Below the pieces are notes generated by a model that worked only from the letters and a program-made list of their open reading frames with translations, made no database searches and was not told the origin of the DNA. Of a stretch of 64,000 nucleotides of DNA, positions 1-64,000 are shown piece by piece; positions within the stretch are counted from its first letter, which is position 1, and each line of letters starts with the position of its first letter. Source of the DNA: Escherichia virus TH38; sequence record MT446410.1; one strand, written 5' to 3'. A program made the position numbers and the translations under genes.

Positions 1-172
1 CCTAAGCCCCAAAATATTTAAAGTATATATTATATGGTATATTCATATGAATAGGGTGACACTGGCGCCATTATTGTGCAACCAAAAAAGACTACTCTGA
101 AAACGAGGAAAAGATTTTTTCCTGCCTGAATTAGATACGGAGTTAGCGATATGAAAACCGAACAACGTCATG
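1..172. repeat. Direct repeat copy A (171 bp, one indel near the end versus copy B); plasmid divergent-promoter region
   Basis: 1-166 identical to 3174-3339, then tcatg shared after a 1-nt indel; offset 3173 bp. Confidence 0.9.
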
Positions 173-321
173 ATCTTGTTAAAGATATTGAGGTTTTTGG
201 CGTATCCTTGTCTCTGTTGATTTCCAGAGCGAATGAGAAGTCTGTTACAATGCCATCTGGTCTAAGTCGGGAGCAGAGAAGAGCATGGGCAGCGGAGCAG
301 GCGCGCAAAATCCACAATTGA
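151..321 (+). CDS. Small ORF (56 aa) overlapping the start of the next ORF; possible antitoxin-like partner
   Basis: ATG at 151 with GGAG 8 nt upstream; 37-nt overlap with the 285-713 ORF in another frame; not in ORF track (<60 aa). Confidence 0.25.
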   Translation: MKTEQRHDLVKDIEVFGVSLSLLISRANEKSVTMPSGLSREQRRAWAAEQARKIHN

Positions 322-713
322 ATATTGTCTCATTCTCTGAGACCTTCAACCTTTATTACACATCCAGATATTCTGCAAAAACACTCGATAAAATCGATGA
401 TTTCATTGAGCATTTTGAAAAATACAATCTCTTTGGCGATCCTTTAAAAGGATATCCAGCTTGGACTGGCAAAGTATCGCCATCGTGGAAAGTGCCTGAT
501 CATTACGAAAACAAAGAAGCTATTGAGAAGTATGCTAGAGCTAACAAATTATGGCATGCTCATTTAGGCGATCCGGTTTTTAAAGATACGTTTCATGGGA
601 AATACAAGGTTTCTGACTGGGTTATTCATTTCCAGCGGCTGACACCGAACCATATAAAGCTTTTAGAGCTTGGATACCATGACCCAATGAAGCTACCTCA
701 AAACTTTGAATGA
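285..713 (+). CDS. Hypothetical protein, possibly a toxin-like (YafO-type?) plasmid protein; true start may be internal
   Basis: 142-aa ORF with a WHAHLGDP motif; operon-like overlap with the upstream small ORF; family assignment is a weak recollection. Confidence 0.3.
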   Translation: MGSGAGAQNPQLNIVSFSETFNLYYTSRYSAKTLDKIDDFIEHFEKYNLFGDPLKGYPAWTGKVSPSWKVPDHYENKEAIEKYARANKLWHAHLGDPVFKDTFHGKYKVSDWVIHFQRLTPNHIKLLELGYHDPMKLPQNFE

Positions 714-737
714 TCGAGCGGCAGGCTAAATGAAATC

Positions 738-766
738 TTGAGATTCATTCAGTCTCGTCGTAATCT
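738..766 (+). promoter_or_regulatory. RNA II (replication primer) promoter, -35 TTGAGA / 17 bp / -10 TAATCT
   Basis: Same architecture and near-identical sequence to the pMB1/ColE1 RNA II promoter. Confidence 0.6.
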
Positions 767-774
767 CACTATTG

Positions 775-1330
775 TAAAAACGAAAAAACCACCCTGGCAG
801 GTGGTTTTTCGAAGGTTAGTTAATCCTGGCAGATTCTCTAACCGTGGTAACAGTCTTGTGCGAGACATGTCACCAAATACTGTCCTTTCAGTGTAGCCTC
901 AGTTAGGCCGCCACTTCAAGAACTCTCGTTACATCTCTCGCACATCCTGCTTACCAGTGGCCGTTGCCAGTGGCGTTAAGTCGTGTCTTACCGGGTTGGA
1001 CTCAAGACGATAGTTACCGGATAAGGCGCAGCGGTCGGGCTGAACGGGGGGTTCGTGCACACAGCCCAGCTTGGAGCGAACGACCTACACCGAACCGAGA
1101 TACCAACAGCGTGAGCTATGAGAAAGCGCCACGCTTCCCGAAGGGAGAAAGGCGGACAGGTATCCGGTAAGCGGCAGGGTCGGAACAGGAGAGCGCACGA
1201 GGGAGCTTCCAGGGGGAAACGCCTGGTATCTTTATAGTCCTGTCGGGTTTCGCCACCTCTGACTTGAGCGTCGATTTTTGTGATGCTCGTCAGGGGGGCG
1301 GAGCCTATGGAAAAACGCCTCCCGCGCGCC
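775..1330 (+). ncRNA. RNA II pre-primer of ColE1-type origin; RNA-DNA switch expected near 1320-1330
   Basis: Long near-identical stretch to the pMB1/ColE1 ori (e.g. ccagtggcg...taagtcgtgtcttaccgggttggactcaagacgatagttaccggataaggcgcagcggtcgggctgaacggggggttcgtgcacacagcccagcttggagcgaacgacctacaccgaac). Confidence 0.8.
779..886 (-). ncRNA. RNA I antisense copy-number control RNA (approximate ends)
   Basis: Antisense to the RNA II 5' end; hairpin aaaaaaccaccctggcaggtggttttt corresponds to the RNA I terminator; loop sequences differ from pMB1. Confidence 0.6.
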
Positions 1331-1547
1331 CTTCTTCTGGGTCTTTGTCTTTTGCTCACATGTTCTTTCCGGTTTTATCCCCCGATTCTGTGGATAACCG
1401 TATTACCGCCTTTGAGTGAGCTGACACCGCTCGCCGCAGTCGAACGACCGAGCGTAGCGAGTCAGTGAGCGAGGAAGCGGAAGAGCGCCTTATGTGACAT
1501 TTTCTCCTTACGCTCCTCTATGCCGTTCTGCATCCTGTCCGGATGCG

Positions 1548-1742
1548 TTATATCCCGGTAAGATTTTCCGCTTCAAAGCGTGTCTGTATGCTGTTCTGGA
1601 GTTCTTCTGCGAGTTCGTGCAGTTTCTCACACATGGCGGCCTGTTCGTCGGCATTGAGTGCGTCCAGTTTTTCGAGCAGCGTCAGGCTCTGACTTTTTAT
1701 GAATCCCGCCATGTTGAGTACGGCTTGCTGCTGCTTATTCAT
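1548..1742 (-). CDS. rop: Rop/Rom RNA I-RNA II modulator protein
   Basis: 64 aa, MNKQQQAVLNMAGFIKSQSLTLLEKLDALNADEQ... closely matches ColE1 Rop; convergent with RNA II as in pBR322. Confidence 0.9.
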   Translation of the reverse strand: MNKQQQAVLNMAGFIKSQSLTLLEKLDALNADEQAAMCEKLHELAEELQNSIQTRFEAENLTGI

Positions 1743-2001
1743 CTTTTCGTTTTCTCCGTTCTGTCTGTCATCTGCGTTGTGTGATTATATCGCGTACCAC
1801 TTTTCGACTGTTTTGCTGCCGCTATTCTGCCGCTTGGCTTTTTGACGGGCATTTCTGTCAGACAACACTGTCACTGCCAAAAAACTGCCGTGCCTTTGTC
1901 GGTAATTCGAGCTTGCTGACAGGACAGGATGTGCAATTGTTATACCGCGCATACATGCACGCTATTACAATTGCCCTGGTCAGGGCTTTGCCCCGACACC
2001 C

Positions 2002-2349
2002 ATGTCAGATACGGAGCCATGTTTTATGACAAAACGAAGTGGAAGTAATACGCGCAGGCGGGCTATCAGTCGCCCTGTTCGTCTGACGGCAGAAGAAGAC
2101 CAGGAAATCAGAAAAAGGGCTGCTGAATGCGGCAAGACCGTTTCCGGTTTTTTACGGGCGGCAGCTCTCGGTAAGAAAGTTAACTCACTGACTGATGATC
2201 GGGTACTGAAAGAAGTTATGAGACTGGGGGCGTTACAGAAAAAACTCTTTATCGACGGCAAGCGTGTCGGGGACAGGGAGTATGCGGAGGTGCTGATCGC
2301 TATTACGGAGTATCACCGTGCCCTGTTATCCAGGCTTATGGCAGATTAG
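2002..2349 (+). CDS. MobC-like ribbon-helix-helix mobilization accessory protein (no relaxase gene seen)
   Basis: 115 aa; RLTAEEDQEIRKRAAECGKTVSGFLRAAALG resembles the MobC family motif. Confidence 0.45.
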   Translation: MSDTEPCFMTKRSGSNTRRRAISRPVRLTAEEDQEIRKRAAECGKTVSGFLRAAALGKKVNSLTDDRVLKEVMRLGALQKKLFIDGKRVGDREYAEVLIAITEYHRALLSRLMAD

Positions 2350-2569
2350 CTTCCCGGAGAGAAAACTGTCGAAAACTGACGGTATGAACACCGTAAGCTC
2401 CCAAAGTGATCACCATTCGCTTTCATGCATAGCTATGCAGCGAGCTGAAAACGATCCTGACGCATCCTTCCTGTTTTTCCGGGGTAAAACATCTCTTTTT
2501 GCGGTGTCTGCGTCAGAATCGCGTTCAGCGCGTTTCAGTGGTGCGTACAATTAAGGGATTATGGTAAAT
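2350..2569. promoter_or_regulatory. cer-like multimer resolution site; XerC/XerD core at 2540-2569
   Basis: Exact ColE1 cer core GGTGCGTACAA-TTAAGGGA-TTATGGTAAAT at 2540-2569; accessory region assumed upstream. Confidence 0.8.
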
Positions 2570-2737
2570 ATATGAGCTATGCGATAACTTTAACTGTGAA
2601 GCGATGAACCCATTACAGGCAAAGCCAATTACTCCTGACAGTGGTTTAGCCAGAAGCAGGGCTACCAAGACCAATGCAATAAGTAATATATCGTTTTGCT
2701 ATCGTGCATCGCTCGCGCTCAGTTCCATTGTGCTTTT

Positions 2738-3166
2738 TTAAGCTGTCGTTTTTCTTACGGTATATACCGGTTTTTTATGGCGTGGTTTCTTAACTTGTTC
2801 AGCTACTGATGGACCCATTGTATCTAGGTAGTCAACTAGCTTTGTTAGATCATAAATATTGCGACCACCATATCGGCGATCACTCTTCGATGTTGGTTTC
2901 TTGTCCAAGAGATTAGCTTTTTCAAGATCATTGATAGCTCTCTGAACAGTCCGTACAGAAACCCCCATACGTATGGCTAGACTTTCCATTGACGGATGCG
3001 GCCACTCTTGCAAACTCCACCAGTGAACGATCAGGTTAAGTAGTGTGTTAAAGGCCACTGAAGTTAGCTTTTTCTCGTTTTGTATAAAAAACAATACGGT
3101 AGGCACTGCTGTCCAGCCAAGAGACAAACCGCCAGCTTTCCATTTATTCTTAACGGAGTAAGTCAT
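2738..3166 (-). CDS. Winged-helix/HTH DNA-binding protein (plasmid-borne, function unknown)
   Basis: 142 aa; LAIRMGVSVRTVQRAINDLEKANLL HTH; start 8 bp from the repeat. Confidence 0.45.
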   Translation of the reverse strand: MTYSVKNKWKAGGLSLGWTAVPTVLFFIQNEKKLTSVAFNTLLNLIVHWWSLQEWPHPSMESLAIRMGVSVRTVQRAINDLEKANLLDKKPTSKSDRRYGGRNIYDLTKLVDYLDTMGPSVAEQVKKPRHKKPVYTVRKTTA

Positions 3167-3173
3167 TGATTTT

Positions 3174-3344
3174 CCTAAGCCCCAAAATATTTAAAGTATA
3201 TATTATATGGTATATTCATATGAATAGGGTGACACTGGCGCCATTATTGTGCAACCAAAAAAGACTACTCTGAAAACGAGGAAAAGATTTTTTCCTGCCT
3301 GAATTAGATACGGAGTTAGCGATATGAAAACCGAACAACTCATG
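3174..3344. repeat. Direct repeat copy B; plasmid/phage junction at about 3340-3345
   Basis: Identity with 1-172 ends at 3344, after which sequence is phage-like. Confidence 0.9.
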
Positions 3345-3557
3345 GTTGAGGTTCTGAAGACGCTCATTTCTGTCTTCAACTTGCATAATAAGATCATTAA
3401 GTGTTACTTTAACTTTCTCATTATACATCTCATCCACTCGGACTAGAGATTTATACATTCTCTCCCAGCTTGCTGCTTTGTTTCTGAGAACAATAAACCC
3501 TATAACGCTGATAGTTAAACAGCTTACAAAAAGGAATTTATATACCTCTAAAGTCAT
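3216..3557 (-). CDS. Junction-spanning chimeric ORF: about 71 N-terminal residues phage-encoded (TM helix + coiled coil), C-terminus read from the plasmid repeat
   Basis: ORF crosses the repeat boundary at about 3343; N-terminus FLFVSCLTISVIGFIVL is hydrophobic. Confidence 0.35.
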   Translation of the reverse strand: MTLEVYKFLFVSCLTISVIGFIVLRNKAASWERMYKSLVRVDEMYNEKVKVTLNDLIMQVEDRNERLQNLNHELFGFHIANSVSNSGRKKSFPRFQSSLFWLHNNGASVTLFI

Positions 3558-3756
3558 ATTATTTACCCTTTATCAGAGATTAAAAGTAATATTATTTAAG
3601 TAAGTTATATTTAGTAAACTTATTTTCTAAGAAATTTTCAAAGGGTCTATATACAGAGCATTACCCATAGTCCCAGAATACTACCATCTTTTTCAATAAA
3701 TTTACTAAGTGGTTGGTTTATAAAGGAATTTAGTTTGTCAAATCTGGCACTAGTGA

Positions 3757-4146
3757 TTATTCCCTAGAGCTATTATCGAACACTAAATCACCACAATACA
3801 TAGGATTGGCATACCATTTTGGCACCCCTTCGCTCTTACTCTGAAAGTAAGTCCCACTGTACAGCGGAACATAATTCTTCTTAAGGGCACGTTTAGCTAG
3901 CCGCTCGCTTTCTCCAATGGCTTTCTTAGTCATCGGATTTTTATCACGAATCAGCTTTACATAACGTTTATAAGGTTTCTCCTGTTTTAATAGTACCGGA
4001 ATCCACTCAAACTGGTTCTTTTGTCTTATCACCTGTTCAGCGGTCAGTTTTCGTTGGGCCATTCTATTTATTACGGTATCCGCAACTAGGGCTTTACATG
4101 CGGTTGGCTGATTCCCTGCCTCATAATAAATAGTCAATGTCAACAT
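3757..4146 (-). CDS. Cell wall hydrolase, SleB/CwlJ-like (Hydrolase_2 domain)
   Basis: YYEAGNQP...ALVADTVINR...QKNQFEW motif pattern. Confidence 0.5.
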   Translation of the reverse strand: MLTLTIYYEAGNQPTACKALVADTVINRMAQRKLTAEQVIRQKNQFEWIPVLLKQEKPYKRYVKLIRDKNPMTKKAIGESERLAKRALKKNYVPLYSGTYFQSKSEGVPKWYANPMYCGDLVFDNSSRE

Positions 4147-4193
4147 TAGCTGTGCCGTTGTTATCAGAACTTGATACCTCCTGTTTTACGGGC

Positions 4194-4221
4194 ATAAAAA
4201 AGCCCCAGCCGTAGCCGGGGC
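4194..4221 (-). terminator. Rho-independent terminator (minus strand)
   Basis: Hairpin gccccggctacggctggggc followed by a T-run on the minus strand. Confidence 0.55.
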
Positions 4222-4284
4222 AAACCTGAAAGCAACGCATGACCGTTGCTATAAATACACTCGCAAATGCACTTACAGCAACGC

Positions 4285-4306
4285 AAAAAGCCGCTCAAAG
4301 GCGGCT
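4285..4306 (-). terminator. Rho-independent terminator (minus strand)
   Basis: Hairpin agccgcctttgagcggct plus T5 on the minus strand. Confidence 0.55.
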
Positions 4307-4362
4307 ATGCGGAAGCTTCAAATGGGGAGAGGGCATGACACTACAGAAAGAGCGTCATAGTA

Positions 4363-4545
4363 CTAAAAGAGAGGGGTGCTATTCCATAATGATTTCCTAT
4401 CCCTTTCTCTACTTCTAGATTCTATCTCCTTCTTTAGCAAATCGTTTTCTTCTTGCAAGGATGCTACCAGATGAACCAGAACATCAACTACTGCATCACC
4501 TTGCCGCATCTCTCTGACTTTATTTAGAATCTCTGAATAAATCAT
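4363..4545 (-). CDS. Hypothetical protein (60 aa)
   Basis: ORF; ATGA start/stop overlap with the upstream gene. Confidence 0.4.
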   Translation of the reverse strand: MIYSEILNKVREMRQGDAVVDVLVHLVASLQEENDLLKKEIESRSRERDRKSLWNSTPLF

Positions 4546-4985
4546 TTTACCCTCGCCTCTTTGATGGGGTCGATGTATTTCTCAACGCCCCACTTGTGTT
4601 TACTATCTGCGTAGAAAACATCAGGTGCACATTGGCTTGTTTTAGGGAAGGCTTGCGGGTCTTTCGTGCTCCCCTTAAACTTCTGTTTACCTCGAGTGCG
4701 ACCATTACAGAAGATTTCTAACTTCTTCTCTTCTTCTGTTTTAGCGCCCCCGCTCTGTAACAAAGAACGTTTATGATCGGCTAATAATAACGCATCAGCA
4801 CGATGGACACGATGGCCTACGCGCTTAGGTATACTAGAAGGAACATGAGATTCAGCCTCAGCCTTTGCAGCACGACGTTTTAAACTGCGCTTGCTGACGT
4901 GATTGGTTGCCTTCGGCTTCTCTTTCTCCAGTTCAGAGATAGAAAAACAACGCCCGCCCTTCATGCTGATTTTAGATTTAGCCAC
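4542..4985 (-). CDS. Hypothetical basic protein (147 aa)
   Basis: ORF with a Lys/Arg-rich sequence. Confidence 0.45.
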   Translation of the reverse strand: MAKSKISMKGGRCFSISELEKEKPKATNHVSKRSLKRRAAKAEAESHVPSSIPKRVGHRVHRADALLLADHKRSLLQSGGAKTEEEKKLEIFCNGRTRGKQKFKGSTKDPQAFPKTSQCAPDVFYADSKHKWGVEKYIDPIKEARVK

Positions 4986-5054
4986 AATCTTATTCCTTCC
5001 AGTGATAAGTTATATCGGGCAAGCCCATCAAGTCGATAGGCTTGAACAAATAAC

Positions 5055-5264
5055 TTAATCAAGTAAACTAAACGATTTCCAACTGCGTAGCAGGATTGTA
5101 CCGTCATCCATAGCTACGCATAACTTTAACAGTTTCTTGTTAGCACTACTCACCGTTGTAATTCGTCCAGTTGTACATTTACCTTTGTTGCTATAAAGAT
5201 ATATAACACGACGGCCTAACAGACGAGAAGGTGCTTTCTTAAATTCTGAAATGTTAGTGATCAT
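5055..5264 (-). CDS. Hypothetical protein (69 aa)
   Basis: ORF; ATGA overlap with the upstream gene. Confidence 0.4.
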   Translation of the reverse strand: MITNISEFKKAPSRLLGRRVIYLYSNKGKCTTGRITTVSSANKKLLKLCVAMDDGTILLRSWKSFSLLD

Positions 5265-5485
5265 AATGCTTGATACCTTTGAATGTGTTCAATACGGGTG
5301 GATTGAGCAAATGACGCTTTAACAGCCATTTTCCTAACTTCTTCTTTACGCTGGTTAGTGTGTACAGTATCCCAATGATTGTTATCACGTTGGCGCTGTA
5401 ATATCTTACTGCATTTGCGATGGTTTCCCGTGCTGCGATGTTTCTCACAAATAGGACACTTGCCAAAATTATTACTGAATATCAT
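5261..5485 (-). CDS. Hypothetical small protein with CPIC...H...H putative zinc-binding motif
   Basis: ORF; coupled ATGA overlaps on both sides; preferred over the overlapping 5254-5466 frame. Confidence 0.4.
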   Translation of the reverse strand: MIFSNNFGKCPICEKHRSTGNHRKCSKILQRQRDNNHWDTVHTNQRKEEVRKMAVKASFAQSTRIEHIQRYQAL

Positions 5486-5709
5486 TTTCTCAATCCCAAC
5501 TTTCTTAAGATACGGCCTAACGTTGTTTCTTGCGTGATAATATAGCTGATCGCTTCACGTTCCAACGTTTCAATCTTCATTGGTGACGGATACCATTCAC
5601 CGGTAATAACACATTTACATTCAACGCCATACTTTTTAGATAGGCGGTAATGTTGACCATTGACAAGATTCCGATAAATCGTGGTATGTGTAATTAACAT
5701 GATCATCAC
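5482..5709 (-). CDS. Hypothetical protein (75 aa)
   Basis: ORF. Confidence 0.4.
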   Translation of the reverse strand: MMIMLITHTTIYRNLVNGQHYRLSKKYGVECKCVITGEWYPSPMKIETLEREAISYIITQETTLGRILRKLGLRK

Positions 5710-5753
5710 CTTTGATTAGATTCTTTGATTAATGCACTGAATCAATGCACTGA

Positions 5754-5787
5754 TAAAAGAAAAGGCGCTACCCGTTAAGATAGCGCC
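5754..5787 (-). terminator. Rho-independent terminator (minus strand)
   Basis: Hairpin ggcgctatcttaacgggtagcgcc plus T-rich tail on the minus strand. Confidence 0.55.
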
Positions 5788-5811
5788 TTATGTTTATTTA
5801 AATTGTCTTAC

Positions 5812-6720
5812 TTATGCCGCCTGACGTGCCGCCATAATTTCAGCCGCTTTACGCAATACCTCTTCCTCTTCTGCTTTCGCCGCTTGTTCGGTACGGGTAG
5901 CAACCGTTGAAGAGATACGACCGCGCAGACTCTCTAACTTCTCCTGCATAGCTGCAACAGTCTTTTCCATTTCATCAGCGTATGAATCGAGTGATTCTAA
6001 TTCCTTGCTTGATGCGTTCATCAGGTAGTTATCAGAGATCGCTACCGTTGAGGCCGTGACTTTCTTGATGAGTGAATCAAAAGATTTCTTAACCTTTCCT
6101 ACTTCTTCACTCAGGGCGATAGTGTTATCACTAGTTGCGCCGTTGCGCTCATCAGCCAGTAATTTGGCTTCAATACGGATTGCATTCAAGCGTTCAACCA
6201 AAGCGTAAATATCTTGGTTAAAGTCTTCCTTGTTTTTCGCCGGGATTTGCAGGTGTGCCGCCACATTGTCATTGCAACCCTTGTAAAAGTTAGGGTTATC
6301 GACTTCAATTTCACGGCCTAAAGCAAAGTTTTCGAAAGCGTTTGACCAGCGAGCGCGGTTTTGTTCCATTTTGGTTTTAATTTGCGCTTCTTTCGCGTCT
6401 TCTTTAGCTTTCGCCTCACCTTCCAGATTAATCCACTTTTTACGACCATTTGCCGCATCAGTGTTAAACTTGATAGGAGTTAAGAAAGTAATTGCAGTGG
6501 CAATCACATCCATATCACGAAAACGTTCAGTTAACAAGAAGTCAACCGCCGTCTGCAATACGTCCAGCTTTTTACCGTTACTGCGGAAGTGCTGTAAGTG
6601 CCCTAACAGGAAGTTAGAAACATCTTGTTTGATCGCCGCGTTATTGCTACGAATGTTGTTAGCCAGTGCATTAAAACCAGATTCGTTAACCAGAGTAAAA
6701 ACTTTAGCCATGATATTCAC
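5812..6720 (-). CDS. Hypothetical early protein (302 aa)
   Basis: Long ORF, first gene downstream of the promoter-rich AT region. Confidence 0.55.
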   Translation of the reverse strand: MNIMAKVFTLVNESGFNALANNIRSNNAAIKQDVSNFLLGHLQHFRSNGKKLDVLQTAVDFLLTERFRDMDVIATAITFLTPIKFNTDAANGRKKWINLEGEAKAKEDAKEAQIKTKMEQNRARWSNAFENFALGREIEVDNPNFYKGCNDNVAAHLQIPAKNKEDFNQDIYALVERLNAIRIEAKLLADERNGATSDNTIALSEEVGKVKKSFDSLIKKVTASTVAISDNYLMNASSKELESLDSYADEMEKTVAAMQEKLESLRGRISSTVATRTEQAAKAEEEEVLRKAAEIMAARQAA

Positions 6721-6780
6721 CTTTCAATTGTAAGGGCGCTATTGCCCCGCTCTCTATGAGCTTGTTTAAGTCACTATTAA

Positions 6781-6820
6781 CTTATCAATAACCACTCATT
6801 GTTAAGTAATTATTGATAAG
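6781..6820. promoter_or_regulatory. Perfect 11-bp inverted repeat CTTATCAATAA / TTATTGATAAG (18-bp spacer), with a third CTTATCA nearby; candidate operator
   Basis: Seen directly, about 60-100 bp upstream of the 5812-6720 gene start. Confidence 0.4.
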
Positions 6821-7627
6821 CGGGGCGGTCTTATCAGGAGTTAAACTTGCCGCCCCCTTATCCGTGATGTTTCATCTGGTATCTTTAATTAGTCGCTATA
6901 AACGAAGCCGACCTGATAGCGATGATCAATCATCACAATAAGGCAGTGCGTCCGACTCTAATTAGTTACATTTATTGTAACCGTCGGCAATATCGTCTAC
7001 TTTGCTTTCGCTCTCGCCTATCCTTTTGTATCAACTCTCAATCACTAGCCATCGCCCACAACGGGATGCTATTGTGAAAGAGTCATTGACCGTCTAATGT
7101 TCTGACGTTTTATATCTTTCGGCAAGTTTACTACATAAACTGACTATGTACGCCATCGATAGTGGCCTCAAATCATTCACATCGTAAACGTTCACACTAA
7201 ACCTTATTGTTAAATAGCAATTTGCCACTTTTTAACCACTCCCCGCCGCCCTCAATTGAGCGTTAATTCTTCGGGCTTGCCTACCCTGATTAACTTCTTT
7301 CACTGTAGCGCCTTGTTAGCGATGACCGCCGCTACCCTTAACCGTGGGCGATTAGCTTAAGTCTTTGCGTACACTCAATGAATCCGTTTATCAGTGGTGA
7401 CGTTTCCAGTAAGGGATTGTAAGATTGTTTACTCTGATAACTTAGAGAATCTTACACCGTTTTATCTGGTATGCTATCCGATGGTTATTATCATCTAGCA
7501 TATTCAACCGATATATGAGAATGTTTAAATTGTTAAAGAGCGGTAAATCTGTCAGTGTGCTTTCTCACACTACGCAACTGTTAGCCGTTGTTACGCTTTC
7601 CTTAAGCGATGATTTGCTTAAGTGTGC

Positions 7628-7656
7628 TCATTATGAATCATGTTGTTTTCGCTGTC
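7628..7656 (-). promoter_or_regulatory. Sigma70-consensus early promoter (TTGACA-17 bp-CATAAT), leftward
   Basis: Minus strand ttgacagcgaaaacaacatgattcataat; A/T-rich UP-like sequence upstream. Confidence 0.6.
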
Positions 7657-8118
7657 AACCACTTTTTTAATCTTTTTCGTCGTTCCCTTTATTGGGAGGA
7701 TATATCAATCAGCTATATTTGATTGAAGATTAAGCGGCAAGGCTTAAACTTATGATTCATATTTTTAAAGAGCGGTTACTACACTTTCAGCTTAACACAT
7801 CGTGTTAACTTGTCAAACTCTTTTTTATCATCTTCTTTTATTCCGTTCCCTTATCTCGCTTGAATCTATGCGAAAGGGCAAGATGATAAGTCTGATTTGT
7901 CTTTTAGGAATCTAGTGCGCTTTCAAGCATCGACCATTTGAAAGTATCGAACAAATGAGGCTTATTTTGTTGCTCATCGTCCGCCTGTTCACGTATGAAT
8001 CAGGAATCAATTCTAGTGGTCAACTAAGCGCCTTATAGTAATGACGTTCCCGCCACCTGTAAGACAAATCATATTTTTAAAGAGCGGGATTTTTTAAGTC
8101 ATCGCTGACTGAGTGCTT

Positions 8119-8147
8119 ATTATGAATCAGGCTGTTTTCGGTGTCAA
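8119..8147 (-). promoter_or_regulatory. Sigma70-consensus early promoter (TTGACA-17 bp-CATAAT), leftward
   Basis: Minus strand ttgacaccgaaaacagcctgattcataat; paralogous to the 7628-7656 promoter. Confidence 0.6.
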
Positions 8148-8557
8148 TACTCTTTTTAAGAATATTTTCACTTTCTAGCCTGATTTTTAAAGAGCGTAGC
8201 ACCTTCATTGTGCGTCTTACTGTCGGTATTCCTACCGCTCCCCGTTGAAGCCTTTTACCGTGATGCTAATCACCTATCGAGGAGTTTTTACTACTTGTTG
8301 TTACTTACTGCTTACTACGGGATTCATATTACTATAAAGGAAAATCATGTCAATACCCTTTTTTCAAATTATTTTTCATCTCACTGTTTTATAAAGGAAT
8401 TTATTTTATTGTCGGTAGGACACCGGAAGAAATCAGGAGGTAAAAGAGCGGGGGCGCGTGATACATCATAGAAAACGGCTTGTAAAGCAATAATAAGCGG
8501 CCTGAAACGCACTGTAGCGAGCTAAAAGGGAGTAAGCCATACAATCACCCTAGAAAT

Positions 8558-8580
8558 GAAAAAAGCCTCATAGCGAGGCT
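8558..8580 (-). terminator. Rho-independent terminator (minus strand)
   Basis: Hairpin agcctcgctatgaggct plus T6 on the minus strand. Confidence 0.6.
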
Positions 8581-8657
8581 TATAGGAAGGTTTTAAAGTA
8601 TCAGATAAATTATGACCATAGGCATGACCACGGCACAATAAAGCAGAAATAGTAACC

Positions 8658-9035
8658 CTATGGATTTACACATTGACCGTTACCGGATTCAATTTCATTC
8701 ATGGACTCATCAAAGAGCGTTAACGATGAGCGCATCAAGTGATCAATCATGACTTGTTTACCGGTTGTTTCATTTACCAGTTGAACAGTTTTATCATATG
8801 ATTGCACATGATCGAAATCATTTACATGCAAAATAATAACTTTAGGTGACTTTTTACCGGTTTCATAGTTTTCTACAAGATAAGTACATTGCAAGCCGTC
8901 AACCGTAGCAGGGGAGAATGTTGCAGCCTTAACGCTACCCATAGCCGATAGGAGCACACCCAGCAGGAGAACGACAAGGAAGAAGCCCACGAATACTTTT
9001 ACTACAAATTTGATAATACCCATGATAATAATCAC
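8658..9035 (-). CDS. Hypothetical membrane-anchored early protein
   Basis: ORF with an N-terminal hydrophobic segment. Confidence 0.45.
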   Translation of the reverse strand: MIIIMGIIKFVVKVFVGFFLVVLLLGVLLSAMGSVKAATFSPATVDGLQCTYLVENYETGKKSPKVIILHVNDFDHVQSYDKTVQLVNETTGKQVMIDHLMRSSLTLFDESMNEIESGNGQCVNP

Positions 9036-9127
9036 CTATAGTTAGAGAATATAAGAATAAAGCATATCAGCGACGAATAACGCCACTGTAACAACGAACA
9101 AGCAACGCCAAAAATAATCATGAATCA

Positions 9128-9382
9128 CTAGTTGCTATCCTCGCCAAAAAATGCTACGCTAACCTGTTCCACTTCTTCCAGCGACAGAAGAATCCCGCGT
9201 TGGGCTAAATACTTCCCAATAGTGAGATAATCCTGTACTAAATAGACCGCAGGAAAGCTAATAGTTTTTATTTCACCCTTAGTTAGAAAGGACAAATAAG
9301 TGTAGTCGATTGACTCATCAAAGGAGAGCGTAACGCCACCGTAATTGTGCGTGTCAATCAGTGCGATTGTTTCATTACCCAT
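9128..9382 (-). CDS. Hypothetical protein (start adjusted to internal ATG coupled to the upstream stop)
   Basis: GGAGGTGG RBS and ATG overlapping the stop of the 9375-9638 ORF. Confidence 0.4.
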   Translation of the reverse strand: MGNETIALIDTHNYGGVTLSFDESIDYTYLSFLTKGEIKTISFPAVYLVQDYLTIGKYLAQRGILLSLEEVEQVSVAFFGEDSN

Positions 9383-9638
9383 TAGTGCCACCTCCAACAA
9401 GGCCATGATTGAGCAGGTTAGCCAGTGACAAGCCACCGTCAAAATATATAGAACGAAAATCATCACGGTTAATTTCAACGCCGATAGCAGATAGCCAATT
9501 TTTAGCCTGTTTAAAATCCATAACGCAGAAAGTAACAACAGGCAACGTTAACTGACCATGACGCAGATTAAACGTGATAGCGGTATCGCCAACAAAAACA
9601 GAATAGCCATTAGATAATCTAACTTCTTTGATAGCCAT
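9375..9638 (-). CDS. Hypothetical protein (87 aa)
   Basis: ORF. Confidence 0.4.
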   Translation of the reverse strand: MAIKEVRLSNGYSVFVGDTAITFNLRHGQLTLPVVTFCVMDFKQAKNWLSAIGVEINRDDFRSIYFDGGLSLANLLNHGLVGGGTNG

Positions 9639-9663
9639 TTTTACACTCCTGAAAATAGGTTAT

Positions 9664-10536
9664 TTACTTACTAGCCTTAATACAGTTGGCTAAATTAACG
9701 TGAACGGTATAAACAGCGTTATCAGCGTTATTGTAAACAGTTGTAGCAATCATCGACTCATTGATCGGGCCATAGCTCACTAGGTTGGTTACAGCTTTAA
9801 CGTCTTCGTAACGTTGTACAGTGCCAAATGTCACCATATCCGCATCGTTATCAGTACGCTTGAGAACTAGATCACTGTTAGGCTGATTATCTAACGTTTT
9901 AGATTGAAAGAGAACGCCATCATTTGTTACGTTGCTAAATTTCATCTTTAGCACGATATTATTGCTGTCACTATCCGCACCGTTGCAAATCATCCAACCC
10001 TTATTGATGGAACTAGAGAAGACACTAGCCGCATCAGTTGCAGGAGCAGGACTAGCGATAGCCTTATCAGAAAGAGATGTGACCAGTGCACTAACACCGA
10101 TAGCTGCAACCAGTGCATAACTTGCCAGATTAACAGACTTCATAATCTTACTTGCAACAGTAGGCTTGATTGGCTGTTTCTTGTTTTTCTTGTTCCATGC
10201 TTCAACCATGACAGACAAGCGGGATAATTCAGCTTTCACATCACGGCATGACTCAGGCCAATCTTTCTGATTCCAGCTATCCAAATTCGCTTGAATGTAA
10301 CAATTGATAGCGTCCTGCATATCGGTAAAACCGTTCTCTTTGAACGTGCTTTCATCTTCACACTGTAAAGCGTTCGCAGTAGAATTAATGATCAAGCAAG
10401 CCAGCATTACAGAGTTTTTGAATCCTTTACGTGCGCTTTCGTTTTCCATCCACGCATCAGGACTACCAACAGTTAAGCCTAAAGAGGAAAGACTTTCGTT
10501 TGCTTTGTTCAAGTGGTTAATTGCTACTTTAGACAT
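9664..10536 (-). CDS. Hypothetical early protein (290 aa) with a central hydrophobic segment
   Basis: ORF with AAGGAA RBS; first gene leftward of the divergent region. Confidence 0.5.
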   Translation of the reverse strand: MSKVAINHLNKANESLSSLGLTVGSPDAWMENESARKGFKNSVMLACLIINSTANALQCEDESTFKENGFTDMQDAINCYIQANLDSWNQKDWPESCRDVKAELSRLSVMVEAWNKKNKKQPIKPTVASKIMKSVNLASYALVAAIGVSALVTSLSDKAIASPAPATDAASVFSSSINKGWMICNGADSDSNNIVLKMKFSNVTNDGVLFQSKTLDNQPNSDLVLKRTDNDADMVTFGTVQRYEDVKAVTNLVSYGPINESMIATTVYNNADNAVYTVHVNLANCIKASK

Positions 10537-10580
10537 TTGATATTCCTTATGGTTGATGAAAACTACAAATTACAATCGCA

Positions 10581-10608
10581 ACTATATAATAAAGGAAAAA
10601 CCTGTCAA
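10581..10608 (-). promoter_or_regulatory. Sigma70-like promoter (TTGACA-16 bp-TATAGT), leftward
   Basis: Minus strand ttgacaggtttttcctttattatatagt about 40 bp upstream of the 10536 start. Confidence 0.5.
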
Positions 10609-10719
10609 CCATTTATTTTCTAACTTTCTTATAACTCACTGAAAACTAAAGGAATTTAATTTACTAAACTTTCCATACTCAGAGAATCAGCTTACTAGCT
10701 ATTGTTACTTTATAACACT

Positions 10720-11190
10720 AATCCTACGGGTGTTACGCTGGTGCTACGGGTAGCAGACCAACAGACCAGGGCAAACGGGGAACACACAACCGCAGAACAG
10801 ACCACGGGGAAACATAGCAAGATAGTGCGGTAATAATATACCACTTAAATAATTGTATAACTCAAACATCAAAGACGTTCGCTACGCTCACAAAGGCACG
10901 CTGAAAAAGAAAAGAATAAAAGAAACACAATCATCCACTTAATTAATACATATATCATTATTGCACTCATAATCATTACTATTGAAACTATTATCAACGT
11001 AACTATGGGGGAATGGGGTAGTAACTAGGGGTATTATTAGACCTGTTATTATCACGCCTTAACAGACCGTTATCAGAGTATAGCCTTTCTCTCACTCTCT
11101 AAAGGGGAACTAAATAAACGGGTAGCTAATGTATTGGGTAGTATACACGGGGAAATAATTACGGGGAGTAGGCACGGGGAAAAGTGGAAC
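10720..11190. repeat. Iteron-like short direct repeats (ACGGGGAA about 7 copies; CAGACCA 3 copies) in the divergent intergenic region
   Basis: Seen directly, e.g. aaacggggaacac, ccacggggaaacat, acacggggaaataattacggggagtaggcacggggaaaag. Confidence 0.5.
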
Positions 11191-11589
11191 GTTGAAAAGG
11201 AAGGTAAAGGCATTGCCAATAACCCTTTTTTAAATGAGGACTCCCCCCTTTTAGGAAACGCGCGGGAAGCGGCTAGCCCCATTCGGTCAAATTGAAATTT
11301 TAAACTGTTATATATAAGGTTGAAAGAGAACTTATGTGGAAAATTAAGTTAATCATTAAGCAATTTAAATGTGATCATGAGTACTATCGGATTCGTAAAG
11401 CTTACGGGGATGAAAGAGTTCACACCCTTTATAAGTCCACTTGGAGATGTAGTAAGTGTGGTAAGCTTAAACACAGCACATGGATGGATAGGTCTTAATG
11501 GAATGGATATTCTGGTTAGTAATAGTCTTCTGTTTATTCATCTGCTTCTCTATAGCAAGATGTATCAAGTATGATTAAGGAACATTAGT

Positions 11590-11725
11590 GACTGACTAAG
11601 CCTTAACATGACATGGCCTTTATGTGAGGGTGCCTTAACATGAAGTCCCCTTTACATCAGCGTACACGGGTTGCTAGTATGAGGATGCCTTTACGGGTTG
11701 GATATGACTAGCCCTTTATACTTTT
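11590..11725. repeat. Array of about 6 GCCTT(T/A)A-type repeats just upstream of the first rightward gene
   Basis: gccttaacatga occurs twice, plus gcctttatgtga, cccctttacatc, gcctttacgggt, gccctttatac. Confidence 0.45.
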
Positions 11726-11743
11726 ATTCAGAGGAGAAGAATT

Positions 11744-11998
11744 ATGAATTTAGTATTAGACTTTTTATCAGAGATGGTGCCTCGGTTCAGAACGGAGACA
11801 TACGCTTTCGTAATCAACAGTGACTCTGAAGATGGGATGGAAGCTACGTGCTTAGGTCGACTTGTTGACTTAGATGATGATGACGATTTCGATATTACAA
11901 TTGACGTGAGTAGCTTAGGTTGGCTCTTCTTCAGAGCATTCCGCACTTACAAAGTAGAAACATACAAAGATTATAGCAAGGGAGATACAAATGAATAA
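11744..11998 (+). CDS. Hypothetical acidic protein (84 aa)
   Basis: ORF with RBS. Confidence 0.45.
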   Translation: MNLVLDFLSEMVPRFRTETYAFVINSDSEDGMEATCLGRLVDLDDDDDFDITIDVSSLGWLFFRAFRTYKVETYKDYSKGDTNE

Positions 11999-12623
11999 TC
12001 CAATAATCGCAGTTAATATGGAAGGTGTTTATGGAGGTAGCTTCCCTTCTGGTTCTCCTTTCCACATTAAAGCAATGGACATAGTTGATTACAATTCACA
12101 GCTATGTCGTTCTGGTTGTAGCTTACAGCATTTAGAAACTATGGGAAATATTTCAGGACTAGCTGTACAAGATTTATATAGTGGAAGTATTCTTAAACCA
12201 AATATTACGGAGAACAAAAACATGTTAGATTTGATTCATACTACTCGCCCTGATTCTAAAACTAAAACACAACCATCTACTCTGGAAGTAATTGAATACG
12301 AATCTACTAAACATGATCACCTCCCTGACTATGCTCGTGCAATGATTGAGATGATTGAAGAAGCTGAATATGAAATGCTCCATGATTACATTACCTCCAA
12401 AGATGAATGGCATCGTGATGTTCGAATTGAAGAAGATGGTACAGAAACAATTACGTGGATTCACAAGAGTGAGTTAGTAGACGACGCACTGCGAGACTAC
12501 GAAAAATTTTTGGTCGACGGCTCTATTCTTTTAGAGGAAGAGAAGGGTGCAGACCTTCCGTGGGAAGGTGAGACGATTGCTCTTGGTAAGACGTTTAACC
12601 TGTCCATTGGTGATTGTAAGTAA
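11991..12623 (+). CDS. Hypothetical protein (210 aa)
   Basis: ORF with AGGGAG RBS. Confidence 0.5.
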   Translation: MNNPIIAVNMEGVYGGSFPSGSPFHIKAMDIVDYNSQLCRSGCSLQHLETMGNISGLAVQDLYSGSILKPNITENKNMLDLIHTTRPDSKTKTQPSTLEVIEYESTKHDHLPDYARAMIEMIEEAEYEMLHDYITSKDEWHRDVRIEEDGTETITWIHKSELVDDALRDYEKFLVDGSILLEEEKGADLPWEGETIALGKTFNLSIGDCK

Positions 12624-12628
12624 TATTT

Positions 12629-12650
12629 GCCTCCGTTGGGAGGCTTTTTG
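12629..12650 (+). terminator. Rho-independent terminator
   Basis: gcctccgttgggaggc followed by ttttt. Confidence 0.6.
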
Positions 12651-12679
12651 TGTTGTTGATAATGTAGAAGGAGTATAAA

Positions 12680-13153
12680 ATGTTTGGAGAAAACGGAGAA
12701 CTCACGCCTGCACAGGTAGCTGAGATTACAGGAAGATTACCCGGAGTAACGGAAGAACTTGAAGGACGTGGTATGAACCCAAGCAATGGGAAGTTTCAAA
12801 AGGGAAATAAATTCGGACGACCCAGAGGTAGTAGAGGTAAACTGACACAATTAATGTTGGACCGTGTTGCTGCAAGTCATTTGTCTCCTGATGAAGTGTT
12901 AATTCAAATTTACGAAGATCCTAATATTCCACCTGATCTTAGATTCAAGGCTGCATCAAAAGTTGCAGATCTGGTATATCCTAAGGCGGCCTCTGTTGAA
13001 GTTAAGATTGAGGAAGAGAATGTAATCAACGAAGAATCATTGAATGCACAAATCAAGGACTTCTTGACTGGAGCACTTGGTATCGACGTTATGCCTCCAG
13101 AAGAAGACAACTCTGAAGAAAATGAAACGAACAGTCAAGATGAGCAGGTTTAA
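12680..13153 (+). CDS. Putative terminase small subunit (by position; N-terminal HTH-like, acidic C-terminus)
   Basis: Immediately upstream of the large terminase; GAAGGAG RBS. Confidence 0.4.
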   Translation: MFGENGELTPAQVAEITGRLPGVTEELEGRGMNPSNGKFQKGNKFGRPRGSRGKLTQLMLDRVAASHLSPDEVLIQIYEDPNIPPDLRFKAASKVADLVYPKAASVEVKIEEENVINEESLNAQIKDFLTGALGIDVMPPEEDNSEENETNSQDEQV

Positions 13154-13289
13154 GGAATCCTCTCGTTAAACTAACAAACCTTAGAAGTGATAGAGGAGAT
13201 TTCATTTATTCAAGAGTTAATTAAAGGAAAGAAGGGGAGGTTCTTTGACGAAGGGACTTTCCCTTTTCTATTTTTAAACTGGAGGAAGT

Positions 13290-14831
13290 ATGTCATTAGA
13301 TAAACAAATTTATGAAGCTCTAACTGGTAACAACCTTAGTGTAGAGGAAAAGAAAGCACTATTGAATATGTTGAAAGAGCGTGACCAATGGAGGAAGTAT
13401 AATAGGATTTTGTCTTTCAAGGCGTATGACTTCCAAAAGAAATTTTATGCAGCAGGATTGAAGCATCGCTTTAGATTCTTGTGTGCAGCGAACCGTGTTG
13501 GTAAATCTTATAGTGAGGCATACGAGTTTGCTTGTCATGTCACAGGTCGCTACCCAACTTGGTGGACAGGATATAAATTTAAAAGACCTATCTTAGCATG
13601 GGCAGTTGGTATTACAGGGGATTCCACAAGGAAAGTATTGCAAAAGGAATTGTTTGGTACACCTATCGGAAAGGATACAAATTTATTGGGGACAGGTGTC
13701 ATTCCTCGTGATGCTATCGTCATTGACACGATAGAACGAGATGGTAACAAACTTCAAATCGTACAAATCAAACATCAAAACGAAAGAGGAGAGTTTGACG
13801 GTTTAAGTACATTAGAATTCCGTTCAACCCAACAGGGTGAACACACATTGATGGGTGCAACAGTTGACTACATTTGGTTAGACGAAGAAGATCCATACGA
13901 GTCTATGGCTATATTCGCACAGTGCGTCACACGTACACTCACAACTAAAGGTCTAGTTACAATTACAGCTACACCAGAGAACGGTTTAACTGAACTGGTA
14001 GATAAATTTATGAAAGGTGAAGGGGATGAGAACACAGGTTCTCTATATTTCCAGAATGCTTCTTGGTGGGATGCTCATGCAGACCTAGGTGGACATATCA
14101 CTGACCAAGATATAAAAGATATGACTGAAGGTATTCCAGCGTGGCAGTTAGAGATGCGTTCGAAAGGTATGCCATTGTTAGGAAGTGGTTTGATTTATGA
14201 TGTATCGGATGACACAATTAAATGTGAACCATTCGAAATTCCTGATACGTGGAAACGTGTCTGTGCAATTGATATTGGTATTGATCACCCAACTGCTGCT
14301 GTTTGGACAGCTTACGACGCAAACACGGATACTATCTATGTTTACGACTCATATAAAGAAGGTGGCTTTACTCCAGTGTATCATGCCCCAGCTATTAATG
14401 GTCGTGGTCAGTGGATTCCTGTCATCCTACCGCACGATGCGGACAATATTGAGAAAGGTAGTGGCTCATCTGTTGCTCAATTCTATAAGAATGCAGGAGT
14501 TAACGTGCAGAGTGAGACCTTCTACAACAAAATTGGAATGGATGGTAAAAAGAACTTCTTTGTAGAACCGGGAATCACAGATATCCGAGAAAGAATGATG
14601 AGTGGACGCTTTAAAATCTTTAACACAGCCGCTAACGCTAAGCTATTCGAAGAGAAAGCTAGATATCACCGTAAGGTTGGTAAGATTATTAAAGAACATG
14701 ATGACTTAATGGATGCAATGCGCTATTCAGCGTGCTCTGTTACACATCGTGGTCGCTCTAAACATGACGTTAGCTACGGAAGTGCTTCTCTGTATGAGGC
14801 AAACGTAAGCAGATGGAATCAGAGTTACTAA
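13290..14831 (+). CDS. Terminase large subunit
   Basis: 513 aa; Walker A-like AANRVGKS, Walker B-like DYIWLDEED, C-terminal nuclease-like region. Confidence 0.75.
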   Translation: MSLDKQIYEALTGNNLSVEEKKALLNMLKERDQWRKYNRILSFKAYDFQKKFYAAGLKHRFRFLCAANRVGKSYSEAYEFACHVTGRYPTWWTGYKFKRPILAWAVGITGDSTRKVLQKELFGTPIGKDTNLLGTGVIPRDAIVIDTIERDGNKLQIVQIKHQNERGEFDGLSTLEFRSTQQGEHTLMGATVDYIWLDEEDPYESMAIFAQCVTRTLTTKGLVTITATPENGLTELVDKFMKGEGDENTGSLYFQNASWWDAHADLGGHITDQDIKDMTEGIPAWQLEMRSKGMPLLGSGLIYDVSDDTIKCEPFEIPDTWKRVCAIDIGIDHPTAAVWTAYDANTDTIYVYDSYKEGGFTPVYHAPAINGRGQWIPVILPHDADNIEKGSGSSVAQFYKNAGVNVQSETFYNKIGMDGKKNFFVEPGITDIRERMMSGRFKIFNTAANAKLFEEKARYHRKVGKIIKEHDDLMDAMRYSACSVTHRGRSKHDVSYGSASLYEANVSRWNQSY

Positions 14832-14835
14832 AGTA

Positions 14836-14866
14836 AGGGGGAGGTTTGTCCTCCCTTCTTTTATTT
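14836..14866 (+). terminator. Hairpin plus T-run (possible terminator or attenuator)
   Basis: gggaggtttgtcctccc then cttcttttatt. Confidence 0.45.
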
Positions 14867-14892
14867 AAGCTATCAACCGAGGGAGAGAATCG

Positions 14893-17136
14893 ATGGCTAA
14901 GCAAAAATATAGTGAAGAGGTGTTGGACGAGTTACGTGTTGACCTTCAACGTCGTTTTAATTATGCTCAAGGCTACGTGGACATGGCTGTTAAGGGCTAT
15001 GCTCGTGAAGCTTGGGAATATTTCTATGGTAACTTACCTGCACCAGTAACTGCTGGCAGCTCTAGTTGGGTAGATCGTACTGTTTGGGAATCTGTTAACG
15101 GTACATTGCAAGATATTATTAACGTATTCTGTTCTGGTGATGAAGCAGTTACTTTCGTAGCTGACAACCAACAGGATTCTGATGCTGCTGATGTAGCAAC
15201 TAAATTAGTTAACCAAATTCTTCTGCGTGATAATCCGGGATACAATATTATCTCTTCTGCTGCACAAGAATGTCTGGTTACTCGTAACTCTTTTATCAAG
15301 TATTATTGGGATGAGCAAACTTCTACTCAAACTGAAGAGGCTGAAGGTGTACCACCGGAAGCATTGGCTGCATATGTTCAGGGATTAGAAGCTGGTGGAC
15401 TCAAGAATCTGGAAATCTTCACTGAAGAAAATGAAGATGGTACAGTAGATGTTAAAGTTACTTACGAACAAACTGTTAAACGTGTGAAAGTTGAATATGT
15501 TCCTTCAGAGCAAATCTTTGTTGATGAACATGCTACCTCTTTCGCAGATGCACAATATTTCTGTCATCGTGTACGTCGCTCTAAAGAAGATCTGGTTGCT
15601 ATGGGCTTCCCTAAAGATGAGATTGAAGCATTCAACGACTGGACAGACACGATGGATACCACTCAATCTACAGTTGCTTGGTCTCGTACTGACTGGCGTC
15701 AGGATATTGATGCTGATATTGGTACAGATACCGAAGATATCGCTTCTATGGTTTGGGTTTATGAGCACTATATTCGTACTGGTGTTCTAGATAAGAATAA
15801 AGAGTCTAAACTCTATCAGGTTATTCAAGCTGGTGAGCATATCCTTCACACTGAAGAAGTAACTCACATTCCGTTTGTAACCTTCTGTCCGTATCCGATT
15901 CCGGGTTCCTTCTATGGTCAATCGGTCTATGACATTACGAAAGATATTCAAGATTTACGTACCGCGTTAGTTCGTGGTTATATTGATAACGTCAACAATG
16001 CTAACTATGGTCGATACAAAGCTCTTGTTGGTGCATACGACCGTCGCTCTCTGCTTGATAACCGTCCCGGTGGAGTGGTTGAAATGGAACGTCAGGACGC
16101 TATTGACCTGTTCCCATACCATAACCTACCTCAAGGTATTGACGGCCTTCTAGGCATGTCTGAGGAGCTTAAAGAGACACGTACCGGTGTAACCAAACTA
16201 GGCATGGGTATCAACCCTGATGTGTTTAAGAATGATAACGCTTATGCAACCGTAGGCTTGATGATGAATGCTGCACAGAACCGCCTCCGTATGGTATGTC
16301 GTAACATTGCTCACAACGGTATGGTTGAACTGATGCGTGGTATTTACAATCTTATCAGAGAAAATGGTGAAGTTCCTATTGAGGTACAAACCCCTCGTGG
16401 TATGATTCAGGTAAATCCAAAACAATTACCAGCTCGTCACAACCTCCAAGTTGTTGTAGCTATCTCTCCTAATGAGAAAGCAGAACGTGCACAGAAACTG
16501 ATTAGCTTGAAACAGCTGATTGCAGCAGATGCACAGTTAGCACCCCTCTTTGGTTTGGAGCAAGACCGTTACATGACTGCACAGATCTTTGAGTTGATGG
16601 GTATTAAAGATACACATAAATACCTTCTGCCTCTGGAACAGTATCAGCCTCCAGAACCTTCTCCGATGGAAATCCTCCAGCTCGAGATGACTAAAGCTCA
16701 GGTTGAGAACGTACAGGCTTCTTCTCAGAAGATGATTGCTGATGCATTCGACCAACGTGAACGTACTACATTCGAACAGCAGAAAGCTGCGGATGAATTA
16801 AGTCTGCGTCAGGAAGAGTTGCAGTTCAAGCAAGAAAATGCAGCAGATGCAATGACTCTGGAAAACCGTAAAGAAGATAACAATGCTACTCTGGAACAAG
16901 CTAAGCACAAGTTAGCTCTTATGCAACAGCAGGTCCGTCAGTATGAATCTGTACTGAAAGAATTGCAGATGGTTATGTCTCATCAGGTAGACCAAGAGAA
17001 GATTGTTCAGCAAGCTCGTGTTCAGGACAAAACTTTGGAACTCCAAAAGAAAGAAGCTAATGTAACTAAGAAAGAGCAACAAGCTTCTCTCAAAGATTCA
17101 CGGATTCCAGGCAAACGTCTTGGAAGTAAAAAGTAA
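14893..17136 (+). CDS. Portal (head-tail connector) protein with C-terminal coiled coil
   Basis: 747 aa, directly after the large terminase. Confidence 0.7.
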   Translation: MAKQKYSEEVLDELRVDLQRRFNYAQGYVDMAVKGYAREAWEYFYGNLPAPVTAGSSSWVDRTVWESVNGTLQDIINVFCSGDEAVTFVADNQQDSDAADVATKLVNQILLRDNPGYNIISSAAQECLVTRNSFIKYYWDEQTSTQTEEAEGVPPEALAAYVQGLEAGGLKNLEIFTEENEDGTVDVKVTYEQTVKRVKVEYVPSEQIFVDEHATSFADAQYFCHRVRRSKEDLVAMGFPKDEIEAFNDWTDTMDTTQSTVAWSRTDWRQDIDADIGTDTEDIASMVWVYEHYIRTGVLDKNKESKLYQVIQAGEHILHTEEVTHIPFVTFCPYPIPGSFYGQSVYDITKDIQDLRTALVRGYIDNVNNANYGRYKALVGAYDRRSLLDNRPGGVVEMERQDAIDLFPYHNLPQGIDGLLGMSEELKETRTGVTKLGMGINPDVFKNDNAYATVGLMMNAAQNRLRMVCRNIAHNGMVELMRGIYNLIRENGEVPIEVQTPRGMIQVNPKQLPARHNLQVVVAISPNEKAERAQKLISLKQLIAADAQLAPLFGLEQDRYMTAQIFELMGIKDTHKYLLPLEQYQPPEPSPMEILQLEMTKAQVENVQASSQKMIADAFDQRERTTFEQQKAADELSLRQEELQFKQENAADAMTLENRKEDNNATLEQAKHKLALMQQQVRQYESVLKELQMVMSHQVDQEKIVQQARVQDKTLELQKKEANVTKKEQQASLKDSRIPGKRLGSKK

Positions 17137-17145
17137 GGACGTCGA

Positions 17146-17382
17146 ATGAACATTAGGCATCAATTCAATAAAGAGCACGCCGCCGCTTTGGCGGCTCTCA
17201 ATCTTAACGGCAGTCTTGACGCAGCATTAGAGGCATTGAAAGAAAGACTCATGACAGAGATAGTTCAAACCGAACCTCATGAGAATAAGAAACGCGAAGA
17301 TTGTTATCAAAAGTATAAAATGGTGGGTAGCTTAAAAGAGGTCATAAAAGCTGCTATCAATAGTGCAGGAGATGTTTCATAA
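17146..17382 (+). CDS. Hypothetical protein (78 aa)
   Basis: ORF. Confidence 0.4.
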   Translation: MNIRHQFNKEHAAALAALNLNGSLDAALEALKERLMTEIVQTEPHENKKREDCYQKYKMVGSLKEVIKAAINSAGDVS

Positions 17383-18467
17383 TGCCACAAGATAATTATA
17401 TTGACCCGAACGATTTTAAATCTTTCCTCCAACTGGATGACCTGAAAGGTTCTTTCAAAGAAGAACTCGGTCGATTAGAATCTGAACAAGAACCAGAAGT
17501 GGACATTGACGATGAGTTCCCGGAAAAAGACGGTGACGATTTCGACTTTGATACCGACCTTCTCGGTGAAAGCGATGAGCTTAAGTTCGAAGATGAAGAT
17601 GGTTGGGAAGATCATGAAGAGGAAGGCGAAGTCGAAGAAGATGAGGAAGAATTTGATGAATCAGACGAAAGCTCTGAAGCAGATGAGGACGACTCAAGCG
17701 ATGCAGGATATGAAGATGATTCTGCTGACGGTGAAGGTGAAGTCTTTGATGTAGACTACGAAACCGTTATCACCCTTCCTGATGGACGTGAGATGACTAT
17801 TGAAGAACTTTCTAATGGCTATCTTACTGGTGCTGATATGACAGAACGAGAATCAACTCTTCAGCGTCATATGGAAGCATTCGAGGAACGTGTAGTAGGT
17901 TTGAAGGATGTATTAGAACTAGCGTCTTTAGAAGCAGACCGAGTAATTGAAGATTATAACGGTTTTGATTGGGACAAGCTTGCAGTAGAAGATCCTCAAG
18001 CGTATGTTGAAAACAAACGTTTCCTAGAGAAGTACACAGCTCGCCGTCAACAGCTTGAACAGGCTCAGATGCGTGTTAAGCAGGAAGCAGCAGCTAAAGA
18101 GCAGGAAGCTTTCCAAGCCAAGAGCATTGAATGTGTTAATATTCTGAAACGTGAGATTCCAAATTGGGATGAAAACTTATATCAAAACTTAATGCAATAC
18201 GCAATTGACTTAGGTGCTACTGAAGAAGAAGTATTGAAGGAAAACCGTCCGTCTATTTTCCTAGCTCTCCATAAAGCATACCAATTTGATAAAGGTAAGC
18301 AACAGGTGATGGCTAAGATTAAACGTCCCGGTGCTCCACGCAAGGTTGTGAAGTCTGATGCTGCAAAGTCTCGCACTTCCAATAAGCCCGACAACGCTAA
18401 GGTTGCCAAGGCATTCGCAGAGGGTCGCGTTAGTCACGAAGATGCATTCAAATTCCTCGTAGATTAA
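17382..18467 (+). CDS. Scaffolding protein
   Basis: 361 aa, very acidic N-terminal half, coiled-coil-like, between portal and capsid. Confidence 0.6.
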   Translation: MPQDNYIDPNDFKSFLQLDDLKGSFKEELGRLESEQEPEVDIDDEFPEKDGDDFDFDTDLLGESDELKFEDEDGWEDHEEEGEVEEDEEEFDESDESSEADEDDSSDAGYEDDSADGEGEVFDVDYETVITLPDGREMTIEELSNGYLTGADMTERESTLQRHMEAFEERVVGLKDVLELASLEADRVIEDYNGFDWDKLAVEDPQAYVENKRFLEKYTARRQQLEQAQMRVKQEAAAKEQEAFQAKSIECVNILKREIPNWDENLYQNLMQYAIDLGATEEEVLKENRPSIFLALHKAYQFDKGKQQVMAKIKRPGAPRKVVKSDAAKSRTSNKPDNAKVAKAFAEGRVSHEDAFKFLVD

Positions 18468-18507
18468 TCGACAAATTAATTATTAATAGTATAGGAGCTA
18501 ACATAAC

Positions 18508-19566
18508 ATGGCTAATCCAACTTTATTTGTATCGTATGACCAGAATGGTAAAAAACTTTCTTTTGCTAACTGGATTTCTGTTCTGTCCCCTCAGGATACC
18601 CCGTTCGTATCTATGACCGGTAAAGAGTCTATCAACCAGACTATCTTTAGCTGGCAGACCGATGCACTGGCAAGCGTTGACGGTAATAACGCACACGTCG
18701 AAGGCTCTCGTGCTGAAGACGGCGAAATGAAACCGACTGTTATCAAATCTAACGTTACTCAGATTCTGCGTAAGGTTGTTCGTGTTTCTGATACTGCTAA
18801 CACCACCGCTAACTACGGGCGTGGTCGTGAACTGATGTATCAGCTGGAGAAGAAAGGTAAAGAGATCAAGCGTGACCTCGAGAAAATCCTTCTGTCCGGT
18901 CAGGCTCGTACCGATGTTCTGGCTGACCAGTATCTGACTAACTCGGCAACTGATCCTGCTGTTGTTGGTCTGAATGACACCCATGCAGCTCGTAAGACTG
19001 GTGCATTCCAGTTCCTGTGTGCTCACGGTGGTCTGGCTGGTGGCGTTGTTGACAAGACCAAGAATGGTCCTGCTGACCCGGATACTGGTGCAGTAACTGT
19101 TAAAGTTGCACAGAATGCTTCTAACCCGACCACTAACATTGGTTTCGACGAAGCTGATATCTTTGATATGACTCTGCAACTGTATACCGCTGGTTCTGAA
19201 GCAGATATCATCATGATTAACCCGGCTCATGCTAAGATCTTCGCTGGTCTGCAAGAAAATACTCAGGGTTCACGTAAGCGTATCTTTGAGAACACCAAGC
19301 AGTTCATCTACGAAGTTAACAGCATCACTGACCCGCTGGGCCAGAGCTACAAAATCATCGTTAACCGTTGGATGCCTACTGATGCAGTTTACTTCTTCCG
19401 TAGCGCTGACTGGACTCAGATGGTTCTGCGTGCTCCGAAACGTACTGAACTGGCTAAAGACGGTTCTTACGAGAAGTGGATGATTGAAATGGAAGTTGGT
19501 CTGCGTCACCGCAACCCGTATGCTTCCGGAGTTCTGTTCACTGCTGCGGGAAAGGTGGTGGCGTAA
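18508..19566 (+). CDS. Major capsid protein
   Basis: 352 aa ORF with strong RBS, position after the scaffold. Confidence 0.7.
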   Translation: MANPTLFVSYDQNGKKLSFANWISVLSPQDTPFVSMTGKESINQTIFSWQTDALASVDGNNAHVEGSRAEDGEMKPTVIKSNVTQILRKVVRVSDTANTTANYGRGRELMYQLEKKGKEIKRDLEKILLSGQARTDVLADQYLTNSATDPAVVGLNDTHAARKTGAFQFLCAHGGLAGGVVDKTKNGPADPDTGAVTVKVAQNASNPTTNIGFDEADIFDMTLQLYTAGSEADIIMINPAHAKIFAGLQENTQGSRKRIFENTKQFIYEVNSITDPLGQSYKIIVNRWMPTDAVYFFRSADWTQMVLRAPKRTELAKDGSYEKWMIEMEVGLRHRNPYASGVLFTAAGKVVA

Positions 19567-20090
19567 CAGTAGACAGTGTGACTGTTAGCCCTGCGTCTTT
19601 AGCAAGCCTAGAGACAGGGGCTACTCGGCAGTTCACTGCAAGCGCGGAGAAAAGTGATGGTTCTACCGAAACAACTGGCTTTACTTGGTCAGTGACAGGA
19701 GGTGGTTCTATCACTCAGTCGGGTTTGTATACTGCTCCGAGTGCGTCTCAATCCACTGATGTATCCATTACTGCAACTTTAGAAGGTGTTTCTGGTACAG
19801 CAACAATTTCAGAAATTGTTGCTCCTGCTCCTACTATTGTAGCTAAGGGTCCTATTACGGGTAAAACTGGTGGTTCCTCCACTAATTTCACTACCATGTT
19901 TACTGTAACTAACTCTGCTGCTGCGGATTACACGTTTGTTGTAACTCCTAAAGAAGCCGGTACAGTAAGCGCCGCTGGTGCGTTAACCTTAGATGCTGCT
20001 GCAAGTGGCGAAGTTACTGTTCAAGCAAGTTTGACAGCTGACCCGTCCATCAATGCAACATGCACTTTTACTGGTGTAACACCTGCTTAA
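19548..20090 (+). CDS. Capsid C-terminal Ig-like (Big_2-type) extension reached by programmed -1 frameshift at G_GGA_AAG
   Basis: Slippery heptamer gggaaag at 19548-19554, 10 nt before the capsid stop; -1 frame open to 20090; no RBS for an independent start. Confidence 0.6.
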   Translation, partial: GKGGGVTVDSVTVSPASLASLETGATRQFTASAEKSDGSTETTGFTWSVTGGGSITQSGLYTAPSASQSTDVSITATLEGVSGTATISEIVAPAPTIVAKGPITGKTGGSSTNFTTMFTVTNSAAADYTFVVTPKEAGTVSAAGALTLDAAASGEVTVQASLTADPSINATCTFTGVTPA

Positions 20091-20095
20091 AACTA

Positions 20096-20122
20096 GACCC
20101 TGCCTTCGGGCGGGGTTTTTTC
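20096..20122 (+). terminator. Rho-independent terminator
   Basis: ccctgccttcgggcgggg followed by tttttt. Confidence 0.7.
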
Positions 20123-20149
20123 GTTTTAAGACCTATACAAGCCAGTGTG

Positions 20150-20158
20150 TAATGTATA
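20150..20158 (+). promoter_or_regulatory. TAATGTATA motif, candidate phage-sigma-dependent promoter element
   Basis: 34 nt upstream of the 20192 start; same 9-mer recurs upstream of other genes. Confidence 0.4.
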
Positions 20159-20191
20159 TTCTTTGTCTACATATAACAAGGAGGACAACCT

Positions 20192-20704
20192 ATGGCAATG
20201 CCAGATTTCAGAGGAGCTTTTACATATAACCCAAATACAGGGCATCTTTTCTGGTCTATGAGTAATATATTCAATAAACAGAAAGGGCAACGTGCTGGAT
20301 GTATTAATAATAAGGGATATCGTGTACTAACCTTCAAGAAGAAATCATACCTAGAGCACAGGGTCATAGCTGAACTCTTTCTTCCTAAAGTAGAAGGGAA
20401 GGACTATGTCAACCATAAGAATGGAATAAAAGATGACAACAGGATTGAGAATCTAGAGTGGTGTACTCAACAAGAAAACTGTGTACATGCTTATGAAACA
20501 AAACTCTCAACACCAAGGAATCTTGAGGATAACCCTAATTCCAAGCTTACTAAAGAACAAGTTCTTTTCTGTTTAGAGAACTATAAACCGAGGGACAGAC
20601 AGTTCGGAGCTAGAGCTTTAGCTAGGAAGTTTGGAGTCTCTTCAAGTACAATAAGCCTGATAATCAATGGCACAAACTGGAAGGAGGTATCCTATGTTGC
20701 CTGA
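20192..20704 (+). CDS. HNH homing endonuclease (free-standing)
   Basis: KNGIKDDNRIENLEW HNH-type motif. Confidence 0.65.
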   Translation: MAMPDFRGAFTYNPNTGHLFWSMSNIFNKQKGQRAGCINNKGYRVLTFKKKSYLEHRVIAELFLPKVEGKDYVNHKNGIKDDNRIENLEWCTQQENCVHAYETKLSTPRNLEDNPNSKLTKEQVLFCLENYKPRDRQFGARALARKFGVSSSTISLIINGTNWKEVSYVA

Positions 20705-21443
20705 CGTTCAATACCCCATCAATACCTATGGGTGGCTAAAGAAGGCCGTGGCCCTCTGGGCAGATAGGGACGATGACGAATTTGTTAATCAAATTCCAAA
20801 CTTTATTAACTTTGCAGAGAAAGAGATTTATCGTAACTTACGTATTCCTCCTCTGGAAAAAGAAGTGTATTTAGATATTAAAGATGGAGTAGCTTACATT
20901 CCTCCTGATTACTTAGAAGCTCAATGGATGATGAGAGCCAAAGATGGCACAATCTTCCAAGTAACCTCTCCTGAAGAGATTAGCTATCGTAGACAGCATG
21001 GAACAATTAACCCATCTCACTGGAATAACCAACCTGTCAACTTTGCTCGTTTCGGTAGTCGTTTCATTTTCTACCCTAGCATCGAAGCAGATACTCCGTA
21101 CTACCCTGATGATGGAAGCCCTTTGATTCCAGCAGAAAACTCAGTGATTCTTAGCTATTATGCAGACCCACCGGAATTCCATGAAGATACAGATACTAGT
21201 ACTATTCTTACTATAGCACCAGAACTTCTTCTGTACTTCACCCTACGTCATGCTTGTCTCTTTGTTCAAGATGATAATGGTGTTCAGAAATGGTCAGCAT
21301 TAGGAAAAGCTATCCTTGATGAAATGGTAGAACAGAATAAGAAACAAGAGTACTCAGGTTCACCTATCGCAATTCCGAATAACATGACTCGACTTCAGAG
21401 CAGCTTGCCTGATATTTATGGTATTCGTACTTCTCGTGTATAA
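20694..21443 (+). CDS. Virion structural protein (function unassigned), start adjusted
   Basis: GGAGG RBS before the ATG at 20694. Confidence 0.45.
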   Translation: MLPDVQYPINTYGWLKKAVALWADRDDDEFVNQIPNFINFAEKEIYRNLRIPPLEKEVYLDIKDGVAYIPPDYLEAQWMMRAKDGTIFQVTSPEEISYRRQHGTINPSHWNNQPVNFARFGSRFIFYPSIEADTPYYPDDGSPLIPAENSVILSYYADPPEFHEDTDTSTILTIAPELLLYFTLRHACLFVQDDNGVQKWSALGKAILDEMVEQNKKQEYSGSPIAIPNNMTRLQSSLPDIYGIRTSRV

Positions 21444-21452
21444 GGAGATAAT

Positions 21453-24233
21453 ATGATCGTTTATAATAACCAAGCACCTGATGCAGTGAATAACGTTGGG
21501 CAGTTTGGTGCTACTGAAGGCTCTATTGGAGCTTATAAGCAAGCCGCAGAATATGCAGCTGACTCCAAATATTGGGCACTGTTAGCAGAGTCTAAGTTTG
21601 GTACAATTGATGACCTGATCGCTGAAGTAGAACGTTTGTATCAGCAAGGTGTTCTGATGAAGCAGGATATCGAAGATCTTAAGCAGGACTTTAAAGATCA
21701 AGATGCTCGTCTGATGAGTTTGATTGCTCAAACTAACGCAGCGGTATCAGATGCGAATAATGCTGTAGCTCTAATTAATCAGAAACTTATTGAAGTCCAG
21801 AACCAGCTTGACGTTCTGTTAGGAATGTCCGTTGATGTAACCACACTTCCTCCGGGAACTCCGGCTACTGGCTCTTTTAATCCGAACACTGGTGTAATCT
21901 CTCTAGGTATCCCAGAAGGTGATCCCGGAAAGGATGGTTCTGTTAAGGATTTGGATACAGCACCTACCGGTGTTCCAGAGTTAGGTGACTTGGGTTTCTA
22001 TGTTGACAAAGATGATAATACTGTCCACAAGACTACTCTAGAGAACATTGCCAACTTAATCCCGTCTATTCGTTCTGTTTCTATTAACGGTGGTCCAGCT
22101 CTTGATGGAGAGGTTGCCTTAACAATCAACAAAGAGACGGTAGGTTTAGGGAATGTTCTGAACGTTGCTCAGTATAGCCGTCAAGAGATTAACGACAAGT
22201 TTGACAAAACTACCAAGACATACCAATCAAAAGCAGAAGCTGATGCTGACGCTCAGTATCGTCAAGTTGGTGAGAAAGTCTTAGTCTGGGAAGCTACTAA
22301 GTATGAGTTCTACACTGTTGCTGCTAACAAAACATTAACTCCTGTTAAAACTGAAGGTAGGATCCTTACTGTTAACTCCCGTTCTCCAGATTCCAGTGGT
22401 AACATTGACGTTACTATTCCAACAGGAAACCCTTCTCTGTATCTTGGTGAGATGGTGATGTTCCCTTATGACCCAACGAAGAATATCTCCTATCCGGGTG
22501 TTCTTCCAGCTGACGGTCGTCTAGTATCTAAAGAATCTGCTTCAGACTTAGGTCCATCTCTTGTCAGTGGACAACTTCCTGTTGTTTCTGAAACTGAATG
22601 GCAATCTGGTGCTCGTCAATATTTCTCTTGGGGTAAGCTGGCTGATGGTATAACTGATGCAGATTCTACTAACTTTATAAGTATCCGACTTCCTGACTGG
22701 ACTGGTGGTGAGGCTATCAGGTCTCCTGATTCAGATAAAGATGCTAATTACAAAGGTCGTGTTCAATCTCAGATTCCTTACATTGTAACCGTAAACGGAA
22801 AAGCCCCTGATGACGCTAATGGTAATGTAGTCCTCACAGCTGCTAATGTTGGGGCAGCATCTTCAGGCGCTAACTCTGATATCACATCCCTTAGTGGATT
22901 GACTACCCCTCTTTCTGTTGCTCAGGGTGGTACAGGTGTTACCGATATTGGCTCGCTTCGTAGGTCGGCGTTGGTCCAGGGGGTTTTATGTAATGATCAG
23001 GCTGATCCTCAATCTTATAACAGTTATAGATCTCCTAACGGGGAGTATGCTTTCAAAGTGGATAACTCGGGACTTGTTGCTTCTATTAATGCAGGGACGG
23101 AAGAAGTTGTACCTTTTGCTATAGAATCAGGTGGTACGGGAGCAACCACATTAAACGATGCTCGAATTAGCTTAAATTTGGAGAGATTTTTACAGCCTAG
23201 CAATGAAACCATAGTTATGGCTCCTAGTAAATCTTCATATTTAACAATTTCAGACACCTCTTGGGGGGCTTATAGTTCTGCTGACTCAGCATGGAGAGCT
23301 TTAGGGGTAGGACAAGGTGGTACAGGAGCGACCTCTGAGGCTGCTGCTCGTGTCAATCTGAAGGTGGATAAGCTTGTTCAAAGTTCAACAGACACAAAAC
23401 TGCTGGATGGTTCTGGAGAACATACCTTCTTTATTACAGATGCAGATTGGGGGTATTTCAATAACTCTGATTCTTCTAGAATAGCCTTGCCAGTAATAAG
23501 TGGTGGTACTGGAGGGAAAACACCAGCTGAAGGTTCTGAAAAATTAGGAGCCATGCATTGTCAGTATGGTCAATCAACTTTTTATGGCAGTGAAGATTTA
23601 CCAACAGGTATTGGGTTCTATAGTCAAGACGTTTCCCCTTTCCCCGGAGGTAATGGAGCGCCTTATTCTTATGCAGAGATTATGACTATATCAGAAGGAG
23701 GTCGCGGTGGTAACTGGTCTCAGATTGGTTTCTCTACTATTACCAACCAAGCTCCTCGGTATCGTCAAAGAACCAATGACCCAGCTTTGATTACTAACTG
23801 GAGAGATTTCTTAGTACGGGACTTGAACACCACTGTAGATGTTAATGGTTTTGTTAAAATTGCATCCCCTATAGTCAAACTAAAATCTGACGGGTCTTCT
23901 GAAGCTAATGACCAAGCCCAAGGAGTGACAACCGAAAGATTAGATGTTGGTGTCTATAAAATCTCAGGAGTCTTAGGGTTTAACTCAGATGCCTCTTGGG
24001 GTGGTAATGACGGTGGTTTTTCTATTCCTCAGAACTCTAACGGATTACCTCTTCTTTGGGTTGATTATGAAGTTGATGAAGAAGGTGATATTACTCTGAA
24101 AACTTACCATCGAACTCACGAGGGAGTTCCTTCTTTTGCAAGTAATGTAATAGAAGGTGTGGTGGATGGTGAACCAATTGATATCCCTTCTGGAAGATGG
24201 ATTGACCTTCGTGTTGAGATGCCTTCTAAATGA
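21453..24233 (+). CDS. Tail fiber protein with repeated GGTG-type fiber repeats
   Basis: 926 aa; repeats AQGGTGVTDIGS, ESGGTGATTLNDAR, GQGGTGATSEAAARVNLK, ISGGTGGKTPAEG. Confidence 0.6.
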   Translation: MIVYNNQAPDAVNNVGQFGATEGSIGAYKQAAEYAADSKYWALLAESKFGTIDDLIAEVERLYQQGVLMKQDIEDLKQDFKDQDARLMSLIAQTNAAVSDANNAVALINQKLIEVQNQLDVLLGMSVDVTTLPPGTPATGSFNPNTGVISLGIPEGDPGKDGSVKDLDTAPTGVPELGDLGFYVDKDDNTVHKTTLENIANLIPSIRSVSINGGPALDGEVALTINKETVGLGNVLNVAQYSRQEINDKFDKTTKTYQSKAEADADAQYRQVGEKVLVWEATKYEFYTVAANKTLTPVKTEGRILTVNSRSPDSSGNIDVTIPTGNPSLYLGEMVMFPYDPTKNISYPGVLPADGRLVSKESASDLGPSLVSGQLPVVSETEWQSGARQYFSWGKLADGITDADSTNFISIRLPDWTGGEAIRSPDSDKDANYKGRVQSQIPYIVTVNGKAPDDANGNVVLTAANVGAASSGANSDITSLSGLTTPLSVAQGGTGVTDIGSLRRSALVQGVLCNDQADPQSYNSYRSPNGEYAFKVDNSGLVASINAGTEEVVPFAIESGGTGATTLNDARISLNLERFLQPSNETIVMAPSKSSYLTISDTSWGAYSSADSAWRALGVGQGGTGATSEAAARVNLKVDKLVQSSTDTKLLDGSGEHTFFITDADWGYFNNSDSSRIALPVISGGTGGKTPAEGSEKLGAMHCQYGQSTFYGSEDLPTGIGFYSQDVSPFPGGNGAPYSYAEIMTISEGGRGGNWSQIGFSTITNQAPRYRQRTNDPALITNWRDFLVRDLNTTVDVNGFVKIASPIVKLKSDGSSEANDQAQGVTTERLDVGVYKISGVLGFNSDASWGGNDGGFSIPQNSNGLPLLWVDYEVDEEGDITLKTYHRTHEGVPSFASNVIEGVVDGEPIDIPSGRWIDLRVEMPSK

Positions 24234-24240
24234 AACAATA

Positions 24241-24262
24241 ATGCTCCCTTCGGGGAGCTTTA
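24241..24262 (+). terminator. Hairpin (weak terminator)
   Basis: gctcccttcggggagc followed by ttt. Confidence 0.45.
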
Positions 24263-24273
24263 AGGAGAAATAA

Positions 24274-26442
24274 ATGTCTAGAGAATTAATGCCCAAATCT
24301 GGCATAATGATGCCCCACGTAGTTGTGACCAGAGATGCGGCAGTTGTTGGTGTTTCTACAGTAGATGGTCAGGCAGGGGCTGTGAATCTGACTGATAAGT
24401 ACTTACAGAAAACCGATGCAGCTGCTACATACCAAACTAAAACAGAAGGTGCATCTAAGGACTACGTGTTAGATTCAATTCAACCTCTTATGTCTGGTGC
24501 TTTATTCAGAGCAGACCCTTGGGTTGTGAATGATACACCTTTCCGATCTACTGGTGCTAATGGTGTAGAGTCTGTGGATATGATGAAGGTTACTCCCGAT
24601 AACTCAATCAAGATTGGTAGCTATGCCTCTTCAGTTCAAGGTGTAGAGATTCATTCTGCTGGTCGTCTTCAAGTAGTAGACCAGAACGACTCTGGAGTAG
24701 AAACTAAATATCCGGTCTATTCTAAACGGTATCGTCCAGAGATTGAGGATTTGCCTTTTGCTGCAATTGGTTCTTATGTCAAAGATTCCAAAGGTCGGAC
24801 TATTGGTGTTACTCGTACAGGGATTAACTCTGATATCAAACAACTTACCCAGAAGGTAACCTTCACTCAACCCGTTACTGTTCCTGATGCAGTTGGAGAT
24901 TATGATGCGGTTACACTGAGACAGCTCCGAAATAGTGGTGGTGGTTCTGGTGGTCCTACCATGAGTGGTATTTCTAACTTTGGTATTGGTGATTTCCACT
25001 TACGTGATAGTCGAGCTTTCATCCCAGCTTTTGAGGTTGTGTCGGATGGGCAGCTTTTGAATCGTGCTGACTACCCAGATTTATGGGCTTATGCACAACT
25101 GCTATCCCCAATTGAAGACTCTCTTTGGTTGTCTAATATCTATCAGAGGGGTAGGTATTCTACCGGAAACGGTACAACAACTTTCCGTGTTCCTGACCGA
25201 AATGGCATCCAAGAGGGGTCACTGAGAGCTTTATATGGCCGTGGTGATGGTGGTAATTCTGCTGCAAACGGTCAAGTGTTTGATTCTGCTGCACCGAACA
25301 TCACATATGCGTCCCCTCACACAATGGTAACACTAGCCTCCGCTCCTGGGCAGGTGGCGACTGACGGGGCAATTCAATCAATCACCTCTACAGACGATGT
25401 GGCTCCAGTGGGGACTGGAGGTAAATACATATCCACAAACTTTGACGCATCGCGTTCCAGTCCTATTTATGGTCGCTCCACTGAGGAGATTCTGACCCGT
25501 AACTTTGTAGGTGTTTGGACTATTCGTGCGCATGGTGGTTTTACTGCTGCTAACACCTCTTGGTCAGTTATTAACAGTGATGCAAACCGTCCTGCTGGTG
25601 GAACTAGGGTAACTAGCGGTTCAGTTGTTTCTGAATATAAAATAGGTTCAGAAGTAGAAGCCTCTACTACGCTCCAAACTGATGCTTATATCGACGGAGC
25701 TTATTATGGGATTATCAATGTTTATAATAAAACCAAAGGAGTTACCAAGCAATTAGCTTTTGACGATTCTGGAACCCTGAACTCTGATAGATATGTTGCT
25801 CGGTCTAGAACATTGATGTCTTGGAGTGAAACAGGAAGTCGCAGAGGGACGTTTTCTATAGACAACCAAGGGGTTGGTGCTAACTACTCTTTTAACTCTA
25901 TACTGAGTGCTTCCCAAGCATCCCGAGGTGGATACAAAACTACTACCCATGTAGGGATGATTCACAATGATGCTGGATCTTTTGCTGATTCCTGTTGGCA
26001 TGTTTTGGGAGATGAAGACAACAAATATGGTTGTCGTTTAACTCTCCGACCAAACAGGAACGAGATTTACTACTACACTTGGCAGCCAAGTTCAACCGGA
26101 ACTTATACTCTTGCTATGAATCCTGTGTCAGATGAAAGGTTGAAACACAACATTCAAGATCTCTCGCCTGATGAAGCAATTCGTGCGATTAAAGGTTTGG
26201 ACTTCAAATCATTCGTGTACAACAATGACGAACAAGGAAGAACTCGTCGTGGTATTATCGCACAGCAAGCAGAAAAGGTAGAACCTCTTTATGTTAAGAC
26301 TCGTAAGTTCCATGACAACGACGGTGTAGAACAAGAACAGAAAGAGCTAGACTCAGCTCCAATGCTCCTCGACACCATGCAAGTTGTTCAAGACCTGTTG
26401 AAACGTATTGAAGTTCTAGAAGCTAAGTTAGCAGAGAAGTAA
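24274..26442 (+). CDS. Tail fiber/spike with C-terminal intramolecular chaperone (peptidase S74-like) domain
   Basis: C-terminal DERLKHNIQDLSPDEAIRAIKGLDFKSFVYNNDEQGRTRRGIIAQQAEKVEPLYV. Confidence 0.6.
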   Translation: MSRELMPKSGIMMPHVVVTRDAAVVGVSTVDGQAGAVNLTDKYLQKTDAAATYQTKTEGASKDYVLDSIQPLMSGALFRADPWVVNDTPFRSTGANGVESVDMMKVTPDNSIKIGSYASSVQGVEIHSAGRLQVVDQNDSGVETKYPVYSKRYRPEIEDLPFAAIGSYVKDSKGRTIGVTRTGINSDIKQLTQKVTFTQPVTVPDAVGDYDAVTLRQLRNSGGGSGGPTMSGISNFGIGDFHLRDSRAFIPAFEVVSDGQLLNRADYPDLWAYAQLLSPIEDSLWLSNIYQRGRYSTGNGTTTFRVPDRNGIQEGSLRALYGRGDGGNSAANGQVFDSAAPNITYASPHTMVTLASAPGQVATDGAIQSITSTDDVAPVGTGGKYISTNFDASRSSPIYGRSTEEILTRNFVGVWTIRAHGGFTAANTSWSVINSDANRPAGGTRVTSGSVVSEYKIGSEVEASTTLQTDAYIDGAYYGIINVYNKTKGVTKQLAFDDSGTLNSDRYVARSRTLMSWSETGSRRGTFSIDNQGVGANYSFNSILSASQASRGGYKTTTHVGMIHNDAGSFADSCWHVLGDEDNKYGCRLTLRPNRNEIYYYTWQPSSTGTYTLAMNPVSDERLKHNIQDLSPDEAIRAIKGLDFKSFVYNNDEQGRTRRGIIAQQAEKVEPLYVKTRKFHDNDGVEQEQKELDSAPMLLDTMQVVQDLLKRIEVLEAKLAEK

Positions 26443-26445
26443 GAT

Positions 26446-26466
26446 AAGCCCCTTCGGGGGCTTTAG
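26446..26466 (+). terminator. Rho-independent terminator (weak T-run)
   Basis: agcccccttcgggggct followed by tt. Confidence 0.45.
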
Positions 26467-26534
26467 TAGTAAGTACCCTTAGTAAGTAATGAAACTAATA
26501 TATCCCAAGAGGTTAATTTATAGGAGACACTCAA

Positions 26535-26753
26535 ATGAAAATGATGAAACAAGCTGTATATGGTTTAGTTTGTTTAGGTGCAGGAGTCGTGGTATCTACT
26601 GCAATCCCTGTAAGCGCAGTTCATCCATTAGTTACAGCACCTGCTCCAGTAGAGAAACTTAGTTCTCAATGTAAGCAGCGAACCATTCAAAATAATCTAG
26701 TTGTTATTTGTCCTGATGCTGAATCTAACGCTCTGAGAAAGATACTACCTTAA
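26535..26753 (+). CDS. Small membrane/secreted protein upstream of the lysozyme (holin candidate)
   Basis: 72 aa, one N-terminal hydrophobic helix, AGGAG RBS. Confidence 0.35.
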   Translation: MKMMKQAVYGLVCLGAGVVVSTAIPVSAVHPLVTAPAPVEKLSSQCKQRTIQNNLVVICPDAESNALRKILP

Positions 26754-26782
26754 TTTAAAGGGACCACAAAAGGAGGTTAGAA

Positions 26783-27274
26783 ATGGATAACGCCGCATTG
26801 CCACCTGTACAACTAAACTTAAGCCCAGCTGGAATGGAATTCATCATGAAGCATGAGGGTATGAGAACCAAGGCTTATAAAGATTCCGCAGGTATCTGGA
26901 CTATATGTGTAGGGGCTACGCGCGATATGAATGGTTATCCGGTTAGACAAGGATTAACGTATTCTATAGAGGATTGTCTAGCTCTGCTAGATAGAGACAC
27001 ACAAGACTCTGTTCGTGCTACTCAGAAGAACATAAAGGTTCCTTTACTAGTTCATGAGTTTGATGCACTCACTTCTTTCAACTTCAACGTTGGCAGTGGT
27101 GCTTTGAGCACATCTAAGTTAAGGAAAGTAATCAATGGAGATGTTAAGGGGGATGTTTATTCCGAATTTCTTCGTTGGGATAAAATAACGGTCAAGGGAG
27201 AGAAGCAGAGAAGTCAGGGTCTTCATAATAGAAGAGTTGCAGAAGCTAATCTTTACACCGAAGGTAAATATTAA
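26783..27274 (+). CDS. Endolysin, GH24 phage lysozyme
   Basis: E...D...T spacing in MKHEGMRTKAYKDSAGIWTICVGAT. Confidence 0.7.
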   Translation: MDNAALPPVQLNLSPAGMEFIMKHEGMRTKAYKDSAGIWTICVGATRDMNGYPVRQGLTYSIEDCLALLDRDTQDSVRATQKNIKVPLLVHEFDALTSFNFNVGSGALSTSKLRKVINGDVKGDVYSEFLRWDKITVKGEKQRSQGLHNRRVAEANLYTEGKY

Positions 27275-27286
27275 TGGAGGTGCCTT

Positions 27287-28090
27287 TTGGCTATCGAAAC
27301 TAATGCGGTAGTTATTACCGATTTAAACCCACTCTATCCTAGAGACAGGGATTACATCTACGAAGGGGCGGCTCAAATCCGCCTCATTAAACAAACACTA
27401 CAGAACACATTCCCCAATGTCACAGAGCCAGTTGATATTGATTCTGACACCTTTAAGATTATGTCAGAGAAGCTCAAGTTTACTGGTGATGCAATGGATG
27501 TTGGTGGTCTTATGATCAAGAACGTTACTCCGGGAACTGGTGACAAGGACGTTGTCACTAAAGGTCAGATGGAAGCGTTCATGAAGAACTGGATGGAGAA
27601 TAAGCTCTATCGAATTGGCTCTTACTACATCACTGAAGAAGATATTAACCCCGGTGATTCTATCTCCTTAGGGTTTGGTTCTTGGGCTAAAGTGACTGGT
27701 GTCATTATGGGTACTGGTGTAGTAAACCCTGATGGCTCTGTCCCTAATGCTCAGAGAGTTGAGTTCCAAGCAGGTGGTACTGGTGGTCGTGTCTTCAATA
27801 CCATTCGAACAGAGAACGTACCTTTGATGACAGTTAATGGCTCCAGCTTCTCCTTATCCAGTAACACCCACAGTCACAATATGGTATTTGGTCGTGGAGA
27901 TGCTAGTGGTCATAACAGCTCACCAAACTGGTATAGTCCGGGTGGTGGTTACAGTCAGAGAACTGATAACGACACGCATACTCATACAATCTCTGGTAGT
28001 GTAAGTCTTGGTCGTGATGATATCTCTCGTCAACCTATTAACACTTTGCCACCATTCAGAGCAGCTCACATTTGGAGACGTATTAGCTAA
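27287..28090 (+). CDS. Tail-associated structural protein (TTG start)
   Basis: 267 aa; GGAGGTG RBS; Gly/Ser/Thr-rich fiber-like sequence. Confidence 0.45.
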   Translation: MAIETNAVVITDLNPLYPRDRDYIYEGAAQIRLIKQTLQNTFPNVTEPVDIDSDTFKIMSEKLKFTGDAMDVGGLMIKNVTPGTGDKDVVTKGQMEAFMKNWMENKLYRIGSYYITEEDINPGDSISLGFGSWAKVTGVIMGTGVVNPDGSVPNAQRVEFQAGGTGGRVFNTIRTENVPLMTVNGSSFSLSSNTHSHNMVFGRGDASGHNSSPNWYSPGGGYSQRTDNDTHTHTISGSVSLGRDDISRQPINTLPPFRAAHIWRRIS

Positions 28091-28099
28091 GGAGGAATT

Positions 28100-31000
28100 A
28101 TGGCGCTGTATCCAATAAAGTCATTAGGTGCTGTAGGCGTTATCGCTGATCAGGCTCCGACAGACTTAGCTCCTAATGCTTTCTCTAATGCTATAAATGC
28201 TCGGTTTGTTGAGCAGAGAGTATTTAAGACGGGGGGCAATGCCCCTCTTTCTTATGTAGATGAAGATAAGGATTTAACCCCTCTGTCTTTCATTTCTATG
28301 CCTTTCGATTATTATAGCGCAGGTAATAGCTTTCTTGTTGTAGGTACGGATAAGAAGTTATATAAACTGACAGATGAAAGCTTGACTGATATTAGCCGTA
28401 AGGTTGCTACAGTCACTAAAAAGGCTTCTGCCTCAATTAAGATTTATCCGGTTGTTTCTCAGATTGTTCCTAAAGAATCAACCATCTCAATGAACTTCAA
28501 TCAGACCAAGAATCTAGAGGTTTCTCTTCTTCCTGCTGATGCCAACAATACTGATCTTGTTTGGGAGGTTAGTAACTCATCTTATGGAAGTATTACAGTA
28601 GACCCTAGTGACTCTAAACTTGCTACTCTAACATCTTTTGAGAAAGAGGGTAATCTTGTAGTAACTATCTCTACTGCCAATGAATCCGTAGTGGCTCAGA
28701 TTGCTGTTAATATCATAGATGGTGATTCAGGCATCTTCTTGAGTCAAGATACTGTTACAATTCGTAAGGGAGGGACTACTACTCTCACGGCTGTTACTGG
28801 CAAGACTCCTGTAACTTGGTCCAGCAGTAACGCTTCTATTGTATCCGTAACCCCTAACGCCAACTCTTTAACTGCTGTCATTACAGCGAATGGAGAAGGT
28901 AATGTAACAATCACTGCTGATAACGGGACTAAGACTGCTTCTTGTGAGATTGTTTCTATCCCTCAGATTGATAGTATCTCTTTAAGCCAGTCAGATGTTA
29001 CTGTGAGTAGAGGTTCTCAGTACATCTTAACTGCTACCCTTTCTCCTGCTAACGCCCCTAATCAAAATATTACTTGGACCTCTTCTAATCCAAATATTGC
29101 AACAGTATCAGGGACTAGTACACAAGGGACGATCAACGCTCTACTTGCTGGTTTTACTGAGATTACAGCTACCACTGAAGAAGGTAACAGAGTTGCTGTC
29201 TGTATTGTACGTGTGGATTTAGCTGGAAGGACAATGAGAACAAGTGCTATGGCATTTGCCGCTCCTGTGTCAGAGTCAGTAGAAACTCAAGAGGAAGAAG
29301 TAGTAACTCCTCCTGAAAGTGAAGAGACGGTTTATTTTGCTGAGCCTACATCCGGTATTGATACGTCAGGGATGTATGAAGGTAACAACTTCTACGACTA
29401 CTCTAACGTGAATGACATTGAAGGTTTTGCAAGAGCTTCTTTACTCGCAACTCCTTTGTCATCTGTCACCTTAGATATTGTCAGCGCTTCTCTTGATGTT
29501 GGTGAAGAGATTGTTGTTACAGCCACAGCTTCTCCGGAAGGTGAGTACTCCTATCAGTGGTCTGTTGATAAGACTGGTTATGTTTCTACAACCTCAGTTA
29601 CTGGTAAATCTATCAAACTGGTTGCTCTTCGTAAAGGAGAGATTAACGTAACTTGTACTGTTAGTCAGATGACTCAAAAAGATTACGATGCTTTTGATGA
29701 CTATCCTTGGTATCATGCTGTTATCTCTAACTGTGCAGTTGCTACAACTCACTATGAAACTCCTCAGGTAAAAGAATTCGAATCAGAATACTTTGTAGAT
29801 CTTCCGGGATGGGGTGAGCAAACAGTTGTGGATAATGATGGAAACCCTTCAGTCAAGAAGTTTAACTGGAAATGTGAGAGAGTGAGATCTTTTAACAACC
29901 GTCTTTTTGCTCTGAATATGAGAGAAGCTAATGCTTCTGGTGTTACCACTAACTATCCGCTTCGTCTTCGTTGGTCTAACTTTGCCAATGAGAACAAGGC
30001 TCCTACACTGTGGGATGACTTTGCCTATGATCGAGTTGTGTCTTCGGACTTAGCTTCTAACATCGTAGGTCAGACTCAGGCTCTAGAGAATGGGTATGCT
30101 GGTTATATTGATCTAGCAGATTCTAATGGTAGCTTGATTGATATCCTACCTCTTAAAGATTACTTGTTCGTTTATACAGAGTTTGAAACGTATATTGGTT
30201 CTCCGACTAATAACACGTACCAACCTCTAATGTTCAAGAAGCTCTTTAACGACTCTGGTATCCTTGCTCCTGAGTGCGTGGTTGAAGTAGAAGGTAGTCA
30301 TTTCGTAGTTACTCAGAATGATGTAATCTTGCATAATGGTGCAACCAAGAAGTCAATTGCATCTAACCGTGTCAAGAATATGCTGATTAACGAGGTGTGT
30401 CTGGTTAACCCTCTAGCAACTCGAGTGCACTTGCATCAGGATAAGAAAGAAGTTTGGGTTCTCTATGTAGGACCGGGGGAGCCAAAAGAAAGCTTCGCTT
30501 GTACTAAAGCTGCTGTATGGAACTACGAGTTTGATACTTGGTCTTTCCGTACTATACCATATGCTCAGTGTATTGGTCTGGTTGATCCTCCTGTTTTAGA
30601 AAGAGGTCCAATCTGGTCTGACTTCCAAGAAATCACTTGGGATGACCCATCTATTAAAGAACTCGTTTGGAGAAAGGATGCAACAAACTTTAGACAGAGG
30701 GTTACGATAGTAGGTTCATTCTTGAAGGGATTCTATCAAGTGGATGTAGGTGCTCTTGATTATTTCTATGACAGGCTAAATGATGTTGTTATAGAGAAGC
30801 CTCTGGAAATGAGGTTGGAGAGGACTGGTATAGATTTTGATAATGTGACTAATGAGTGGAATCAGAAGCATATTAACAGGTTCCGGCCTCAGACAACCGG
30901 TTCAGGTACTTACATATTTGAAGCTGGTGGTAGTCAATTCTCAAATGAATACGGACACCCACACACATCGAAGACTTATACAATTGGTGTTGACAGGCAT

Positions 31001-31117
31001 GTCTCGGTGAGACTGAACCATCCATACCTTTTCTATAATGTTATAGATAATGATGTTAACAGTAATGCTGCTATCAATGGTTTAACGATAGAGTTTGCTG
31101 TTGGCGGGCGGAGATAA
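28100..31117 (+). CDS. Large structural protein with tandem Ig-like (Big_2-type) domains
   Basis: 1005 aa with repeated Ig-like segments. Confidence 0.55.
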   Translation: MALYPIKSLGAVGVIADQAPTDLAPNAFSNAINARFVEQRVFKTGGNAPLSYVDEDKDLTPLSFISMPFDYYSAGNSFLVVGTDKKLYKLTDESLTDISRKVATVTKKASASIKIYPVVSQIVPKESTISMNFNQTKNLEVSLLPADANNTDLVWEVSNSSYGSITVDPSDSKLATLTSFEKEGNLVVTISTANESVVAQIAVNIIDGDSGIFLSQDTVTIRKGGTTTLTAVTGKTPVTWSSSNASIVSVTPNANSLTAVITANGEGNVTITADNGTKTASCEIVSIPQIDSISLSQSDVTVSRGSQYILTATLSPANAPNQNITWTSSNPNIATVSGTSTQGTINALLAGFTEITATTEEGNRVAVCIVRVDLAGRTMRTSAMAFAAPVSESVETQEEEVVTPPESEETVYFAEPTSGIDTSGMYEGNNFYDYSNVNDIEGFARASLLATPLSSVTLDIVSASLDVGEEIVVTATASPEGEYSYQWSVDKTGYVSTTSVTGKSIKLVALRKGEINVTCTVSQMTQKDYDAFDDYPWYHAVISNCAVATTHYETPQVKEFESEYFVDLPGWGEQTVVDNDGNPSVKKFNWKCERVRSFNNRLFALNMREANASGVTTNYPLRLRWSNFANENKAPTLWDDFAYDRVVSSDLASNIVGQTQALENGYAGYIDLADSNGSLIDILPLKDYLFVYTEFETYIGSPTNNTYQPLMFKKLFNDSGILAPECVVEVEGSHFVVTQNDVILHNGATKKSIASNRVKNMLINEVCLVNPLATRVHLHQDKKEVWVLYVGPGEPKESFACTKAAVWNYEFDTWSFRTIPYAQCIGLVDPPVLERGPIWSDFQEITWDDPSIKELVWRKDATNFRQRVTIVGSFLKGFYQVDVGALDYFYDRLNDVVIEKPLEMRLERTGIDFDNVTNEWNQKHINRFRPQTTGSGTYIFEAGGSQFSNEYGHPHTSKTYTIGVDRHVSVRLNHPYLFYNVIDNDVNSNAAINGLTIEFAVGGRR

Positions 31118-31121
31118 CAAC

Positions 31122-31144
31122 AAGGGGCTTCGTGCCCCTTTTAT
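31122..31144 (+). terminator. Rho-independent terminator
   Basis: aaggggcttcgtgcccctt followed by ttatt. Confidence 0.55.
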
Positions 31145-31160
31145 TGTTTTGGAGGAACTT

Positions 31161-32129
31161 ATGGGTGCAGGTGGTTTTCGTAAGAATACTGGTCGCAACA
31201 ACACCACACTCCCGTACAACGTTGGGTTTCTCAATAATGTACAGGACACAGAAACATATAACGTAGCCGTGTATGATGAATTACAAAAAGTTAGCACAGC
31301 TACTAACCAAATGTTCCAAGCTATAGATGAAATTCACGAAGAGATTGATGTTCGTATTAAAGCTCTTAATGCAATGAATCTACAATTTGATGAGCTTGAG
31401 AATAGAATTACTACAGAGATAGAAACAGCTATTGCAGATATCCAAACCCAGATGGGGAACCTGTCCACTGAGGACATTTGGGATAATTCTGTTCAACCCC
31501 CTGTGAAGCTAGAAAGCACTGTATCTGGTTTTAAGACCAGCATCGAAGGTAACACAACTAAAATTCAGACAGTAGAAGGTATTGTTAACGATCAAGGTCA
31601 AGAGATTGCTCTTGTTCAGACAGAACTACAAAATATCAACGGAAGCCTTTCTCAGTATATGAAACTCTCTGAGTATGAAGCTACGTGGGGTATTAACTCT
31701 ACAGTCAACGGAAGATATGCTGGGGTCAAGTTAACTAATAATGGTACAAACAGTCAATTCCAAGTAACAGCTAACAAATTTATTGTTGGTGATGGTAGCT
31801 CTGGGAATACTCCCTTCGTGTTTGAGGGTGGGCGAGCTAGGATGGAATTTGCTGATATAAAGAATGTCAATATCACAACAGCTCAGATTGCTAACGCTAG
31901 AATCCAATGGGCACAGATCGATAACGTATCCATCTCCAATGCTCAGATTCAGAACTTGTCAGCGGATAAGATTACTGCTGGCTCTATGTGGGGTTCTAAC
32001 TGGAGACTTACTGTTGGTGGGGACTTTGTTATGGGTGGCACAGGTGGGGCACAATTGTGGATGAATGGTAACAGAATAGACTTCTACGATGGAAGCGGTG
32101 CTCTGAGAATCAGGATAGGGAGTTGGTAA
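31161..32129 (+). CDS. Virion structural protein (start adjusted downstream of terminator, GGAGG RBS)
   Basis: ORF. Confidence 0.45.
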   Translation: MGAGGFRKNTGRNNTTLPYNVGFLNNVQDTETYNVAVYDELQKVSTATNQMFQAIDEIHEEIDVRIKALNAMNLQFDELENRITTEIETAIADIQTQMGNLSTEDIWDNSVQPPVKLESTVSGFKTSIEGNTTKIQTVEGIVNDQGQEIALVQTELQNINGSLSQYMKLSEYEATWGINSTVNGRYAGVKLTNNGTNSQFQVTANKFIVGDGSSGNTPFVFEGGRARMEFADIKNVNITTAQIANARIQWAQIDNVSISNAQIQNLSADKITAGSMWGSNWRLTVGGDFVMGGTGGAQLWMNGNRIDFYDGSGALRIRIGSW

Positions 32130-32130
32130 T

Positions 32131-33162
32131 ATGGCATACGGAATATGGACACAACCAGTAGGGCCGGGGCCAGCAACCCCCGCTCCCTTATTTATTGATA
32201 GCGGAAGCACTTTCCCTCAGTTCAAGAATAGTATAAGAGGGAGTTTTAACTTTAATGGGGCTGGGAGATCTTTCCCTATTAGTGGATGGGATGGCAGTGG
32301 TCAGATAGTTATTGTTCCTACCGGTTCTTTATGTTGGCAATGGGAAGTCCCTCCTAACCTAGTTCCTGATGTTTATTGTGTGAATAATATCTACGTAGAA
32401 AACAGTTCCTCTTTTAGAGTTACTCTGAATCAGAACCCCGGCAGTAACCCCTTATTTGACTGTGGGTTCAACGTATATCAAATATGGCCTAGAGCGGATA
32501 GGAATTACGGAATTACCTTTTCTAATACAGCAGACTACTTCTCGATATCTGATAGTGGGGTCGTCGGTCAATGTATTTGGGCTTGGCAGGGGACCATAAA
32601 CAATGCCCTTCAGATACCAAATATCGGTGGGTTCAATATGACCAATGCTGTTGTGTTTGCTAATTGGTCTGATGGAGGGATAGGACTATCTTATACCTCT
32701 GATGACAGGGTTATTCGTGTTTATCAGAACAGACCTTACATAAACGGCAACACTAATGAGGGTGGTTCTGTCTTTGCGAGGGTTGCCGTATTCTGTAACG
32801 GAGCTGGTGTTCCTGAGCATAATGGAGGTTTGAATATTTACTCTCCGGGTACCACGCAATGTGTCTTCTCTACTAACAGAACACCTTTCACTGTTGATAC
32901 TTTTATAGGCTCAGGAGGTGGTAACACAGGAATGGCATACCCCATGATACCTCTTACCTCTGGAATAGGTGCAATAAAAGGACAAGGCAGTGGATGGAGA
33001 TATCAGCAAATGAGATCTCACACCATGAGTGGTTCTACGATAGGAACTGGCTATGGAAGGTATCTGTTTCAGTGGGATCAAAATTACGACCTAGGAGCTG
33101 ACACTGTAGTTAATTTATCAGTTCCTGTAATAAATGCAGCTAAGGTTTTTGCTGGACTATAA
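32131..33162 (+). CDS. Virion structural protein (343 aa)
   Basis: ORF with RBS. Confidence 0.45.
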   Translation: MAYGIWTQPVGPGPATPAPLFIDSGSTFPQFKNSIRGSFNFNGAGRSFPISGWDGSGQIVIVPTGSLCWQWEVPPNLVPDVYCVNNIYVENSSSFRVTLNQNPGSNPLFDCGFNVYQIWPRADRNYGITFSNTADYFSISDSGVVGQCIWAWQGTINNALQIPNIGGFNMTNAVVFANWSDGGIGLSYTSDDRVIRVYQNRPYINGNTNEGGSVFARVAVFCNGAGVPEHNGGLNIYSPGTTQCVFSTNRTPFTVDTFIGSGGGNTGMAYPMIPLTSGIGAIKGQGSGWRYQQMRSHTMSGSTIGTGYGRYLFQWDQNYDLGADTVVNLSVPVINAAKVFAGL

Positions 33163-33174
33163 CAAGGAGATATT

Positions 33175-33957
33175 ATGGCAATTAAAATGGGTATTGAAGA
33201 ACTAGACCCAATGGTTCAACAGGCTTCAAAGAAGTATGGGATTCCTGCTGCTTTGATTCATGCTGTAATCCAAAGGGAGTCTAGTGGTCGTCCTACAGTG
33301 GCTTCTGGAACTGGTCCTGTAGGTTTAATGCAGATCAGTAAAGGGTTGGCTAAAGACTATGGTTATAAGCTGGAAGATAGACTTGACCCAGCAAAGAATA
33401 TCGATATGGGTGCTCGTTACATAAGAGATAACCTGAAAGCTTTCAATGGTGATGTTAAGAAGGCAATGGTAGGTTACTCAGAAGGAACCGGTGGTGCTAA
33501 ACAAATGTTCGCTGGTAAGAAAGGGTTTACTCCACAAGCTCTTGACTCCATGAACAATAAACACTTTCTTCCTTTCTACGGTGATGCAGCTTCTCAGATT
33601 GCTAACCCTATTGGAGCTTTGCAAGCTGTTCAACCAGTCAACCAATTTAGTCCTGATACTCTTGATAGAGAGAAGGCTGCTCAAGCTCCAACTCAGGCAG
33701 AAATTGCTGCTTCTAAGACTGGTGCTTTAGGTGGTAATCCAGTAGAGTTTTACTCTGATGAAGTGCAGGAAGGGGAAGATCAGAAGCCTCAGCAGAACTT
33801 TGGTAATGCAGTATTAGGAGTAGCTGCTATGCTTGCTGGTAAACCTCCTACTTCTCAAACAGTTCAGAGGGCAAGTGCACCACATGCAGCAGGTTCTCAG
33901 TACAGTCCACAAACACAAGCAGTGCTCAGGCGTTTGGCTAGCATTGGTATAAAGTAA
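33175..33957 (+). CDS. Virion-associated lytic transglycosylase (SLT domain) protein
   Basis: LIHAVIQRESSGRPTVASGTGPVGLMQI. Confidence 0.6.
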   Translation: MAIKMGIEELDPMVQQASKKYGIPAALIHAVIQRESSGRPTVASGTGPVGLMQISKGLAKDYGYKLEDRLDPAKNIDMGARYIRDNLKAFNGDVKKAMVGYSEGTGGAKQMFAGKKGFTPQALDSMNNKHFLPFYGDAASQIANPIGALQAVQPVNQFSPDTLDREKAAQAPTQAEIAASKTGALGGNPVEFYSDEVQEGEDQKPQQNFGNAVLGVAAMLAGKPPTSQTVQRASAPHAAGSQYSPQTQAVLRRLASIGIK

Positions 33958-33976
33958 TAATCTTTAAGGAGGACTT

Positions 33977-35029
33977 ATGTCTTTATTTGGAAAATCAGCT
34001 TCTAGCAAAACCACAGTGGCCCCTTCCTCTCAGGTTGATGCCCTGCTGAAGCAGATTGTTGCTAATGCTCAGAATATGCAGAACAACGATCCGGGATTCA
34101 TCTCCCAACAGCTGGCTGGGTTTAATGGCAATCAACAAGGTGCTCTGAACAACTTAGCAGCTTCTACTACTCAGAAGCAATTGGCTGATATGTACACGCC
34201 TCGTACACAGCAAGGGTTAGACCAATTAAACTCTCTTGCACAGCAGTATCAGAATATTGTCAACGGTGGTGGTTTAACTGCTGATGGTGTTAATAACTTC
34301 AGTAAAGGATTGAATAGCTCGGCTCTTGCTCAAGCGACCAGTAAGGCAGCTTCCAATGTATCTCTCGGAAATGGTTCTGATTCAGGCTCTCTCCGTAGAG
34401 CTGCTGCTCAAGGTGCTGCTCTGAACAGTGCTAATACAAACTTAGCTCGTACTATCAGTGGCAAGAATATGGGAATCAGTGCTCTTCAACAAGACCAAAA
34501 CTTCCAGAGAGGTTTACTTGGTGCTCAGTCAGGATTGGCTGGACAGAATCTCAACCTAGGTGCTCAAGGTGTTCAGGCAACTCAACAAGCTATCCAGAAT
34601 CAACTCATGGCTGGTAATCTACAACAGCAACAAGCCCAAGCTCAAGCTGATATTAATTGGCAGAACGCTATTGGCTCTCAGCAGTATGGGTGGAATCAGC
34701 TTAACAACCAACTTAATGTATTAAATAGTGTAAGCCCAATGGCTGGGTATACAATTAAGAATGCTGCTCCGGGTGTTAATACTGGACAACAGCTCCTAGG
34801 TGCTGGTATCACTGGTTTAGGTATTGCAGGTCGTATGGGTGCTTTCTCTCCTAATCAACAGACTCAGAATGCTTGGAGTTCCTATAACAACTCAGGTGGG
34901 CAATCTGGAATGGCTGGACCTATGATTGGAGGTTCTAATCTTTCTCAACAGAGAGGTCAGTCTAACTGGTTATCCACAGCAGGTAGTAATATCTTAGGTG
35001 GTGTCTTAGGGGCATTTGGAGCAAACTAA
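33977..35029 (+). CDS. Gln/Asn/Gly-rich internal virion protein (paralog 1)
   Basis: FNGNQQGALNNLAAST motif and Gly-rich hydrophobic C-terminus. Confidence 0.45.
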   Translation: MSLFGKSASSKTTVAPSSQVDALLKQIVANAQNMQNNDPGFISQQLAGFNGNQQGALNNLAASTTQKQLADMYTPRTQQGLDQLNSLAQQYQNIVNGGGLTADGVNNFSKGLNSSALAQATSKAASNVSLGNGSDSGSLRRAAAQGAALNSANTNLARTISGKNMGISALQQDQNFQRGLLGAQSGLAGQNLNLGAQGVQATQQAIQNQLMAGNLQQQQAQAQADINWQNAIGSQQYGWNQLNNQLNVLNSVSPMAGYTIKNAAPGVNTGQQLLGAGITGLGIAGRMGAFSPNQQTQNAWSSYNNSGGQSGMAGPMIGGSNLSQQRGQSNWLSTAGSNILGGVLGAFGAN

Positions 35030-35041
35030 AGGAGATTTGAT

Positions 35042-36010
35042 ATGGGACTTTTCGGAGGCGGGGGTAGTAAAACTACTTCCCAAATGATTCGCCCTGAATA
35101 CATTCAACAGTATATTGACCAGCTTAACCAGCAGATCGGTAATACTAGTTCAGGGGATTATGTTTATCGAGATAATGTAGGGTTTAATAATAATCAGACA
35201 GAGGCACTTAACAACCTAGCACAATCTGGCGCTTTGGGCACTCTCTCACAGCAATACATGGATGCAGCAGGTCAAGGCTTGGGTTATCTAGATAATGCCT
35301 ATAAAGGCTATCAGAGCCTCTCTGGACAAGGTGGGATTACTGGAGAACAGATTGGTGCTCTCGCTGGTCAACTGTATGATGATGACGCTGTGCAAGCAGC
35401 CATTACAGCTAATAATGAACAGGTTCAACAGAACTTGGCACGTAATGCTCTTCCTCAGTTAGCTCAACAGTTTGCTGGTCAACAAGGTTCAGGTGCTCGT
35501 ATGGCTAAATCTTTTGCCCAAGGTGATGCTCTGAATCAGATGCAAGGCCAAGCAACAGATATTACCAATAGTGCCTATAACTCGGCTATTAGCCAAGCTG
35601 AAAGCATCCTCTCTGGTAATCGACAGAATCAGGCAGCTGCTCTCTCTGGTCTTTCTAATATTGGTTCTAACCTTTCTAACCTAGGTCAGCAGGGTGCTAA
35701 TTTGTCTCAACAGCAAATAATGAATCAATGGAATGCAGGGTTGCAGCAACAACAGCAACAACAGAATGAATATGATAATGCCTACCAGAATGCTCAGAAC
35801 GCAGCTAATTGGGGATGGCAAGATATCAATAACCAACTCGGTGCAGCAGGTGTACTTAACGGTGCTCTCGGACAAACTACAACTACTAAAACATCTGGTG
35901 GCAAAGGTGGTTTCCTTGGTGGAGCTATGAGTGGTGCAGCAGCTGGCTCTTCCTTTGGGCCTTGGGGTGCATTAGCTGGGGGTGTAATCGGTGGGTTGGC
36001 TAGTACTTAA
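35042..36010 (+). CDS. Gln/Asn/Gly-rich internal virion protein (paralog 2)
   Basis: FNNNQTEALNNLAQSGA motif; C-terminus GGVIGGLAST. Confidence 0.45.
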   Translation: MGLFGGGGSKTTSQMIRPEYIQQYIDQLNQQIGNTSSGDYVYRDNVGFNNNQTEALNNLAQSGALGTLSQQYMDAAGQGLGYLDNAYKGYQSLSGQGGITGEQIGALAGQLYDDDAVQAAITANNEQVQQNLARNALPQLAQQFAGQQGSGARMAKSFAQGDALNQMQGQATDITNSAYNSAISQAESILSGNRQNQAAALSGLSNIGSNLSNLGQQGANLSQQQIMNQWNAGLQQQQQQQNEYDNAYQNAQNAANWGWQDINNQLGAAGVLNGALGQTTTTKTSGGKGGFLGGAMSGAAAGSSFGPWGALAGGVIGGLAST

Positions 36011-36023
36011 TTAGGAGATAAAT

Positions 36024-37673
36024 ATGCAACAGACAACTTACGCTCAGGTCAGAAGTCGTGACCCGAGAAATACTTTCTATGGTGTTAATCCGGGAGCGGC
36101 TTCGGCCTCTCCTTATATGGCTAGACCAACTCAGACAGCAGATATTTCTATGTATCAACGTCCTGCTATACCTGCTGGGCTTTCCTCTCTTGTAGGTCAA
36201 ACTTCAGTAGATTATCAGAATATGTTGAATCCTGTTCAGAGTAATGGTCTTCCTTCTGATATCCCAAATGATGTACAACCTCAAGCACAACAGGATGTAA
36301 CTCTTCCTGAGTTTGAGAATCAAGAAACCATGCAAGCTGCTGGACTTTCTCCTTCTTCTATTCCTCCAGAATCAGAACCTCTTCCGGTAACACCTCCTAC
36401 TAAACCGTTAGAAGCTGGTCCTATGGAGTTTACTCCTTCTCAGGTTGAACAGGCACAAGGTGTGATTAATACTCTTGCTCAAGGACAAGACGCTGGTGAT
36501 GGAATGACTGCTGCTACTCGTGCTAAAGATCAGGAACGTGTTAACAACGATATCTTGCAAGTTGCGAAAGCTAAAGACCCTTCGGAAGCTTGGAACAAAC
36601 TACAGAAAGAACCATTCTATCAGAACTCTAGTTTCTACACAGGTTTGATGGGTGTAGGTCTTTCCATTATGTCAGGTAAGTCTCCTATTGAAGCTTTCCA
36701 GATTGGTCAGGGAATGGCTAATCAAGATGAGACTAAGAAGCAACTTGAAGCTAACCGTGATGCTCTGATTGAACAAGGCTTCTCTCAAGACTCGATCGCA
36801 GCTGCTATTGCTAACGGAGACCCATCTCTACTGAAGATGAGAGCTGTAGACCCTGCTCAGAAAGAAGCACTGTATGCTGCTCGTGAAGAACGACAAAATG
36901 CTGAATGGGATAGACGTCAACAGATTCAAGAGCAAACTATGCGTGAGCGTGCTGATGAAACTCGTCGTGCCGCTGAAGAAAGGGCTAACATGAACTTTGA
37001 ACGTCAGAAAGAGTTGATTGGTTATCGTGATAAGGTTAAGGCTGAACGTGCTGAGCAAGCTGCTCAGAGTTTTAACTTTAACCCGAAAGAAGTTCGTCTT
37101 GCTCAGAACACAGCTGAAGGTACGGTTGCTAAGCAGTGGGCAGAGAAAGGTGGCCTGTTTAACCAGTCTAACAAAGACTTGGATTTGGCTGATAAGGCTG
37201 TTAAGGATAAAGACTATCAGACAGCTCGTTCTGCTTACATGCAGGCTATCATGAACTCCGCAAGGGCTGAAATCGGTGCTACTCGTTCTCTTACCGAAGA
37301 AGACTTAGGGCACTTTGCAGAAGACCCATCAATCTTCGTTCGTGTTGGCAACAAGTTTGCACTGAAATCTGGATGGCGTCCTACTGACTCTGCTCTTGCT
37401 TATGCTCGTAAGCAAGCTAACGTTGGTCACACCTCTGCAATGAAAGGTGTTGCTGATGCTAAGAGAGCTACGATTGAAGCTTACATCGGTTCTGGTATGG
37501 ATAAGAAGAGAGCTACTGCATTGGTTAACCGTGCAATCCCTTCTGGTGGTTTCTATGACCCTCTAGGTGTTTTCTCTGAACAAGCAGAAGAAGCAGTTGG
37601 TGGTGCAGCAACCAATCCTAAGCTTAATGGTGCTTTATCAGCTGTCGAAGACACTAGCTGGTTTACTCAATAA
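36024..37673 (+). CDS. Internal virion protein (549 aa)
   Basis: ORF with RBS. Confidence 0.45.
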   Translation: MQQTTYAQVRSRDPRNTFYGVNPGAASASPYMARPTQTADISMYQRPAIPAGLSSLVGQTSVDYQNMLNPVQSNGLPSDIPNDVQPQAQQDVTLPEFENQETMQAAGLSPSSIPPESEPLPVTPPTKPLEAGPMEFTPSQVEQAQGVINTLAQGQDAGDGMTAATRAKDQERVNNDILQVAKAKDPSEAWNKLQKEPFYQNSSFYTGLMGVGLSIMSGKSPIEAFQIGQGMANQDETKKQLEANRDALIEQGFSQDSIAAAIANGDPSLLKMRAVDPAQKEALYAAREERQNAEWDRRQQIQEQTMRERADETRRAAEERANMNFERQKELIGYRDKVKAERAEQAAQSFNFNPKEVRLAQNTAEGTVAKQWAEKGGLFNQSNKDLDLADKAVKDKDYQTARSAYMQAIMNSARAEIGATRSLTEEDLGHFAEDPSIFVRVGNKFALKSGWRPTDSALAYARKQANVGHTSAMKGVADAKRATIEAYIGSGMDKKRATALVNRAIPSGGFYDPLGVFSEQAEEAVGGAATNPKLNGALSAVEDTSWFTQ

Positions 37674-37680
37674 GACCTAA

Positions 37681-37715
37681 GTCCTGCCTTCTATAATGTA
37701 TATAGGGGGTAGGAC
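37681..37715 (+). promoter_or_regulatory. Hairpin gtcctgcc...gggtaggac enclosing TAATGTATA (37694-37702); terminator-promoter element
   Basis: 8-bp stem, T-rich tail, motif 39 nt before the 37741 ATG. Confidence 0.4.
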
Positions 37716-37740
37716 ATTTTTATTTATAAAAGGAGACGTT

Positions 37741-40700
37741 ATGGCTAACATTAAACCGTGGGAAGAAGCTTCCAAAGCTCCTGCGTATCTGAATGCCTCT
37801 CCGGAGCAACAAGCTCAAATGAGAGAACAATATAAGGCAGCAGGTGGCTCTATTCCTGAGGAACAACCAGTAGCACAACCACAACAAGAAGAACGTGGTG
37901 CTATAGGTGAGTTTGCTCAAGGTGTGTCAAATGCTCTTCAATCTGGTGGTGCAAATATTGCAGCTAGTGCTGCTAAAGGTATTGGTGGTTTAGTTGAGAT
38001 TGGTGAGAATCTAGCTGGAGCACAAACTAGTTATGGTAAGCGTATCCAAGAGAACTCTCAGAACCTTCTGAAAGAACGTATGGATAAGATTGAGGATGGG
38101 ATTGGTAAAACTGTCGGTCAGTATGCTGGCGTTGCTGGTGATATCGGTTTGACAGTTGCTAACCCATTGGCTGCTGCTGCTATCATCGCAGGTCGTGAGA
38201 CAGGTCGTGCATATGCAGACCAAACCCCTGAAGAGGGAGAAGATAAGTCTATTCTAGATGCAGCCTTAGTTGGTGGTGCTAACTATGCGGCTCAGAGAAT
38301 CCTTCCAGGTGCTGTCGGTACAGCTGAGTCCACACTTGGACGTATTGGTCAGAACGTTGCTAGTAACGCAGTGGCTGGTGCTAAAGGTGGTGCTCTTGTG
38401 GGTGCTGCTGAAGCTCAGAATAAGCACGGAGATGACACAACCTTTGCCAATGTATTAGAAGGTGCTATCGAAGAAGGTGCTATGGGTGCTGCATTCGGTG
38501 GTGCAGTTGGTGGGGTTCATGGTTTGATTAGCCGTCCGGATTCTGCTGTCTTCAAGAATACTCCAGAGTATGCGAAGACTGATATTGCTGCTGATGATGA
38601 ACTAATTCGTAGTGCTAAGAATATTGATGAACTGAAAGAAGCTTACTCTAAAGCTGAAACTGCTAACGCTGCTTCTGCTCTTAACCTTCTGGATGAGAAT
38701 GGATTCCGTATTACAGATGCTGTTGCTGTAGATTCTCCTGCTGCTCAGCGTATTCTTAATACTGACCAAGTTCGTGCTGAGAAAGCTGCTTCTGTTCAGA
38801 AAGAACATTCCAACATTCCGGGCCTTAATCCTTTAGCTTCTCCTGCTAAGACTCGTGGTAAAGCATTTGCTGATAATGAGCACAACCAGAAGCAGGCTGT
38901 TGCTATGAAGGATGCAATGGCTGACTACACCAAAGACAACACGAAAGCTCTTACAGATGTTCTAGATAACCTAGACCGTGAATTAACTTCTCTCCGAGCT
39001 TCTGGTGATTTTACTGGTAGTCCGATTGATATTAAGAATCGTACACAAGCTGACCGTGATTTCATTGATGCTTACAAGACTTTCTACAATGAAGCAAATC
39101 GATTCAAAGCTCGTGAAGGTGAAGATTTTAATAACTTTGTAGAGAAAGCTACTGAACTACAGAAGATGGCTGATAATGTTTCTCCAGAGATGAAGAAAGC
39201 TATCGGTGGGTTGAAGAAACTGAAAGGTATGCCTGAAGGTTTTAATCCTATTCAAGATGCTTACACTCTGAACAATACAGCTAAATTCATGAGCAACCAA
39301 GATCGTGGTTGGACTTCCTTGACTGATGATGGATTCCGTGAGGCTTCTTCTCCTAGTCTGGTGATGAACACTCTCGGTGCTGCTAAATATGCTCTGAATC
39401 GCTTCTCTTCTCAGCGTGCCCGTTCTCAACGTGTTAAGCAACAAGAGTCTAATAGTGAAGCTATCCGCTCTCTGGCTCGTGGTGATTTGGAAGTTGCTCG
39501 TGCTAAATCTACTGCTGATGAAGCTCGTGCTAAGATGGAAGAAGAACCAGTTGTTGATGACATTAAATTTAAGACGCAAAATGACGTGGAAACCGAACCG
39601 GTTCGGGAGCCTTCTTCTAGTACTGTGACGGAAGAAAATCTTCCTTCTTCTACTCCTCAAGAAACCCCTCTCACAGCTCGTGATTTAGTTGCGCAAAGAC
39701 GCGCTATCCGTCAGGCTGAACAGCGTCGCGCTGAAGAAGAGGCAGCAGCAGCTCAAGAAGCTCCGGTCGAACAAGCTCCACAGGCTGAACCTCTCCCTGC
39801 TCGTAACCCTCTAGAGGAGCGTCGTGCAATGGAACAGCAACGTGCTCAAGAAGAGGCCGCACAGGCTCCAGAACCAACCGTAGAGGAACCAACAGTCAAA
39901 GCTGAGCCATTACCTGCTCGTGCTCCTAAAGCTCCTAAGGAAGCTGTACAGGACGTTAAACCGGCAAGTGGTGTAGAACGTTTAGCTGCTATGTCTAGTG
40001 CTGCTCGTCAGGCTACTAAAGATCGTGCAGAACGCTTTGCTCGTTCTCTGTACTCTAAGGCTGCTAAAGCTAAAGCTACTGCTGAAAACTTCTTGGCTTA
40101 TAAAGGCGATCCTAAGGAACTGATGCGTCGTATTCGTCAGGAAGATAATGCTATCAACACTGAACGTCATGAAGAAATGGCTCGTAACCAGCTGGCCTCT
40201 CAGCAAGGTATTGCTACTGCTAAGAACAACACTGTACGAACTAATTTTGCTGAATGGGTTAAAGAACGTGGTCTGCCAGAAGACATTGCTACTAAGGCAT
40301 TACGTGCTGAAGAGAAAGGTTTAGGTGGGAACGTAACTAACTTGGATAGTCTGAAACGTCGTGCTGAAAGGTTGTATCAGAAGCAGCGTGAGGATGAGTT
40401 TGATAGACTGTACCAACAAGCTCTAGAAGAGAACAAAGCTTTCGATAAGAAAGATGCTCCTAAACTGGTTGATCAGAAGAAAGAGCTTCAGTCTGAGATT
40501 GATGCTTTGATTGATTCAGAACCTTTACGTCCTGCTCAGAAAGATGCTATGCGTAAGCTGATGAATGACTTTGTAGATGGGAAGTTTAAATCTTCAGAGA
40601 AGGCTGGTAGGGAAGAGGCTTTGGAAGTTGGTCAGATGAAGGATATTTGGGATGGGTTTATTAACACCTACAACAGAGAAGTGAATGCCTTCAACAAAGC

Positions 40701-42162
40701 TAACAAGAACTCTCAGTACGAAGCTGCTGCTAAGCACTTACAGGCTCGTGAAGAACGTCTTGCTACTCTGAAAAACAAAGCTCAGGCTCGTTCAGATGCT
40801 AAGGCTGCTGTTGAGAATGAACGTAAAACTCTAGAGGCTATTGCAGCTCAGAAGAGTGAGATTGAGAAGATGATGGAAGGTTTACCTAAACCTGTTCGTG
40901 AGGCTCAGGAATCTCGTACATTGAAACAGTTGGCTGCTCACCATGACAAGAACTCTCCAGTTCCTCCAGAGAAGTTCCGTAGTTACATTGAACGTATCCA
41001 CAACGCCGAGTCAGATTACCTTGATCGTCAGCGTCGTTTAACTGATGCAGAGGAAGATGCTCGTCAGGCCAAGTGGAACAAGATGTATGAGCAAGCGGAA
41101 GAAATGAACCGTAAGTTTGATGTGGACAAGAGAGTTAAGCGCAGTGAAGAGCTTAAAGCGGCCCAAGAGCGTGAGAATGACCTTATGGCAGTACAACGTC
41201 AACGTGATGACATTCATCGCCGCCTGATGCGTACTATGGAAGATAAGGGCATATCTAGAGAGGATGCTGAAGCATTTGCTGGTTCCTATATGGATAACCG
41301 TTATGCACTTCTTGAGAAGCCTATGACTCCTACTGAACATCAGAATGCTCGTTCTCGTATCGAAGCTGATGTTGAGAAGTTTGCTAAGAAGTATGAATCA
41401 ATGACCCCTATCGAGAAAGAGATTGTTAAGGTTACTGGAGATACTGAAGGTAAGCTTGATAACTTGGATGCGGATACCAGGAAGGCTATTGAGGAGGCTC
41501 AGAAGGTTGACTCTGATATTAAGAAACTGCAAGAGGAAGAGTTGGAGATGGAGAAGATTCGTTCTGCTCTGCCTGATGATGAAAGATCTCAAGCAAATTC
41601 TGATATCTTGGAAAGCATTAAACAACAGGAAGAGGTCTTTGCTGATAAAGTAGAGAAAGCTTTCTTGAGTGGGAAAAGCTTGGATGAGTTGGTTAGTGTG
41701 GCTGAAGTTTTAGACAGGGTTCATGGTGCAGATAAGGCTGGTAACAACCGTCGCTTTGTACGTGCATTGCAGACTGCTGCTGAAAACAAGAAGAAGTATG
41801 GTGATAATCCAGTAGCTTGGTTTAGTGCTGATGATTACTCTGCCATTGCTAAACTTGGTGCTTCTTCCGCAGGTGGTAACAAATCCAGAGCACTGGAGAA
41901 AATCTTTGGTTCTACAGCTGAACAGGCTAAGAGTAAGTTGCTTGGTAGGGATGATGTAGCGAAGATGAGACGTGTAATTGAAGAGAACCCTGATATTAAG
42001 ATTCCTTCTTACAAGACAACCAATCGTACTGAGTACTTGCAGTTCTTGGAGAAGTTTAATGACGAAGGGAAGCCGAAGATTAAACGTGGCTCATTGTCAG
42101 AGAAGCTTGAACGCAGTAAGCGTCAATCGAGACTCCGTGTAAGAGTTCGACCTAAGGAGTGA
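37741..42162 (+). CDS. Giant internal virion/ejection protein (start adjusted to ATG with AAGGAG RBS)
   Basis: About 1470 aa, Ala/Glu/Lys/Arg-rich coiled coil, last gene of the virion block. Confidence 0.55.
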   Translation: MANIKPWEEASKAPAYLNASPEQQAQMREQYKAAGGSIPEEQPVAQPQQEERGAIGEFAQGVSNALQSGGANIAASAAKGIGGLVEIGENLAGAQTSYGKRIQENSQNLLKERMDKIEDGIGKTVGQYAGVAGDIGLTVANPLAAAAIIAGRETGRAYADQTPEEGEDKSILDAALVGGANYAAQRILPGAVGTAESTLGRIGQNVASNAVAGAKGGALVGAAEAQNKHGDDTTFANVLEGAIEEGAMGAAFGGAVGGVHGLISRPDSAVFKNTPEYAKTDIAADDELIRSAKNIDELKEAYSKAETANAASALNLLDENGFRITDAVAVDSPAAQRILNTDQVRAEKAASVQKEHSNIPGLNPLASPAKTRGKAFADNEHNQKQAVAMKDAMADYTKDNTKALTDVLDNLDRELTSLRASGDFTGSPIDIKNRTQADRDFIDAYKTFYNEANRFKAREGEDFNNFVEKATELQKMADNVSPEMKKAIGGLKKLKGMPEGFNPIQDAYTLNNTAKFMSNQDRGWTSLTDDGFREASSPSLVMNTLGAAKYALNRFSSQRARSQRVKQQESNSEAIRSLARGDLEVARAKSTADEARAKMEEEPVVDDIKFKTQNDVETEPVREPSSSTVTEENLPSSTPQETPLTARDLVAQRRAIRQAEQRRAEEEAAAAQEAPVEQAPQAEPLPARNPLEERRAMEQQRAQEEAAQAPEPTVEEPTVKAEPLPARAPKAPKEAVQDVKPASGVERLAAMSSAARQATKDRAERFARSLYSKAAKAKATAENFLAYKGDPKELMRRIRQEDNAINTERHEEMARNQLASQQGIATAKNNTVRTNFAEWVKERGLPEDIATKALRAEEKGLGGNVTNLDSLKRRAERLYQKQREDEFDRLYQQALEENKAFDKKDAPKLVDQKKELQSEIDALIDSEPLRPAQKDAMRKLMNDFVDGKFKSSEKAGREEALEVGQMKDIWDGFINTYNREVNAFNKANKNSQYEAAAKHLQAREERLATLKNKAQARSDAKAAVENERKTLEAIAAQKSEIEKMMEGLPKPVREAQESRTLKQLAAHHDKNSPVPPEKFRSYIERIHNAESDYLDRQRRLTDAEEDARQAKWNKMYEQAEEMNRKFDVDKRVKRSEELKAAQERENDLMAVQRQRDDIHRRLMRTMEDKGISREDAEAFAGSYMDNRYALLEKPMTPTEHQNARSRIEADVEKFAKKYESMTPIEKEIVKVTGDTEGKLDNLDADTRKAIEEAQKVDSDIKKLQEEELEMEKIRSALPDDERSQANSDILESIKQQEEVFADKVEKAFLSGKSLDELVSVAEVLDRVHGADKAGNNRRFVRALQTAAENKKKYGDNPVAWFSADDYSAIAKLGASSAGGNKSRALEKIFGSTAEQAKSKLLGRDDVAKMRRVIEENPDIKIPSYKTTNRTEYLQFLEKFNDEGKPKIKRGSLSEKLERSKRQSRLRVRVRPKE

Positions 42163-42171
42163 TAAAAGAAA

Positions 42172-42210
42172 AGCCCTCAAGGAGAAATCCAAGAGGGCTT
42201 TATTTGTTTC
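42172..42210 (+). terminator. Terminator at the convergence point of the two blocks
   Basis: agccctc...gagggct hairpin followed by ttatttgtttc. Confidence 0.5.
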
Positions 42211-42527
42211 TAAGTTTTAAAAACCATCAAATTCGTCATACATCCCAATTCTCTTCAGAAGTCTGGATGTTCATCTTCAAAGCATCCTGAGATGCCTCCG
42301 TAGAACCAATCTGATTTACTTCCAAGAATAACAACTTCTTCATTCATATAACTCCCCCTAGATTGTGTTTATAAAATTAGTAAGTTTCTCTTCACTTTCA
42401 TCAAAAGCTTTTCCAGCTGCTTCCATCTCCCAAGTATCGGCATTGTCAATAAAGCTCTGAGCTTCTAGTAGGTCATGGATTAAGTCGAAGAGTTTATTTT
42501 TATCTGCTTGTGTGATCATGTCAGTTC

Positions 42528-42755
42528 CTAGATTAAATCATAATACTGAATAATGTCAGAGAGTTTGAATTCTCGAATCTCATCTTTCTCTACATCTATT
42601 GCTGTCATAATCCAACAAGGTTTGCCACCGTTATGAAAACGGGAGCTAGCAACGGAGGTTCGGAGTGGAATAACGGACCGGTCAGAAACCTCGCCTCTCC
42701 AATTGCGATAGCGAAAGCGAAGCACTTGTTGCGTAGATTTTTGATCATCACTCAT
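42528..42755 (-). CDS. Hypothetical protein (start adjusted to just after the HNH stop)
   Basis: ORF. Confidence 0.35.
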   Translation of the reverse strand: MSDDQKSTQQVLRFRYRNWRGEVSDRSVIPLRTSVASSRFHNGGKPCWIMTAIDVEKDEIREFKLSDIIQYYDLI

Positions 42756-43149
42756 TTCCTTTTTTGAATTGTTTTCTTGCATCATTCTCTTCTTTTGTTT
42801 TAATCTTATGACAAGGGTCTTTACACAGAACCTGAAAACCTTCTTTCTCACACAGAGCACGAGAGATGATCTCATCCCAAGTTGCTTCGTGGTCAAGAGG
42901 AACTATAGGTTCTATGTGGTCAATAGCCATATCCTTTACAGGGTGGTCAGAACCACACATGGCACACTTAAAGTGCATTGCCAGTCTACCTGTCTTTGGA
43001 TTAATCTTCTGCTCTGTCTTGGCGTCTGCTAGTGCATCGAACATGGGCTTCCACTTTCTAGTCAGAGAACGAATCCCTGACTTGATGAAAGAGTTGTAAC
43101 GAGCTTCAGTCCACATTCCACTACAGCGAGTCTTCTCAGACTTCGCCAT
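42748..43149 (-). CDS. Small HNH endonuclease
   Basis: CAMCG...HP...IDHIEPI...CHK. Confidence 0.55.
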   Translation of the reverse strand: MAKSEKTRCSGMWTEARYNSFIKSGIRSLTRKWKPMFDALADAKTEQKINPKTGRLAMHFKCAMCGSDHPVKDMAIDHIEPIVPLDHEATWDEIISRALCEKEGFQVLCKDPCHKIKTKEENDARKQFKKGNE

Positions 43150-43328
43150 AATCAGCTTCTTCCCAAACTCGTTTGTTTACACGATGGCTCACCTTACCCT
43201 CACGAGGAATACGACCAGTTCTCTGATCAAACAGTTGATGTTTAATCTTTTGGTCTTTACGAGATTCACGGTTGGAGTAGTTTTCATCATATGAACGATA
43301 ATCAAATTTACCCATTATAATATCCTTA

Positions 43329-44171
43329 TTACCAAGATTTATCTAACCATGTCCAGTCGAACAGGTCTTCAGGAGTCTGACCAACAAAGAGCAGCCGCGC
43401 ATTCTCAAGCATCTTCTCTTCATCTTCAGTATCGAACTTCTTATAATATTCCATTCGTACTATATGATACATGGTCCACTTATCTGTAACACCAGCTAGT
43501 AATTTAGCTGCTGCCTTCTTCCCTACTCCTTGACGTCGAAGCTGAAGCTTACCACCCCACATGACTTCTTCACGTTCCCCACATCCGGGAATATTATCCG
43601 TACCGTCTCCAATCAACATTTGATAGAAGAAGTTTTGCCATGAGACTAAATCAGATACATAGTGAGGAGGGACTTCTTTCTGCCTTTCTCCACAAGCCCA
43701 GCGATAATGCCATCCGGGAGTTATCAACAAATCCTTGTCTCTGGTACAGATGATAGTATTCTTATCCCTACGTTGCCTTTCAGCTAGTGCATCATCAGCT
43801 TCTCTCCCAAAGACCTCAATGTATTCGTACTTGGCTTTAATGTAATCACCAACGTTTTGCCAATGAAAAGGTCTTTCTCCGGGAGGTCTGTTTGCCTTGT
43901 AGTCTTGTTGCTTAGCAACATCGAAACGGAAGTTACCACCTTCGCTGAAGTAGAATACAACCTTACTGCAACCTGAGCGAGATATGATCGTATCAATCTT
44001 GTACTGAAGTCGTTCAATCATGAAATTGTAATCAACTGGAACACGTCCTGTGTCAAGAAAAGGATGCTCCTGAGTAAGAGCACCCACTTCATATCGAAGA
44101 ACGTCAGCATCCACTAGAGCAACTTCAGGGAGCTTAACTTCTTCCATAAATATCATCCCGAGCTTGATCAA
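43329..44171 (-). CDS. 5'-3' exonuclease / flap endonuclease (FEN)
   Basis: GREADD and GDGTDNIPG motifs. Confidence 0.6.
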   Translation of the reverse strand: MIKLGMIFMEEVKLPEVALVDADVLRYEVGALTQEHPFLDTGRVPVDYNFMIERLQYKIDTIISRSGCSKVVFYFSEGGNFRFDVAKQQDYKANRPPGERPFHWQNVGDYIKAKYEYIEVFGREADDALAERQRRDKNTIICTRDKDLLITPGWHYRWACGERQKEVPPHYVSDLVSWQNFFYQMLIGDGTDNIPGCGEREEVMWGGKLQLRRQGVGKKAAAKLLAGVTDKWTMYHIVRMEYYKKFDTEDEEKMLENARLLFVGQTPEDLFDWTWLDKSW

Positions 44172-44735
44172 TAATCCAATCTAGATCTAACACTGCTGAT
44201 TCAACAGTTGAGTCATTATACAGTAGATATGTTTTTCTCTGCTCACCTTCAATATATGAGCGAGAATCTCCCTCAAAAGAGCAACCATCTCTAAGAACTT
44301 GGACAACTTGGACATGGAAATTCTTTTCTAGTTCTCGTACCTCTGCATCAAAACCTCCGTCAGTAAACACGACAATATCATCCTGACCTAGCCCTTCTTG
44401 TTTGATGCTCTTTACAGCAAGAGTCCCCATATGATTATTGCCAAACATAGGTTTTAAGAAGTCTTCACTTGTAGAAATCATCAGATCTCTTACAGACTTC
44501 CCTCCCCATTCTGATCTAGGTTTTTCTTTCCATTCACGATCTTCATAGCGTGCTAGAAAGTTTTCTAGAGGTATGCCTAGTGCAGCAGCAGCTACCTTAT
44601 ACATTGGCTCCTTGAAGGATTTGGTTAAATAGCCATGATGGTAAGAGTGTGCATTTACCCAAGCACTAGCTATCGTATCTTTACCACAACCCGGAGGTCC
44701 ATTGAGAATTACTACTAAGGGTTTAGACTCACTAA

Positions 44736-44745
<10 letters not shown>
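44134..44745 (-). CDS. Deoxynucleoside monophosphate kinase-like P-loop kinase
   Basis: ILNGPPGCGKDT. Confidence 0.55.
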
Positions 44746-46231
<1,486 letters not shown>

Positions 46232-46232
<1 letters not shown>

Positions 46233-46492
46233 TATTTTATTCCACGCTCTTTCAGAGCTTCTAACAATCCATTGTGATTAGCAGCACATTCTGTGTACTG
46301 GTCCTGATACCACTCCAACGTAGTGGCTAGTGCCTTTCCTTGAGCACTCTCTAAAAGAGGTAGGTCAACCCTACATTCAGCTTTTAGGTTTGTTGGTAAG
46401 GGCATTGATTGCCTGCTGTTGTCGCTCATTGAACAAGCTGACATACTCATCACTAGCGCAGACATTATAAAAAACTGGTTTAGTTTTCTCAT
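46232..46492 (-). CDS. Putative lipoprotein-like small protein (o-spanin-like candidate), overlapping the upstream gene
   Basis: Internal start MRKLNQFFIMSALVMSMSAC (signal peptide + Cys); Pro-containing mature part. Confidence 0.3.
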
Positions 46493-46727
46493 AATGCATC
46501 TCTTTATAAACGGTTTCCGTGTTCTTCTTCCAGTTAGATATACCGGTAAGAACCCTCTGAGCAACTTCATCAGCTGCCCTACTTCTTTCAATCTCTAACT
46601 CTTGCTGGTGCTTCTCTTTGTCCAGATTACTGCTATCTGTTCTGTACTCATTAAACTTCATACCACCAAAGAATACAAGAGCTGAGAAGATAACAAATCC
46701 TAGATTATCACTTAAAGTGCTTTGCAT
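46377..46727 (-). CDS. N-terminal TM + coiled-coil protein (i-spanin-like candidate)
   Basis: Start adjusted to ATG with GGAG RBS; TM FVIFSALVFFGG then a charged helical region. Confidence 0.35.
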   Translation of the reverse strand: MQSTLSDNLGFVIFSALVFFGGMKFNEYRTDSSNLDKEKHQQELEIERSRAADEVAQRVLTGISNWKKNTETVYKEMHYEKTKPVFYNVCASDEYVSLFNERQQQAINALTNKPKS

Positions 46728-46740
46728 ATTGACTCCAACG

Positions 46741-46763
46741 AAAAAAGCCACCCGGAGGTGGCT
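46741..46763 (-). terminator. Rho-independent terminator (minus strand)
   Basis: agccacctccgggtggct plus T6 on the minus strand. Confidence 0.6.
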
Positions 46764-46784
46764 AAGCTATAACAAGGAGAGTTA

Positions 46785-47531
46785 TTAGAATGGGCTATCG
46801 TTGTCGTCTTCGTAAGTAGAAGCAGGCTCTTTATCAATCGTAGGGATTGAAGGAGTAGCTTCTTTCTGCTCTGTTTCAGAAGCACGAGTAATTTCACGAC
46901 CAGCCAGAGGCATGTTCTTAGCGTCATTAGCTTGAGTAAGCAGGTTGCGCTGGAACGGGAACATCAGTTGATAGGATGCTACGTTCTCATCGGTTTCAGC
47001 ATACGGTTCGAAGAATACCAGAGGACTACGAGCTTCACCAACTGCTGCACGATATTTGGTTGGGATTGGAGAAATGGTCTTGATGGAGTTTTTAACTTCA
47101 CCAGCTTTGTTAGTGTAAGAGTTAACCAGAATGTTAACAGGCTGACCTAACAGAACATCCTTGAACCAAGACAGATCACCTTTCAGTGCTTGAATACTTG
47201 GGTCAATCATCTTGCAAAGATCAAGAATACCAGAGTTCTTAGCTCGTGGGTTTACATCATAGCTCTTGAACTGGCAAGCCGGACGTGGTTCTAATGCCTT
47301 ACCATCGGAATCTTTACCAGTAGCATCAACACCAATCAGCTCGAAAGCTAAATCCATACGGAAAGCCGGATTCTTAGGAGTTACTGCTTTGGTCTTCGGG
47401 TCAATCCAAGGGTCACGATTGTGAACACCCAAACCTACCACACGAACGATACGTGCTTCGTATTCACCATCAGGGATTACATCGTAGTTGGATTTACGGG
47501 AAGCAGTTGCGATAGTTGGAATCATAGACAT
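46785..47531 (-). CDS. Putative single-stranded DNA-binding protein
   Basis: Acidic C-terminal tail ending YEDDNDSPF, as in SSB C-termini. Confidence 0.45.
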   Translation of the reverse strand: MSMIPTIATASRKSNYDVIPDGEYEARIVRVVGLGVHNRDPWIDPKTKAVTPKNPAFRMDLAFELIGVDATGKDSDGKALEPRPACQFKSYDVNPRAKNSGILDLCKMIDPSIQALKGDLSWFKDVLLGQPVNILVNSYTNKAGEVKNSIKTISPIPTKYRAAVGEARSPLVFFEPYAETDENVASYQLMFPFQRNLLTQANDAKNMPLAGREITRASETEQKEATPSIPTIDKEPASTYEDDNDSPF

Positions 47532-47590
47532 ATTTTAATTTCCTTATTTAATTTGAAAGATTGTTGCTCTCTTTGAGCGGTTATGTATAG

Positions 47591-47599
47591 TATACATTA
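47591..47599 (-). promoter_or_regulatory. TAATGTATA motif (minus strand) upstream of the SSB-like gene
   Basis: Within palindrome tatgtatagtatacatta, 60 nt upstream of the 47531 start. Confidence 0.4.
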
Positions 47600-47662
47600 C
47601 GCTTATACCGATAAGAGTACTATATAATATAAGTATCTTTGGTAGTAGATATAACACACTAG

Positions 47663-47671
47663 TAATGTATA
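47663..47671 (+). promoter_or_regulatory. TAATGTATA motif on the plus strand in the same intergenic region
   Basis: Seen directly; no annotated plus-strand target. Confidence 0.3.
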
Positions 47672-48077
47672 TATTGTATAGCTGATAAAGTTATTGCAGG
47701 CTTGTATATTGGGCAATTCACAGAATCCCTTGCAAGTACCGAAGGGCAGGAGCCACCTGCGAGATAAAAATAGAGAATTAAGGAATCCTTGATTTAGGTT
47801 GTAGGGACTCCTAGGGACTTTGATTCTCTATTTAAAAGAATATTAATTACTTATTACCTAAATAATTAACTAACTTACTTAAACCAAATTCAAGAATAAT
47901 AGATAAAAAGATTATTCCTAAGAAAGCTAAAAAGTAAAGGATATAAGTTACCATTCTAGTAAACCTTTAAAGTTAGTTTGTTCTACTATCCTCTGATAAC
48001 GAAGATTAGAATCAGCTTGTTTCTTTAACATCTCATTATATTGATCTCTGATAGAGTCTTTATGTACTACAGGTTCT

Positions 48078-48581
48078 TTAAATAATGAGATCTTGTTCTT
48101 TTCTTCTTTCATCAAAGACCTTCCTAATCTCTTGCAGAGAAACAGCTTTATAGTTAATTTGCTCCATTGATGTACAGAAATATCTCCAATCATCAATTAC
48201 ATGGTTATGAGTATGAGCATAAATATTAAACTTCCCTCTCATTTCATCAGTGTGAATAGGAATATGAGTTACCCAAAACTCTTTATATTTATAATCACCA
48301 GAGATTCTACGGAAGACTTTCATCATATCAGGGAGAAGTTCTAACCTGTCATGGTTCCCTAAGACTAGATGCTTCTCTCCTTTTACTTCAGCGATGATAT
48401 CAAGGGCATACTTTTCAAACACCCAATCACCGGTAAAGAAGATTTTGTCTCGCTTAGTTACATGATCAAATGCAGCTAGAATTGCTTTGTCATGTTCTTC
48501 GATGGTTTTAAATTGCTTACGAAAACTACAGATGTTGCGATGACCTAAGTGACCATCTCCTGCAAAATAAACTTCAGCCAT
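48078..48581 (-). CDS. Calcineurin-like metallophosphoesterase
   Basis: GDGHLGH, GDWVF and GNHD motifs. Confidence 0.6.
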   Translation of the reverse strand: MAEVYFAGDGHLGHRNICSFRKQFKTIEEHDKAILAAFDHVTKRDKIFFTGDWVFEKYALDIIAEVKGEKHLVLGNHDRLELLPDMMKVFRRISGDYKYKEFWVTHIPIHTDEMRGKFNIYAHTHNHVIDDWRYFCTSMEQINYKAVSLQEIRKVFDERRKEQDLII

Positions 48582-48590
48582 AAAGACCTC

Positions 48591-48806
48591 TTAGATAGTA
48601 CACCCATCACAAGTTAAGTCACCTAGCAGGGACAGGGAAAGTAATCTGGATTGCTCATCGCTGTATAGTTGATCAATCTCTTCTTTAAGTTTTGCCAACT
48701 CCATAAAGTTAATGAGCTGACCATGTTCGAGGCAGTCTGTTTTTAGTACGAACAAAACTTCAGCGTTGGTTGAGTCTTCGCTTGAGTATTTATCGATATA
48801 TTCCAT
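48591..48806 (-). CDS. Hypothetical protein (71 aa)
   Basis: ORF. Confidence 0.35.
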   Translation of the reverse strand: MEYIDKYSSEDSTNAEVLFVLKTDCLEHGQLINFMELAKLKEEIDQLYSDEQSRLLSLSLLGDLTCDGCTI

Positions 48807-48962
48807 TTTACACTCCCTATCATTATGACCAAGATTTAGCTTTTACTTCAACATATGTTTTAACTTCACCTTTCAATACTTCCTGAGAGGCATTTGCACT
48901 TTCTTCAGAGTGATGTACAACGGTGATCTCTTTCTTTCCAATCTTATAAGTGTGAATCCAAA

Positions 48963-49163
48963 TCATACCTCTTCCTCATATTCCCAATTTCTTTCATAAT
49001 ACCCAGAGTTGTAGTTTAGGGCGCACTTCTCGGCCTCTTCTATGTCGTCAGTGTTTAGGATATTTACCCATCCTCCAACTTCATCAAAACCTTCTTCTAC
49101 TTCGTTAAACCATACACTATACTTTTTCATCGAGAAGTTCTTCCCCAATCTTTTACATAGCAT
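48963..49163 (-). CDS. Hypothetical protein (66 aa)
   Basis: ORF. Confidence 0.35.
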   Translation of the reverse strand: MLCKRLGKNFSMKKYSVWFNEVEEGFDEVGGWVNILNTDDIEEAEKCALNYNSGYYERNWEYEEEV

Positions 49164-49299
49164 CGACCGTTAACCCACTTTGTCTCTGACTTAAATTCCT
49201 GAGACAATCTCACCTCACAGTCTTCTCTACTGGCATCTCCTCCGATATCAATCAGATACAGGAATAGAGCTATACCTAAAGCCCAAAGAATTATCTTCT

Positions 49300-49710
49300 T
49301 CATCGAATCACCAAAGGCTCTTCAGAGTACACAGGAGCGGCTATTTCTACAGGAGGTGCTGCCCTAAGGTCATTAAGTCTTACGCCCTTCAGCATACCGT
49401 CTAGGTGGTCCTTTTTGGGGATTCCAACAGGGAAGTCGTCAATCCAAACATCGACGAAGAAACCTAGCTGTCGACAGACCTCATCCTTCTGTACACCATT
49501 ACAAAAGATAATAGGAATCTGCAAACACTCTGCATCAATCTTAATGTCGTGGTTATCGTACCCATTAGGCTCTGCAAAGCGATAAGTTACAAAGCGTACA
49601 TCGTAGCCCTTTTCTTGCATTAATGCCACCACAGAGCGCCACAGCTTTTTATCTGAGGTGTAAGTGTCATCGTAATCTAAACCAATATTCATGTCAAATC
49701 CTTTAGACAA
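49300..49710 (-). CDS. HAD-like phosphatase (DxDxT), possibly a 5'(3')-deoxyribonucleotidase
   Basis: IGLDYDDT. Confidence 0.4.
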   Translation of the reverse strand: MSKGFDMNIGLDYDDTYTSDKKLWRSVVALMQEKGYDVRFVTYRFAEPNGYDNHDIKIDAECLQIPIIFCNGVQKDEVCRQLGFFVDVWIDDFPVGIPKKDHLDGMLKGVRLNDLRAAPPVEIAAPVYSEEPLVIR

Positions 49711-49738
49711 GAAAAGCCGCCCGAAGGCAGCTTCTTAT

Positions 49739-49915
49739 TTAACTGTTCACTTTAGCTTCAAGTGTTTCGTTTTCAATACTCAAGTCAATCACTACACCAG
49801 TAAGCTCAACGACTGCTTGGCGAAGGGCATCTTTACCCATAGAGTGTACTTGAGATAAGAAGAAAGCTTTACCTTCTTCAGTGGAGAGGGTTTCTTTTAA
49901 TTCAGAAGCAGTCAT
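49739..49915 (-). CDS. Small protein (58 aa) missing from the ORF track
   Basis: ATG with AAGGAA RBS; MTASELKETLSTEEGKAFFLSQVHSMGKDALRQAVVELTGVVIDLSIENETLEAKVNS; terminator-like hairpin follows. Confidence 0.4.
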   Translation of the reverse strand: MTASELKETLSTEEGKAFFLSQVHSMGKDALRQAVVELTGVVIDLSIENETLEAKVNS

Positions 49916-49924
49916 TGATATTCC

Positions 49925-50119
49925 TTATGCTATGTTATAAATTCGCATGATTGTACCACCATTGGCTTCAATAGCAGCAACCATTTGGTTTCGTTCTTCA
50001 TCCGTGTAAACTAACACACTTCTAAACTCGCCTGTTGCATCAGTATAAAGGATGTTATATTTTGGAGGCGGTTTACGGTAAATACCTTCCATCACTCTTT
50101 CTCCTCTCGTTCTTTCCAC
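49925..50119 (-). CDS. Hypothetical protein (64 aa)
   Basis: ORF. Confidence 0.35.
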   Translation of the reverse strand: MERTRGERVMEGIYRKPPPKYNILYTDATGEFRSVLVYTDEERNQMVAAIEANGGTIMRIYNIA

Positions 50120-50275
50120 AGTTCGGCTAGCTCTAGATAGAACTCAGCCTCATCAGGACGACCTTGTTCATTACAGATGGCGCTCTGACGATAACACCAA
50201 TCCGATGGCATCTCTTCCACTTCAATCTCCTTGTTACGAACCAATCAATAAGAATAGTTCATTCGTCTTATTTAT

Positions 50276-50470
50276 TCACTCTACCAATGCAGGTACTTCT
50301 ATCCTTTTAACTGTGAATGTCTTGTTTGGAAACTTTCGAACTAGCTCTGCTGCTTTGGTTATTGCTAAGTTCTCTGTCTCAAAGATACACAGTTGACCAT
50401 TTAATGCTACGAGAGTGGAGCCACCGCTGAAGACGGCCCAAGATTCATAATAACCACGAACACTCATCAC
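50276..50470 (-). CDS. Hypothetical protein (64 aa)
   Basis: ORF. Confidence 0.35.
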   Translation of the reverse strand: MMSVRGYYESWAVFSGGSTLVALNGQLCIFETENLAITKAAELVRKFPNKTFTVKRIEVPALVE

Positions 50471-50835
50471 TCAACCTCAATACTGTATAGAGTTTTCAGT
50501 GTATCTTTAATCCAAGCCCGTCGTTTTGGATTCTTATGATGTGCCCCGTTTTCCCTATCTCTAAAATATTGATCACATCCGAATGGGTATGTTGGGTCCA
50601 AAAACTTTTCTTGATTAAACATATTCTTCATGTCGTCAATATCTAAATGCTTTGTGAAATAGTAATACCTCTTATAACAGCGAAAGTTGAAGCATAATCC
50701 GTGATCTTCACTAAACCATTTTGGATAAATTCCAGTCTTAGTTATTTCATAATATTGGAGGAGGAAATCCTCCATCCCCCTCTCTTTAGCTAAACATCTC
50801 AATGTTCTGTAGATGATATTGGTTTCTTTCATCAC
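50467..50835 (-). CDS. Hypothetical protein (122 aa)
   Basis: ORF. Confidence 0.4.
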   Translation of the reverse strand: MMKETNIIYRTLRCLAKERGMEDFLLQYYEITKTGIYPKWFSEDHGLCFNFRCYKRYYYFTKHLDIDDMKNMFNQEKFLDPTYPFGCDQYFRDRENGAHHKNPKRRAWIKDTLKTLYSIEVE

Positions 50836-50840
50836 TCACC

Positions 50841-52685
50841 TTAGTGTGTATGCATCCAGTTAAGTCCAATCTGACAATCAGATGCCAGAGGACATTCCAT
50901 GTTCAGATACTCGCCAGCTTTCTTAACACAAAGCTCAGTGTGCTCTTTGAGTTTCTGTACATCATTACGGTTTACTGAGAATTGACCTTCATCGTGCATA
51001 TCAATTACCTTAGCACAACGAACCTTATCTTTCTCAATCCACTTGTTAAGGAACATCATAGCATATTTCATAACAACAGCACCAGCACATTGCAGGAGTG
51101 TGTTAAGGGCTTTATGAACCATAACCTTACCAGTGGCATCCCGTCTCATTGTAATCTTACGACCATCAACTCCAATCAAGTATCCTTGAGCAGCTTTCTC
51201 TGTCATACGATCAATGAGGATTGCAATACATGGGTTCTCTGCTAAGAAACGTGCTCGCATCACTGAACCTTCGTCAGCCCCACCACCTACAATTGAACCA
51301 AGCTTAGCATCGCCAGCACCGTAGTTGAATGCATAGATAAATGTCTTAGCGTTGTCACGAGTAGGAAGACCAGCAAGTTTCTGGTTGTGGGAGTGGATAT
51401 CACCTTCAAGGAGAATATCACGATACATAATAGCAGAAGCTAAACCACGTTCTGCCAGAGCTTTCTTAGCTGGGTTGTTCTCTTCAATTGCTTCAGCAAG
51501 CATATCCCTACACTCTTTAATGAGGTAGTGAGCGAGCATACGAAGTTCCAGTCCAGAACCATCATACCCTAAGAATACTTCTTTACCAGCGGGTATGTAA
51601 TATTTGTAAGCGCCTACAGGTTTGTCTTTCTTCCCCGGCTTACCTTTCTCGTAAATTACGTTAGTACCTTTTCGTATATAACAACCATCAGGAACAACGT
51701 TAGTAATAACGAAAGGACGAGAGTGATCACTGTCTGAGTTATAGTCAGACTCAAACAAACTGCGACACTCGTGACCAAACAGACCACGGGAGGGAATATT
51801 AACCACGATACGATGTTTGAATCGAAAAGTCGGCGTAGCGCAGCTGTTAGCTTCTGCCGAAAGTTTACCATCTTCGCGTTCCTTTGCTATGAGTCCACTG
51901 ATAAGACCTAGCCTGTGAGCCGCCACAACGCGTCTCTTAAGCAAACTTCCGACACTCCCTAGCTCACCCCCTAACCCTTCTTCAAGAGTCTCCTCGAGGT
52001 TTGTAGGAGCTGTAGGCCACTTGTTTGATGTGGCTAGTGCTTTCTTAATCTCATCAAACGTTACAGGATTACGGCGATTAGGGTTTAATCCCAAACCAAA
52101 TACGTAAGCCTTCATATAATTCTTAGTTTTAAACCTGAAATGCTTTTCTAAGAACTTCTTAATATCAGCGTCAACCATCTCGGCTGTCTGCTTCTGCTTA
52201 GCATTGCCTCGCATCCAAGCAGTATACCATGCTTGGTATGTTCCATACTTTCTCATATCTTTCTTAATTTCGAAAGTATTCCAAGGCTTCTTAGATACGT
52301 TAAACTCTGGAGGAAGAAAGCCCTCATCCATAAGAGCTTCTTTAACTCGTGCATCTTTCGATGGGTCAAAGTCTACGTATTCGACACAGGTGAAAGCTCC
52401 ACCAATATCTTCTCTCTTCAGCCCAACCCTATCACAATAGGATTGAGGCCACTTCTGTAAAGCTCCAGACTTCTTAAATGGCTTCATATAAGTAGAGCCA
52501 TCTAATCTCATCTTAGGTAAGAGAGGAATCAGTTCTTTGTCAATATTAACAATAATCTCTTTAAGGAGGTGAACATACCACCGAGCATTTCTTCGGTTGA
52601 AACTCACTCCGTGCTTCGCTTGCTTAGAGATTATATCAGCGACAGTCATCTCTGTCAAAAATGGGAGAGCGTCCGGGTTGCTCAC
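50841..52685 (-). CDS. DNA polymerase, family A polymerase domain only
   Basis: Motif A GYDGSGLELRMLAH, motif B KTFIYAFNYGAG, motif C MHDEGQ; no exonuclease motifs. Confidence 0.7.
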   Translation of the reverse strand: MSNPDALPFLTEMTVADIISKQAKHGVSFNRRNARWYVHLLKEIIVNIDKELIPLLPKMRLDGSTYMKPFKKSGALQKWPQSYCDRVGLKREDIGGAFTCVEYVDFDPSKDARVKEALMDEGFLPPEFNVSKKPWNTFEIKKDMRKYGTYQAWYTAWMRGNAKQKQTAEMVDADIKKFLEKHFRFKTKNYMKAYVFGLGLNPNRRNPVTFDEIKKALATSNKWPTAPTNLEETLEEGLGGELGSVGSLLKRRVVAAHRLGLISGLIAKEREDGKLSAEANSCATPTFRFKHRIVVNIPSRGLFGHECRSLFESDYNSDSDHSRPFVITNVVPDGCYIRKGTNVIYEKGKPGKKDKPVGAYKYYIPAGKEVFLGYDGSGLELRMLAHYLIKECRDMLAEAIEENNPAKKALAERGLASAIMYRDILLEGDIHSHNQKLAGLPTRDNAKTFIYAFNYGAGDAKLGSIVGGGADEGSVMRARFLAENPCIAILIDRMTEKAAQGYLIGVDGRKITMRRDATGKVMVHKALNTLLQCAGAVVMKYAMMFLNKWIEKDKVRCAKVIDMHDEGQFSVNRNDVQKLKEHTELCVKKAGEYLNMECPLASDCQIGLNWMHTH

Positions 52686-52701
52686 TTTATACTCCTTTAA
52701 A

Positions 52702-53124
52702 TTATTGGTAAAGTAAATCTGTAAATGCTTGGTTATCTTCTATCACATCTAACACGGTAGCTTCATAACTGTAAGCCCTAACCGCCCCGTTAACAACTAT
52801 CCGAGGAGTAGGTGGAGGTGGTGCATGATTAGCCCTAGCTTCACGAGGTTGCTCTCGTACTAAATGAGCCACAACCCTTTGGTTAGCGACTTCTTCTCTT
52901 TCTCGGATAGCTCTCTGGATATAAGCCAACTTCATACCCCAAGCTTCTTCAAACTCTTGAGGGTGCTTATCACTGATAACTACATACTGACGTTCAGAGA
53001 TACCAGATCGAATTTCTGATAAAAGTTCATGGAACAAGTCCAGTTCATGTTCAGTGAGATTCATTTCAATATCATCCCACTTTAGAACTAGGAAACGGTT
53101 TTGGTGTCTAGCTGGTAATGGCAT
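52702..53124 (-). CDS. Hypothetical protein (140 aa)
   Basis: ORF. Confidence 0.4.
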   Translation of the reverse strand: MPLPARHQNRFLVLKWDDIEMNLTEHELDLFHELLSEIRSGISERQYVVISDKHPQEFEEAWGMKLAYIQRAIREREEVANQRVVAHLVREQPREARANHAPPPPTPRIVVNGAVRAYSYEATVLDVIEDNQAFTDLLYQ

Positions 53125-53127
53125 AAC

Positions 53128-53412
53128 TCAACCTCTTGGGAATGGCATCAAAAATTCCACAGCAGATTTAATTTCATTATTGATTCTTGAATCACGATAA
53201 GAGATAAACTTACCTTTGCTATCACGTAACATCACATTAGTTCTGGCTGTTTTGTGAGGGAGTAATGTGACACTAGTTGGAATAGTATCAATCCCTACAG
53301 CGTATTTGTCAATAGTCTTACTTTCAGCCAACAGATAAGACCAAGTACGCGGTTTCTGCTCCGGGCGGTTAGGGTATGTGTCCCGAATTTGAACCATAGC
53401 TAACTTATTCAT
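53128..53412 (-). CDS. Small protein, tandem paralog 2 of 2 (TARTNV.LR...GKFISY...PFP.G family)
   Basis: Shared motifs with the 53414-53668 ORF. Confidence 0.5.
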   Translation of the reverse strand: MNKLAMVQIRDTYPNRPEQKPRTWSYLLAESKTIDKYAVGIDTIPTSVTLLPHKTARTNVMLRDSKGKFISYRDSRINNEIKSAVEFLMPFPRG

Positions 53413-53413
53413 A

Positions 53414-53668
53414 TTAAACTCCTTTAGGGAATGGGATGAGATTTTCTACTGCAACACGGAAAGATTTTTCTACGTTCTTATTCTTATAAGAGATAAATTT
53501 TCCATCAGCTCCGCGAAGGAGTACGTTAGTGCGAGCTGTATTTGGGTTTTGTTGAATCATAGAACGAATGATGTTCTCTGAACCTCTATGCTTATTGGTG
53601 AATTTCCAACTGATAGTTTTACCGGTACGAGTTACATCAATAATATTTACAATTTTTACAATAGACAT
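53414..53668 (-). CDS. Small protein, tandem paralog 1 of 2
   Basis: Shared motifs with the 53128-53412 ORF. Confidence 0.5.
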   Translation of the reverse strand: MSIVKIVNIIDVTRTGKTISWKFTNKHRGSENIIRSMIQQNPNTARTNVLLRGADGKFISYKNKNVEKSFRVAVENLIPFPKGV

Positions 53669-53701
53669 ATTTATTACCTAAGAAATTTAATTTGGTTTAT
53701 A

Positions 53702-53732
53702 TAAAAGAAAAGGCCACCCATTTGGGTAGCCT
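53702..53732 (-). terminator. Rho-independent terminator (minus strand)
   Basis: ggctacccaaatgggtggcc plus T-rich tail on the minus strand. Confidence 0.5.
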
Positions 53733-53736
53733 CATA

Positions 53737-54054
53737 TTACGATGAGCTTAAAGCTCCTTTGCGTGCTCCAGCTGCTTTTCCAGCTCGATCACCACTTTTG
53801 CCGCCGTTTGAACGGTTTGAGCTGACTGATTCAACACGTAAGTTGCTTGACGCATTAGAACCTCCAGACTTGACAGCTCGTTTGTGTCCAACGTCTTTAC
53901 CTCTGACAGCAGCTTTTCCATCGCGCTTTTCAACGATGCGACGTGCACGGTGGCGCTGAGCATCTCCGCTCTTGCTCCCAACGCCTGTCTCACCACGGGC
54001 AATTGCGGTACGTCTTTCTTGTGCATAATCTCTCTTTCCTACATGATCTGCCAT
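53737..54054 (-). CDS. Basic Gly/Lys/Arg-rich protein (KGG-repeat-like); an alternative frame, 53748-54026, is also open
   Basis: AAGGAG RBS 7 nt before the ATG at 54054. Confidence 0.4.
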   Translation of the reverse strand: MADHVGKRDYAQERRTAIARGETGVGSKSGDAQRHRARRIVEKRDGKAAVRGKDVGHKRAVKSGGSNASSNLRVESVSSNRSNGGKSGDRAGKAAGARKGALSSS

Positions 54055-54090
54055 TTAAAACTCCTTAATATATCAGTGTACACTAAGGAG

Positions 54091-54099
54091 TATACATTA
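54091..54099 (-). promoter_or_regulatory. TAATGTATA motif (minus strand) between PhoH stop and the next gene
   Basis: About 40 nt upstream of the 54054 start. Confidence 0.4.
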
Positions 54100-54110
54100 T
54101 AAGTTACTGT

Positions 54111-54848
54111 TTAAGCTTTCTTTTCCATTGCTTTAACAATCGCCTTACAGAAACCAGAACGAACAATATCATCTGATTCACCATCTACAATCTCAGCAAA
54201 CTCATACAGATCATGTTCATCAATAAAGTTAGTAGCCCAAGTAAGACCACTCTCACGACCACGCATATCATGCTGGTTAGTATCACCCATGCAGAACAGC
54301 TGAGAGGTTTCTCCCAATCGAGTCATGATCGAGAAGGCTTCATCTTTAGTGGTGTTCTGGAATTCATCAACAATAACAATAGCATCATTGAAAGAACGAC
54401 CACGGAGATATTCCAGAGGTACGAACTCAATGTTACTATTACCGAGCTGGCATTCATAGAACCCCTTACCATATCGCTGAGTAATAACATCAATTATAGG
54501 CATCAGGTAAGGTTCAAACTTCTCACGCATTCCTCCCGGAAGTAACCCAAGAGAATTGCCCATGCCAACTGAAGGGCGACTCAGAATGATCTTCTGAATC
54601 TTACCGCTCTTCAGTGCATCAATAACTGTGGAAGTGATTACAAAGGTCTTACCACAGCCCGCAGGAGCGTCTGTGAACACAACTTGTTTAGTCTTGATAG
54701 CATTGAGTAGCTCAGACTGAAACTGGTTCTGAGGGACTACAGGCTTTGCTAAAACCACCTCTTCATACTCTCGCTTACCCTTACGAGTAACAAGTGCTTC
54801 TCGACGAAGGTCTTTCCGTGATTCTTTCCGTGATTGACGACGACTCAT
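54111..54848 (-). CDS. phoH: PhoH-like ATPase
   Basis: Walker A DAPAGCGKTF; PhoH-like LPGG...PY...P..D pattern. Confidence 0.7.
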   Translation of the reverse strand: MSRRQSRKESRKDLRREALVTRKGKREYEEVVLAKPVVPQNQFQSELLNAIKTKQVVFTDAPAGCGKTFVITSTVIDALKSGKIQKIILSRPSVGMGNSLGLLPGGMREKFEPYLMPIIDVITQRYGKGFYECQLGNSNIEFVPLEYLRGRSFNDAIVIVDEFQNTTKDEAFSIMTRLGETSQLFCMGDTNQHDMRGRESGLTWATNFIDEHDLYEFAEIVDGESDDIVRSGFCKAIVKAMEKKA

Positions 54849-55030
54849 TTACGCTCTCCAATTTCTTCGTAATGACACTCAGTAGTTAAACAGTCTTTAC
54901 AGATTGCTGTATAAACCCTGACGTTAGTAAATCGTTTGTTCTTCCCTTTGGTTGGAGAGCCTTTGGCAAGCTCTCTGATAATCTTGTTACTTAAATGAAG
55001 GTTTGTTCCTTCACATTTAGAGCACTTCAT
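54845..55030 (-). CDS. Small zinc-ribbon protein
   Basis: CxxC...CxxC. Confidence 0.4.
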   Translation of the reverse strand: MKCSKCEGTNLHLSNKIIRELAKGSPTKGKNKRFTNVRVYTAICKDCLTTECHYEEIGERK

Positions 55031-55346
55031 GGTTCATATCTTTATGAATCCTGTAAACAGCTGTCGCCATACAAGCAACAGCCTCATTGTGTGGGAGATG
55101 CATTCCTGTAGAACCATCCCAATCTTTGAACTCATTGTCAAAGACTCCGGTAGGCTCTGGATACAGAGCTTGCAGCTCCACTAGATCATTAGCAACTTGT
55201 TGCCATTTATCATCAGACCAGATAGGGTCATCCAACCAGTAATACAAATAGGAATGGATGATCAATTGCCTTCTATGCCGATTGATTACTTCAGCGGGAC
55301 TTATTTCACTTCCATTTGAAGTCCTAAATGTATTACTGTCAATCAT
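55017..55346 (-). CDS. Small protein resembling the N-terminal Ia region of NAD-dependent DNA ligase
   Basis: HSYLYYWLDDPIWSDDKWQQVANDLVELQALYPE. Confidence 0.3.
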   Translation of the reverse strand: MIDSNTFRTSNGSEISPAEVINRHRRQLIIHSYLYYWLDDPIWSDDKWQQVANDLVELQALYPEPTGVFDNEFKDWDGSTGMHLPHNEAVACMATAVYRIHKDMNHEVL

Positions 55347-55591
55347 TTCACAACCTTAAATTTGAATGTTGTTGGGTGATAATAATGCAATCTATTGATA
55401 GTGTGTTTTGTTTCAAGATATATCCTGCAAGAGTGGCACATGACATGGGTCAGACCAGTTACAGGATTAGGTTTAAAGTTGGCGACAGTCTTCTCTTTAT
55501 TACAGAAGCTACAGACTTTCTTTTCCATCTTTTCTCCAGTGGTCAACGAATTGCTGAAACACTTTACGATCAAATGTGAAATTACGAGCAA
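55343..55591 (-). CDS. Small zinc-ribbon protein
   Basis: CSFCNKEK...CHSC. Confidence 0.4.
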   Translation of the reverse strand: MLVISHLIVKCFSNSLTTGEKMEKKVCSFCNKEKTVANFKPNPVTGLTHVMCHSCRIYLETKHTINRLHYYHPTTFKFKVVK

Positions 55592-55742
55592 TTCCGCATT
55601 CTCTAAAAGTGGCAGGCATATAATCTACATCACCTTCAGATGTATGACCATAGACTTGAATAAGCTTCTTAATCTTATCTTTCTCTCTTCGAGGAAGCAT
55701 TCTAAATGCCTCCTGAATATCTGTAATATGTTTTATCTTCAT
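55509..55742 (-). CDS. Hypothetical protein (77 aa)
   Basis: ORF. Confidence 0.35.
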   Translation of the reverse strand: MKIKHITDIQEAFRMLPRREKDKIKKLIQVYGHTSEGDVDYMPATFRECGIARNFTFDRKVFQQFVDHWRKDGKESL

Positions 55743-55888
55743 AAGGAATTCCTGCTAATCCTCTGAGTTGTGGGAACAGCAATATTCACATACTCCGCAA
55801 CATGGACAAATTTCTACACTTGGGTCATATGCATCATCAACTGTCATCCCACACTTGGTGCAGAACACATCGTCGTCTTCTTCCAACA

Positions 55889-56137
55889 TTAATTCTCCAA
55901 ACAAGAATCATTCATCAGTAGCTCCAAACTATCAAGTGTGTAGTAATAACCAAAGAATGGGGCTGTTGACTTGGAAACCTTTTTATCAAAAAGAGATTGA
56001 GAAAGATTTATTTCTACTCCAGCATCTTCAAGCTGTTGTTTTGTGGGGTATGTAATGAAAGAGCAAAGCACTTCTGTGTACTCCCCTCTGTCTGTCTCTT
56101 CAACACGACTCAGAATCCAAATACTTTTACTAGCCAT
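55889..56137 (-). CDS. Hypothetical protein (82 aa)
   Basis: ORF. Confidence 0.35.
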   Translation of the reverse strand: MASKSIWILSRVEETDRGEYTEVLCSFITYPTKQQLEDAGVEINLSQSLFDKKVSKSTAPFFGYYYTLDSLELLMNDSCLEN

Positions 56138-56138
56138 T

Positions 56139-56795
56139 TTAACTCTCCAAAGTTTTCTTCAGAGCTGCCCACGAGATTGGGTAGAGTTTAGCCATCTCTT
56201 CATCTAGAGATTTAGCAAACACTCGAACTTCATATTGAGCGTGAGAGGAGAGTCGCTGACGGCACAACTCAAACCAGCCATACAAAGAACCAGTCCACAC
56301 CCACTCAGTGATCATCCCCTGAGGAAGAACAAATCGAGCTTGCTCTGGTGCAATAAATTCAATCAACTTGTCATATGCTGCTAGAGAAGCTTCATATGCA
56401 TCATTAATCAACATTAATGCTTCAGCTCGCTCTCCGTCGAGGAGTTGAATCCCTGAACCTGCATGGAGGTCCGAAGGTCTCGCAAAAATCTCTTTAGGGA
56501 TGAAGACTTCAACTGCTCCATCTTTATACCGCCGGGACATTTCGTTCCACGAGAATCCAACCTGATGCTTGCCCAACTGTCTCGCAATTGCGATAGGTGC
56601 TTTGCATCGGAAACTGACTTGCGGGTGTCGGAATGGAGTACAGTGTTTTTCCCGTGCAAGGAAGTTGATAAGTTTTGTGTCTCTCTCATTTAAGTCGCCT
56701 TCTCGAACAACACCGAAAGATACTCTAGCTGCATTGACTACAGATTTGTCACTACCCATTGCTTCAATCAGTGTTGCTTGTAGTTGTTCGTTCAA
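56139..56795 (-). CDS. ThyX-like flavin-dependent thymidylate synthase (divergent motif)
   Basis: HCTPFRH and GKHQVGFSWNEMSRRY resemble the ThyX signatures, with KH in place of RHR. Confidence 0.5.
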   Translation of the reverse strand: MNEQLQATLIEAMGSDKSVVNAARVSFGVVREGDLNERDTKLINFLAREKHCTPFRHPQVSFRCKAPIAIARQLGKHQVGFSWNEMSRRYKDGAVEVFIPKEIFARPSDLHAGSGIQLLDGERAEALMLINDAYEASLAAYDKLIEFIAPEQARFVLPQGMITEWVWTGSLYGWFELCRQRLSSHAQYEVRVFAKSLDEEMAKLYPISWAALKKTLES

Positions 56796-57234
56796 TTAAA
56801 AGTTCCTTTTTTCGATTCATGTAAACTTGATGAGCTTCTTCGGCAGTTCCATACATACCTAGATGTATATCTACTTTATCAATACAAATAACAGCCCTAT
56901 ATCTGATAGTTCCTGATCTGTATTTGACAACCTTAACACCTTGAAGCCCTGTTTCCTTGTTTGATACTCTAGCCCCGAACTGGTTGTGGCAGTTTGTCGA
57001 GGTGTCCACCAATCTCAAGTTCTGTATTGAGTTGTTCTTCTTATTTCTATCGATATGATCTATCTGAGAAGAAGGCCATTCTCCATAATAAAAGAACCAT
57101 GCCACTTTATGAGCTTTGTGTACTTTCCCTTTAAACCGCAGGGTTATGTACTTACTTCGAGTTCCTCCTAATTTCTTACCTTTTCGAAAGAACTCTCCAG
57201 TCTCAGGGATATACTCTAAATCATCGATTACCAT
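56764..57234 (-). CDS. HNH homing endonuclease with AP2-like DNA-binding domain
   Basis: IDHIDRNKKNNSIQNLRL and GVKVVKYRSGTIRYRAVICI. Confidence 0.6.
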   Translation of the reverse strand: MVIDDLEYIPETGEFFRKGKKLGGTRSKYITLRFKGKVHKAHKVAWFFYYGEWPSSQIDHIDRNKKNNSIQNLRLVDTSTNCHNQFGARVSNKETGLQGVKVVKYRSGTIRYRAVICIDKVDIHLGMYGTAEEAHQVYMNRKKELLIERTTTSNTD

Positions 57235-57499
57235 TCAGAGCTGTATCTAAAAATGCTTTCAGGTTTGCTTCAGTCTGCATACCAGAGAGGCTGTAGTGTG
57301 TACCGCTGTTACGGTCAGGCACAACGAAAGCAGGGATACTTCGTACACCATACTTAACAGCTTGTTCACGACCATCACCTTCAAGGATGTTAATCTCTTC
57401 CACTTCTACATCAAACTCCTTAACAACCTTCTCAAAGGTAGGAGCCATTGCTTTACATGGAGCACACTGATCGCTATAAAACTTAATTACTTTAGACAT
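57221..57499 (-). CDS. Thioredoxin
   Basis: CAPC active site, 92 aa. Confidence 0.7.
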   Translation of the reverse strand: MSKVIKFYSDQCAPCKAMAPTFEKVVKEFDVEVEEINILEGDGREQAVKYGVRSIPAFVVPDRNSGTHYSLSGMQTEANLKAFLDTALNGNR

Positions 57500-57517
57500 G
57501 TAAATCCTTATGCAGTC

Positions 57518-57687
57518 AAGAGGTGAAGCAGGAACGGGATAACAACAGCTACGATAACCATGATAGTTGATGCTGTTTGAATCTCACCTTTCTTATCAGG
57601 AGTTTCTTCAATAAGCTTACCAGAAGCCCAATAAATACCACCACCAATAAAGATAGCCCAAATACCCCATACGATTGCTGATAACAT
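57518..57687 (-). CDS. Small two-TM membrane protein (56 aa) missing from the ORF track
   Basis: ATG with AAGGA RBS; MLSAIVWGIWAIFIGGGIYWASGKLIEETPDKKGEIQTASTIMVIVAVVIPFLLHLLTA. Confidence 0.4.
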
Positions 57688-57747
57688 ATATCTATATCCT
57701 TATAAATAAGTTCTCCCCACCTCGGGTTAGGAGACAGGGCGGAGGTT

Positions 57748-58359
57748 TTAGTAAGACACATCACCACTTGAATGGGACATGTTGCTCTTGACGAAGTAGC
57801 AATACTTGCCAAGACCTTCATTAATTTCTTGAAGCATACTCTGATCGACAGGGTAGGTGGCTAAATCACCATCAAACTCATCCATCTTCTCAATAATACA
57901 CATCAAGGTCATGCACATATCAGAGAGCATACCGTCCATGTCTAGATCAGCATTACCCTCTGAGAACCAAGCATGGGAGAGATAATTAGCTGCTGTAGCA
58001 TCCACTTTAACGCAGTGGTAACGCATACGTTCAGCAATACGATCTCCTACCTGTCGTGCGTAATCTTCCAGCTCATCAAACATACCATGAACACCCTGAA
58101 ATCCTGCACCAGAGACGTTCCAGTGGTAGTTTTTAGCTTTGATATGCAATAGTTCCATGTTAGCTTGTAAGCAGCTCAGGATGTGTTCTAGGCTGTTTCC
58201 ACTAATCATACCTTGCATTGTTTCAAGGCGAGAGATTGATAGGTCGGACCGGTCTAACATGCTATAACTATCACGACCAATCTCAGGTAAATCAAAAACA
58301 TTCTTATGCATTTGGGTTTTCTCCATCAAGTTCAACTGAGTTAGCAACGTTACGTGCAA
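57748..58359 (-). CDS. Dps-like ferritin (DNA-binding ferritin-like protein)
   Basis: NYHWNVSGAGFQGVHGMFDEL matches the Dps ferroxidase-site signature. Confidence 0.55.
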   Translation of the reverse strand: MHVTLLTQLNLMEKTQMHKNVFDLPEIGRDSYSMLDRSDLSISRLETMQGMISGNSLEHILSCLQANMELLHIKAKNYHWNVSGAGFQGVHGMFDELEDYARQVGDRIAERMRYHCVKVDATAANYLSHAWFSEGNADLDMDGMLSDMCMTLMCIIEKMDEFDGDLATYPVDQSMLQEINEGLGKYCYFVKSNMSHSSGDVSY

Positions 58360-58633
58360 TATTATCCATTACCTGCTGGGTAATTACGATGCAGTTCTGT
58401 GGGTCTACTGACTTAGAACGCCCCATTTCAGGGTCATACACCTTAACTCGCTTAGCAGTTGAGCCTGTAACCTGAAGAACCTTCAACAGATATCCCTGAT
58501 TACCAATAGACCAAGCAACAACATCACGATTCTTGATAAAGCGACCAAGCATATCACGATGATAAAACTGTTGCATCACCTTGGATTTTGTAATCTCTTC
58601 AGTGGGCGGGGCCACTTTACTCAAATCTAACAT
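58304..58633 (-). CDS. Hypothetical protein (109 aa)
   Basis: ORF. Confidence 0.4.
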   Translation of the reverse strand: MLDLSKVAPPTEEITKSKVMQQFYHRDMLGRFIKNRDVVAWSIGNQGYLLKVLQVTGSTAKRVKVYDPEMGRSKSVDPQNCIVITQQVMDNIARNVANSVELDGENPNA

Positions 58634-58705
58634 AACTCTCTCCTGTAAAATACAAATTCTTATTGTACTCTATATACATTTGAGAGTTATCATATCTACT
58701 ACCAA

Positions 58706-58915
58706 TCAGTAGTAAATTACTTTAGACATAAAAGAACCAGTGTTAGGGTCTTCATACCAGCGATGTATGTCAGCGCTTTTTACTATTGTGCCCAGAGTCT
58801 TCAACTGTTTCTTAGCAATACGAGCCTCTTTGCGAGTGTCAAACAATTTGATGTTATCTTTTCTCATGTGTTGCTCAAGATCCCAAACAACATGAATAGC
58901 CCACATCTTTTTCAT
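58706..58915 (-). CDS. Small basic protein, tandem paralog 3 of 3 (C-terminal ...KVIYY)
   Basis: Shares the TR..AR..KK ... SKV.YY pattern with its two neighbours. Confidence 0.5.
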   Translation of the reverse strand: MKKMWAIHVVWDLEQHMRKDNIKLFDTRKEARIAKKQLKTLGTIVKSADIHRWYEDPNTGSFMSKVIYY

Positions 58916-59124
58916 TAGTAATGTACCTTTCCGCTGATATAAACACGACCAGAAGAATACTCCTTGGCCTTATGAATACTGATGCTCTTAGTTAAGTCTA
59001 CATTGAACATAGACTTTTTAAAATCTCGAGCCTGTTGACGAGTGGGTAGTGCAGTCATAGTCATACCACCTGATGCCCACTTAATCTTTGCTAACCAAAA
59101 TTGTCTCATAGTGATCGGTCTCAT
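58915..59124 (-). CDS. Small basic protein, tandem paralog 2 of 3 (C-terminal ...KVHY)
   Basis: 1-nt start/stop overlaps with neighbours. Confidence 0.5.
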   Translation of the reverse strand: MRPITMRQFWLAKIKWASGGMTMTALPTRQQARDFKKSMFNVDLTKSISIHKAKEYSSGRVYISGKVHY

Positions 59125-59321
59125 TAATAATAAACCTTACTGTTAACACAAAAAGCACCTTCACTATTCACGATAGCTTTTCCTAGTGTAACCTTATTAA
59201 GTCTAAAAGTAGATTTGTATTGATTTTTGACCCTACGTGCGTGCTCTCGAGTCTTAACAAAATCTACAGCTACTAACTCTCCAGTCGTGTTATCATGTAC
59301 ACGAACAATCCACTTTTTCAT
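59124..59321 (-). CDS. Small basic protein, tandem paralog 1 of 3 (C-terminal ...KVYY)
   Basis: As above. Confidence 0.5.
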   Translation of the reverse strand: MKKWIVRVHDNTTGELVAVDFVKTREHARRVKNQYKSTFRLNKVTLGKAIVNSEGAFCVNSKVYY

Positions 59322-59855
59322 TTACACACCTTTAGATGCAACTACACCTTCAGAGTTATTATAACGACCCTTCACTGCATAGGAGTGCTCCCCTGCATGA
59401 GAGTGCTCAAACATAACCATCTGACCAACACGCATACCAGCACGAACTCGTAAGCTATGATGCTTGGTTACGTTATGGAATTCAAATGTCAGCTTACTGC
59501 TATTAAACCCTGCGTCTGCCCACCCAGCGTGGAGATGGTTCAAACCACAACGAGCCATAGATGAACGCAGAACAAACAGACTTGAGATGTTATCTGGAAG
59601 ATTAAACTCCTCCATAGAGTGAGCCAAGAAGAACTGACCCGGAGTGATAACCAAACCCTCTTCAGGAATCTTTACTTCCTTCCACTGAAGATTCTCTTTC
59701 GCATCAATATCAACGATGCCATCAGCCTGTTCTTCAACAAGGATAGTATCACCAATACGGATATCCACACTAGCAGCGTTAACATACTTATGCTCCGCAT
59801 CCAGATAGCCATTGTCAATTACATCGTGCAGTTCAACACTTCCTAGTAAACTCAT
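59322..59855 (-). CDS. dCTP deaminase / dUTPase-superfamily enzyme
   Basis: ASVDIRIGD, ITPGQFFLA and RSSMARCGL...HAGWADAGF motifs. Confidence 0.55.
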   Translation of the reverse strand: MSLLGSVELHDVIDNGYLDAEHKYVNAASVDIRIGDTILVEEQADGIVDIDAKENLQWKEVKIPEEGLVITPGQFFLAHSMEEFNLPDNISSLFVLRSSMARCGLNHLHAGWADAGFNSSKLTFEFHNVTKHHSLRVRAGMRVGQMVMFEHSHAGEHSYAVKGRYNNSEGVVASKGV

Positions 59856-59864
59856 TCTTATTCC

Positions 59865-61226
59865 TTAGTTGTTTGTTTCCATGTCAAAAGAGATTCCACG
59901 ACCCGCTTCATCGGCAAACCGAACTGTGCGGGTTTGAGGTTCTAATACTTCAGGGTTGTTAGCAACAAAGCGGTCAGCGAGATTTCGACTGATGGTCTCA
60001 GCAAGTTCCTCATGAGAAGGAACATCAAGACTACCTGCCACATCTTGGGCCACACCTTCATCAGTCCACACAGCCCTAACAGGTGCGTTGATATCACCAA
60101 CAGCAAAACCCTGACCAGAGAACTGACGTGCGCTAACAGTTAAACCATTTGGACGACCACGAGAAGGACTAGCCATCCATCTCTCCATAGAATCACTTGT
60201 AATACCAAGAGCTTCTTCAAAAGATGTTCTACGAGTAGGGCTTACTCTTCGTGACTCTTGTGCTCGGCGCATTGCAGGGGCTACAAACACCCCTTCAATT
60301 GCATTGTGCCGATTAGGTTCATCTTCTCGACCAAGGAGATCTCCTCCTGTATTAGTTGTTAAGTTTGTCAACCCTTCAGACCAATATGCACGAATCTGGC
60401 TAGAGCCATGAATGCTTGACATTAACTGAATCTCTTCATAAGGGATTCCAAAGAATCGACTCATGTCTCGGTTAACACAATATTGAGCACTTGTTGTATC
60501 CTCAATAAGAGAAACCTGACCTAATCCATTAACCAGATGACTAACCGGCTGGGGTGTGGGAAGATATCGAGTTTGGGCCATGTATTGATGTGCAACTGCT
60601 GGAGAGGAAAATCTCAATACTTGCGAGTTAGGCCACTTCTTGTGAACGTATCTGATTTCACGACTAGAAACAACCACTGGACAGGGGGCGGTCATAGCCA
60701 AATACCCATGAGAAGTCATGAATAAATTGTCAAGAGTCATCGCACCACGACACATCATAGGAAAATTATCCAATACCTCTTCAATAGAAGTAGGATAATT
60801 AAACATGAATTGGATACGAACCCCATTCCACTGAAACTCAATAATATCAGTGAATGTTAATTGAGAACCCCCAGCATAGGATTCGTTCGTAGCTTCAGCA
60901 AGAAGGGATGCATACTCGATATCTTGTGACTCTAGCCATTCCTTCACATTACTTTCAATCTCTCTTCCAAGAGCTTGCCAACGGTCAGTTGGGATGGATA
61001 TGTTTTGAGTTCTTGGTGTTTGTCCTCTGACAATAAAGATATCAATGTCATGTGGAGCTGTGTTATTAAGCACAGCATCTCGAACAGCCCCACCAGTAAT
61101 GATGGGACAGATACCGTCTGGAATTAAGTTGTTATTAATCAATTGCTCAATGAAGTGACGACCAACAGTGATATCAGGTTGTTGAGAAACCTTATCTTCA
61201 ATTTGGTTAATCGGGATAACAATCAT
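59865..61226 (-). CDS. Pol-beta superfamily nucleotidyltransferase (tRNA CCA-adding / poly(A) polymerase head-like) with about 330-aa extension
   Basis: ITGGAVRDAVLNNTAPHDIDIF; start taken at the ATG one nt after the exonuclease stop. Confidence 0.5.
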   Translation of the reverse strand: MIVIPINQIEDKVSQQPDITVGRHFIEQLINNNLIPDGICPIITGGAVRDAVLNNTAPHDIDIFIVRGQTPRTQNISIPTDRWQALGREIESNVKEWLESQDIEYASLLAEATNESYAGGSQLTFTDIIEFQWNGVRIQFMFNYPTSIEEVLDNFPMMCRGAMTLDNLFMTSHGYLAMTAPCPVVVSSREIRYVHKKWPNSQVLRFSSPAVAHQYMAQTRYLPTPQPVSHLVNGLGQVSLIEDTTSAQYCVNRDMSRFFGIPYEEIQLMSSIHGSSQIRAYWSEGLTNLTTNTGGDLLGREDEPNRHNAIEGVFVAPAMRRAQESRRVSPTRRTSFEEALGITSDSMERWMASPSRGRPNGLTVSARQFSGQGFAVGDINAPVRAVWTDEGVAQDVAGSLDVPSHEELAETISRNLADRFVANNPEVLEPQTRTVRFADEAGRGISFDMETNN

Positions 61227-61227
61227 T

Positions 61228-61785
61228 TTACATTTTCCAATATAATGAAGGTGGGTCGTAAGGGTCGAATCCTGTGAGTTCACACAAGTATTTATAAACC
61301 TTAACGGTTAAGTTAACGTCCTGTTCACAATAAGTAAACATATCTTCAGTGAAAGCATCCCATGCTTCCTCTTGCTCACCGTAATCTCCTTTAAGTTCCT
61401 CTAAGAACTCACCCCACTGCTTCAAGCCATGACCTCTTGGGCCATGTCTAGGGTCGCCTTTCGGATACTCAGGACTGTCACCAATACGGTCAGGTTTAAG
61501 ATATCGACTAAGACATAGAGTGTCAAAGACGTTAAAATGATATTTAATCAAAGAAGGATACATCTTCTTCAGAGCAGGTAAGTCGAAGTCAATAATGTTA
61601 TGACCAACGAGCACATCAGCTTCTGTAAGTTTACGAATCCCGTCTTCAATTTGGTGAGGCCGATAGCCCCACCTTTCACCAGTTTCAACATTGAAGATGT
61701 AAATACACCATACTTTAGTTATGTCATCGTACAGTGCATTACTCTCGATATCGAATGCAAACACTTTCTTCTTTTTCTTTACCAC
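61228..61785 (-). CDS. Stand-alone DEDDy 3'-5' exonuclease domain protein
   Basis: FDIES (Exo I), HNIIDFD (Exo II), YCEQD (Exo III). Confidence 0.6.
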
Positions 61786-63569
61786 GGTGAAGCTCCATCT
61801 GCTTGGTTGACGAGAGAAGCTGCATCCTCTCCGTTAGTTAAAACGAATGGATTATCTTCATCAACTTCAAAGTCTTCCCTTTCTACAAGTCTACCGGTTT
61901 CACTGATATACTTAGTATAGCAGACACCCGTCTGACCGTAGTTACGTTCTTTCAGTAATCGAATGACTGAGAGGTTCTTAGCTAAGCCATCAGCTTGCTT
62001 GTCGCGCTCAAAGCCAATGATACACTGACACCAACGCATAAGGGAACGAGAACCAGTGAACTGCACTTCACGTACCTGTCCACCTTCTTCATGAGGAGCA
62101 CCACCTGCCGGAGCATTAAGGTGAGATAGCACGAAAGCGGTAAAGTCTAACTCTTTACACATACCAGCAAGCTCGGAAGCAATCTTACTGATTTCAGTGT
62201 TAATCTCTGAAGGTGTTAAATGAGATACCAGAGCGGTAATGTTATCAAGGATGATAAACTTACACTGGTTTTCAACTACCCAGAAACGGATACACTGTTT
62301 AATGTCTTCCCATTCGTTCTGTCCGAAGTTGTCATACAAGAAGAATTTGTCTGCATAACGAAGTGCTTCATTACGCAAATCCTCCTCATCATATTCAACA
62401 TCAGGTCGGTGGAAAGGAATTGATGCTGACTTACCAGCAATGTTCTTAACAGACATGCCTACCTTCTCTTCCAAGAAGAAGCCACCTCCATTAAAACCAT
62501 GCTCTAAGCACAGATGGGCAACCAGCTCGTGAGCAATGAGTGTTTTACCACTCCCTACTCCACCACCAATTGCTACCACCTCTCCCCATCGAATACCGAA
62601 GGTCATCTCATTCAGAGTCTTCCACGGATATGGGATACCCCACTCCGCTTTCTTCAGAGCATCATCAAGACAATCAAAGATTGTTACAGCTCCAGCAGGA
62701 GATTCCCGCTTTGCTGAGTACTTGAGAATGTTGAATAACTCTTGACCACGACCAGACAGAAGCATGTCATTCGCATCCTTAATCTCTTTCTCCACACCGT
62801 TGTATGGGAAAGTTCCTTTAGGAATACGAGCAAACTTAACATGAGGGAATAAAGAACGACCTTTTGTTAAAGCTATCTCACCTGCATCATCGTTGTCCAT
62901 GCAGAGCACAACCTCCTCAAAACCATTTACGAAGTCTCGGTTACGAGACAACACAGAAGAGATTGAACCTGCACCGAACGGTAAAGAAACACATGCTGGT
63001 TTAATGTTTGTTGCATTTGTAAAAGCTGTAAGGACATGGAAACCTGACATACAGGATAGCGGGTCTTCAAAAATGAACAGCTTCTTGTTGTACACATCTC
63101 CACGTTGAGCTTGTGCCATACCGAACAAATCTGCTTCTTTCACACTGCCGACGTAATAGAACTTCTTACTATCTAGCAGCTTAACCTCATATCCGACAAT
63201 GTTTCCATCACGTTCACGAGGAAAGAAGTAACTGTCTGGTGTCTGACCATCAGTTTGACTGAGGCCAATACGACACTCAAAACGCTCTGATACAGCTTTT
63301 GGGATTAAACGGCGAGTAAGTTCACCCTGAGGAAGCTCTAAGCAATCATCTAAGACTTCTCTCAACTCTTCAGGGGATAACTCTTTCTTCTCGTTTGGAG
63401 TAGGTGTAGTGCCCTTTTCGAACACTTCGTAATTCCCACAACGGTTACAACTTCCCCACTCCTCACCAGTCTCTTCGTTACGGAAGAGAATCATGTGGTT
63501 GTGGGTTTTATCACGACCATGAGAGATACATTCCTTACAACCTGTGTCTCCCAAAATGATCTTTGACAT
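61779..63569 (-). CDS. T7 gp4-like primase-helicase
   Basis: N-terminal zinc finger CKEC...CNRCG; DnaB-like Walker [10 protein letters not shown]. Confidence 0.7.
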
Positions 63570-63595
63570 GCTCTTCCTCCTTGGAATCCTTGAGC

Positions 63596-63799
63596 TTAGT
63601 AGAACGAACGAATTTCATCCCACACTTGTTCCTGTTCTTTCCTATAAAAAGAAAGTTGGGTCTTGAACATCTCCACTGATGATTCAAAGTTTTTAGATTG
63701 TGCAGCTTCAACGAAACGTTCATGTCGATTGATTTTGCACCGTAGCATTAAATACTTGGCTTCAAGTCTCCGAAGAGCCTGTCTTTTCTCAAGATTCAC
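63596..63799 (-). CDS. Hypothetical protein (67 aa, non-ATG start)
   Basis: ORF; an overlapping alternative frame 63535-63723 also exists. Confidence 0.3.
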   Translation of the reverse strand: MNLEKRQALRRLEAKYLMLRCKINRHERFVEAAQSKNFESSVEMFKTQLSFYRKEQEQVWDEIRSFY

Positions 63800-64000
63800 T
63801 TTTCAGATACTCTGACCAGTCGCCAGATTCAACCAGAACATCTTGTTCTTCGTCGATATGATAAATCCAAGCGATAACAGTTTCACCTGAGTCCAGCTTA
63901 ACGGCAATCTGAGTACGCTGATAGAAGCTGTCTTCAGGGCTACGTTTATTGTAACCTTCCAGACGGTCATACGGACCTTCCAGACCTGCTTTGTCAGTAG
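63789..64000 (-). CDS. C-terminal fragment of a gene running off the window
   Basis: Open minus-strand frame to the window edge, ending ...IAWIYHIDEEQDVLVESGDWSEYLKSES. Confidence 0.4.
   Translation of the reverse strand, partial: TDKAGLEGPYDRLEGYNKRSPEDSFYQRTQIAVKLDSGETVIAWIYHIDEEQDVLVESGDWSEYLKSES

Follow-up and report, generated by a model that had tools for sequence, protein, structure and literature searches.

A candidate seventh gp36 promoter back to back with P40, preceding a predicted structured non-coding RNA in a phiEco32-like coliphage

The gap between genes 40 and 41 of Escherichia virus TH38 carries the promoter motif of a phage sigma factor on both strands, and only the minus-strand copy faces a gene. 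This raises the question of what the plus-strand copy does. The DNA analysed, a stretch of 64 kb referred to here as the window, belongs to a Kuravirus, i.e. a phiEco32-like coliphage, with 98-99% identity to SU10, phiEco32 and DE5, and it encodes the phage sigma factor gp36 at 45125-45772. In phiEco32, the reference system, the host RNA polymerase is re-programmed by gp36 together with the co-factor gp79. A sequence-only reading of the locus had taken 47532-47947 as intergenic and proposed a bidirectional promoter, a promoter of an antisense RNA or a replication origin near an SSB-like gene. Its delimitation is right for 47532-47846, which is truly non-coding; the remainder is occupied by gene 41. 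With moderate confidence, and arguing from sequence comparison, we propose that the gap contains the published promoter P40 and a new orphan promoter, here P(+), which would drive the synthesis of a structured non-coding RNA of approximately 160 nt. The features discussed are collected in Table 1.

Table 1. Features of the gap between genes 40 and 41 and of its surroundings (window coordinates)
Feature	Position	Strand	Remarks
Gene 40	46785-47531	-	left neighbour of the gap
Gene 40 5' untranslated leader	47532-47584	-	begins at A47584, the predicted start of P40, and ends at the ATG
Near-palindrome GTTATGTATA-G-TATACATTAC	47580-47600		10-nt arms, 9/10 matching around G47590; overlaps P40 and its start site
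P40 -10-type element TAATGTATA	47591-47599	-	exact match; published gp36-dependent middle promoter of gene 40
P(+) -35-region element TTGGTAGTAGATAT	47639-47652	+	-37G is 47641, -34A is 47644
P(+) -10-type element TAATGTATA	47663-47671	+	exact match
H1, 5'-terminal hairpin (ATAGCT-GATAA-AGTTAT)	47678-47694	+	opens at the predicted +1, A47678
Central domain, type A	47695-47740	+	predicted fold, closed by TTGCAGG (47694-47701) paired with CCTGCGA (47756-47762)
3' core	47741-47836	+	small hairpin, A-rich linker, 66-nt hairpin
Small hairpin GCAGG-AGCCA-CCTGC	47746-47760	+	loop AGCCA or AGACA among relatives
Long hairpin, 66 nt	47768-47833	+	holds TAGGGACT twice, 10 nt apart (47802, 47812)
Long hairpin read on the opposite strand, then UUUUUAUCUC (complement of 47761-47770)	47766-47833	-	candidate terminator of the gene 41 unit
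Gene 41 (phi32_41 and homologues)	47847-47954	-	35-aa hydrophobic peptide MVTYILYFLAFLGIIFLSIILEFGLSKLVNYLGNK; right border of the non-coding region
DNA polymerase gene	50841-52685		among the replication-associated genes around the locus

The motif TAATGTATA is the published promoter element of gp36. According to the accessible parts of the literature, tAATGTAtA is the experimentally defined element, with AATGTA at -14 to -9 (PMC8948821, PMC4331800, PMC12276001), and six gp36 promoters are named, i.e. P6, P13, P26, P40, P58 and P68 (PMC8948821, PMC4331800); up to 2025 the phiEco32 transcription map is still cited as comprising six gp36 promoters, all of them for protein genes. All six named promoters are present in the window at the expected places, and the plus-strand site in the gap is a seventh site of this kind. 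Five exact copies of TAATGTATA occur in the 64 kb compared to 0.65 expected, a number reached by none of 100 shuffles; with one mismatch allowed, the motif is not enriched in the same window (24 versus 19 expected). Exact matches are found on both strands of the gap, as had been noted, and the distance of 65 bp given for them is approximately correct, the exact gap being 63 nt. Transcription starts were predicted from the numbering used for the cryo-EM structure, i.e. seven nucleotides past the motif (PMC12276001).

The leftward half of the finding is already known, the minus-strand motif being the published P40. It precedes gene 40 on the gene's own strand, as gp36 promoters serving genes do, it is kept in all relatives aligned, and its position upstream of the gene 40 homologue is the same as in phiEco32. 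The accessible parts of the published surveys give P40 as a middle promoter of phiEco32, with equivalents listed in NJ01, ECBP2, KBNP1711, SU10 and 172-1 (PMC8948821, PMC4331800), and tabulate the identical SU10 sequence, aagcgtaatgtatactatacataaccgctc, as a middle promoter. At -39 to -34, P40 has ATAGTA instead of TTGGTA, with the A at -34 present and A at -37. The leader of gene 40, with the Shine-Dalgarno sequence AAGGAA (complement of 47540-47545), is identical at 46-51 of 51 nt in six divergent relatives. The palindrome around GTATAC described earlier, tatgtatagtatacatta, is present at 47582-47599, its symmetry being imperfect and the perfect portion being confined to ATGTATA-G-TATACAT. 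Palindromes of such quality are not above chance (9 in the window versus approximately 10 in first-order Markov random sequences), so this one is notable only for overlapping a promoter, and it was dropped as a special feature. The Suseptimavirus clade has TGTATA-CTA-TATACA instead, in which only the TGTATA/TATACA symmetry remains and the plus-strand half is lost. This half, TTATGTATA (47581-47589), has T at -14, a base contacted by gp36, and judged by its sequence it is not a conserved promoter. The palindrome is P40 plus its initially transcribed TATACAT and belongs to the leftward promoter only. The bidirectional promoter of the sequence-only reading therefore has to be recast as two promoters placed back to back, with predicted starts at 47584 and 47678, 94 bp apart, rather than a single palindromic one.

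The plus-strand copy is laid out like the validated promoter P68, its closest counterpart: TTGGTA spans -39 to -34 and TAATGTATA occupies -15 to -7. The two sites share TTGGTAGTAGATAT-N10-(T/A)AATGTATA, and the 12-mer TGGTAGTAGATA occurs at only two places in the 64 kb, in P(+) and, at identical spacing, 11 nt ahead of the motif of P68. Cryo-EM and mutagenesis of P68 revealed that gp36 contacts -37G through R187 and -34A through Y186, and that mutation of these bases abolishes transcription (PMC12276001). P(+) carries both the G at -37 and the A at -34 in register with the TTGGTA of P68, and the shared spacing places them correctly. Conservation was assessed across 30 related loci from three genera (Kuravirus, Suseptimavirus and Nieuwekanaalvirus), metagenomic contigs included. 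P(+) and P40 lie at an equivalent genome position in all 30; TTGGTAGTAGATAT is found in 30/30 with at most two substitutions, and the TAATGTATA of P(+) is intact in 29/30, a single metagenomic contig having TAATATATA. Both elements stay while the 11-nt spacer between them, the upstream flank and the other flank diverge, and in one group of relatives an insert of approximately 150 nt separates P(+) from P40. The block of P68 itself is identical in the four divergent phages checked, save one spacer substitution in two of them. A scan based on gp40 reached three more distant contigs, with gp40 at 67-70% amino acid identity, and in these P(+) and the RNA are absent. Besides the promoter likeness to P68, no other related sequence occurs in the window. 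P(+) does not appear in the accessible promoter lists, which together name six promoters and convey the primary mapping paper (Pavlova 2012) through citations only. From its match to P68 and its conservation we think P(+) to be a genuine, previously undescribed gp36 promoter. A change of TAATGTATA to TAATCTATA in the plus-strand -10 element would leave P40 untouched.

What P(+) serves is less obvious, and the earlier statement that no plus-strand gene is available holds: plus-strand open reading frames comprise only 21-32 aa, have TTG starts and are broken by 1-nt indels in relatives. P(+) precedes no conserved plus-strand ORF, unlike the gp36 promoters serving middle and late genes. The missing gene concerns the role of P(+), not its recognition by the polymerase. 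Taking both strands of the region together, ORFs are limited to 20-37 aa without ATG starts and are interrupted by 1-nt indels in relatives, which rules out a coding function, and the small ORFs were rejected as genes. One GenBank record annotates a 64-aa (195-nt) minus-strand ORF here; other records do not.

Downstream of P(+), the plus strand is predicted to fold into a 5'-terminal hairpin (H1), a central domain and a 3' core. H1 begins exactly on the predicted +1, and two of its pairs show double, compensatory changes among relatives, i.e. pair 2-18 (UA/GC) and pair 5-15 (CG/AU/UA). Pair 4-16 is GC or GU, the GU form being a pair on the plus strand alone. H1 scores higher in covariation than all 500 shuffles and all slid controls. 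The central domain exists in two versions: in 12 phage records, all of the same subfamily and the only ones with this version, type A gives way to an unrelated 66-nt type B with its own hairpins and with one compensatory pair (UA to CG). Covariation is confined to this pair and to the 5-6-bp 5' hairpin, and the other 42 predicted type A pairs are invariant. Variable columns outside H1 nevertheless avoid paired positions, both in type A (3/83 paired versus 13/56 unpaired, Fisher p = 6.5e-4) and in the type B alignment (5/101 versus 12/64, p = 7e-3), a test biased by the structure having been predicted on the plus strand. All 1-3-nt indels sit in predicted loops or bulges, and every ORF is broken by them. 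The plus-strand fold reaches -45.8 kcal/mol (z -2.4 to -2.6) compared to -35.3 kcal/mol (z -1.2) for the minus strand, this strand comparison carrying the same bias. The GC skew of the plus strand is +0.19 in the RNA region versus -0.10 to -0.19 in the surrounding minus-strand genes.

The 3' core is almost invariant, being identical at 90-96 of 96 nt (94-100%) in six relatives whose gene 40 sequences are identical at 409-491 of the first 500 nt (82-98%), and its substitutions and indels occur at predicted unpaired positions. On the plus strand the long hairpin is followed by a T run of 2-3 nt only (UUU; UU in one clade), which is variable, and a consensus terminator scan of 46500-49000 found no plus-strand terminator. 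As a convincing terminator is missing, transcription may continue through genes 41-43 and make the RNA antisense to them. On the minus strand this hairpin has stems of 11 bp and 8 bp (-18.2 kcal/mol, z -2.9), and the T5 run behind it is invariant in all relatives. By its predicted fold, this hairpin with UUUUUAUCUC is probably the intrinsic terminator of the gene 41 transcription unit, placed ahead of P40; the consensus scan missed it because its stem is AT-rich and its loop long. If the upstream gene 41 unit ends at this hairpin and U5 run, gene 40 would depend on its own promoter. A near-invariant 3' core would also be expected of a site acting at the DNA level, and the minus-strand terminator adequately explains the long hairpin. 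The gene upstream of this terminator encodes gp41, a member of PHROG 24970 (E 2.7e-24), and is a conserved minus-strand gene that LAMP, Paul, XT18, Bas88 and ECBP2 either lack or have replaced. On the other side of the gap, the label of gene 40 as SSB-like goes back to one GenBank annotation and found no backing: Pfam and PDB sequence searches gave no match for gp40, its PHROG family is listed as of unknown function, and we rejected gp40 as an SSB.

The region resembles no known RNA in the collections searched. No tRNA or tmRNA was detected in the window, and nothing in the region reaches the gathering threshold of Rfam 15; at permissive E-values the best hit scores 16 bits compared to thresholds of 39-50, i.e. 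chance level, and the type B locus behaves alike. The 5,426 complete E. coli genomes contain no match to the RNA region. Scans of collections with the RNA core returned only known or near-identical contigs of the Kuravirus group (5 viral and 6 metagenomic). The small hairpin was compared by eye with E. coli CRISPR repeats as a possible mimic; only the general shape is similar, and the likeness was dropped since the loop is not conserved (AGCCA/AGACA). Complementarity to the window as a source of in-phage targets is at chance level among the 10-12-mers examined (8 eleven-mers versus 6.3 in shuffles). In the searchable literature we found no Kuravirus transcriptome; an infection RNA-seq study with two Kuravirus isolates, RSB02 and RSB04, among its phages (BioProject PRJNA1225266, sampled at 10 min post infection) aligned its reads to the host genome only (PMC12803456).

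The data can be read in other ways, of which three were weighed. P(+) might be active and act through transcription itself or through a long antisense transcript, by collision or pairing with the minus-strand transcription of genes 41-43 and beyond, resulting in a shutdown at the middle stage or in RNase III substrates, the hairpins then being minus-strand signals for termination or processing in the interval from gene 41 to gene 40. This would account for a plus-strand hairpin without a good terminator and for the invariant U5 and the stable hairpin of the minus-strand reading, and short phage antisense RNAs of the lambda oop kind do act in this way. In Bas88, moreover, a single substitution (column 112) breaks a plus-strand pair and would give a G-U wobble on the minus strand. 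However, the position of H1 at the exact +1 and its GC/GU and compensatory changes fit a plus-strand RNA only, a terminator needs neither the near-invariant 38-nt loop nor an upstream multi-hairpin domain in two versions, and genes 41 and 42 are missing or replaced in several relatives in which promoter and RNA are intact. We therefore regard this account as unlikely. The antisense-RNA promoter of the sequence-only reading holds up in substance: the second motif copy matches the -10 and -35 contacts of P68 and precedes a conserved structured non-coding sequence, but the form proposed for it does not hold. An even less favoured view, which we consider extremely improbable, is that the plus-strand motif is a chance or relic copy, e.g. 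a partial duplication of P68, and that its conservation mirrors low phage divergence. Its absence from the accessible published surveys and the identity above 95% overall of most relatives would fit. Against this, both elements persist in three genera and in metagenomic contigs among which the 11-nt spacer and the two flanks have diverged, an exact 12-mer and 9-mer at the spacing of a validated promoter cannot be chance, and the downstream core is more conserved than adjacent coding DNA.

An origin of replication resembling those of T7 or T4 is, in our judgement, very unlikely. Here the transcript of the orphan promoter would form an R-loop or primer for the phage DNA polymerase and the TAGGGACT pair would be sites of an initiator protein. 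An orphan middle-class promoter amid replication-associated genes, including the one for DNA polymerase, would suit such a role, as would the G-rich transcript with its positive GC skew, two 8-mers one helical turn apart and a 3' core in which DNA conservation exceeds that of neighbouring coding sequence; furthermore, the searchable literature offers no description of an origin in these phages. The features expected of an origin are, however, missing. There is no conserved AT-rich unwinding element downstream: the RNA region has 40% GC compared to approximately 27% in the spacer to its left and, of the whole gap, has the lowest AT content and the most structure, and flanking AT-rich DNA is either variable or, beyond 47836, coding sequence of gp41. 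The cumulative GC-skew extremes lie elsewhere, near 10.5 kb and 42 kb, where gene direction switches, and GC skew was discarded as an origin signal because it is uninformative at this locus. The TAGGGACT 8-mer occurs nowhere else in the window, two copies being the chance expectation, and in one clade its spacing changes from 10 to 9 nt by deletions in predicted RNA loops, which suits an RNA fold better than phased protein sites. An origin also leaves the compensatory changes in the 5' hairpin and the exchangeable structured domain unexplained.

We thus return to P40 plus an orphan P(+) with a non-coding RNA as the favoured interpretation. According to this model, both promoters would be used by host RNA polymerase carrying gp36, P40 serving gene 40 together with its downstream genes, and P(+) firing in the middle phase from A47678. 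The RNA would extend from 47678 to about 47836, i.e. over the 5'-terminal hairpin, the exchangeable central domain and the almost invariant 3' core. 5'-terminal hairpins typically protect RNA against decay that depends on the 5' end, and H1 may stabilise the transcript likewise. As to its role, our first guess is regulation in trans or through a bound protein, and the circulation of two central-domain versions suggests that this domain is a specificity module. A more far-reaching idea, which we hold to be quite unlikely, is that the transcript represents a novel type of phage RNA for regulation or counter-defence. Its 3' core would serve as a scaffold binding a host or phage protein, and its central domain, recombining separately from the remaining genome, would determine the target, be it a competing phage or a host factor involved in defence or RNA binding.

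If this holds true, P(+) is a conserved seventh gp36 promoter, directed against the gene flow and missing from the phiEco32 map, and its product the first candidate regulatory RNA for Kuravirus and relatives, which are poorly studied but used therapeutically. If the region is not transcribed from P(+), it is an ordinary one consisting of the known P40 and a terminator. Among known systems, phage lambda has the short antisense RNA oop, 77 nt in length, which the sigma-70 polymerase of the host transcribes from an orphan promoter next to the origin; oop covers the 3' end of the cII reading frame and stops at a strong terminator. The predicted P(+) RNA resembles it as a small non-coding transcript with a promoter facing against the neighbouring operon, and for both an antisense regulator and a replication primer are the two obvious readings. 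It differs in its length of approximately 160 nt, its multi-domain build, its predicted dependence on a phage sigma factor and the lack of a clear terminator; the two share no sequence similarity, and if the P(+) RNA ends at the long hairpin it has no coding overlap. Origins of T7 (phi1.1A/B) and T4 (oriF, oriG) consist of a promoter plus an AT-rich unwinding element downstream. P(+) shares with them a phage-specific promoter that serves no gene and lies amid replication-associated genes, but it has no conserved AT-rich unwinding element, the sequence downstream being structured and comparatively GC-rich.

Within the gp36 regulon, the minus-strand motif does not differ from P40 as given in the accessible parts of the surveys, having the same sequence and the same position (PMC8948821, PMC4331800). 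P(+) equals P68 (PMC12276001) in having TTGGTAGTAGATAT at -39 to -26, a 10-nt gap, the -37G and -34A positions and a purine at the predicted +1, and both promoters are conserved in Kuravirus, Suseptimavirus and Nieuwekanaalvirus. They differ at -15, which is T in P(+), matching the full consensus, and A in P68. P68 is followed 40 nt downstream by a ribosome-binding site and then by gene 68, co-oriented with its neighbours, whereas P(+) opposes the whole middle/early gene cluster and is followed by structured non-coding sequence. The essential -35 contacts are common to P(+) and P68, whereas P40, P58 and the late promoters do not have them, and a comparison of these two sets could reveal classes of gp36 promoters.

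The region upstream of gene 40 probably carries two promoters dependent on the phage sigma factor gp36 and arranged back to back, i.e. the published middle promoter P40 of gene 40 and a new orphan promoter of the class of P68, a validated gp36 promoter, which would produce a structured non-coding RNA of ~160 nt with a long hairpin doubling as a minus-strand terminator. The sequence-only reading had reported a palindrome and the promoter motif on both strands; that observation is confirmed in part and its interpretation supported in part, P40 being already known and the plus-strand half of the palindrome being set aside. What is gained lies in the plus-strand motif copy, which is credible as a new promoter, easy to test and accompanied by a candidate non-coding RNA.

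The stretch 46700-48700 shares 98-99% identity with the Kuravirus coliphages vB_EcoP_DE5, SU10 and phiEco32, and its flanking genes, including that of gp36, are one-for-one counterparts of phiEco32 genes 32-48. Minus-strand genes extend from ~42.5 kb to the window end, the plus strand holding the late genes. The gap previously described as 47532-47947 is non-coding from 47532 to 47846, its right part being taken by the conserved 35-aa gene phi32_41. Gene 40 (46785-47531, minus strand) belongs to a PHROG family with unknown function and had been called SSB-like, a designation we do not uphold: the label traces back to one GenBank record and the product has no match in Pfam and no sequence match in the PDB. 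In several relatives, including SU10, WFI101126 (L001 3087-3500, equivalent to window position ~46770) and Ptacy1532, gene 40 is closely followed downstream by an inserted gene for an HNH homing endonuclease, which the window lacks. Window positions 1-3344 are not phage DNA but pMUT1, a cryptic ColE1-type plasmid of E. coli Nissle 1917, present over its full 3173 bp (100% identity; 166-nt circular overlap, 1-166 = 3174-3339; RNAI at 780-881). Its direct junction to Kuravirus DNA suggests the source record probably being a chimeric or concatenated assembly, perhaps resulting from phage propagation on Nissle 1917.

As had been noticed, exact copies of the 9-mer TAATGTATA lie on both strands of the gap; the window holds five copies versus 0.65 expected, a number reached in no shuffle. 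The accessible parts of the published work describe tAATGTAtA as an experimentally defined element for E. coli RNA polymerase with gp36, transcription starting 6-8 nt downstream, and six mapped gp36 promoters in phiEco32 (P6, P13, P26, P40, P58 and P68); gp36 promoters are also tabulated for five relatives and for SU10. The window contains all six, at 12660(+), 20150(+), 37694(+), 47591(-), 54091(-) and 58673(-), identifying the minus-strand copy in the gap as P40, the already known half of the finding. The SU10 promoter table contains the identical sequence, palindrome included. The palindromic string, located at 47582-47599, can best be seen as a pair of 10-nt arms flanking G47590 and matching at 9/10 positions; it is in itself unremarkable, since the window holds nine palindromes of equal quality and composition-matched random sequence ~10. 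Its plus-strand half, TTATGTATA, was rejected as a second promoter because it has a T at -14, a position contacted by gp36, and is missing from the Suseptimavirus clade.

The plus-strand copy of TAATGTATA looks like a new, functional promoter and does not appear in the accessible parts of the published gp36 promoter lists for phiEco32, five relatives and SU10. It has TTGGTAGTAGATAT-N10-(T/A)AATGTATA in common with P68 at identical spacing, and within the 64 kb the 12-mer TGGTAGTAGATA occurs at these two sites only. Work published in 2025 on the P68 open complex of gp36 and its co-factor gp79, by cryo-EM and mutagenesis (PMC12276001), numbers AATGTA -14 to -9 and reports -37G and -34A being read by the gp36 C-terminal domain, mutation of either these bases or the gp36 residues abolishing P68 transcription. 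In P68 the two contacts are the G and A of TTGGTA, and in the plus-strand site positions 47641 (-37) and 47644 (-34) fall in register with them. Of 30 loci, drawn from Kuravirus, Suseptimavirus, Nieuwekanaalvirus and metagenomes, 29 have an intact -10 block and none has more than two substitutions in the -35 block, the 11-nt spacer and upstream flank diverging; a check of four divergent phages found the P68 block unchanged save for one spacer substitution in two of them. The cryo-EM numbering places the predicted +1 at A47678, and a purine occupies this position in all seven gp36-type sites (five A, two G). By every sequence criterion this promoter joins the gp36 family as a new member, nearest to P68; it serves no downstream gene, which is its point of interest. 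An insert of ~150 nt with a small ORF lies between P40 and the plus-strand site in the myPSH1131 group, showing that the two promoters are separable units. The insert is seen at L013 ~545-760 (myPSH1131) and also at L022 and L025-L029; its ORF lies on the minus strand, encodes a basic product of ~48 aa and has a start codon overlapping the TGGTAGTA element. At -38 to -30 the late promoters P13 and P26 both have the 9-mer TAAGACCTA, in identical register. This 9-mer shows no enrichment in the window. It is unlike TTGGTAGTAGATA, present in P68 and the new promoter, which suggests that -35 regions may define classes of gp36 promoters.

Coordinates of promoter elements, candidate RNA domains and flanking genes
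Feature	Position	Strand	Remark
TAATGTATA	47591-47599	-	exact match
TAATGTATA	47663-47671	+	exact match
TAAGACCTA	20127-20135, 37671-37679	+	P13, P26 -35 regions
Predicted starts	12675, 20165, 37709, 47584, 47678, 54084, 58666		+1 = seven nt after motif
5' hairpin	47678-47694	+	first base = predicted start
Central domain	47695-47740	+	two unrelated versions, type A / type B
3' core	47741-47836	+	small hairpin, A-rich linker, 66-nt hairpin
gp36 phage sigma factor gene	45125-45772	-	among flanking genes
phi32_41 homologue	47847-47954	-	conserved 35-aa gene, right edge of non-coding gap

The 5' hairpin of the candidate RNA has compensatory changes among relatives (pair 2-18 UA/GC; pair 5-15 CG/AU/UA), a GC/GU polymorphism paired on the plus strand only, and a covariation score higher than in any of 500 shuffles or any slid control. 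The central domain is of type A in the window and most relatives and of type B in 12 records, the latter measuring 66 nt with its own predicted hairpins and one compensatory pair. MN05 and SR02 have the same 5' hairpin with different central domains, and ECBP2 and Bas88 share the flanks but not the central domain; from this disagreement with the rest of the locus we infer that the domain is exchanged by recombination. The 3' core is identical at 90-96 of 96 nt in six relatives, in which the 5' region of gene 40 is identical at 409-491 of 500. Apart from the 5' hairpin and the type B pair, predicted helices are invariant among relatives, which speaks neither for nor against them. With the 5' hairpin left out, variation is depleted at predicted pairs (Fisher p = 6.5e-4 in type A, 7e-3 in type B), and small indels all lie within predicted loops. 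A coding function is excluded by these indels and by the lack of ORFs starting with ATG. The fold is stronger on the plus strand (-45.8 kcal/mol, z -2.4 to -2.6) than on the minus strand (-35.3 kcal/mol, z -1.2), strand comparisons being biased toward the plus strand on which the structure was derived. The combination of an invariant core with an exchangeable domain suggests the RNA being a scaffold with a specificity module.

On the plus strand two to three U follow the long hairpin, leaving the predicted 3' end uncertain. On the minus strand the hairpin is significantly stable and followed by an invariant U5, and it probably serves, at the least, to terminate transcription of the gene 41 unit. 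Its loop region contains TAGGGACT twice, 10 nt apart (47802-47819, plus strand); in one clade both copies are cut to (G)AGGACT with a spacing of 9 nt.

Compared with an orphan promoter making a structured RNA, we consider it unlikely that the plus-strand site acts through transcriptional interference or a long antisense transcript. An RNA-primed replication origin appears somewhat less likely again: the region has no conserved unwinding element, its indels fit an RNA fold, not a phased DNA site, and GC skew is uninformative. That the plus-strand site is a non-functional relic is very improbable.

No Rfam family matches the candidate RNA, none of the 5,426 E. coli genomes compared carries it, and the window holds it only once. 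More distant phages with a gp40 67-70% identical possess neither the plus-strand promoter nor the RNA. In these phages (L040-L042; IMG/VR contigs, 82-90 kb) the gap ahead of gene 40 is shorter, with TAATGGATA where TAATGTATA is expected and a common GCTAGCAAAGCTAGC-type repeat. Although it has no sequence or size in common with lambda oop, once thought a possible replication primer, the candidate RNA resembles it in its orphan promoter being directed against an operon.

Follow-up and report, generated by a model that had tools for sequence, protein, structure and literature searches.

The replicase of Escherichia virus TH38 is most likely a family A DNA polymerase of the T7 gene 5 type whose gene was divided long ago within the linker joining the proofreading and polymerase domains, and it probably works as a two-subunit enzyme whose assembly we infer. 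In the window analysed here, the whole 64,000-nucleotide stretch of record MT446410.1, both halves are encoded on the minus strand (Table 1). The stop codon of the exonuclease gene and the start codon of the polymerase gene lie 8,542 nt apart, in keeping with the distance of about 9 kb given in the first-pass annotation. The matches that identify both halves and the HNH gene in the interval lie far from chance level.

Table 1. Genes and signals of the split polymerase region of TH38 (window coordinates)
Feature	Coordinates	Strand	Size	Evidence
T7 gp4-type primase/helicase	61779..63569	-	596 aa	Pfam DnaB_C 9.9e-11 and Toprim_2
Predicted stand-alone DEDDy 3'-5' proofreading exonuclease subunit	61228..61785	-	185 aa	Pfam, PHROG, fold
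Nucleotidyltransferase, CCA-adding-type head; first cassette gene	59865..61226	-	453 aa	PHROG 12715 1.2e-260 over residues 20-472; weak Pfam PolyA_pol
dCTP deaminase	59322..59855	-		ORF; SU10 and Bas90 orthologue annotation
Candidate early/middle promoter	58673..58716	-		Phage-sigma motif AATGTATA and sigma-70-like -35/-10 pair
Phage thioredoxin, CAPC motif	57221..57499	-	92 aa	PHROG 22 8.5e-13; SU10 CDS65
HNH endonuclease, free-standing	56764..57234	-		Pfam HNH_3 1.6e-13
ThyX thymidylate synthase	56139..56795	-		ORF; orthologue annotation; Pfam Thy1 on L005 orthologue
PhoH-like ATPase	54111..54848	-		ORF; orthologue annotation
Predicted exonuclease-less T7 gp5-type family A DNA polymerase	50841..52685	-	614 aa	Pfam, PHROG, fold
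5'-3' exonuclease, T7 gp6 counterpart	43329..44171	-		PHROG 107 'exonuclease' 1.8e-65

The polymerase gene begins with a GTG codon and has its own Shine-Dalgarno sequence (AAGGAG, 7 nt upstream). Its product matches Pfam DNA_pol_A (PF00476) over residues 361-611 (E 2.5e-23; 83 bits against a cut-off of 34.3) and PHROG 17 (E 3.4e-79). The family A motifs comprise D375 (motif A), R443/K447/Y451 (motif B) and H564-D565-E566 (motif C), and their residues are invariant in 45 homologues. D375, R443, K447, Y451, Y455, H564-D565-E566 and H614 are identical to T7 D475, R518, K522, Y526, Y530, H653-D654-E655 and H704, the last of each series being the C-terminal histidine common to both proteins. Residues 1-360 gave no exonuclease or RNase H-like Pfam match even at E <= 10, and BLASTP detected no similarity between them and the 185-aa exonuclease, which bears out the earlier description of a polymerase with motifs A, B and C and without exonuclease motifs. 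T7 gp5 is the best PDB match by sequence (E 1.3e-32) as well as by fold (7e-26); with the AF2 model (pLDDT 90) as query, the 27 highest Foldseek matches are chains of T7 gp5 (E 7e-26 to 5e-19), with Bst and M. smegmatis Pol I next in rank. On its motifs and model, the protein is predicted to be a DNA-synthesizing family A polymerase with the thumb-palm-fingers fold.

Compared with T7 gp5, the polymerase carries clade-specific insertions of ~90 aa in the thumb, made up of helices, and of ~55 aa ahead of motif A, rich in beta-strands, as well as one of ~28 aa behind motif A. The first two occur in both split-type polymerases that were aligned, one from a Kuravirus and one LUZ24-like, and neither T7 gp5 nor a compact fused polymerase has them. 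The thumb loop with which T7 gp5 binds thioredoxin (~258-283) aligns with a gap in this polymerase, in the LUZ24-type polymerase and in the compact fused one. A T7-type thioredoxin-binding domain was therefore not recognized in the alignment, and thioredoxin may bind at another site, a phage thioredoxin gene being present.

The exonuclease is a separate open reading frame that ends in TAA after residue 185 and whose start overlaps the primase/helicase stop by 7 nt (...CCGTGGTAA). Pfam DNA_pol_A_exo1 (PF01612) matches the protein at E 1.8e-9 (38.1 bits against a cut-off of 23.6), and so do PHROG 38876 (E 4.8e-74) and PHROG 403 (E 4.6e-39), both titled 'DNA polymerase exonuclease subunit'. The DEDDy motifs Exo I, II and III that had been noticed at first reading are complete: D12/E14 (DxE), N63/D68 (Nx4D) and Y152/D156 (Yx3D) align with identical residues in T7 gp5 (D5, E7, N60, D65, Y170 and D174), and none of the six varies among 41 homologues (35-79% identity). 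For the AF2 model (pLDDT 94) the top Foldseek matches in the PDB are all T7 gp5 (~5e-11, 27-30% identity), which is also the best match by sequence (E 3e-11), whereas TREX1/2 and diDNase reach only ~1e-5 at 10-15% identity. Among the 150 best matches of the exonuclease family profile in 1.84 billion representatives, 84 are longer than 540 aa, with the exonuclease domain at the N-terminus in those inspected among the matches listed, and 33 are stand-alone proteins of at most 260 aa; a tblastn search matched 1,901 phage records, those listed being mostly T7-like fused polymerases. Since both sequence and fold rank T7 gp5 above TREX and diDNase, the protein is nearer to polymerase proofreading domains than to free exonucleases. 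This supports its prediction as the cognate Pol A proofreading domain and speaks against membership of an unrelated stand-alone exonuclease family, so that proofreading by a separate polypeptide becomes the sensible reading.

The genes for the primase/helicase, the exonuclease, an intervening cassette, the exonuclease-less polymerase and the 5'-3' exonuclease follow one another on one strand, collinear with T7 genes 4-5-6. SU10, Bas90, UFV-P2 and LAh_8 show the same order, with 2.1 kb between the halves in UFV-P2 and 9.6 kb in LAh_8, and in none of them is the polymerase contiguous; besides Kuravirus, the split arrangement was found in Lahexavirus and in UFV-P2, a LUZ24-like phage, and 62 phage records each match 80% or more of the entire 10.9-kb region. 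Homologues of the two proteins have equal longest contigs (e.g., 81,643, 88,363, 86,289 and 28,562 bp), which suggests that they reside on shared contigs. In neighbour-joining trees of the sample, the stand-alone exonucleases form one clade and the exonuclease-less polymerases another, both apart from the fused enzymes, a pattern that agrees, for this sample, with one ancient fission. The split is shown here to be an old and conserved arrangement whose halves are inherited together. Because the genes keep the order of T7 genes 4, 5 and 6, the split looks like a cassette inserted in the linker; of the two possibilities raised in the first-pass annotation, proofreading in trans stays plausible on the sequences, and a gene split by rearrangement is not supported.

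A rather unlikely alternative is that the exonuclease is active but independent of the polymerase, working distributively or with the primase/helicase in processes such as 3'-end trimming, recombination or host DNA breakdown, and that the polymerase is effectively non-proofreading. The exonuclease gene does adjoin and overlap that of the primase/helicase, and in all four architectures examined (SU10, Bas90, UFV-P2 and LAh_8) it lies next to this gene and not next to the polymerase; yet each exonuclease-less polymerase in them is accompanied by a stand-alone exonuclease, and the two trees partition alike. The clade-specific 14-aa C-terminal tail, which contains a conserved FDPxxPP and has no counterpart in fused enzymes, would suit an independent enzyme, but in both sequence and fold the protein comes closest to polymerase proofreading domains. 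An independent role would also agree with the placement of the exonuclease in the early unit and of the polymerase among the middle genes. However, no terminator is detectable behind the early unit, from which transcription continues into the middle genes (PMC4281155), so that both proteins would be present during replication.

The manner in which the halves fit together favours a non-covalent two-subunit enzyme. The exonuclease equals T7 gp5 residues 1 to ~190 plus its tail (aligned part, 3-182) and the polymerase equals residues ~211-704 plus its insertions, which places the break in the exonuclease-polymerase linker at T7 residues ~190-210; in the PHROG 17 (DNA polymerase) profile the two match positions 667-826 and 836-1233, respectively. 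An alignment with 51 fused relatives puts the break directly behind the last exonuclease helix and directly ahead of the first polymerase helix. Together the two proteins cover T7 gp5 with nothing missing and nothing duplicated, and all catalytic residues checked, six in the exonuclease and nine in the polymerase, are identical to those of T7. That the halves might be rejoined after expression, by split-intein trans-splicing or RNA splicing, into one gp5-like chain was considered because the UFV-P2 genes have been termed 'two exons' (PMC3890496) and because group I introns interrupt this polymerase gene in relatives, at another site, and likewise in LUZ24 (PMC3517423). The exonuclease, however, ends 14 residues past its last conserved helix and the polymerase starts 5 residues ahead of its first, too little space for intein halves of ~100 and ~35 aa. 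Start, stop and Shine-Dalgarno sequence are separate for each gene, ~22 same-strand ORFs of at least 50 aa fill the 8.5 kb gap, an Rfam scan of the window returned no intron, and Pfam detected in the two proteins no intein domain of the kind that flanks the break in a trans-spliced polymerase such as cyanobacterial DnaE. A rejoined single chain is thereby essentially refuted.

Several genes around the break are recognizable. The primase/helicase, whose SU10 and Bas90 orthologues are annotated as such, has an acidic C-terminal tail with W as its last residue, and the nucleotidyltransferase starts at the ATG at 61226 and not at the GTG at 61283. The candidate promoter matches the position of the promoter upstream of SU10 CDS68, where the middle genes start (PMC4281155). 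An HNH endonuclease does lie between the halves, as previously noted, but the hint that it matters for the split finds no support: it sits between the thioredoxin and thyX genes, 4 kb from either half, and is present in L005 and missing in SU10 and Bas90. Since these two phages show the same split without it, the HNH gene is a mobile, variably present insertion that has nothing to do with the split. A recent disruption of this one genome, HNH-mediated or by other rearrangement or misassembly, with one half decaying, could appeal to the HNH gene in the interval and to an assembly chimera, unrelated to the split, that does exist at the left end of the window, but it is refuted by the identical arrangement in at least 62 phage records and three other phage groups, by the HNH-free split of SU10 and Bas90, and by active sites that stay invariant in homologues down to 35% identity.

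The split itself is already known from genome papers back to phiEco32 and LUZ24 and from GenBank and PHROG annotation: the separation of exonuclease and polymerase has been described as common to all kuraviruses and relatives, with the 5'-3' exonuclease named as a separate subunit (PMC9965538), and for LUZ24-like phages and phiEco32 separate subunits have likewise been described and the parallel noted (PMC3517423). TH38 is itself a Kuravirus and has the same system as the Kuravirus/phiEco32-like phages (phiEco32, SU10, YF01, 7-11, Privateer, Vp_R1 and BUCT695), its region being 96-98% identical in nucleotides to EC.W2-6, YW01, Bas90 and SU10. The orthologues of the two halves are SU10_051 and SU10_075 in SU10 and gp49 and gp70 in YF01. 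Differences from SU10 are at strain level only (TH38 has the HNH gene and lacks SU10_055 and SU10_072), and the polymerase gene is free of the group I intron of some relatives. In LUZ24-like phages (LUZ24, PaP3, tf and UFV-P2) the genes are annotated as 'DNA polymerase part I / part II'. UFV-P2 likewise encodes a primase/helicase, an overlapping 3'-5' exonuclease (171 aa), a small-gene cassette, an exonuclease-less polymerase (546 aa) and a 5'-3' exonuclease, and LUZ24-like polymerases are 38-42% identical to that of TH38 over the full length and have both of the larger insertions. However, the UFV-P2 polymerase is ~70 aa shorter, the UFV-P2 cassette consists of small ORFs instead of nucleotide-metabolism genes, and the UFV-P2 region examined contains no thioredoxin.

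T7 gp5 is the nearest solved relative of both halves, with identical catalytic residues in both active sites, including Y526, and the T7 replisome also offers a primase/helicase of the gp4 type, whose acidic tail has an aromatic last residue, and a gp6-type 5'-3' exonuclease. It differs in that gp5 is one 704-aa chain that uses E. coli thioredoxin, whereas TH38 has two chains. In E. coli Pol III, the DEDD exonuclease epsilon (DnaQ) is encoded by a separate gene and proofreads for alpha (DnaE) as a bound subunit, its C-terminal peptide binding the PHP domain of alpha. This is an analogy only, alpha being a family C polymerase and homology being confined to the DEDD fold.

Altogether, we propose that an ancestral gene 5-type gene was broken long ago in the linker between its proofreading and polymerase domains. 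The exonuclease half would have been kept directly behind the primase/helicase, with overlapping stop and start, and the polymerase half would have come to lie 8.5 kb downstream under its own ribosome-binding site, past a cassette that holds small genes and genes of nucleotide metabolism. The two products would then assemble non-covalently as a heterodimer that restores the gp5 architecture and would resemble epsilon bound to alpha, so that a mismatched primer end could pass from the polymerase to the exonuclease site. Homology to SU10 and phiEco32 would place the exonuclease in an early and the polymerase in a middle transcription unit, with which the AATGTATA-type motif agrees; the two products may accordingly be made at different times and in unequal amounts. 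We speculate, with considerable doubt, that the thumb and pre-motif-A insertions and the FDPxxPP tail evolved as a surface for docking the exonuclease, perhaps also the phage thioredoxin. Given early exonuclease and middle polymerase expression, the ratio of the two, and hence fidelity, could then shift during infection.

As a discovery the split carries little weight, the arrangement being ordinary for this phage group. The literature searches turned up no biochemical work on a split enzyme from this clade, and the interest of the system is biochemical: it concerns the way in which a family A polymerase would proofread when its exonuclease is detached, and a possible part of the clade-specific insertions and the phage thioredoxin in this. 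A naturally exonuclease-less polymerase to which its exonuclease can be added back could also be of interest as an enzyme of tunable fidelity.

The 614-aa family A DNA polymerase (pol) and the 185-aa exonuclease (exo) of Escherichia virus TH38 lie 8,542 nt apart in the window, with both reading frames as described in the first-pass annotation. Pfam recognizes DNA_pol_A alone in pol (residues 361-611, E 2.5e-23) and DNA_pol_A_exo1 in exo (E 1.8e-9). The 10.9-kb region shows 93-98% DNA identity to more than 60 genomes of Kuravirus, the phiEco32/SU10-like podophages of E. coli; altogether 108 phage records match it, 62 of them with coverage of at least 80%. In the related kuraviruses SU10 and Bas90 the counterparts are annotated, respectively, 'DNA polymerase' for both (SU10_051 and SU10_075) and 'DNA polymerase' plus 'DNA polymerase exonuclease subunit'. 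Comparison with the related phage records, SU10 and Bas90 rules out a recent disruption. The split is already known and annotated: all LUZ24-group phages carry the two activities on separate genes (PMC3517423, 2012), phiEco32 had been described in 2008 as similarly organised (as cited in PMC3517423), and 'DNA polymerase part I/II' are listed for the LUZ24-like phage UFV-P2 (PMC3890496). The literature searched contained no biochemical study of any split enzyme from this clade.

The window's left end is non-phage DNA. Over positions 1-3173 it matches, at 100% identity, an entire 3,173-bp ColE1-type mobilizable plasmid of E. coli (unnamed3 of ATCC 25922 'FDA strain Seattle 1946', the same plasmid sequence being present in Nissle 1917), which carries RNAI (780-881, minus strand; Rfam 80 bits), Rop and MobA. 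An exact repeat of 1-166 occupies 3174-3339, a circular overlap, and Kuravirus homology begins at about 3334-3340. Positions 1-3339 look like host-plasmid contamination that the assembler fused to the phage contig, not a biological hybrid.

For both proteins the nearest solved relative by sequence is the T7 gene 5 protein (T7 gp5), a fused exonuclease-polymerase. A sequence search of solved structures pairs exo residues 10-164 with T7 3-182 (E 3e-11); the top-scoring stretch of pol, 421-614, pairs with T7 496-704 (E 1.3e-32), and weaker stretches from residue 63 correspond to T7 295 onward. A MAFFT alignment with T7 gp5 among its members shows identical catalytic residues: exo D12, E14, N63, D68, Y152 and D156 are T7 D5, E7, N60, D65, Y170 and D174; pol D375, R443, K447, Y451 and Y455 are T7 D475, R518, K522, Y526 and Y530, and pol H564, D565, E566 and H614 are T7 H653, D654, E655 and H704. 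The six exo residues are unchanged across 41 stand-alone homologues of 35-79% identity and the pol motif residues across 45 homologues. Both proteins are conserved homologues of the T7 enzyme with intact active sites. The first-pass view that the 614-aa protein lacks exonuclease motifs is borne out by Pfam, BLASTP and PHROG 17 coverage.

Structure prediction gives confident AF2 models of exo (pLDDT 94.1, pTM 0.89) and pol (pLDDT 90.2, pTM 0.77), each made separately. Foldseek searches of the PDB return T7 gp5 as the first 27 hits both for exo (E 5e-11 to 4e-9, 26-30% identity) and for pol (E 7e-26 to 5e-19). Free exonucleases (TREX1/2, diDNase) match exo only at ~1e-5 and 10-15% identity; with T7 gp5 on top and these far behind, exo therefore does not cluster with an unrelated stand-alone exonuclease family.

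Exo and pol, joined into one sequence, were aligned with 51 fused homologues, 19 that are exo-only and 25 that are pol-only. Against 51 fused relatives, exo stops directly past the last exonuclease helix, with 14 additional C-terminal residues, and pol starts directly ahead of the first polymerase helix; on T7 gp5 this break falls at about residues 190-210, the inter-domain linker. On the PHROG 17 (DNA polymerase) profile, exo covers positions 667-826 and pol 836-1233. Between them, the two have no segment lost and none doubled. A vestigial exonuclease domain in pol is ruled out: residues 1-360 give no exonuclease-like signal (no Pfam match at E <= 10, no BLASTP similarity to exo), and PHROG 17 coverage begins right past the exo segment. 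Pol is longer because of insertions within the polymerase domain, defined relative to T7 gp5 and one compact fused relative (see table). In the alignment with T7 gp5, the T7 thioredoxin-binding loop has no counterpart in pol. The cassette, the genes between exo and pol, encodes a phage thioredoxin with a CAPC motif, and phage thioredoxin has been proposed to pair with the polymerase as in T7 (PMC7881722).

Some related kuraviruses and Aeromonas phage BUCT695 have pol called as pieces of ~454 aa and 139 aa. In the Kuravirus contig L005 a group I intron at 5354-5617 (RF00028, 102 bits, E 2.6e-27) interrupts pol at the equivalent of about window position 51320; the window's pol gene is uninterrupted, and an intron is also reported in the LUZ24 pol gene (PMC3517423).

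A word-indexed protein search with exo yielded 64 homologues, nearly all of 160-250 aa, the few exceptions being shorter fragments; that these were stand-alone proteins only is a sensitivity limit, as an exhaustive profile search recovered fused relatives. The latter, run over 1.84 billion representatives, gave 5,681 matches, and the best 150 of these comprise 84 proteins longer than 540 aa, 33 of no more than 260 aa and 33 of intermediate length, the exo domain being N-terminal in those long proteins inspected. By tblastn the exo domain occurs in 1,901 phage records, among the matches listed mostly in fused T7-like polymerases. Nearly all of the 120 closest pol homologues lack an exo domain (~490-618 aa), 'DNA polymerase part II' of LUZ24-like Pseudomonas phages being among them; at ~43% identity, fused forms come in. 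Exo and pol are inherited together. Neighbor-joining trees built separately from exo and pol columns, without bootstrap and with all fused sequences from one family, part 20 stand-alone exos from 51 fused enzymes and 26 exo-less pols from 51 fused enzymes in clean bipartitions. Because each protein partitions cleanly from the fused enzymes, a single old fission followed by co-inheritance would fit.

Features of the exo-pol region, insertions in pol and copies of the phage-sigma core
Feature	Position	Strand	Remarks
Primase/helicase	63569-61779	-	first in order
exo	61785-61228	-	overlaps helicase gene by 7 nt
Cassette	between exo and pol	-	nucleotidyltransferase, dCTP deaminase, small ORFs, Dps-like protein, thioredoxin, HNH, ThyX, small protein annotated as DNA ligase by PHROG, PhoH
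Nucleotidyltransferase ORF	59865-61283		472-aa mechanical call
Thioredoxin	57221-57499		in cassette
HNH gene	56764-57234		in cassette
pol	52685-50841	-	own AAGGAG and GTG start
Sigma factor, dNMP kinase	past pol	-	followed by 5'-3' exonuclease
5'-3' exonuclease	44171-43329	-	end of described order
pol insertion 1	residues ~132-225		~90 aa, thumb; also in aligned LUZ24-type exo-less pol
pol insertion 2	residues ~312-368		~55 aa, ahead of motif A; also in aligned LUZ24-type exo-less pol
pol insertion 3	residues ~391-419		~28 aa, past motif A; in the window's pol only, among those aligned
AATGTATA copies	3452, 20151, 37695, 44598, 47591, 47664, 54091, 58673

The order matches that of T7 genes 4, 5 and 6 collinearly and favours an insertion of genes into the linker over a rearrangement. 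With cassettes that differ in size and content, the same order occurs in UFV-P2 (Vicosavirus; 2.1 kb) and in LAh_8 (Lahexavirus; 9.6 kb, carrying NrdD/G, PhoH and a thymidylate synthase). The first-pass annotation had proposed proofreading in trans or a split by rearrangement, with an HNH gene in between. What stands is that exo is the cognate proofreading domain, carried by a polypeptide of its own; rearrangement is contradicted by the gene order, and the HNH gene is ruled out as cause of the split, being absent from SU10 and Bas90, where the split is identical. This absence rests on annotation tables; other kuraviruses have the gene. When DNA around the HNH gene is aligned with SU10 by MAFFT, gaps are poorly placed and the result shows only that SU10 is ~440 nt shorter there.

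The HNH gene is a mobile element unconnected with the split. It encodes a free-standing HNH_3 endonuclease, overlaps the thyX 5' end by 32 nt and the trx 3' end by 14 nt, and is often annotated 'integrase' in kuraviruses that have it; its distribution and overlaps are typical of a homing endonuclease. The nucleotidyltransferase call is overlong: the gene in fact starts at ATG 61226, a single base past the exo stop, and encodes 453 aa. The protein's head is of the CCA-adding/poly(A) polymerase type (GGAVRD), and its long C-terminal region has no Pfam match.

By homology to phiEco32, SU10 CDS69-125 form the early class, including exo (CDS75) and primase/helicase (CDS76), and CDS25-68 the middle class, including pol (CDS51) and thioredoxin (CDS65); the boundary has a promoter upstream of CDS68 and no terminator (PMC4281155). 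Exactly at this promoter position, the window carries a phage-sigma motif AATGTATA with a sigma-70-like promoter (58673-58716, minus strand). Because of the SU10 assignment and the matching promoter, exo and pol probably belong to different temporal classes, and read-through would be expected. The phiEco32-type core AATGTATA occurs 8 times in the window, where 2.8 would be expected, and none of 100 shuffles gives as many as 8; the copies at 58673, 54091 and 47591, all on the minus strand, coincide with the three positions given for SU10 middle promoters (PMC4281155). Within the 'middle' unit, about 1 kb upstream of the pol gene, lies a strong terminator-like hairpin (53710-53733, minus strand; 10-bp stem containing 6 G-C pairs, followed by a run of T), and past it a sigma-70-like site, TTGACA-17-GATACT (53284-53312). 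Because of these two elements pol may have a transcription unit to itself. A perfect sigma-70 consensus promoter (52630-52658, minus strand; TTGACA-17 nt-TATAAT, extended -10 TG, 12/12) sits within pol codons ~10-19 in sense orientation; by a rough estimate, ~0.02 such sites are expected by chance per window. It is kept in SU10 and Bas90 and not in L005 and L006, relatives of 87% identity. This candidate, if it has any role, may act as an internal promoter or in origin-related transcription.

As for how the two proteins work, the main rival explanation, a less probable one, is that the exonuclease would act independently or with the helicase. Rejoining of the halves by a split intein, trans-splicing or at the RNA level is ruled out by lack of room and of domains. 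As the best reading we infer instead a physical exo-pol complex with a proofreading role: the replicase would be a two-subunit T7-type enzyme, in which the 185-aa DEDDy exonuclease would be held non-covalently by the 614-aa polymerase and would proofread in the manner of the gp5 N-terminal domain. Such an arrangement would be analogous in principle to that of the epsilon and alpha subunits of E. coli Pol III.

Follow-up and report, generated by a model that had tools for sequence, protein, structure and literature searches.

The T7-like podophages carry small non-enzymatic host-interaction proteins among their replication genes (the class II products gp5.5, gp5.7, gp5.9, and gp4.5), and the targets of these proteins are known. 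In phiEco32, the genes in question are annotated as the series phi32_60, 58, 57, 56, 55, 54, and 53, and the phage sigma factor phi32_gp36 uses a single-element promoter; P58 is one of six gp36 promoters (PMC8948821, Table S3). The published homologue table restricts phi32_54, 56, and 57 to the phiEco32 subgroup, while phi32_58 also occurs in phages 7-11 and GAP52 (PMC8948821, Table S2). A split polymerase is shared by phages such as the 7-11-like and GAP52-like phages and Bruynoghevirus (PMC9965538). Literature searches found no paper that gives a function for phiEco32 gp56 or gp57 and no experiment on them. Kuravirus phages, most of whose middle genes have no known role, are used in Escherichia coli phage therapy work and are represented in the BASEL collection.

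The DNA analyzed here (the window) is the whole 64,000-nucleotide stretch of Escherichia virus TH38, sequence record MT446410.1. A region of about 1.6 kb within it is 91% to 96% identical to the top-listed database records, and identity is at least 80% across all 98 matches. These records are Escherichia and Shigella podophages of the phiEco32 group (Kuravirus, Gordonclarkvirinae), and include YF01, MN03, Bas90, SU10, NJ01, and SGF2. Two adjacent ORFs in this region, which a sequence-only reading had described as a tandem pair of 84 and 94 amino acids, have exactly the positions and lengths claimed, lie on the minus strand, and start with ATG. Paralogue A (84 aa) occupies positions 53414 to 53668, and paralogue B (94 aa) occupies positions 53128 to 53412. 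By sequence and position they are the orthologues of phiEco32 gp57 and gp56 (SU10_054 and SU10_053), respectively. These are the same genes in the same place, with A 67% identical to phi32_57, B 91% identical to phi32_56, and flanking genes 100% identical; B is 98% identical to SU10_053. The window differs from phiEco32 in carrying another allele of a variable segment of A, described below, and in lacking the 52-aa gp55 ORF that lies between gp56 and gp54 in phiEco32, Bas90, and SGF2. The gene pair is thus already catalogued, since both members have been GenBank hypotheticals from the sequencing of phiEco32 onward, fall into one PHROG family, and are listed in a published table of homologues.

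The pair sits upstream of the DNA polymerase A gene (50841-52685, minus strand), in agreement with its earlier placement in the replication block. Upstream, also on the minus strand, are a PhoH-like gene (54111-54848) and a gp58-like gene (53737-54054) encoding a basic protein of 105 aa with an HNH-like motif (phrog_4590, E=8e-41). The gp58-like gene is the upstream neighbor of the family in all lineages; its product is 70% to 82% identical in distant relatives and is present in 253 phage records. A second ORF inside this gene was considered as an overlapping gene and is explained by composition. B is followed by a gp54-like gene (52702-53124, minus strand; 140 aa; phrog_11427, E=7e-82), whose N-terminal approximately 70 aa are conserved in distant relatives, and then by the polymerase gene. 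The only recognizable promoter upstream of the pair is an exact match to the phage-sigma (phi32_gp36-type) element, TAATGTATA, at positions 54091 to 54099 of the minus strand, equivalent to phiEco32 P58, which would place the pair in a middle transcription unit. Between the gp58-like gene and A, the terminator scan found a GC-rich hairpin followed by a T-run that resembles an intrinsic terminator (53710-53733, minus strand; 10 pairs, 6 of them GC) and ends 42 nt before the start of A. Each of the 10 relatives compared, the most distant included, likewise has a hairpin at this position before its family gene, with differing stem sequences. Since this terminator-like hairpin separates the P58-type element from A, the pair and the polymerase are probably expressed by read-through. 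Searches of 52500-54300 gave no Rfam match.

The genes are tightly packed, with 1 nt between the stop of A and the start of B and 3 nt between B and the gp54-like gene, and each of A and B is preceded by a strong Shine-Dalgarno sequence. The Shine-Dalgarno sequence of B (AAAGGAG, 53419-53425, minus strand) lies inside the last codons of A (K-G-V), and that of the gp54-like gene (AAGAGG, 53132-53137, minus strand) lies inside the last codons of B (P-R-G). This overlap explains why K/R-G follows the PFP motif in Kuravirus and not elsewhere. Both A and B are real protein-coding genes, conserved in about 98 phage records, and short plus-strand ORFs (37 to 48 aa) within the interval have no support. 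Values of dN/dS for B are 0.07 to 0.17 in three of four close relatives and 0.23 in the remaining one; for A they are 0.28 to 0.35 over the whole gene and 0.03 to 0.13 in the C-terminal half, which is under strong purifying selection.

The claim that the two ORFs are paralogues with shared motif blocks holds. BLASTP aligns the C-terminal 40 residues with 22 of 40 identities (55%, E=1e-15), and the TARTNV, GKFISY, and PFP blocks are identical in A and B. Identity over the whole length is approximately 36% in the family alignments. Both proteins match a single profile, phrog_6814, from end to end (A, E=7.3e-39, residues 1-84 on profile positions 1-86 of 86; B, E=7.2e-37, residues 1-94 on positions 1-85 of 86), and sequence comparison therefore identifies them as old paralogues of one family that are homologous throughout. 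Scanning all 64 kb of the window for the motif gave no third member. The sequence-only reading had left the duplicated family without an assigned function, which is borne out by the annotation of phrog_6814 itself as a family of unknown function.

The family consists only of stand-alone proteins of 77 to 107 aa, encoded by 98 records of Kuravirus-like E. coli and Shigella phages and by uncultured relatives. Word-indexed searches with A and B as queries returned only proteins of 62 to 94 aa, nearly all of 81 to 94 aa, and all of them unnamed or labelled "hypothetical"; those on long contigs derive from phage-sized sequences of roughly 70 to 80 kb. Profile searching added members on uncultured contigs of 56 to 100 kb, and tblastn of cultured phages, using A and two distant members as queries, returned the same 98 records only. 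When 1.84 billion representatives were searched exhaustively with an HMM, 30 matches were obtained, of which 27 are stand-alone family proteins of 79 to 103 aa. The remaining three (572, 1106, and 1465 aa, with 5 to 7 matching stretches each) were considered as fusions and rejected as repeat or kinesin-motif artefacts, as they match solely through repeated strings resembling GK-F-SY ("GKEFISYRDSKL", "ARGxDGKLIH", and "RDKSGKF"). With 27 stand-alone members and three spurious long matches, we recognize no domain fusions.

An alignment of 34 diverse sequences (mean identity 35%) defines a family signature consisting of a D in strand 1, the motif T-A-R-T-N-V-x-[LIF]-[RK]-x3-G-[KR]-F-[IV]-S-[YF], a helix with A-[VM]-x-x-L, and P-F-P near the end, with T, G, S, F, and P invariant. 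The conserved C-terminal unit corresponds to codons 44-83 of A (TARTNVLLRGADGKFISY...AVENLIPFPKG; 53420-53539, minus strand), delimited by identity and alignment columns, and to codons 55-94 of B (TARTNVMLRDSKGKFISY...AVEFLMPFPRG; 53131-53250, minus strand), delimited by BLASTP and the family alignment. In A, this unit is 88% to 98% identical in close relatives and 55% to 63% identical in distant ones. It carries a conserved cluster of basic and hydroxyl or amide residues (R, R/K, K/R, T, T, N, S, and Y), and the near-invariant pattern TARTNV-x-[LF][RK]-x3-G[KR]F[IV]S[YF]...A[VM]xxLxPFP stays constant across members with pI values between 4.6 and 10.8 and at overall identities as low as about 35%. 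The two proteins of the window are strongly basic, with pI values of 10.8 and 10.0 and net charges of +10 and +7. Many other members are net negative, and in the C-terminal half the charge amounts to no more than 0 to +6. Across the family, then, no conserved overall charge of the kind that marks nucleic-acid binding or DNA mimicry was found. The "GxxGK" string was considered as a P-loop and rejected, since GK[ST] is absent and the conserved form is G-[KR]-F.

Searches against known domains place the family apart from described proteins. All 34 diverse members match phrog_6814, and one of them also hits phrog_38107 (E=0.006), the sole other PHROG below E=0.01. Pfam searches with A, B, and the 34 members and searches of NCBIfam gave no meaningful match, the best being one member against DUF5487 (E=0.002), and OB, KH, RRM, and HTH signatures were absent from the Pfam results. 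PDB chains searched by sequence and by profile gave no usable match (best profile, GH18, E=0.066 over 21 residues). PADLOC returned a sub-threshold AbiEi match to A (E=0.014) and none to B, and neither a signal peptide nor an enzyme motif was detected in the family proteins. In some records, a 203-aa ORF is labelled "DNA binding protein"; this is a separate gene.

From the family alignments, AlphaFold2 gave confident models of both A (pLDDT 83.3, pTM 0.72) and B (pLDDT 84.5, pTM 0.74), which agree on the order beta1-beta2-alpha1-beta3-beta4-alpha2. Each protein is thus predicted to be a single beta-beta-alpha-beta-beta-alpha domain of 85 to 95 aa, and the conserved motif takes up the entire second beta-beta-alpha unit of the models, including the PFP segment. 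Neither model has a significant structural neighbor in the PDB, and nothing suggests an enzyme. Neither protein matches a profile of SSB or gp2.5, and the predicted sheet with two helices is not an OB barrel. We considered the C-terminal LxPFP as a disordered docking peptide, similar to an SSB tail or a clamp-binding motif, and dropped this candidate. The block has a pLDDT of 88 to 90 and forms a beta-bridge to the sheet, with lower confidence limited to the last 3 to 4 residues, and a segment modelled with such confidence is not regarded as a free docking tail. The sequence-only reading had named profile searches and structure prediction among its checks, and these identified neither a structural nor a housekeeping domain.

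The position of the family is conserved well beyond the cultured phages. Five distant uncultured lineages, with polymerases 72% to 81% identical and family members approximately 40% to 50% identical to those of the window, share the order gp58-like gene (104 to 105 aa), optional small ORF, one family member, one to five variable ORFs, and DNA_pol_A. A sixth lineage (L015/L016) has the gp58-like gene, the optional ORF, and the family member, followed by an ORF of 615 aa. These distant lineages carry a single copy. In all Kuravirus isolates examined, the family is found at the same position upstream of the polymerase, and the first slot is occupied by A. The second slot holds one of three types, namely the phiEco32-type B (91 to 94 aa), a KBNP1711-type (92 aa, 37% identical to B), or an ECBP2-type (85 to 89 aa, 39% identical). 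Phage LAMP has A only, with gp56 and gp55 absent by annotation, and Bas93, Bas94, and EP335, with one tblastn match each, are probably single-copy. At least one copy is retained by all 98 cultured carriers. The family is absent from the 7-11-like phages, GAP52-like phages, Bruynoghevirus, and other phages that have the gp58-like gene.

In a neighbor-joining tree, the single-copy uncultured lineages separate the A clade from the B clade. This suggests that the split between A and B is old, and a tree of proteins of approximately 85 residues is compatible either with duplication in situ or with a second allele acquired by recombination. An obligate A-B heterodimer was considered and is unlikely, because A works without B, as indicated by LAMP and by the single matches in Bas93, Bas94, and EP335, and because allelic variation in A is independent of that in B.

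The N-terminal half of A behaves differently from the rest of the locus. In phiEco32, NJ01, LAMP, and an IMG/VR relative, the PhoH-like protein (where alignable), the gp58-like protein, and the polymerase are 98% to 100% identical to those of the window, whereas A is 67% to 75% identical, with 47% to 58% in its N-terminal half and 88% to 98% in its C-terminal half. The divergence is confined to a hypervariable cassette, delimited by nucleotide and amino acid identity, that spans codons 12-43 (53540-53635, minus strand) and covers the loop between beta1 and beta2, beta2, and helix 1. Nucleotide identity to the same four relatives is 0.47 to 0.68 in the cassette and at least 0.9 in its flanks; in sliding windows it drops between approximately 53640 and 53530 and then recovers abruptly. 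Among 18 A-type sequences, from genomes with flanks at least 95% identical, residues 12-43 have a mean pairwise identity of 30% (minimum 6%) and form at least eight allele classes, while residues 44-83 have a mean pairwise identity of 91%. The dN/dS of the cassette is 0.2 to 0.9, and dS is high as well, a pattern that suggests exchange of old alleles and not recent positive selection. Divergence is moderate in B and the gp54-like gene, and dS is raised across A, B, and gp54 (0.4 to 0.9) compared with gp58 and the polymerase (0.03 to 0.23). The gp54-like gene has a short variable block of its own near 52750-52860. No co-variation was seen between the A cassette and either B or this block (NJ01 differs in A and has a near-identical gp54-like gene), and there is therefore no support for a neighboring product as the variable partner. 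YF01 and SGF2 have a gene for an HNH homing endonuclease precisely at the junction of the gp58-like gene and A, and such a gene is annotated in the same region in EC.W2-6, EC.W14-3, EC.W8-1, and YW01.

As the best explanation, to which we assign a probability of roughly 40%, we propose that A and B are non-enzymatic binding proteins that act on a conserved partner in DNA metabolism. The invariant second beta-beta-alpha unit would be the working face, gripping a partner that is unchanged across all carrier phages. The likeliest partner would be a component of the phage replisome, the product of a neighboring gene, or a conserved host replication or repair factor. The first beta-beta-alpha unit, hypervariable in A, may be a swappable surface for making or avoiding a second contact that is itself variable, and the two copies could be sub-functionalized versions, the second of them dispensable. 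A partner in DNA metabolism is favored because the family keeps its position, is coupled to the polymerase operon, and is retained much like a core gene. However, gene-order conservation among related phages is weak functional evidence. Phages that share gp58 and the split polymerase lack the family, so that this module can do without it, and its absence there counts against a strict replisome role. A more specific version, which we regard as improbable, holds that the proteins are bipartite effectors of a hitherto unrecognized type, with a fold not present in the PDB. Their invariant unit would bind firmly to a DNA-metabolism target that is universally conserved (host replication or repair, or the split polymerase of the phage), and the recombination-swapped cassette, together with the second copy in Kuravirus, would adapt them to strain variation or immunity.

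Other functions would account for parts of the same evidence. The window copies could bind nucleic acid directly, as accessories of replication or recombination that contact the phosphates or bases of single-stranded DNA, structured DNA, or RNA through the conserved beta-hairpin. Their high pI and positive net charge, the basic, hydroxyl, or aromatic nature of the conserved residues on that hairpin, and the probable co-expression with the DNA polymerase are consistent with such a role, and no single-strand-binding protein is named among the YF01 replication genes (PMC9965538). The three basic residues that are conserved are as compatible with nucleic-acid binding as with protein binding. This explanation is nevertheless doubtful, as basicity is not a family property (pI falls to 4.6, and net negative members and a C-terminal charge near zero are found), Pfam detects none of the four nucleic-acid-binding signatures, the predicted fold is not OB, and the "DNA binding protein" label belongs to a different gene. 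We consider it equally unlikely that the proteins are inhibitors in counter-defence or host takeover that block a host immunity or stress protein, with alleles and paralogues that match variants of the host target or escape recognition. An arms race would explain both the hypervariable cassette and the change in copy number, which are circumstantial evidence, but the core-like distribution and the presumed middle timing of the genes do not favor it.

The variability itself may have an origin that is compatible with any of these functions. Insertion of an HNH gene directly upstream of A makes endonuclease-driven gene conversion or target-site escape a plausible non-adaptive contributor, and the high dS of the cassette together with this endonuclease site allows a non-adaptive origin. 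In the strongest form of this explanation, the cassette is a by-product of endonuclease traffic, in which homing, co-conversion, and target-site escape scramble a tolerant 5' half of A. The HNH genes at or near this site in six phages agree with it, as does the raised dS of A, B, and gp54, which suggests that old alleles were imported rather than that point mutations were selected. Conversely, the hairpin region beside the insertion point is well conserved (0.88 to 0.93), divergence sets in about 30 nt into A and ends sharply near codon 43, one A allele (99% identical) occurs both with the endonuclease in YF01 and without it in the window, and gp54, at a distance of about 700 nt, has the second short variable block. 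We rate this form, which concerns the cassette only, as improbable. Membership in a known structural or housekeeping family is essentially refuted. The label "autotransporter adhesin", which GenBank attaches to some A orthologues, would be such a family, but these are proteins of 84 aa without a Pfam or NCBIfam match and with a single small alpha/beta domain predicted; an ILEI/PANDER (FAM3) or GG-type domain would be another, but neither a Pfam ILEI match nor a significant structural match was obtained.

To the existing catalogue entries, this analysis adds a definition of the family and its limits, a confidently modelled orphan fold, deep conservation of position, and a bipartite pattern of conservation with a sharply bounded cassette. 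For annotation, both genes can be assigned to one family that is restricted to Kuravirus-like phages and uncultured relatives, and the "autotransporter adhesin" label is wrong. If the proteins are core proteins that target a replication or repair factor, or that decide which strains are permissive, they would be useful in host-range engineering and as probes of their target. A small, well-defined, and confidently modelled family is also a cheap candidate for experiments.

Among described small phage proteins, the Ung inhibitor p56 of phi29 and VMY22, the RNA polymerase inhibitor Gp2 of T7, and the antitoxin Dmd of T4 all score below significance against the window proteins, with identities of 2% to 12%; p56 and Gp2 are acidic, in contrast to a pI of at least 10 in the window proteins. 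Comparison with the beta-beta-alpha fold of ILEI/PANDER (FAM3) domains (PDB 2yoq and 7ecq) and the POMGnT1 stem (5ggf) likewise does not place A or B among them. The T7-like proteins gp5.5, gp5.7, gp5.9, and gp4.5 resemble the pair in genomic setting only, without sequence similarity or significant structural similarity. Unlike those proteins, the family in the window is core-like within its clade and combines an invariant half with a cassette-like variable half.

A GC-rich hairpin with a T-run (53710-53733, minus strand) lies immediately 5' of paralogue A, the phiEco32 gp57 orthologue and a member of the small-protein family phrog_6814. All relatives compared (loci L003, L004, L006, L008, L009, and L011-L015) likewise have a GC-rich hairpin with a T-run just 5' of their family gene. 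The stem sequences vary from lineage to lineage, and it is therefore the structure rather than the sequence that has been kept. This implies either that read-through into the polymerase operon is regulated or that the element stabilizes the 3' end of the gp58 message. In some relatives, a free-standing gene for an HNH homing endonuclease has been inserted exactly between the gp58-like gene and A (1449-1943 of L020, phage YF01; 1609-2100 of L021, phage SGF2). This gene is absent from the equivalent intergenic region of the window (53669-53736). Several deposited genomes (e.g., EC.W2-6, CHD5UKE1, XT32, and pEC-N1203-2Af.1 in GenBank) name the orthologue of A an "autotransporter adhesin". Neither sequence nor model supports this assignment, which we reject; the label therefore looks like a propagating artefact of annotation pipelines.

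Downstream of the family genes, the window lacks gp55, a 52-aa ORF that separates gp56 from gp54 in phiEco32, Bas90, and SGF2. The gp54-like gene (52702-53124, minus strand) encodes an N-terminal part of about 70 residues (MPLPxR..LVLKWDD...YVVISDKHP..EE.WGM) that is kept in distant relatives, in which the protein reaches 237 to 275 aa and carries long low-complexity C-terminal extensions. Among close relatives of the window, a second, short hypervariable block (about 52750-52860) falls within the C-terminal part, with nucleotide identities of 0.42 to 0.65 between the window and phiEco32 plus an IMG/VR relative.

The DNA polymerase ORF contains, within its first 56 nt, a perfect sigma-70 consensus promoter (TTGACA-17-TATAAT; 52630-52658, minus strand), which is co-directional with the ORF and has an extended -10 element (TG before the -10). 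It is the sole perfect match in the 64 kb, and 100 shuffles yielded none. The element is conserved in phiEco32, LAMP, NJ01, Bas90, and one IMG/VR relative, while ECBP2 and KBNP1711 are without a perfect match to it. The predicted promoter might provide origin-activating transcription, act as a sink for RNA polymerase, or give rise to an internal transcript.

Elsewhere in the window, three abutting minus-strand ORFs of 65 to 69 aa (58706-58915, 58915-59124, and 59124-59321) show weak mutual similarity (23% to 26% identity, E = 1e-3 and 1e-4) and have the pattern W...TR..AR..K...Y in common. The title of the sequence-only reading implies another "tandem paralogue" set, and these three ORFs are probably that set. 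A 203-aa ORF (57748-58359, minus strand), which the Bas90 annotation calls a "DNA binding protein", has a Pfam match to the Ferritin-like domain above the gathering threshold (E = 3e-7); this suggests that the replication block encodes a Dps/ferritin-like protein.

The gp58-like gene upstream of A (53737-54054, minus strand; 105 aa, phrog_4590) contains a second open frame, called as a 92-aa ORF (53748-54026, minus strand) and also open in every relative over 96 to 102 codons. In synonymous-codon shuffles that preserve the gp58 protein, this frame was just as open in 8% to 87% of trials. Its openness is therefore a by-product of amino acid composition and no evidence for an overlapping gene, a candidate that we reject. 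The gp58-like protein itself is strongly basic, rich in glycine and serine, and contains an HNH-like motif (DVGH-x6-SGGSN-x3-NLR-x7-NRS-x-GGK). GenBank entries variously name it "hypothetical", "Cas8 protein", "cytidyltransferase", or "HNH endonuclease". It retains 70% to 82% identity where the TARTNV member, as the family protein is termed here, retains about 40%, and its neighbours are much less conserved. Homologues occur in 253 phage records, a much broader distribution than that of the neighbouring genes; carriers include Aeromonas, Proteus, Salmonella, Cronobacter, and Vibrio phages as well as the Pseudomonas Bruynoghevirus, in which the gp58-like gene adjoins the gene for the polymerase exonuclease subunit.

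Follow-up and report, generated by a model that had tools for sequence, protein, structure and literature searches.

The DNA analyzed here, a stretch of 64,000 nt that we refer to as the window, comes from a phiEco32-like podophage (Kuravirus, Gordonclarkvirinae), and 99 Escherichia and Shigella phage records are 92-98% identical to it across 2 kb around the locus described in the following. The main gene of this locus is the orthologue of phiEco32 gp58 and SU10 gp56. It is encoded on the minus strand (53737..54054), and its product has 105 aa, a pI of 11.5, and no cysteines. A second open reading frame of 92 aa (pI 6.8), which is a candidate overprinted gene, is embedded in gp58 on the same strand (53748..54026). 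This ORF begins 28 nt inside gp58, which places it in the +1 frame, and its end is 11 nt ahead of the gp58 stop. An earlier note had described two overlapping open frames on the same strand and an AAGGAG ribosome-binding site in front of the basic one. Both frames are indeed present, and the Shine-Dalgarno sequence AAGGAG was found at 54066..54061 on the minus strand, 6 nt before the gp58 ATG. In the 12 annotated relatives' records that we examined, the 92-aa ORF is not annotated, and in a literature search we did not find the overlap at gp58 reported. In gp58 codons 28-60, which correspond to residues ~19-51 of the +1 product (53875..53973, minus strand), comparison with relatives revealed suppressed synonymous change. 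The gp58 gene (53737-54054) has 51% G+C in a window of 42% G+C, and G-ending codons are rare in it (G3 0.09 versus 0.19 +/- 0.03, with 1% of gene windows reaching 0.09).

Ahead of gp58, we found TAATGTATA, the motif of gp36-dependent middle/late promoters (54091..54099, minus strand). This motif marks promoters that are recognized by gp36, the phage sigma factor (PMC4281155), with AATGTA centred at -11.5 (PMC12276001). The window contains five exact copies of TAATGTATA (20150, 37694, 47591 on the minus strand, 47663, and 54091 on the minus strand), whereas 0.65 are expected, and we presume that this phage uses these copies as its gp36-dependent middle and late promoters. In SU10, one of three middle promoters lies between CDS 56 and 57 (PMC4281155), which is the same position as that of TAATGTATA ahead of gp58. 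Based on the published motif spacing, transcription from the gp58 promoter would start at ~54084. RNA folding indicated a 13-bp hairpin (54060..54091, minus strand), in which ACUCCUU... is paired with the Shine-Dalgarno sequence AAGGAG. As the anti-SD arm is located upstream of the predicted transcription start, this hairpin would be formed only in read-through RNA, and the gp58 ribosome-binding site would thus be masked solely in RNA that reads through from PhoH. The 40-nt cassette with the promoter motif followed by the anti-SD (54060-54099) shows hardly any variation in 12 of 14 relatives, also when the upstream gene is a different one. Directly after both stop codons, a terminator scan detected an intrinsic terminator with a 10-bp GC-rich stem and a subsequent T-run (53700..53733, minus strand), and the same element is annotated as a terminator in phage SU7. 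With a gp36-type promoter upstream and a terminator after the stops, gp58 is therefore a near-monocistronic middle unit.

The flanks of gp58 (~54055-54110 and ~53669-53736 of the window) are insertion hot spots in relatives (L022:1784-2278, L023:1790-2284, L031:3341-3748, L032:3330-3821, and L001:2614-2946). Relatives have HNH_3 or Endonuclease VII homing-endonuclease genes directly downstream of gp58 and extra small genes, e.g., phi32_59, between PhoH and gp58, and neither type of insertion is present in the window. Directly downstream of the terminator, the window has two adjacent paralogous genes on the minus strand (53414-53668 and 53128-53412) that encode proteins of 84 and 94 aa. Both belong to phrog_6814, and this pair is fast-evolving and varies in copy number among relatives.

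The 105-aa frame is certainly a genuine gene of a conserved family. Its product matches phrog_4590 with E=7.7e-41 (residues 4-101 aligned to positions 2-99 of the 100-position profile) and is 100% identical to phi32_58 of phiEco32, which is annotated as a 'hypothetical protein'. Relatives were found in 246 phage records (Escherichia, Pseudomonas, Aeromonas, Proteus, Salmonella, and Cronobacter), the family comprises more than 200 protein clusters, and the homologues are always located within the replication/nucleotide-metabolism module, with the DNA polymerase gene following 0.5-2 kb downstream. The GC content by codon position is 0.62/0.59/0.32, with a GC3 of 0.32 that resembles other genes of the window, and the variable columns in 14 relatives are distributed 26/13/54 over the gp58 codon positions. 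SU10 gp56 (10.83 kDa) is identical to the window gp58 over all 104 SU10 gp56 residues, and SU10 CDS 56 was detected by mass spectrometry as a 10.8 kDa protein with 18.3% coverage and 2 peptides, in a search that was limited to predicted CDSs (PMC4281155). The earlier note had considered that one of the two frames could be spurious, and for the basic frame this is excluded by the conserved family and the mass spectrometric detection in SU10.

The gp58 homologue of Proteus phage Privateer (L027:3971-3997; also L052 and L053) contains an in-frame TAG after MPSSPGYV, and the conserved sequence resumes in the same frame past this TAG (VRNYQQERL...). The Privateer stop could reflect read-through, suppression, or a disrupted gene, and only a truncated CDS from a later Met is annotated in GenBank. 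A similar in-frame stop occurs in Aeromonas LAh_9 (L024).

The basic protein had also been described as KGG-repeat-like in the earlier note. Like the KGG-repeat stress proteins (PF10685; YciG/GsiB type), gp58 is small, basic, and rich in Gly and Lys, but it has no repeats and its conserved motifs are of the HNH type. As there was no Pfam KGG match even at E<=1, we rejected this assignment. In an alignment of 35 diverse members of the gp58 family, H35, H57, N71, and N80 are invariant, and the AF2 model of gp58 (pLDDT 68) places H57, N71, and N80 on the elements E53-57, E72-76, and H77-83, which form a predicted beta-beta-alpha unit. According to this model, gp58 would have the catalytic His at the end of strand 1, the structural Asn, and the metal-binding Asn on the helix by which HNH proteins are recognized. 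PF01844 was weakly matched (E<=1) by 26 of the 35 relatives, with a best value of 5e-4, and the best match to HNH_3 had 7.5e-5. The window gp58 itself had no Pfam match and was below every threshold, and a PDB sequence search with it returned nothing. When the gp58 model was compared with the PDB by Foldseek, only matches with E>3 were obtained, the top ones being HNH nucleases, and the comparison with BFVD returned small phage HNHc proteins (E=2.6e-4 to 5e-3). The invariant His and Asn residues, the beta-beta-alpha model, the weak Pfam HNH matches, and the Foldseek results together point to gp58 being a very basic, cysteine-free mini HNH-fold (beta-beta-alpha-metal) protein.

In comparison to the HNH endonucleases (PF01844), gp58 shares His57, Asn71, and Asn80 on the predicted beta-beta-alpha unit. 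Many HNH endonucleases have a Cys/His zinc finger, whereas gp58 has no cysteines and therefore no such zinc finger, and the strongly conserved N-terminal half of gp58 (RGETG...S.D..RHRARR) has no counterpart in known HNH proteins. The residue directly before the HNH catalytic His is acidic or His and serves as a metal ligand (Cas9 D839/H840, T4 endonuclease VII D40/H41). HNH endonucleases have an Asp at this position, and D-H is also found in most members of the gp58 family, whereas the window gp58 has G56-H57. As this Asp is a Gly in the window's clade, nuclease activity of the window-type gp58 appears doubtful. Codon 56 (53887-53889) encodes Gly in the Kuravirus-type proteins and the Asp of the HNH 'DH' dyad in nearly all others, and the base changes at this codon also turn a Thr into an Asp in the +1 product (KTLTT to KTLDT).

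Taken alone, the open +1 frame of the window gp58 is no more than chance would produce and looks like a by-product of the main gene. Stops in the +1 frame are possible only at codons with T in the second position (Val/Ile/Leu), and gp58 is poor in these residues. The stop-free run in the +1 frame of gp58 has 96 codons. Runs of at least 96 codons arose in the +1 frame in 7% of synonymous gp58 recodings that followed the phage's own codon usage, and 17% of the recodings reached 96 open codons in any of the five alternative frames. Among the 105-codon windows taken from the real genes of the window, 0.47% reached 96 open codons, which corresponds to ~0.7 expected cases per 64 kb. The +1 ORF has a GC3 of 0.65 versus 0.36 +/- 0.05, and its codon score is below that of all 556 real-gene windows. 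Such atypical codon usage is expected of overprinted genes and is equally typical of a non-gene. We set these single-sequence statistics (recoding, gene windows, and codon score) aside, as they cannot decide whether the +1 ORF is a gene.

The 92-aa +1 product had no family match in Pfam and PHROGs profile searches, it was called as a protein in only 2 near-identical clusters among 5.8 billion, and no stand-alone homologues were found outside the gp58 locus. The AF2 model, which was based on a shallow alignment (pLDDT 71.7), predicts two long helices comprising residues 9-44 and 50-91. The product is hydrophilic, with a maximum 19-residue hydropathy of 0.80, and its predicted tryptic peptides include AEMLSATVHVASLK, TLDTNELSSLEVLMR, and QATYVLNQSAQTVQTAAK.

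We then compared the frame across the family, using 157 gp58 loci that represented 122 unique genes. Stop-free +1 frames were present in 28 genes of the window's clade, in 23 genes with a transmembrane-type +1 product, and in 3 of ~71 others, and they fall in two monophyletic groups plus these 3 others. The 3 open frames among ~71 elsewhere in the family compare with about 5-7% expected from codon usage, and this agreement outside the two groups indicates proper calibration of the null model. An NJ tree of the main protein, with sequences clustered at 90% identity as tips, recovers the window's clade as monophyletic, made up of the Kuravirus group together with L030, L031, L033, L034, L082, L083, and L086; L152, L154, L155, and L157 were added afterwards, placed by similarity. 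All members assigned to this clade have an open +1 frame. The frame is closed in L032, which is the sister of the window's clade, and in L153, L035, and L088, and as it is broken in these close relatives, it is dispensable for some phages.

Within the window's clade, 16 of 18 tips have no stop in the +1 frame. In 1500 neutral tree simulations, 2.3-3.1 tips stayed open on average, and the maximum was 10. These home-made neutral models started from a stop-free root, had branch lengths chosen to fit the synonymous turnover of gp58 itself, and used the window's codon usage for all tips as well as the NJ tree. In 14 open lineages, 0 stops were found in the +1 frame, whereas 30.8 were expected, and among the alternative frames, +1 alone is stop-free. 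In the four closed relatives, the stop numbers in each of the five alternative frames were as expected under the null. When a Val, Ile, or Leu codon was followed by a purine, it ended with A or G in 0 of 111 cases, and when it was followed by a pyrimidine, so that A and G are harmless, such endings occurred in 13 of 31 cases (both counts ignore phylogeny). A family-wide Poisson-binomial test of the open +1 frames gave P=1e-6. We had also carried out a parsimony count on the at-risk sites common to all lineages, which left 3 sites with P=0.01-0.05 and was replaced by the full simulation. As judged by these sequence comparisons, the +1 frame is open in the window's clade far beyond chance.

The rate of synonymous change was analyzed along the gene. 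Among the open lineages, pS in gp58 codons 28-60 was 0.40-0.64, in contrast to the saturated values of 0.8-1.0 in codons 8-27, with a similar pN, and pS in codons 28-60 was 0.82-0.90 against closed relatives of equal protein distance. The reduced synonymous rate thus concerned codons 28-60 and partly 61-95 and only the open lineages, and it was absent in codons 10-27. In 14 Gordonclarkvirinae, codons 28-60 are almost invariant at the nucleotide level. In this block, the +1-frame identity among the open lineages was 0.45-0.58 versus 0.29-0.34 in the null, and it was at the null level against closed relatives. The first ~18 residues of the +1 product showed no conservation, and the excess conservation fades at the deepest comparison (window versus L034 group). 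Overall, the amino acid sequence of the +1 product is only moderately conserved. There was no conserved RNA structure in the coding region (alifold z -0.6 to +1.4), and no phage tRNAs that could cause the odd codon use were found in the window.

Codon-position conservation in relatives had been proposed by the earlier note as a way to decide about the overlap. This was the right check, and the comparative data favour the overlap, but its simple version is misleading here. The +1-frame pN/pS is 1.0-2.4, and as the 'synonymous' sites of the +1 frame are gp58 first positions, this ratio is mechanically pushed above 1. We therefore rejected the codon-position pattern of 26/13/54 and the +1 pN/pS as proof of a spurious +1 ORF, both being uninformative. 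T3 depletion was likewise given less weight as support for a +1 protein, since a T3 of ~0.3 is frequent among the window's small middle genes, although the G3 of 0.09 is still an outlier.

An ATG-initiated +1 ORF of 92-105 aa exists in 15 of 15 aligned lineages, with the ATG at one of three nearby positions. The usual +1 ATG is formed by the Tyr10 codon TAT and the next G; L157 and L086 do not have it, and an upstream ATG is available in these. The internal AUG at 54026 is preceded by a weak, poorly spaced SD-like element (GAGAG / AGGA), which is lost in some Kuravirus relatives that read CGT GAT T ATG.

A translated overlapping gene would be expected to show both selection for an open frame and a synonymous constraint that is linked to this frame, and dual coding is therefore favoured. 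In our view, the gp58 locus is probably, though by no means certainly, genuinely dual coding, with the 92-aa +1 ORF as a second gene. Of the two possibilities raised in the earlier note, the genuine overlap is hence the better supported one, with 16 of 18 tips open instead of the 2-3 expected and with synonymous change suppressed only where the frame is open. The main competing explanation, which we consider possible but clearly less probable, holds that only gp58 is a gene, that the 92-aa ORF arises incidentally because its host protein contains few Val, Ile, and Leu residues, and that its persistence is due to shared ancestry and another constraint on synonymous sites, such as an accuracy-driven codon choice at the invariant Arg and His residues or a DNA/RNA site in codons 28-60. 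The ORF is indeed unsurprising in the window alone (P=0.07, with ~0.7 such runs expected per window), its codon usage and GC3 look non-coding, its product is without family or homologues and is seldom gene-called, and its SD is weak and not conserved. It also fits this explanation that the excess conservation is frame-agnostic, that the third-position composition is odd beyond the +1 frame (e.g., 113 stops in the +2 frame versus 174 expected), and that the invariant block consists mostly of CGT/CGC, CAC, ATC, GTT, and GAA codons, which we take to be the codons preferred in E. coli. However, a single gene leaves unexplained why stop-making third bases are avoided at every at-risk site, even in the N- and C-terminal regions with their saturated synonymous sites, while A and G endings are used freely where they are harmless. 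Neutral turnover would leave just 2-3 of the 18 tips open, the synonymous constraint vanishes exactly in the lineages with a broken +1 frame, and neither a conserved RNA structure nor a tRNA-driven codon bias was found.

Two further explanations are both very unlikely. The +1 frame could be read by a frameshift from the gp58 AUG, resulting in a gp58 N-terminus fused to a +1 C-terminus. This would make an internal ribosome-binding site unnecessary and would fit the unconserved first ~18 residues of the +1 product, but we saw no slippery site or stimulatory structure at the locus, and the 5' ATG of the +1 ORF is kept or replaced nearby in 15 of 15 aligned lineages, which argues for independent initiation. 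Alternatively, the low synonymous divergence of gp58 could result from recent recombination or homing-endonuclease-driven gene conversion rather than from selection, in agreement with the homing endonuclease genes directly downstream of gp58 in several relatives and the mosaic histories of neighbouring genes. Gene conversion would lower pN together with pS, yet pN shows no reduction in the low-pS block relative to the rest of the gene. Moreover, this block lies mid-gene, away from the insertion site, the endonuclease-carrying genomes share the same block sequence, and the stop avoidance would be left unexplained. We could not find any explanation other than dual coding that covers both the selection for an open frame and the frame-linked synonymous constraint. 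Against dual coding stands that initiation at the internal AUG would face competition from the strong gp58 start, where ribosomes load 28 nt further upstream. The weak, non-conserved SD-like element, the unconserved first ~18 residues of the +1 product, the fading of the signal at the deepest comparison, and the loss of the frame in close relatives also speak against it.

Transmembrane-type +1 products occur in LUZ24-like Pseudomonas phages and in L039. They have a 19-residue hydropathy of 2.65-3.18, compared with 0.9-1.2 +/- 0.45 in recodings (P<=0.0003), and in the hydrophobic segment 53-61% of the third codon positions are T, in contrast to 22-29% in the flanks. The LUZ24-like +1 products constitute phrog_11010 and are termed 'membrane protein' in some records, e.g., Ka1_36, which overlaps Ka1_35. 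UFV-P2 ORF33, which is also annotated as a 'membrane protein', is most likely another of these +1 products. The LUZ24-type loci (e.g., L028:4014-4283) include L007, L012, L013, L028, L048, L050, L039, and ~20 metagenomic loci. In L007, the +1 frame is the one that starts with an ATG behind a good GGAGGA site, whereas the HNH frame has a TTG as its start, located 14 nt further on. For one and the same DNA of LUZ24-like Pseudomonas phages, two protein families are thus listed in PHROGs and GenBank. The phrog_11010/phrog_4590 pair of Bruynoghevirus resembles the window locus in that a homologous gene is overlapped in the +1 frame, to a near-equal extent, by a frame that is open in many lineages. 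It differs in that phrog_11010 proteins have a transmembrane-type segment with T-enriched third positions, whereas the +1 product of the window is hydrophilic and the third positions are T-depleted. The window +1 product had no profile match to phrog_11010.

Embedded same-strand genes are known from phages. Two examples, each in the +1 frame, are Rz1 of lambda, which lies within Rz, and E of phiX174, which lies within D, and overprinting in viruses has reportedly been the subject of a published review. As in these cases, a short ORF lies wholly within a longer gene of the same strand in the +1 frame, its product is unrelated to the host protein and odd in composition, and its own start is weak. 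In contrast to Rz1 and E, which are membrane/lysis proteins of demonstrated function and translation, the putative window +1 product is predicted to be soluble and helical, and its host is an HNH-like gene of the replication module, unlike in Rz/Rz1 and D/E. The gp58 +1 ORF would add one more to the embedded genes already known in phages.

If dual coding applies, the gp58 locus would be a small self-contained middle-gene unit, with its gp36-type promoter, strong ribosome-binding site, and intrinsic terminator, that encodes two proteins from one strand, namely gp58 and the overprinted +1 product. The +1 ORF would be translated at a low level from the internal AUG at 54026, giving a two-helix soluble protein, and selection would hold the +1 frame stop-free and curb synonymous change in gp58 codons 28-60. 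The homologous gene of the LUZ24-like Pseudomonas phages would have had its +1 frame captured differently, resulting in the membrane-type protein phrog_11010. Our guess is that the +1 product is an accessory protein, the output of which is tied to that of gp58. More speculatively, and rather unlikely to hold in all its parts, the mini-HNH gene of these podophages may be an old dual-coding locus, in which the +1 frame was recruited for, or diverged into, at least two different proteins, a soluble two-helix protein in phiEco32-like phages and a membrane protein in LUZ24-like phages, the second products being functionally tied to the HNH-like protein, e.g., as a partner or inhibitor from the same transcript.

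If the +1 frame is translated, the phiEco32-like phages, which include therapy candidates and the model for transcription control by gp36 and gp79, carry an unannotated gene hidden in gp58. Annotation pipelines discard ORFs of this sort, and the overlap of the PHROGs families 4590 and 11010, which cover the same DNA, is unrecorded. 'Synonymous' recoding of gp58 would then not be silent. If the +1 frame is not translated, there is still a strong unexplained constraint on the synonymous sites of this gene. If dual coding holds true, the gp58 family would be a clear natural case of gene birth by overprinting, in which one frame of a small conserved gene gave rise to different products in different phage groups, with the lineages that lost the frame serving as internal controls.
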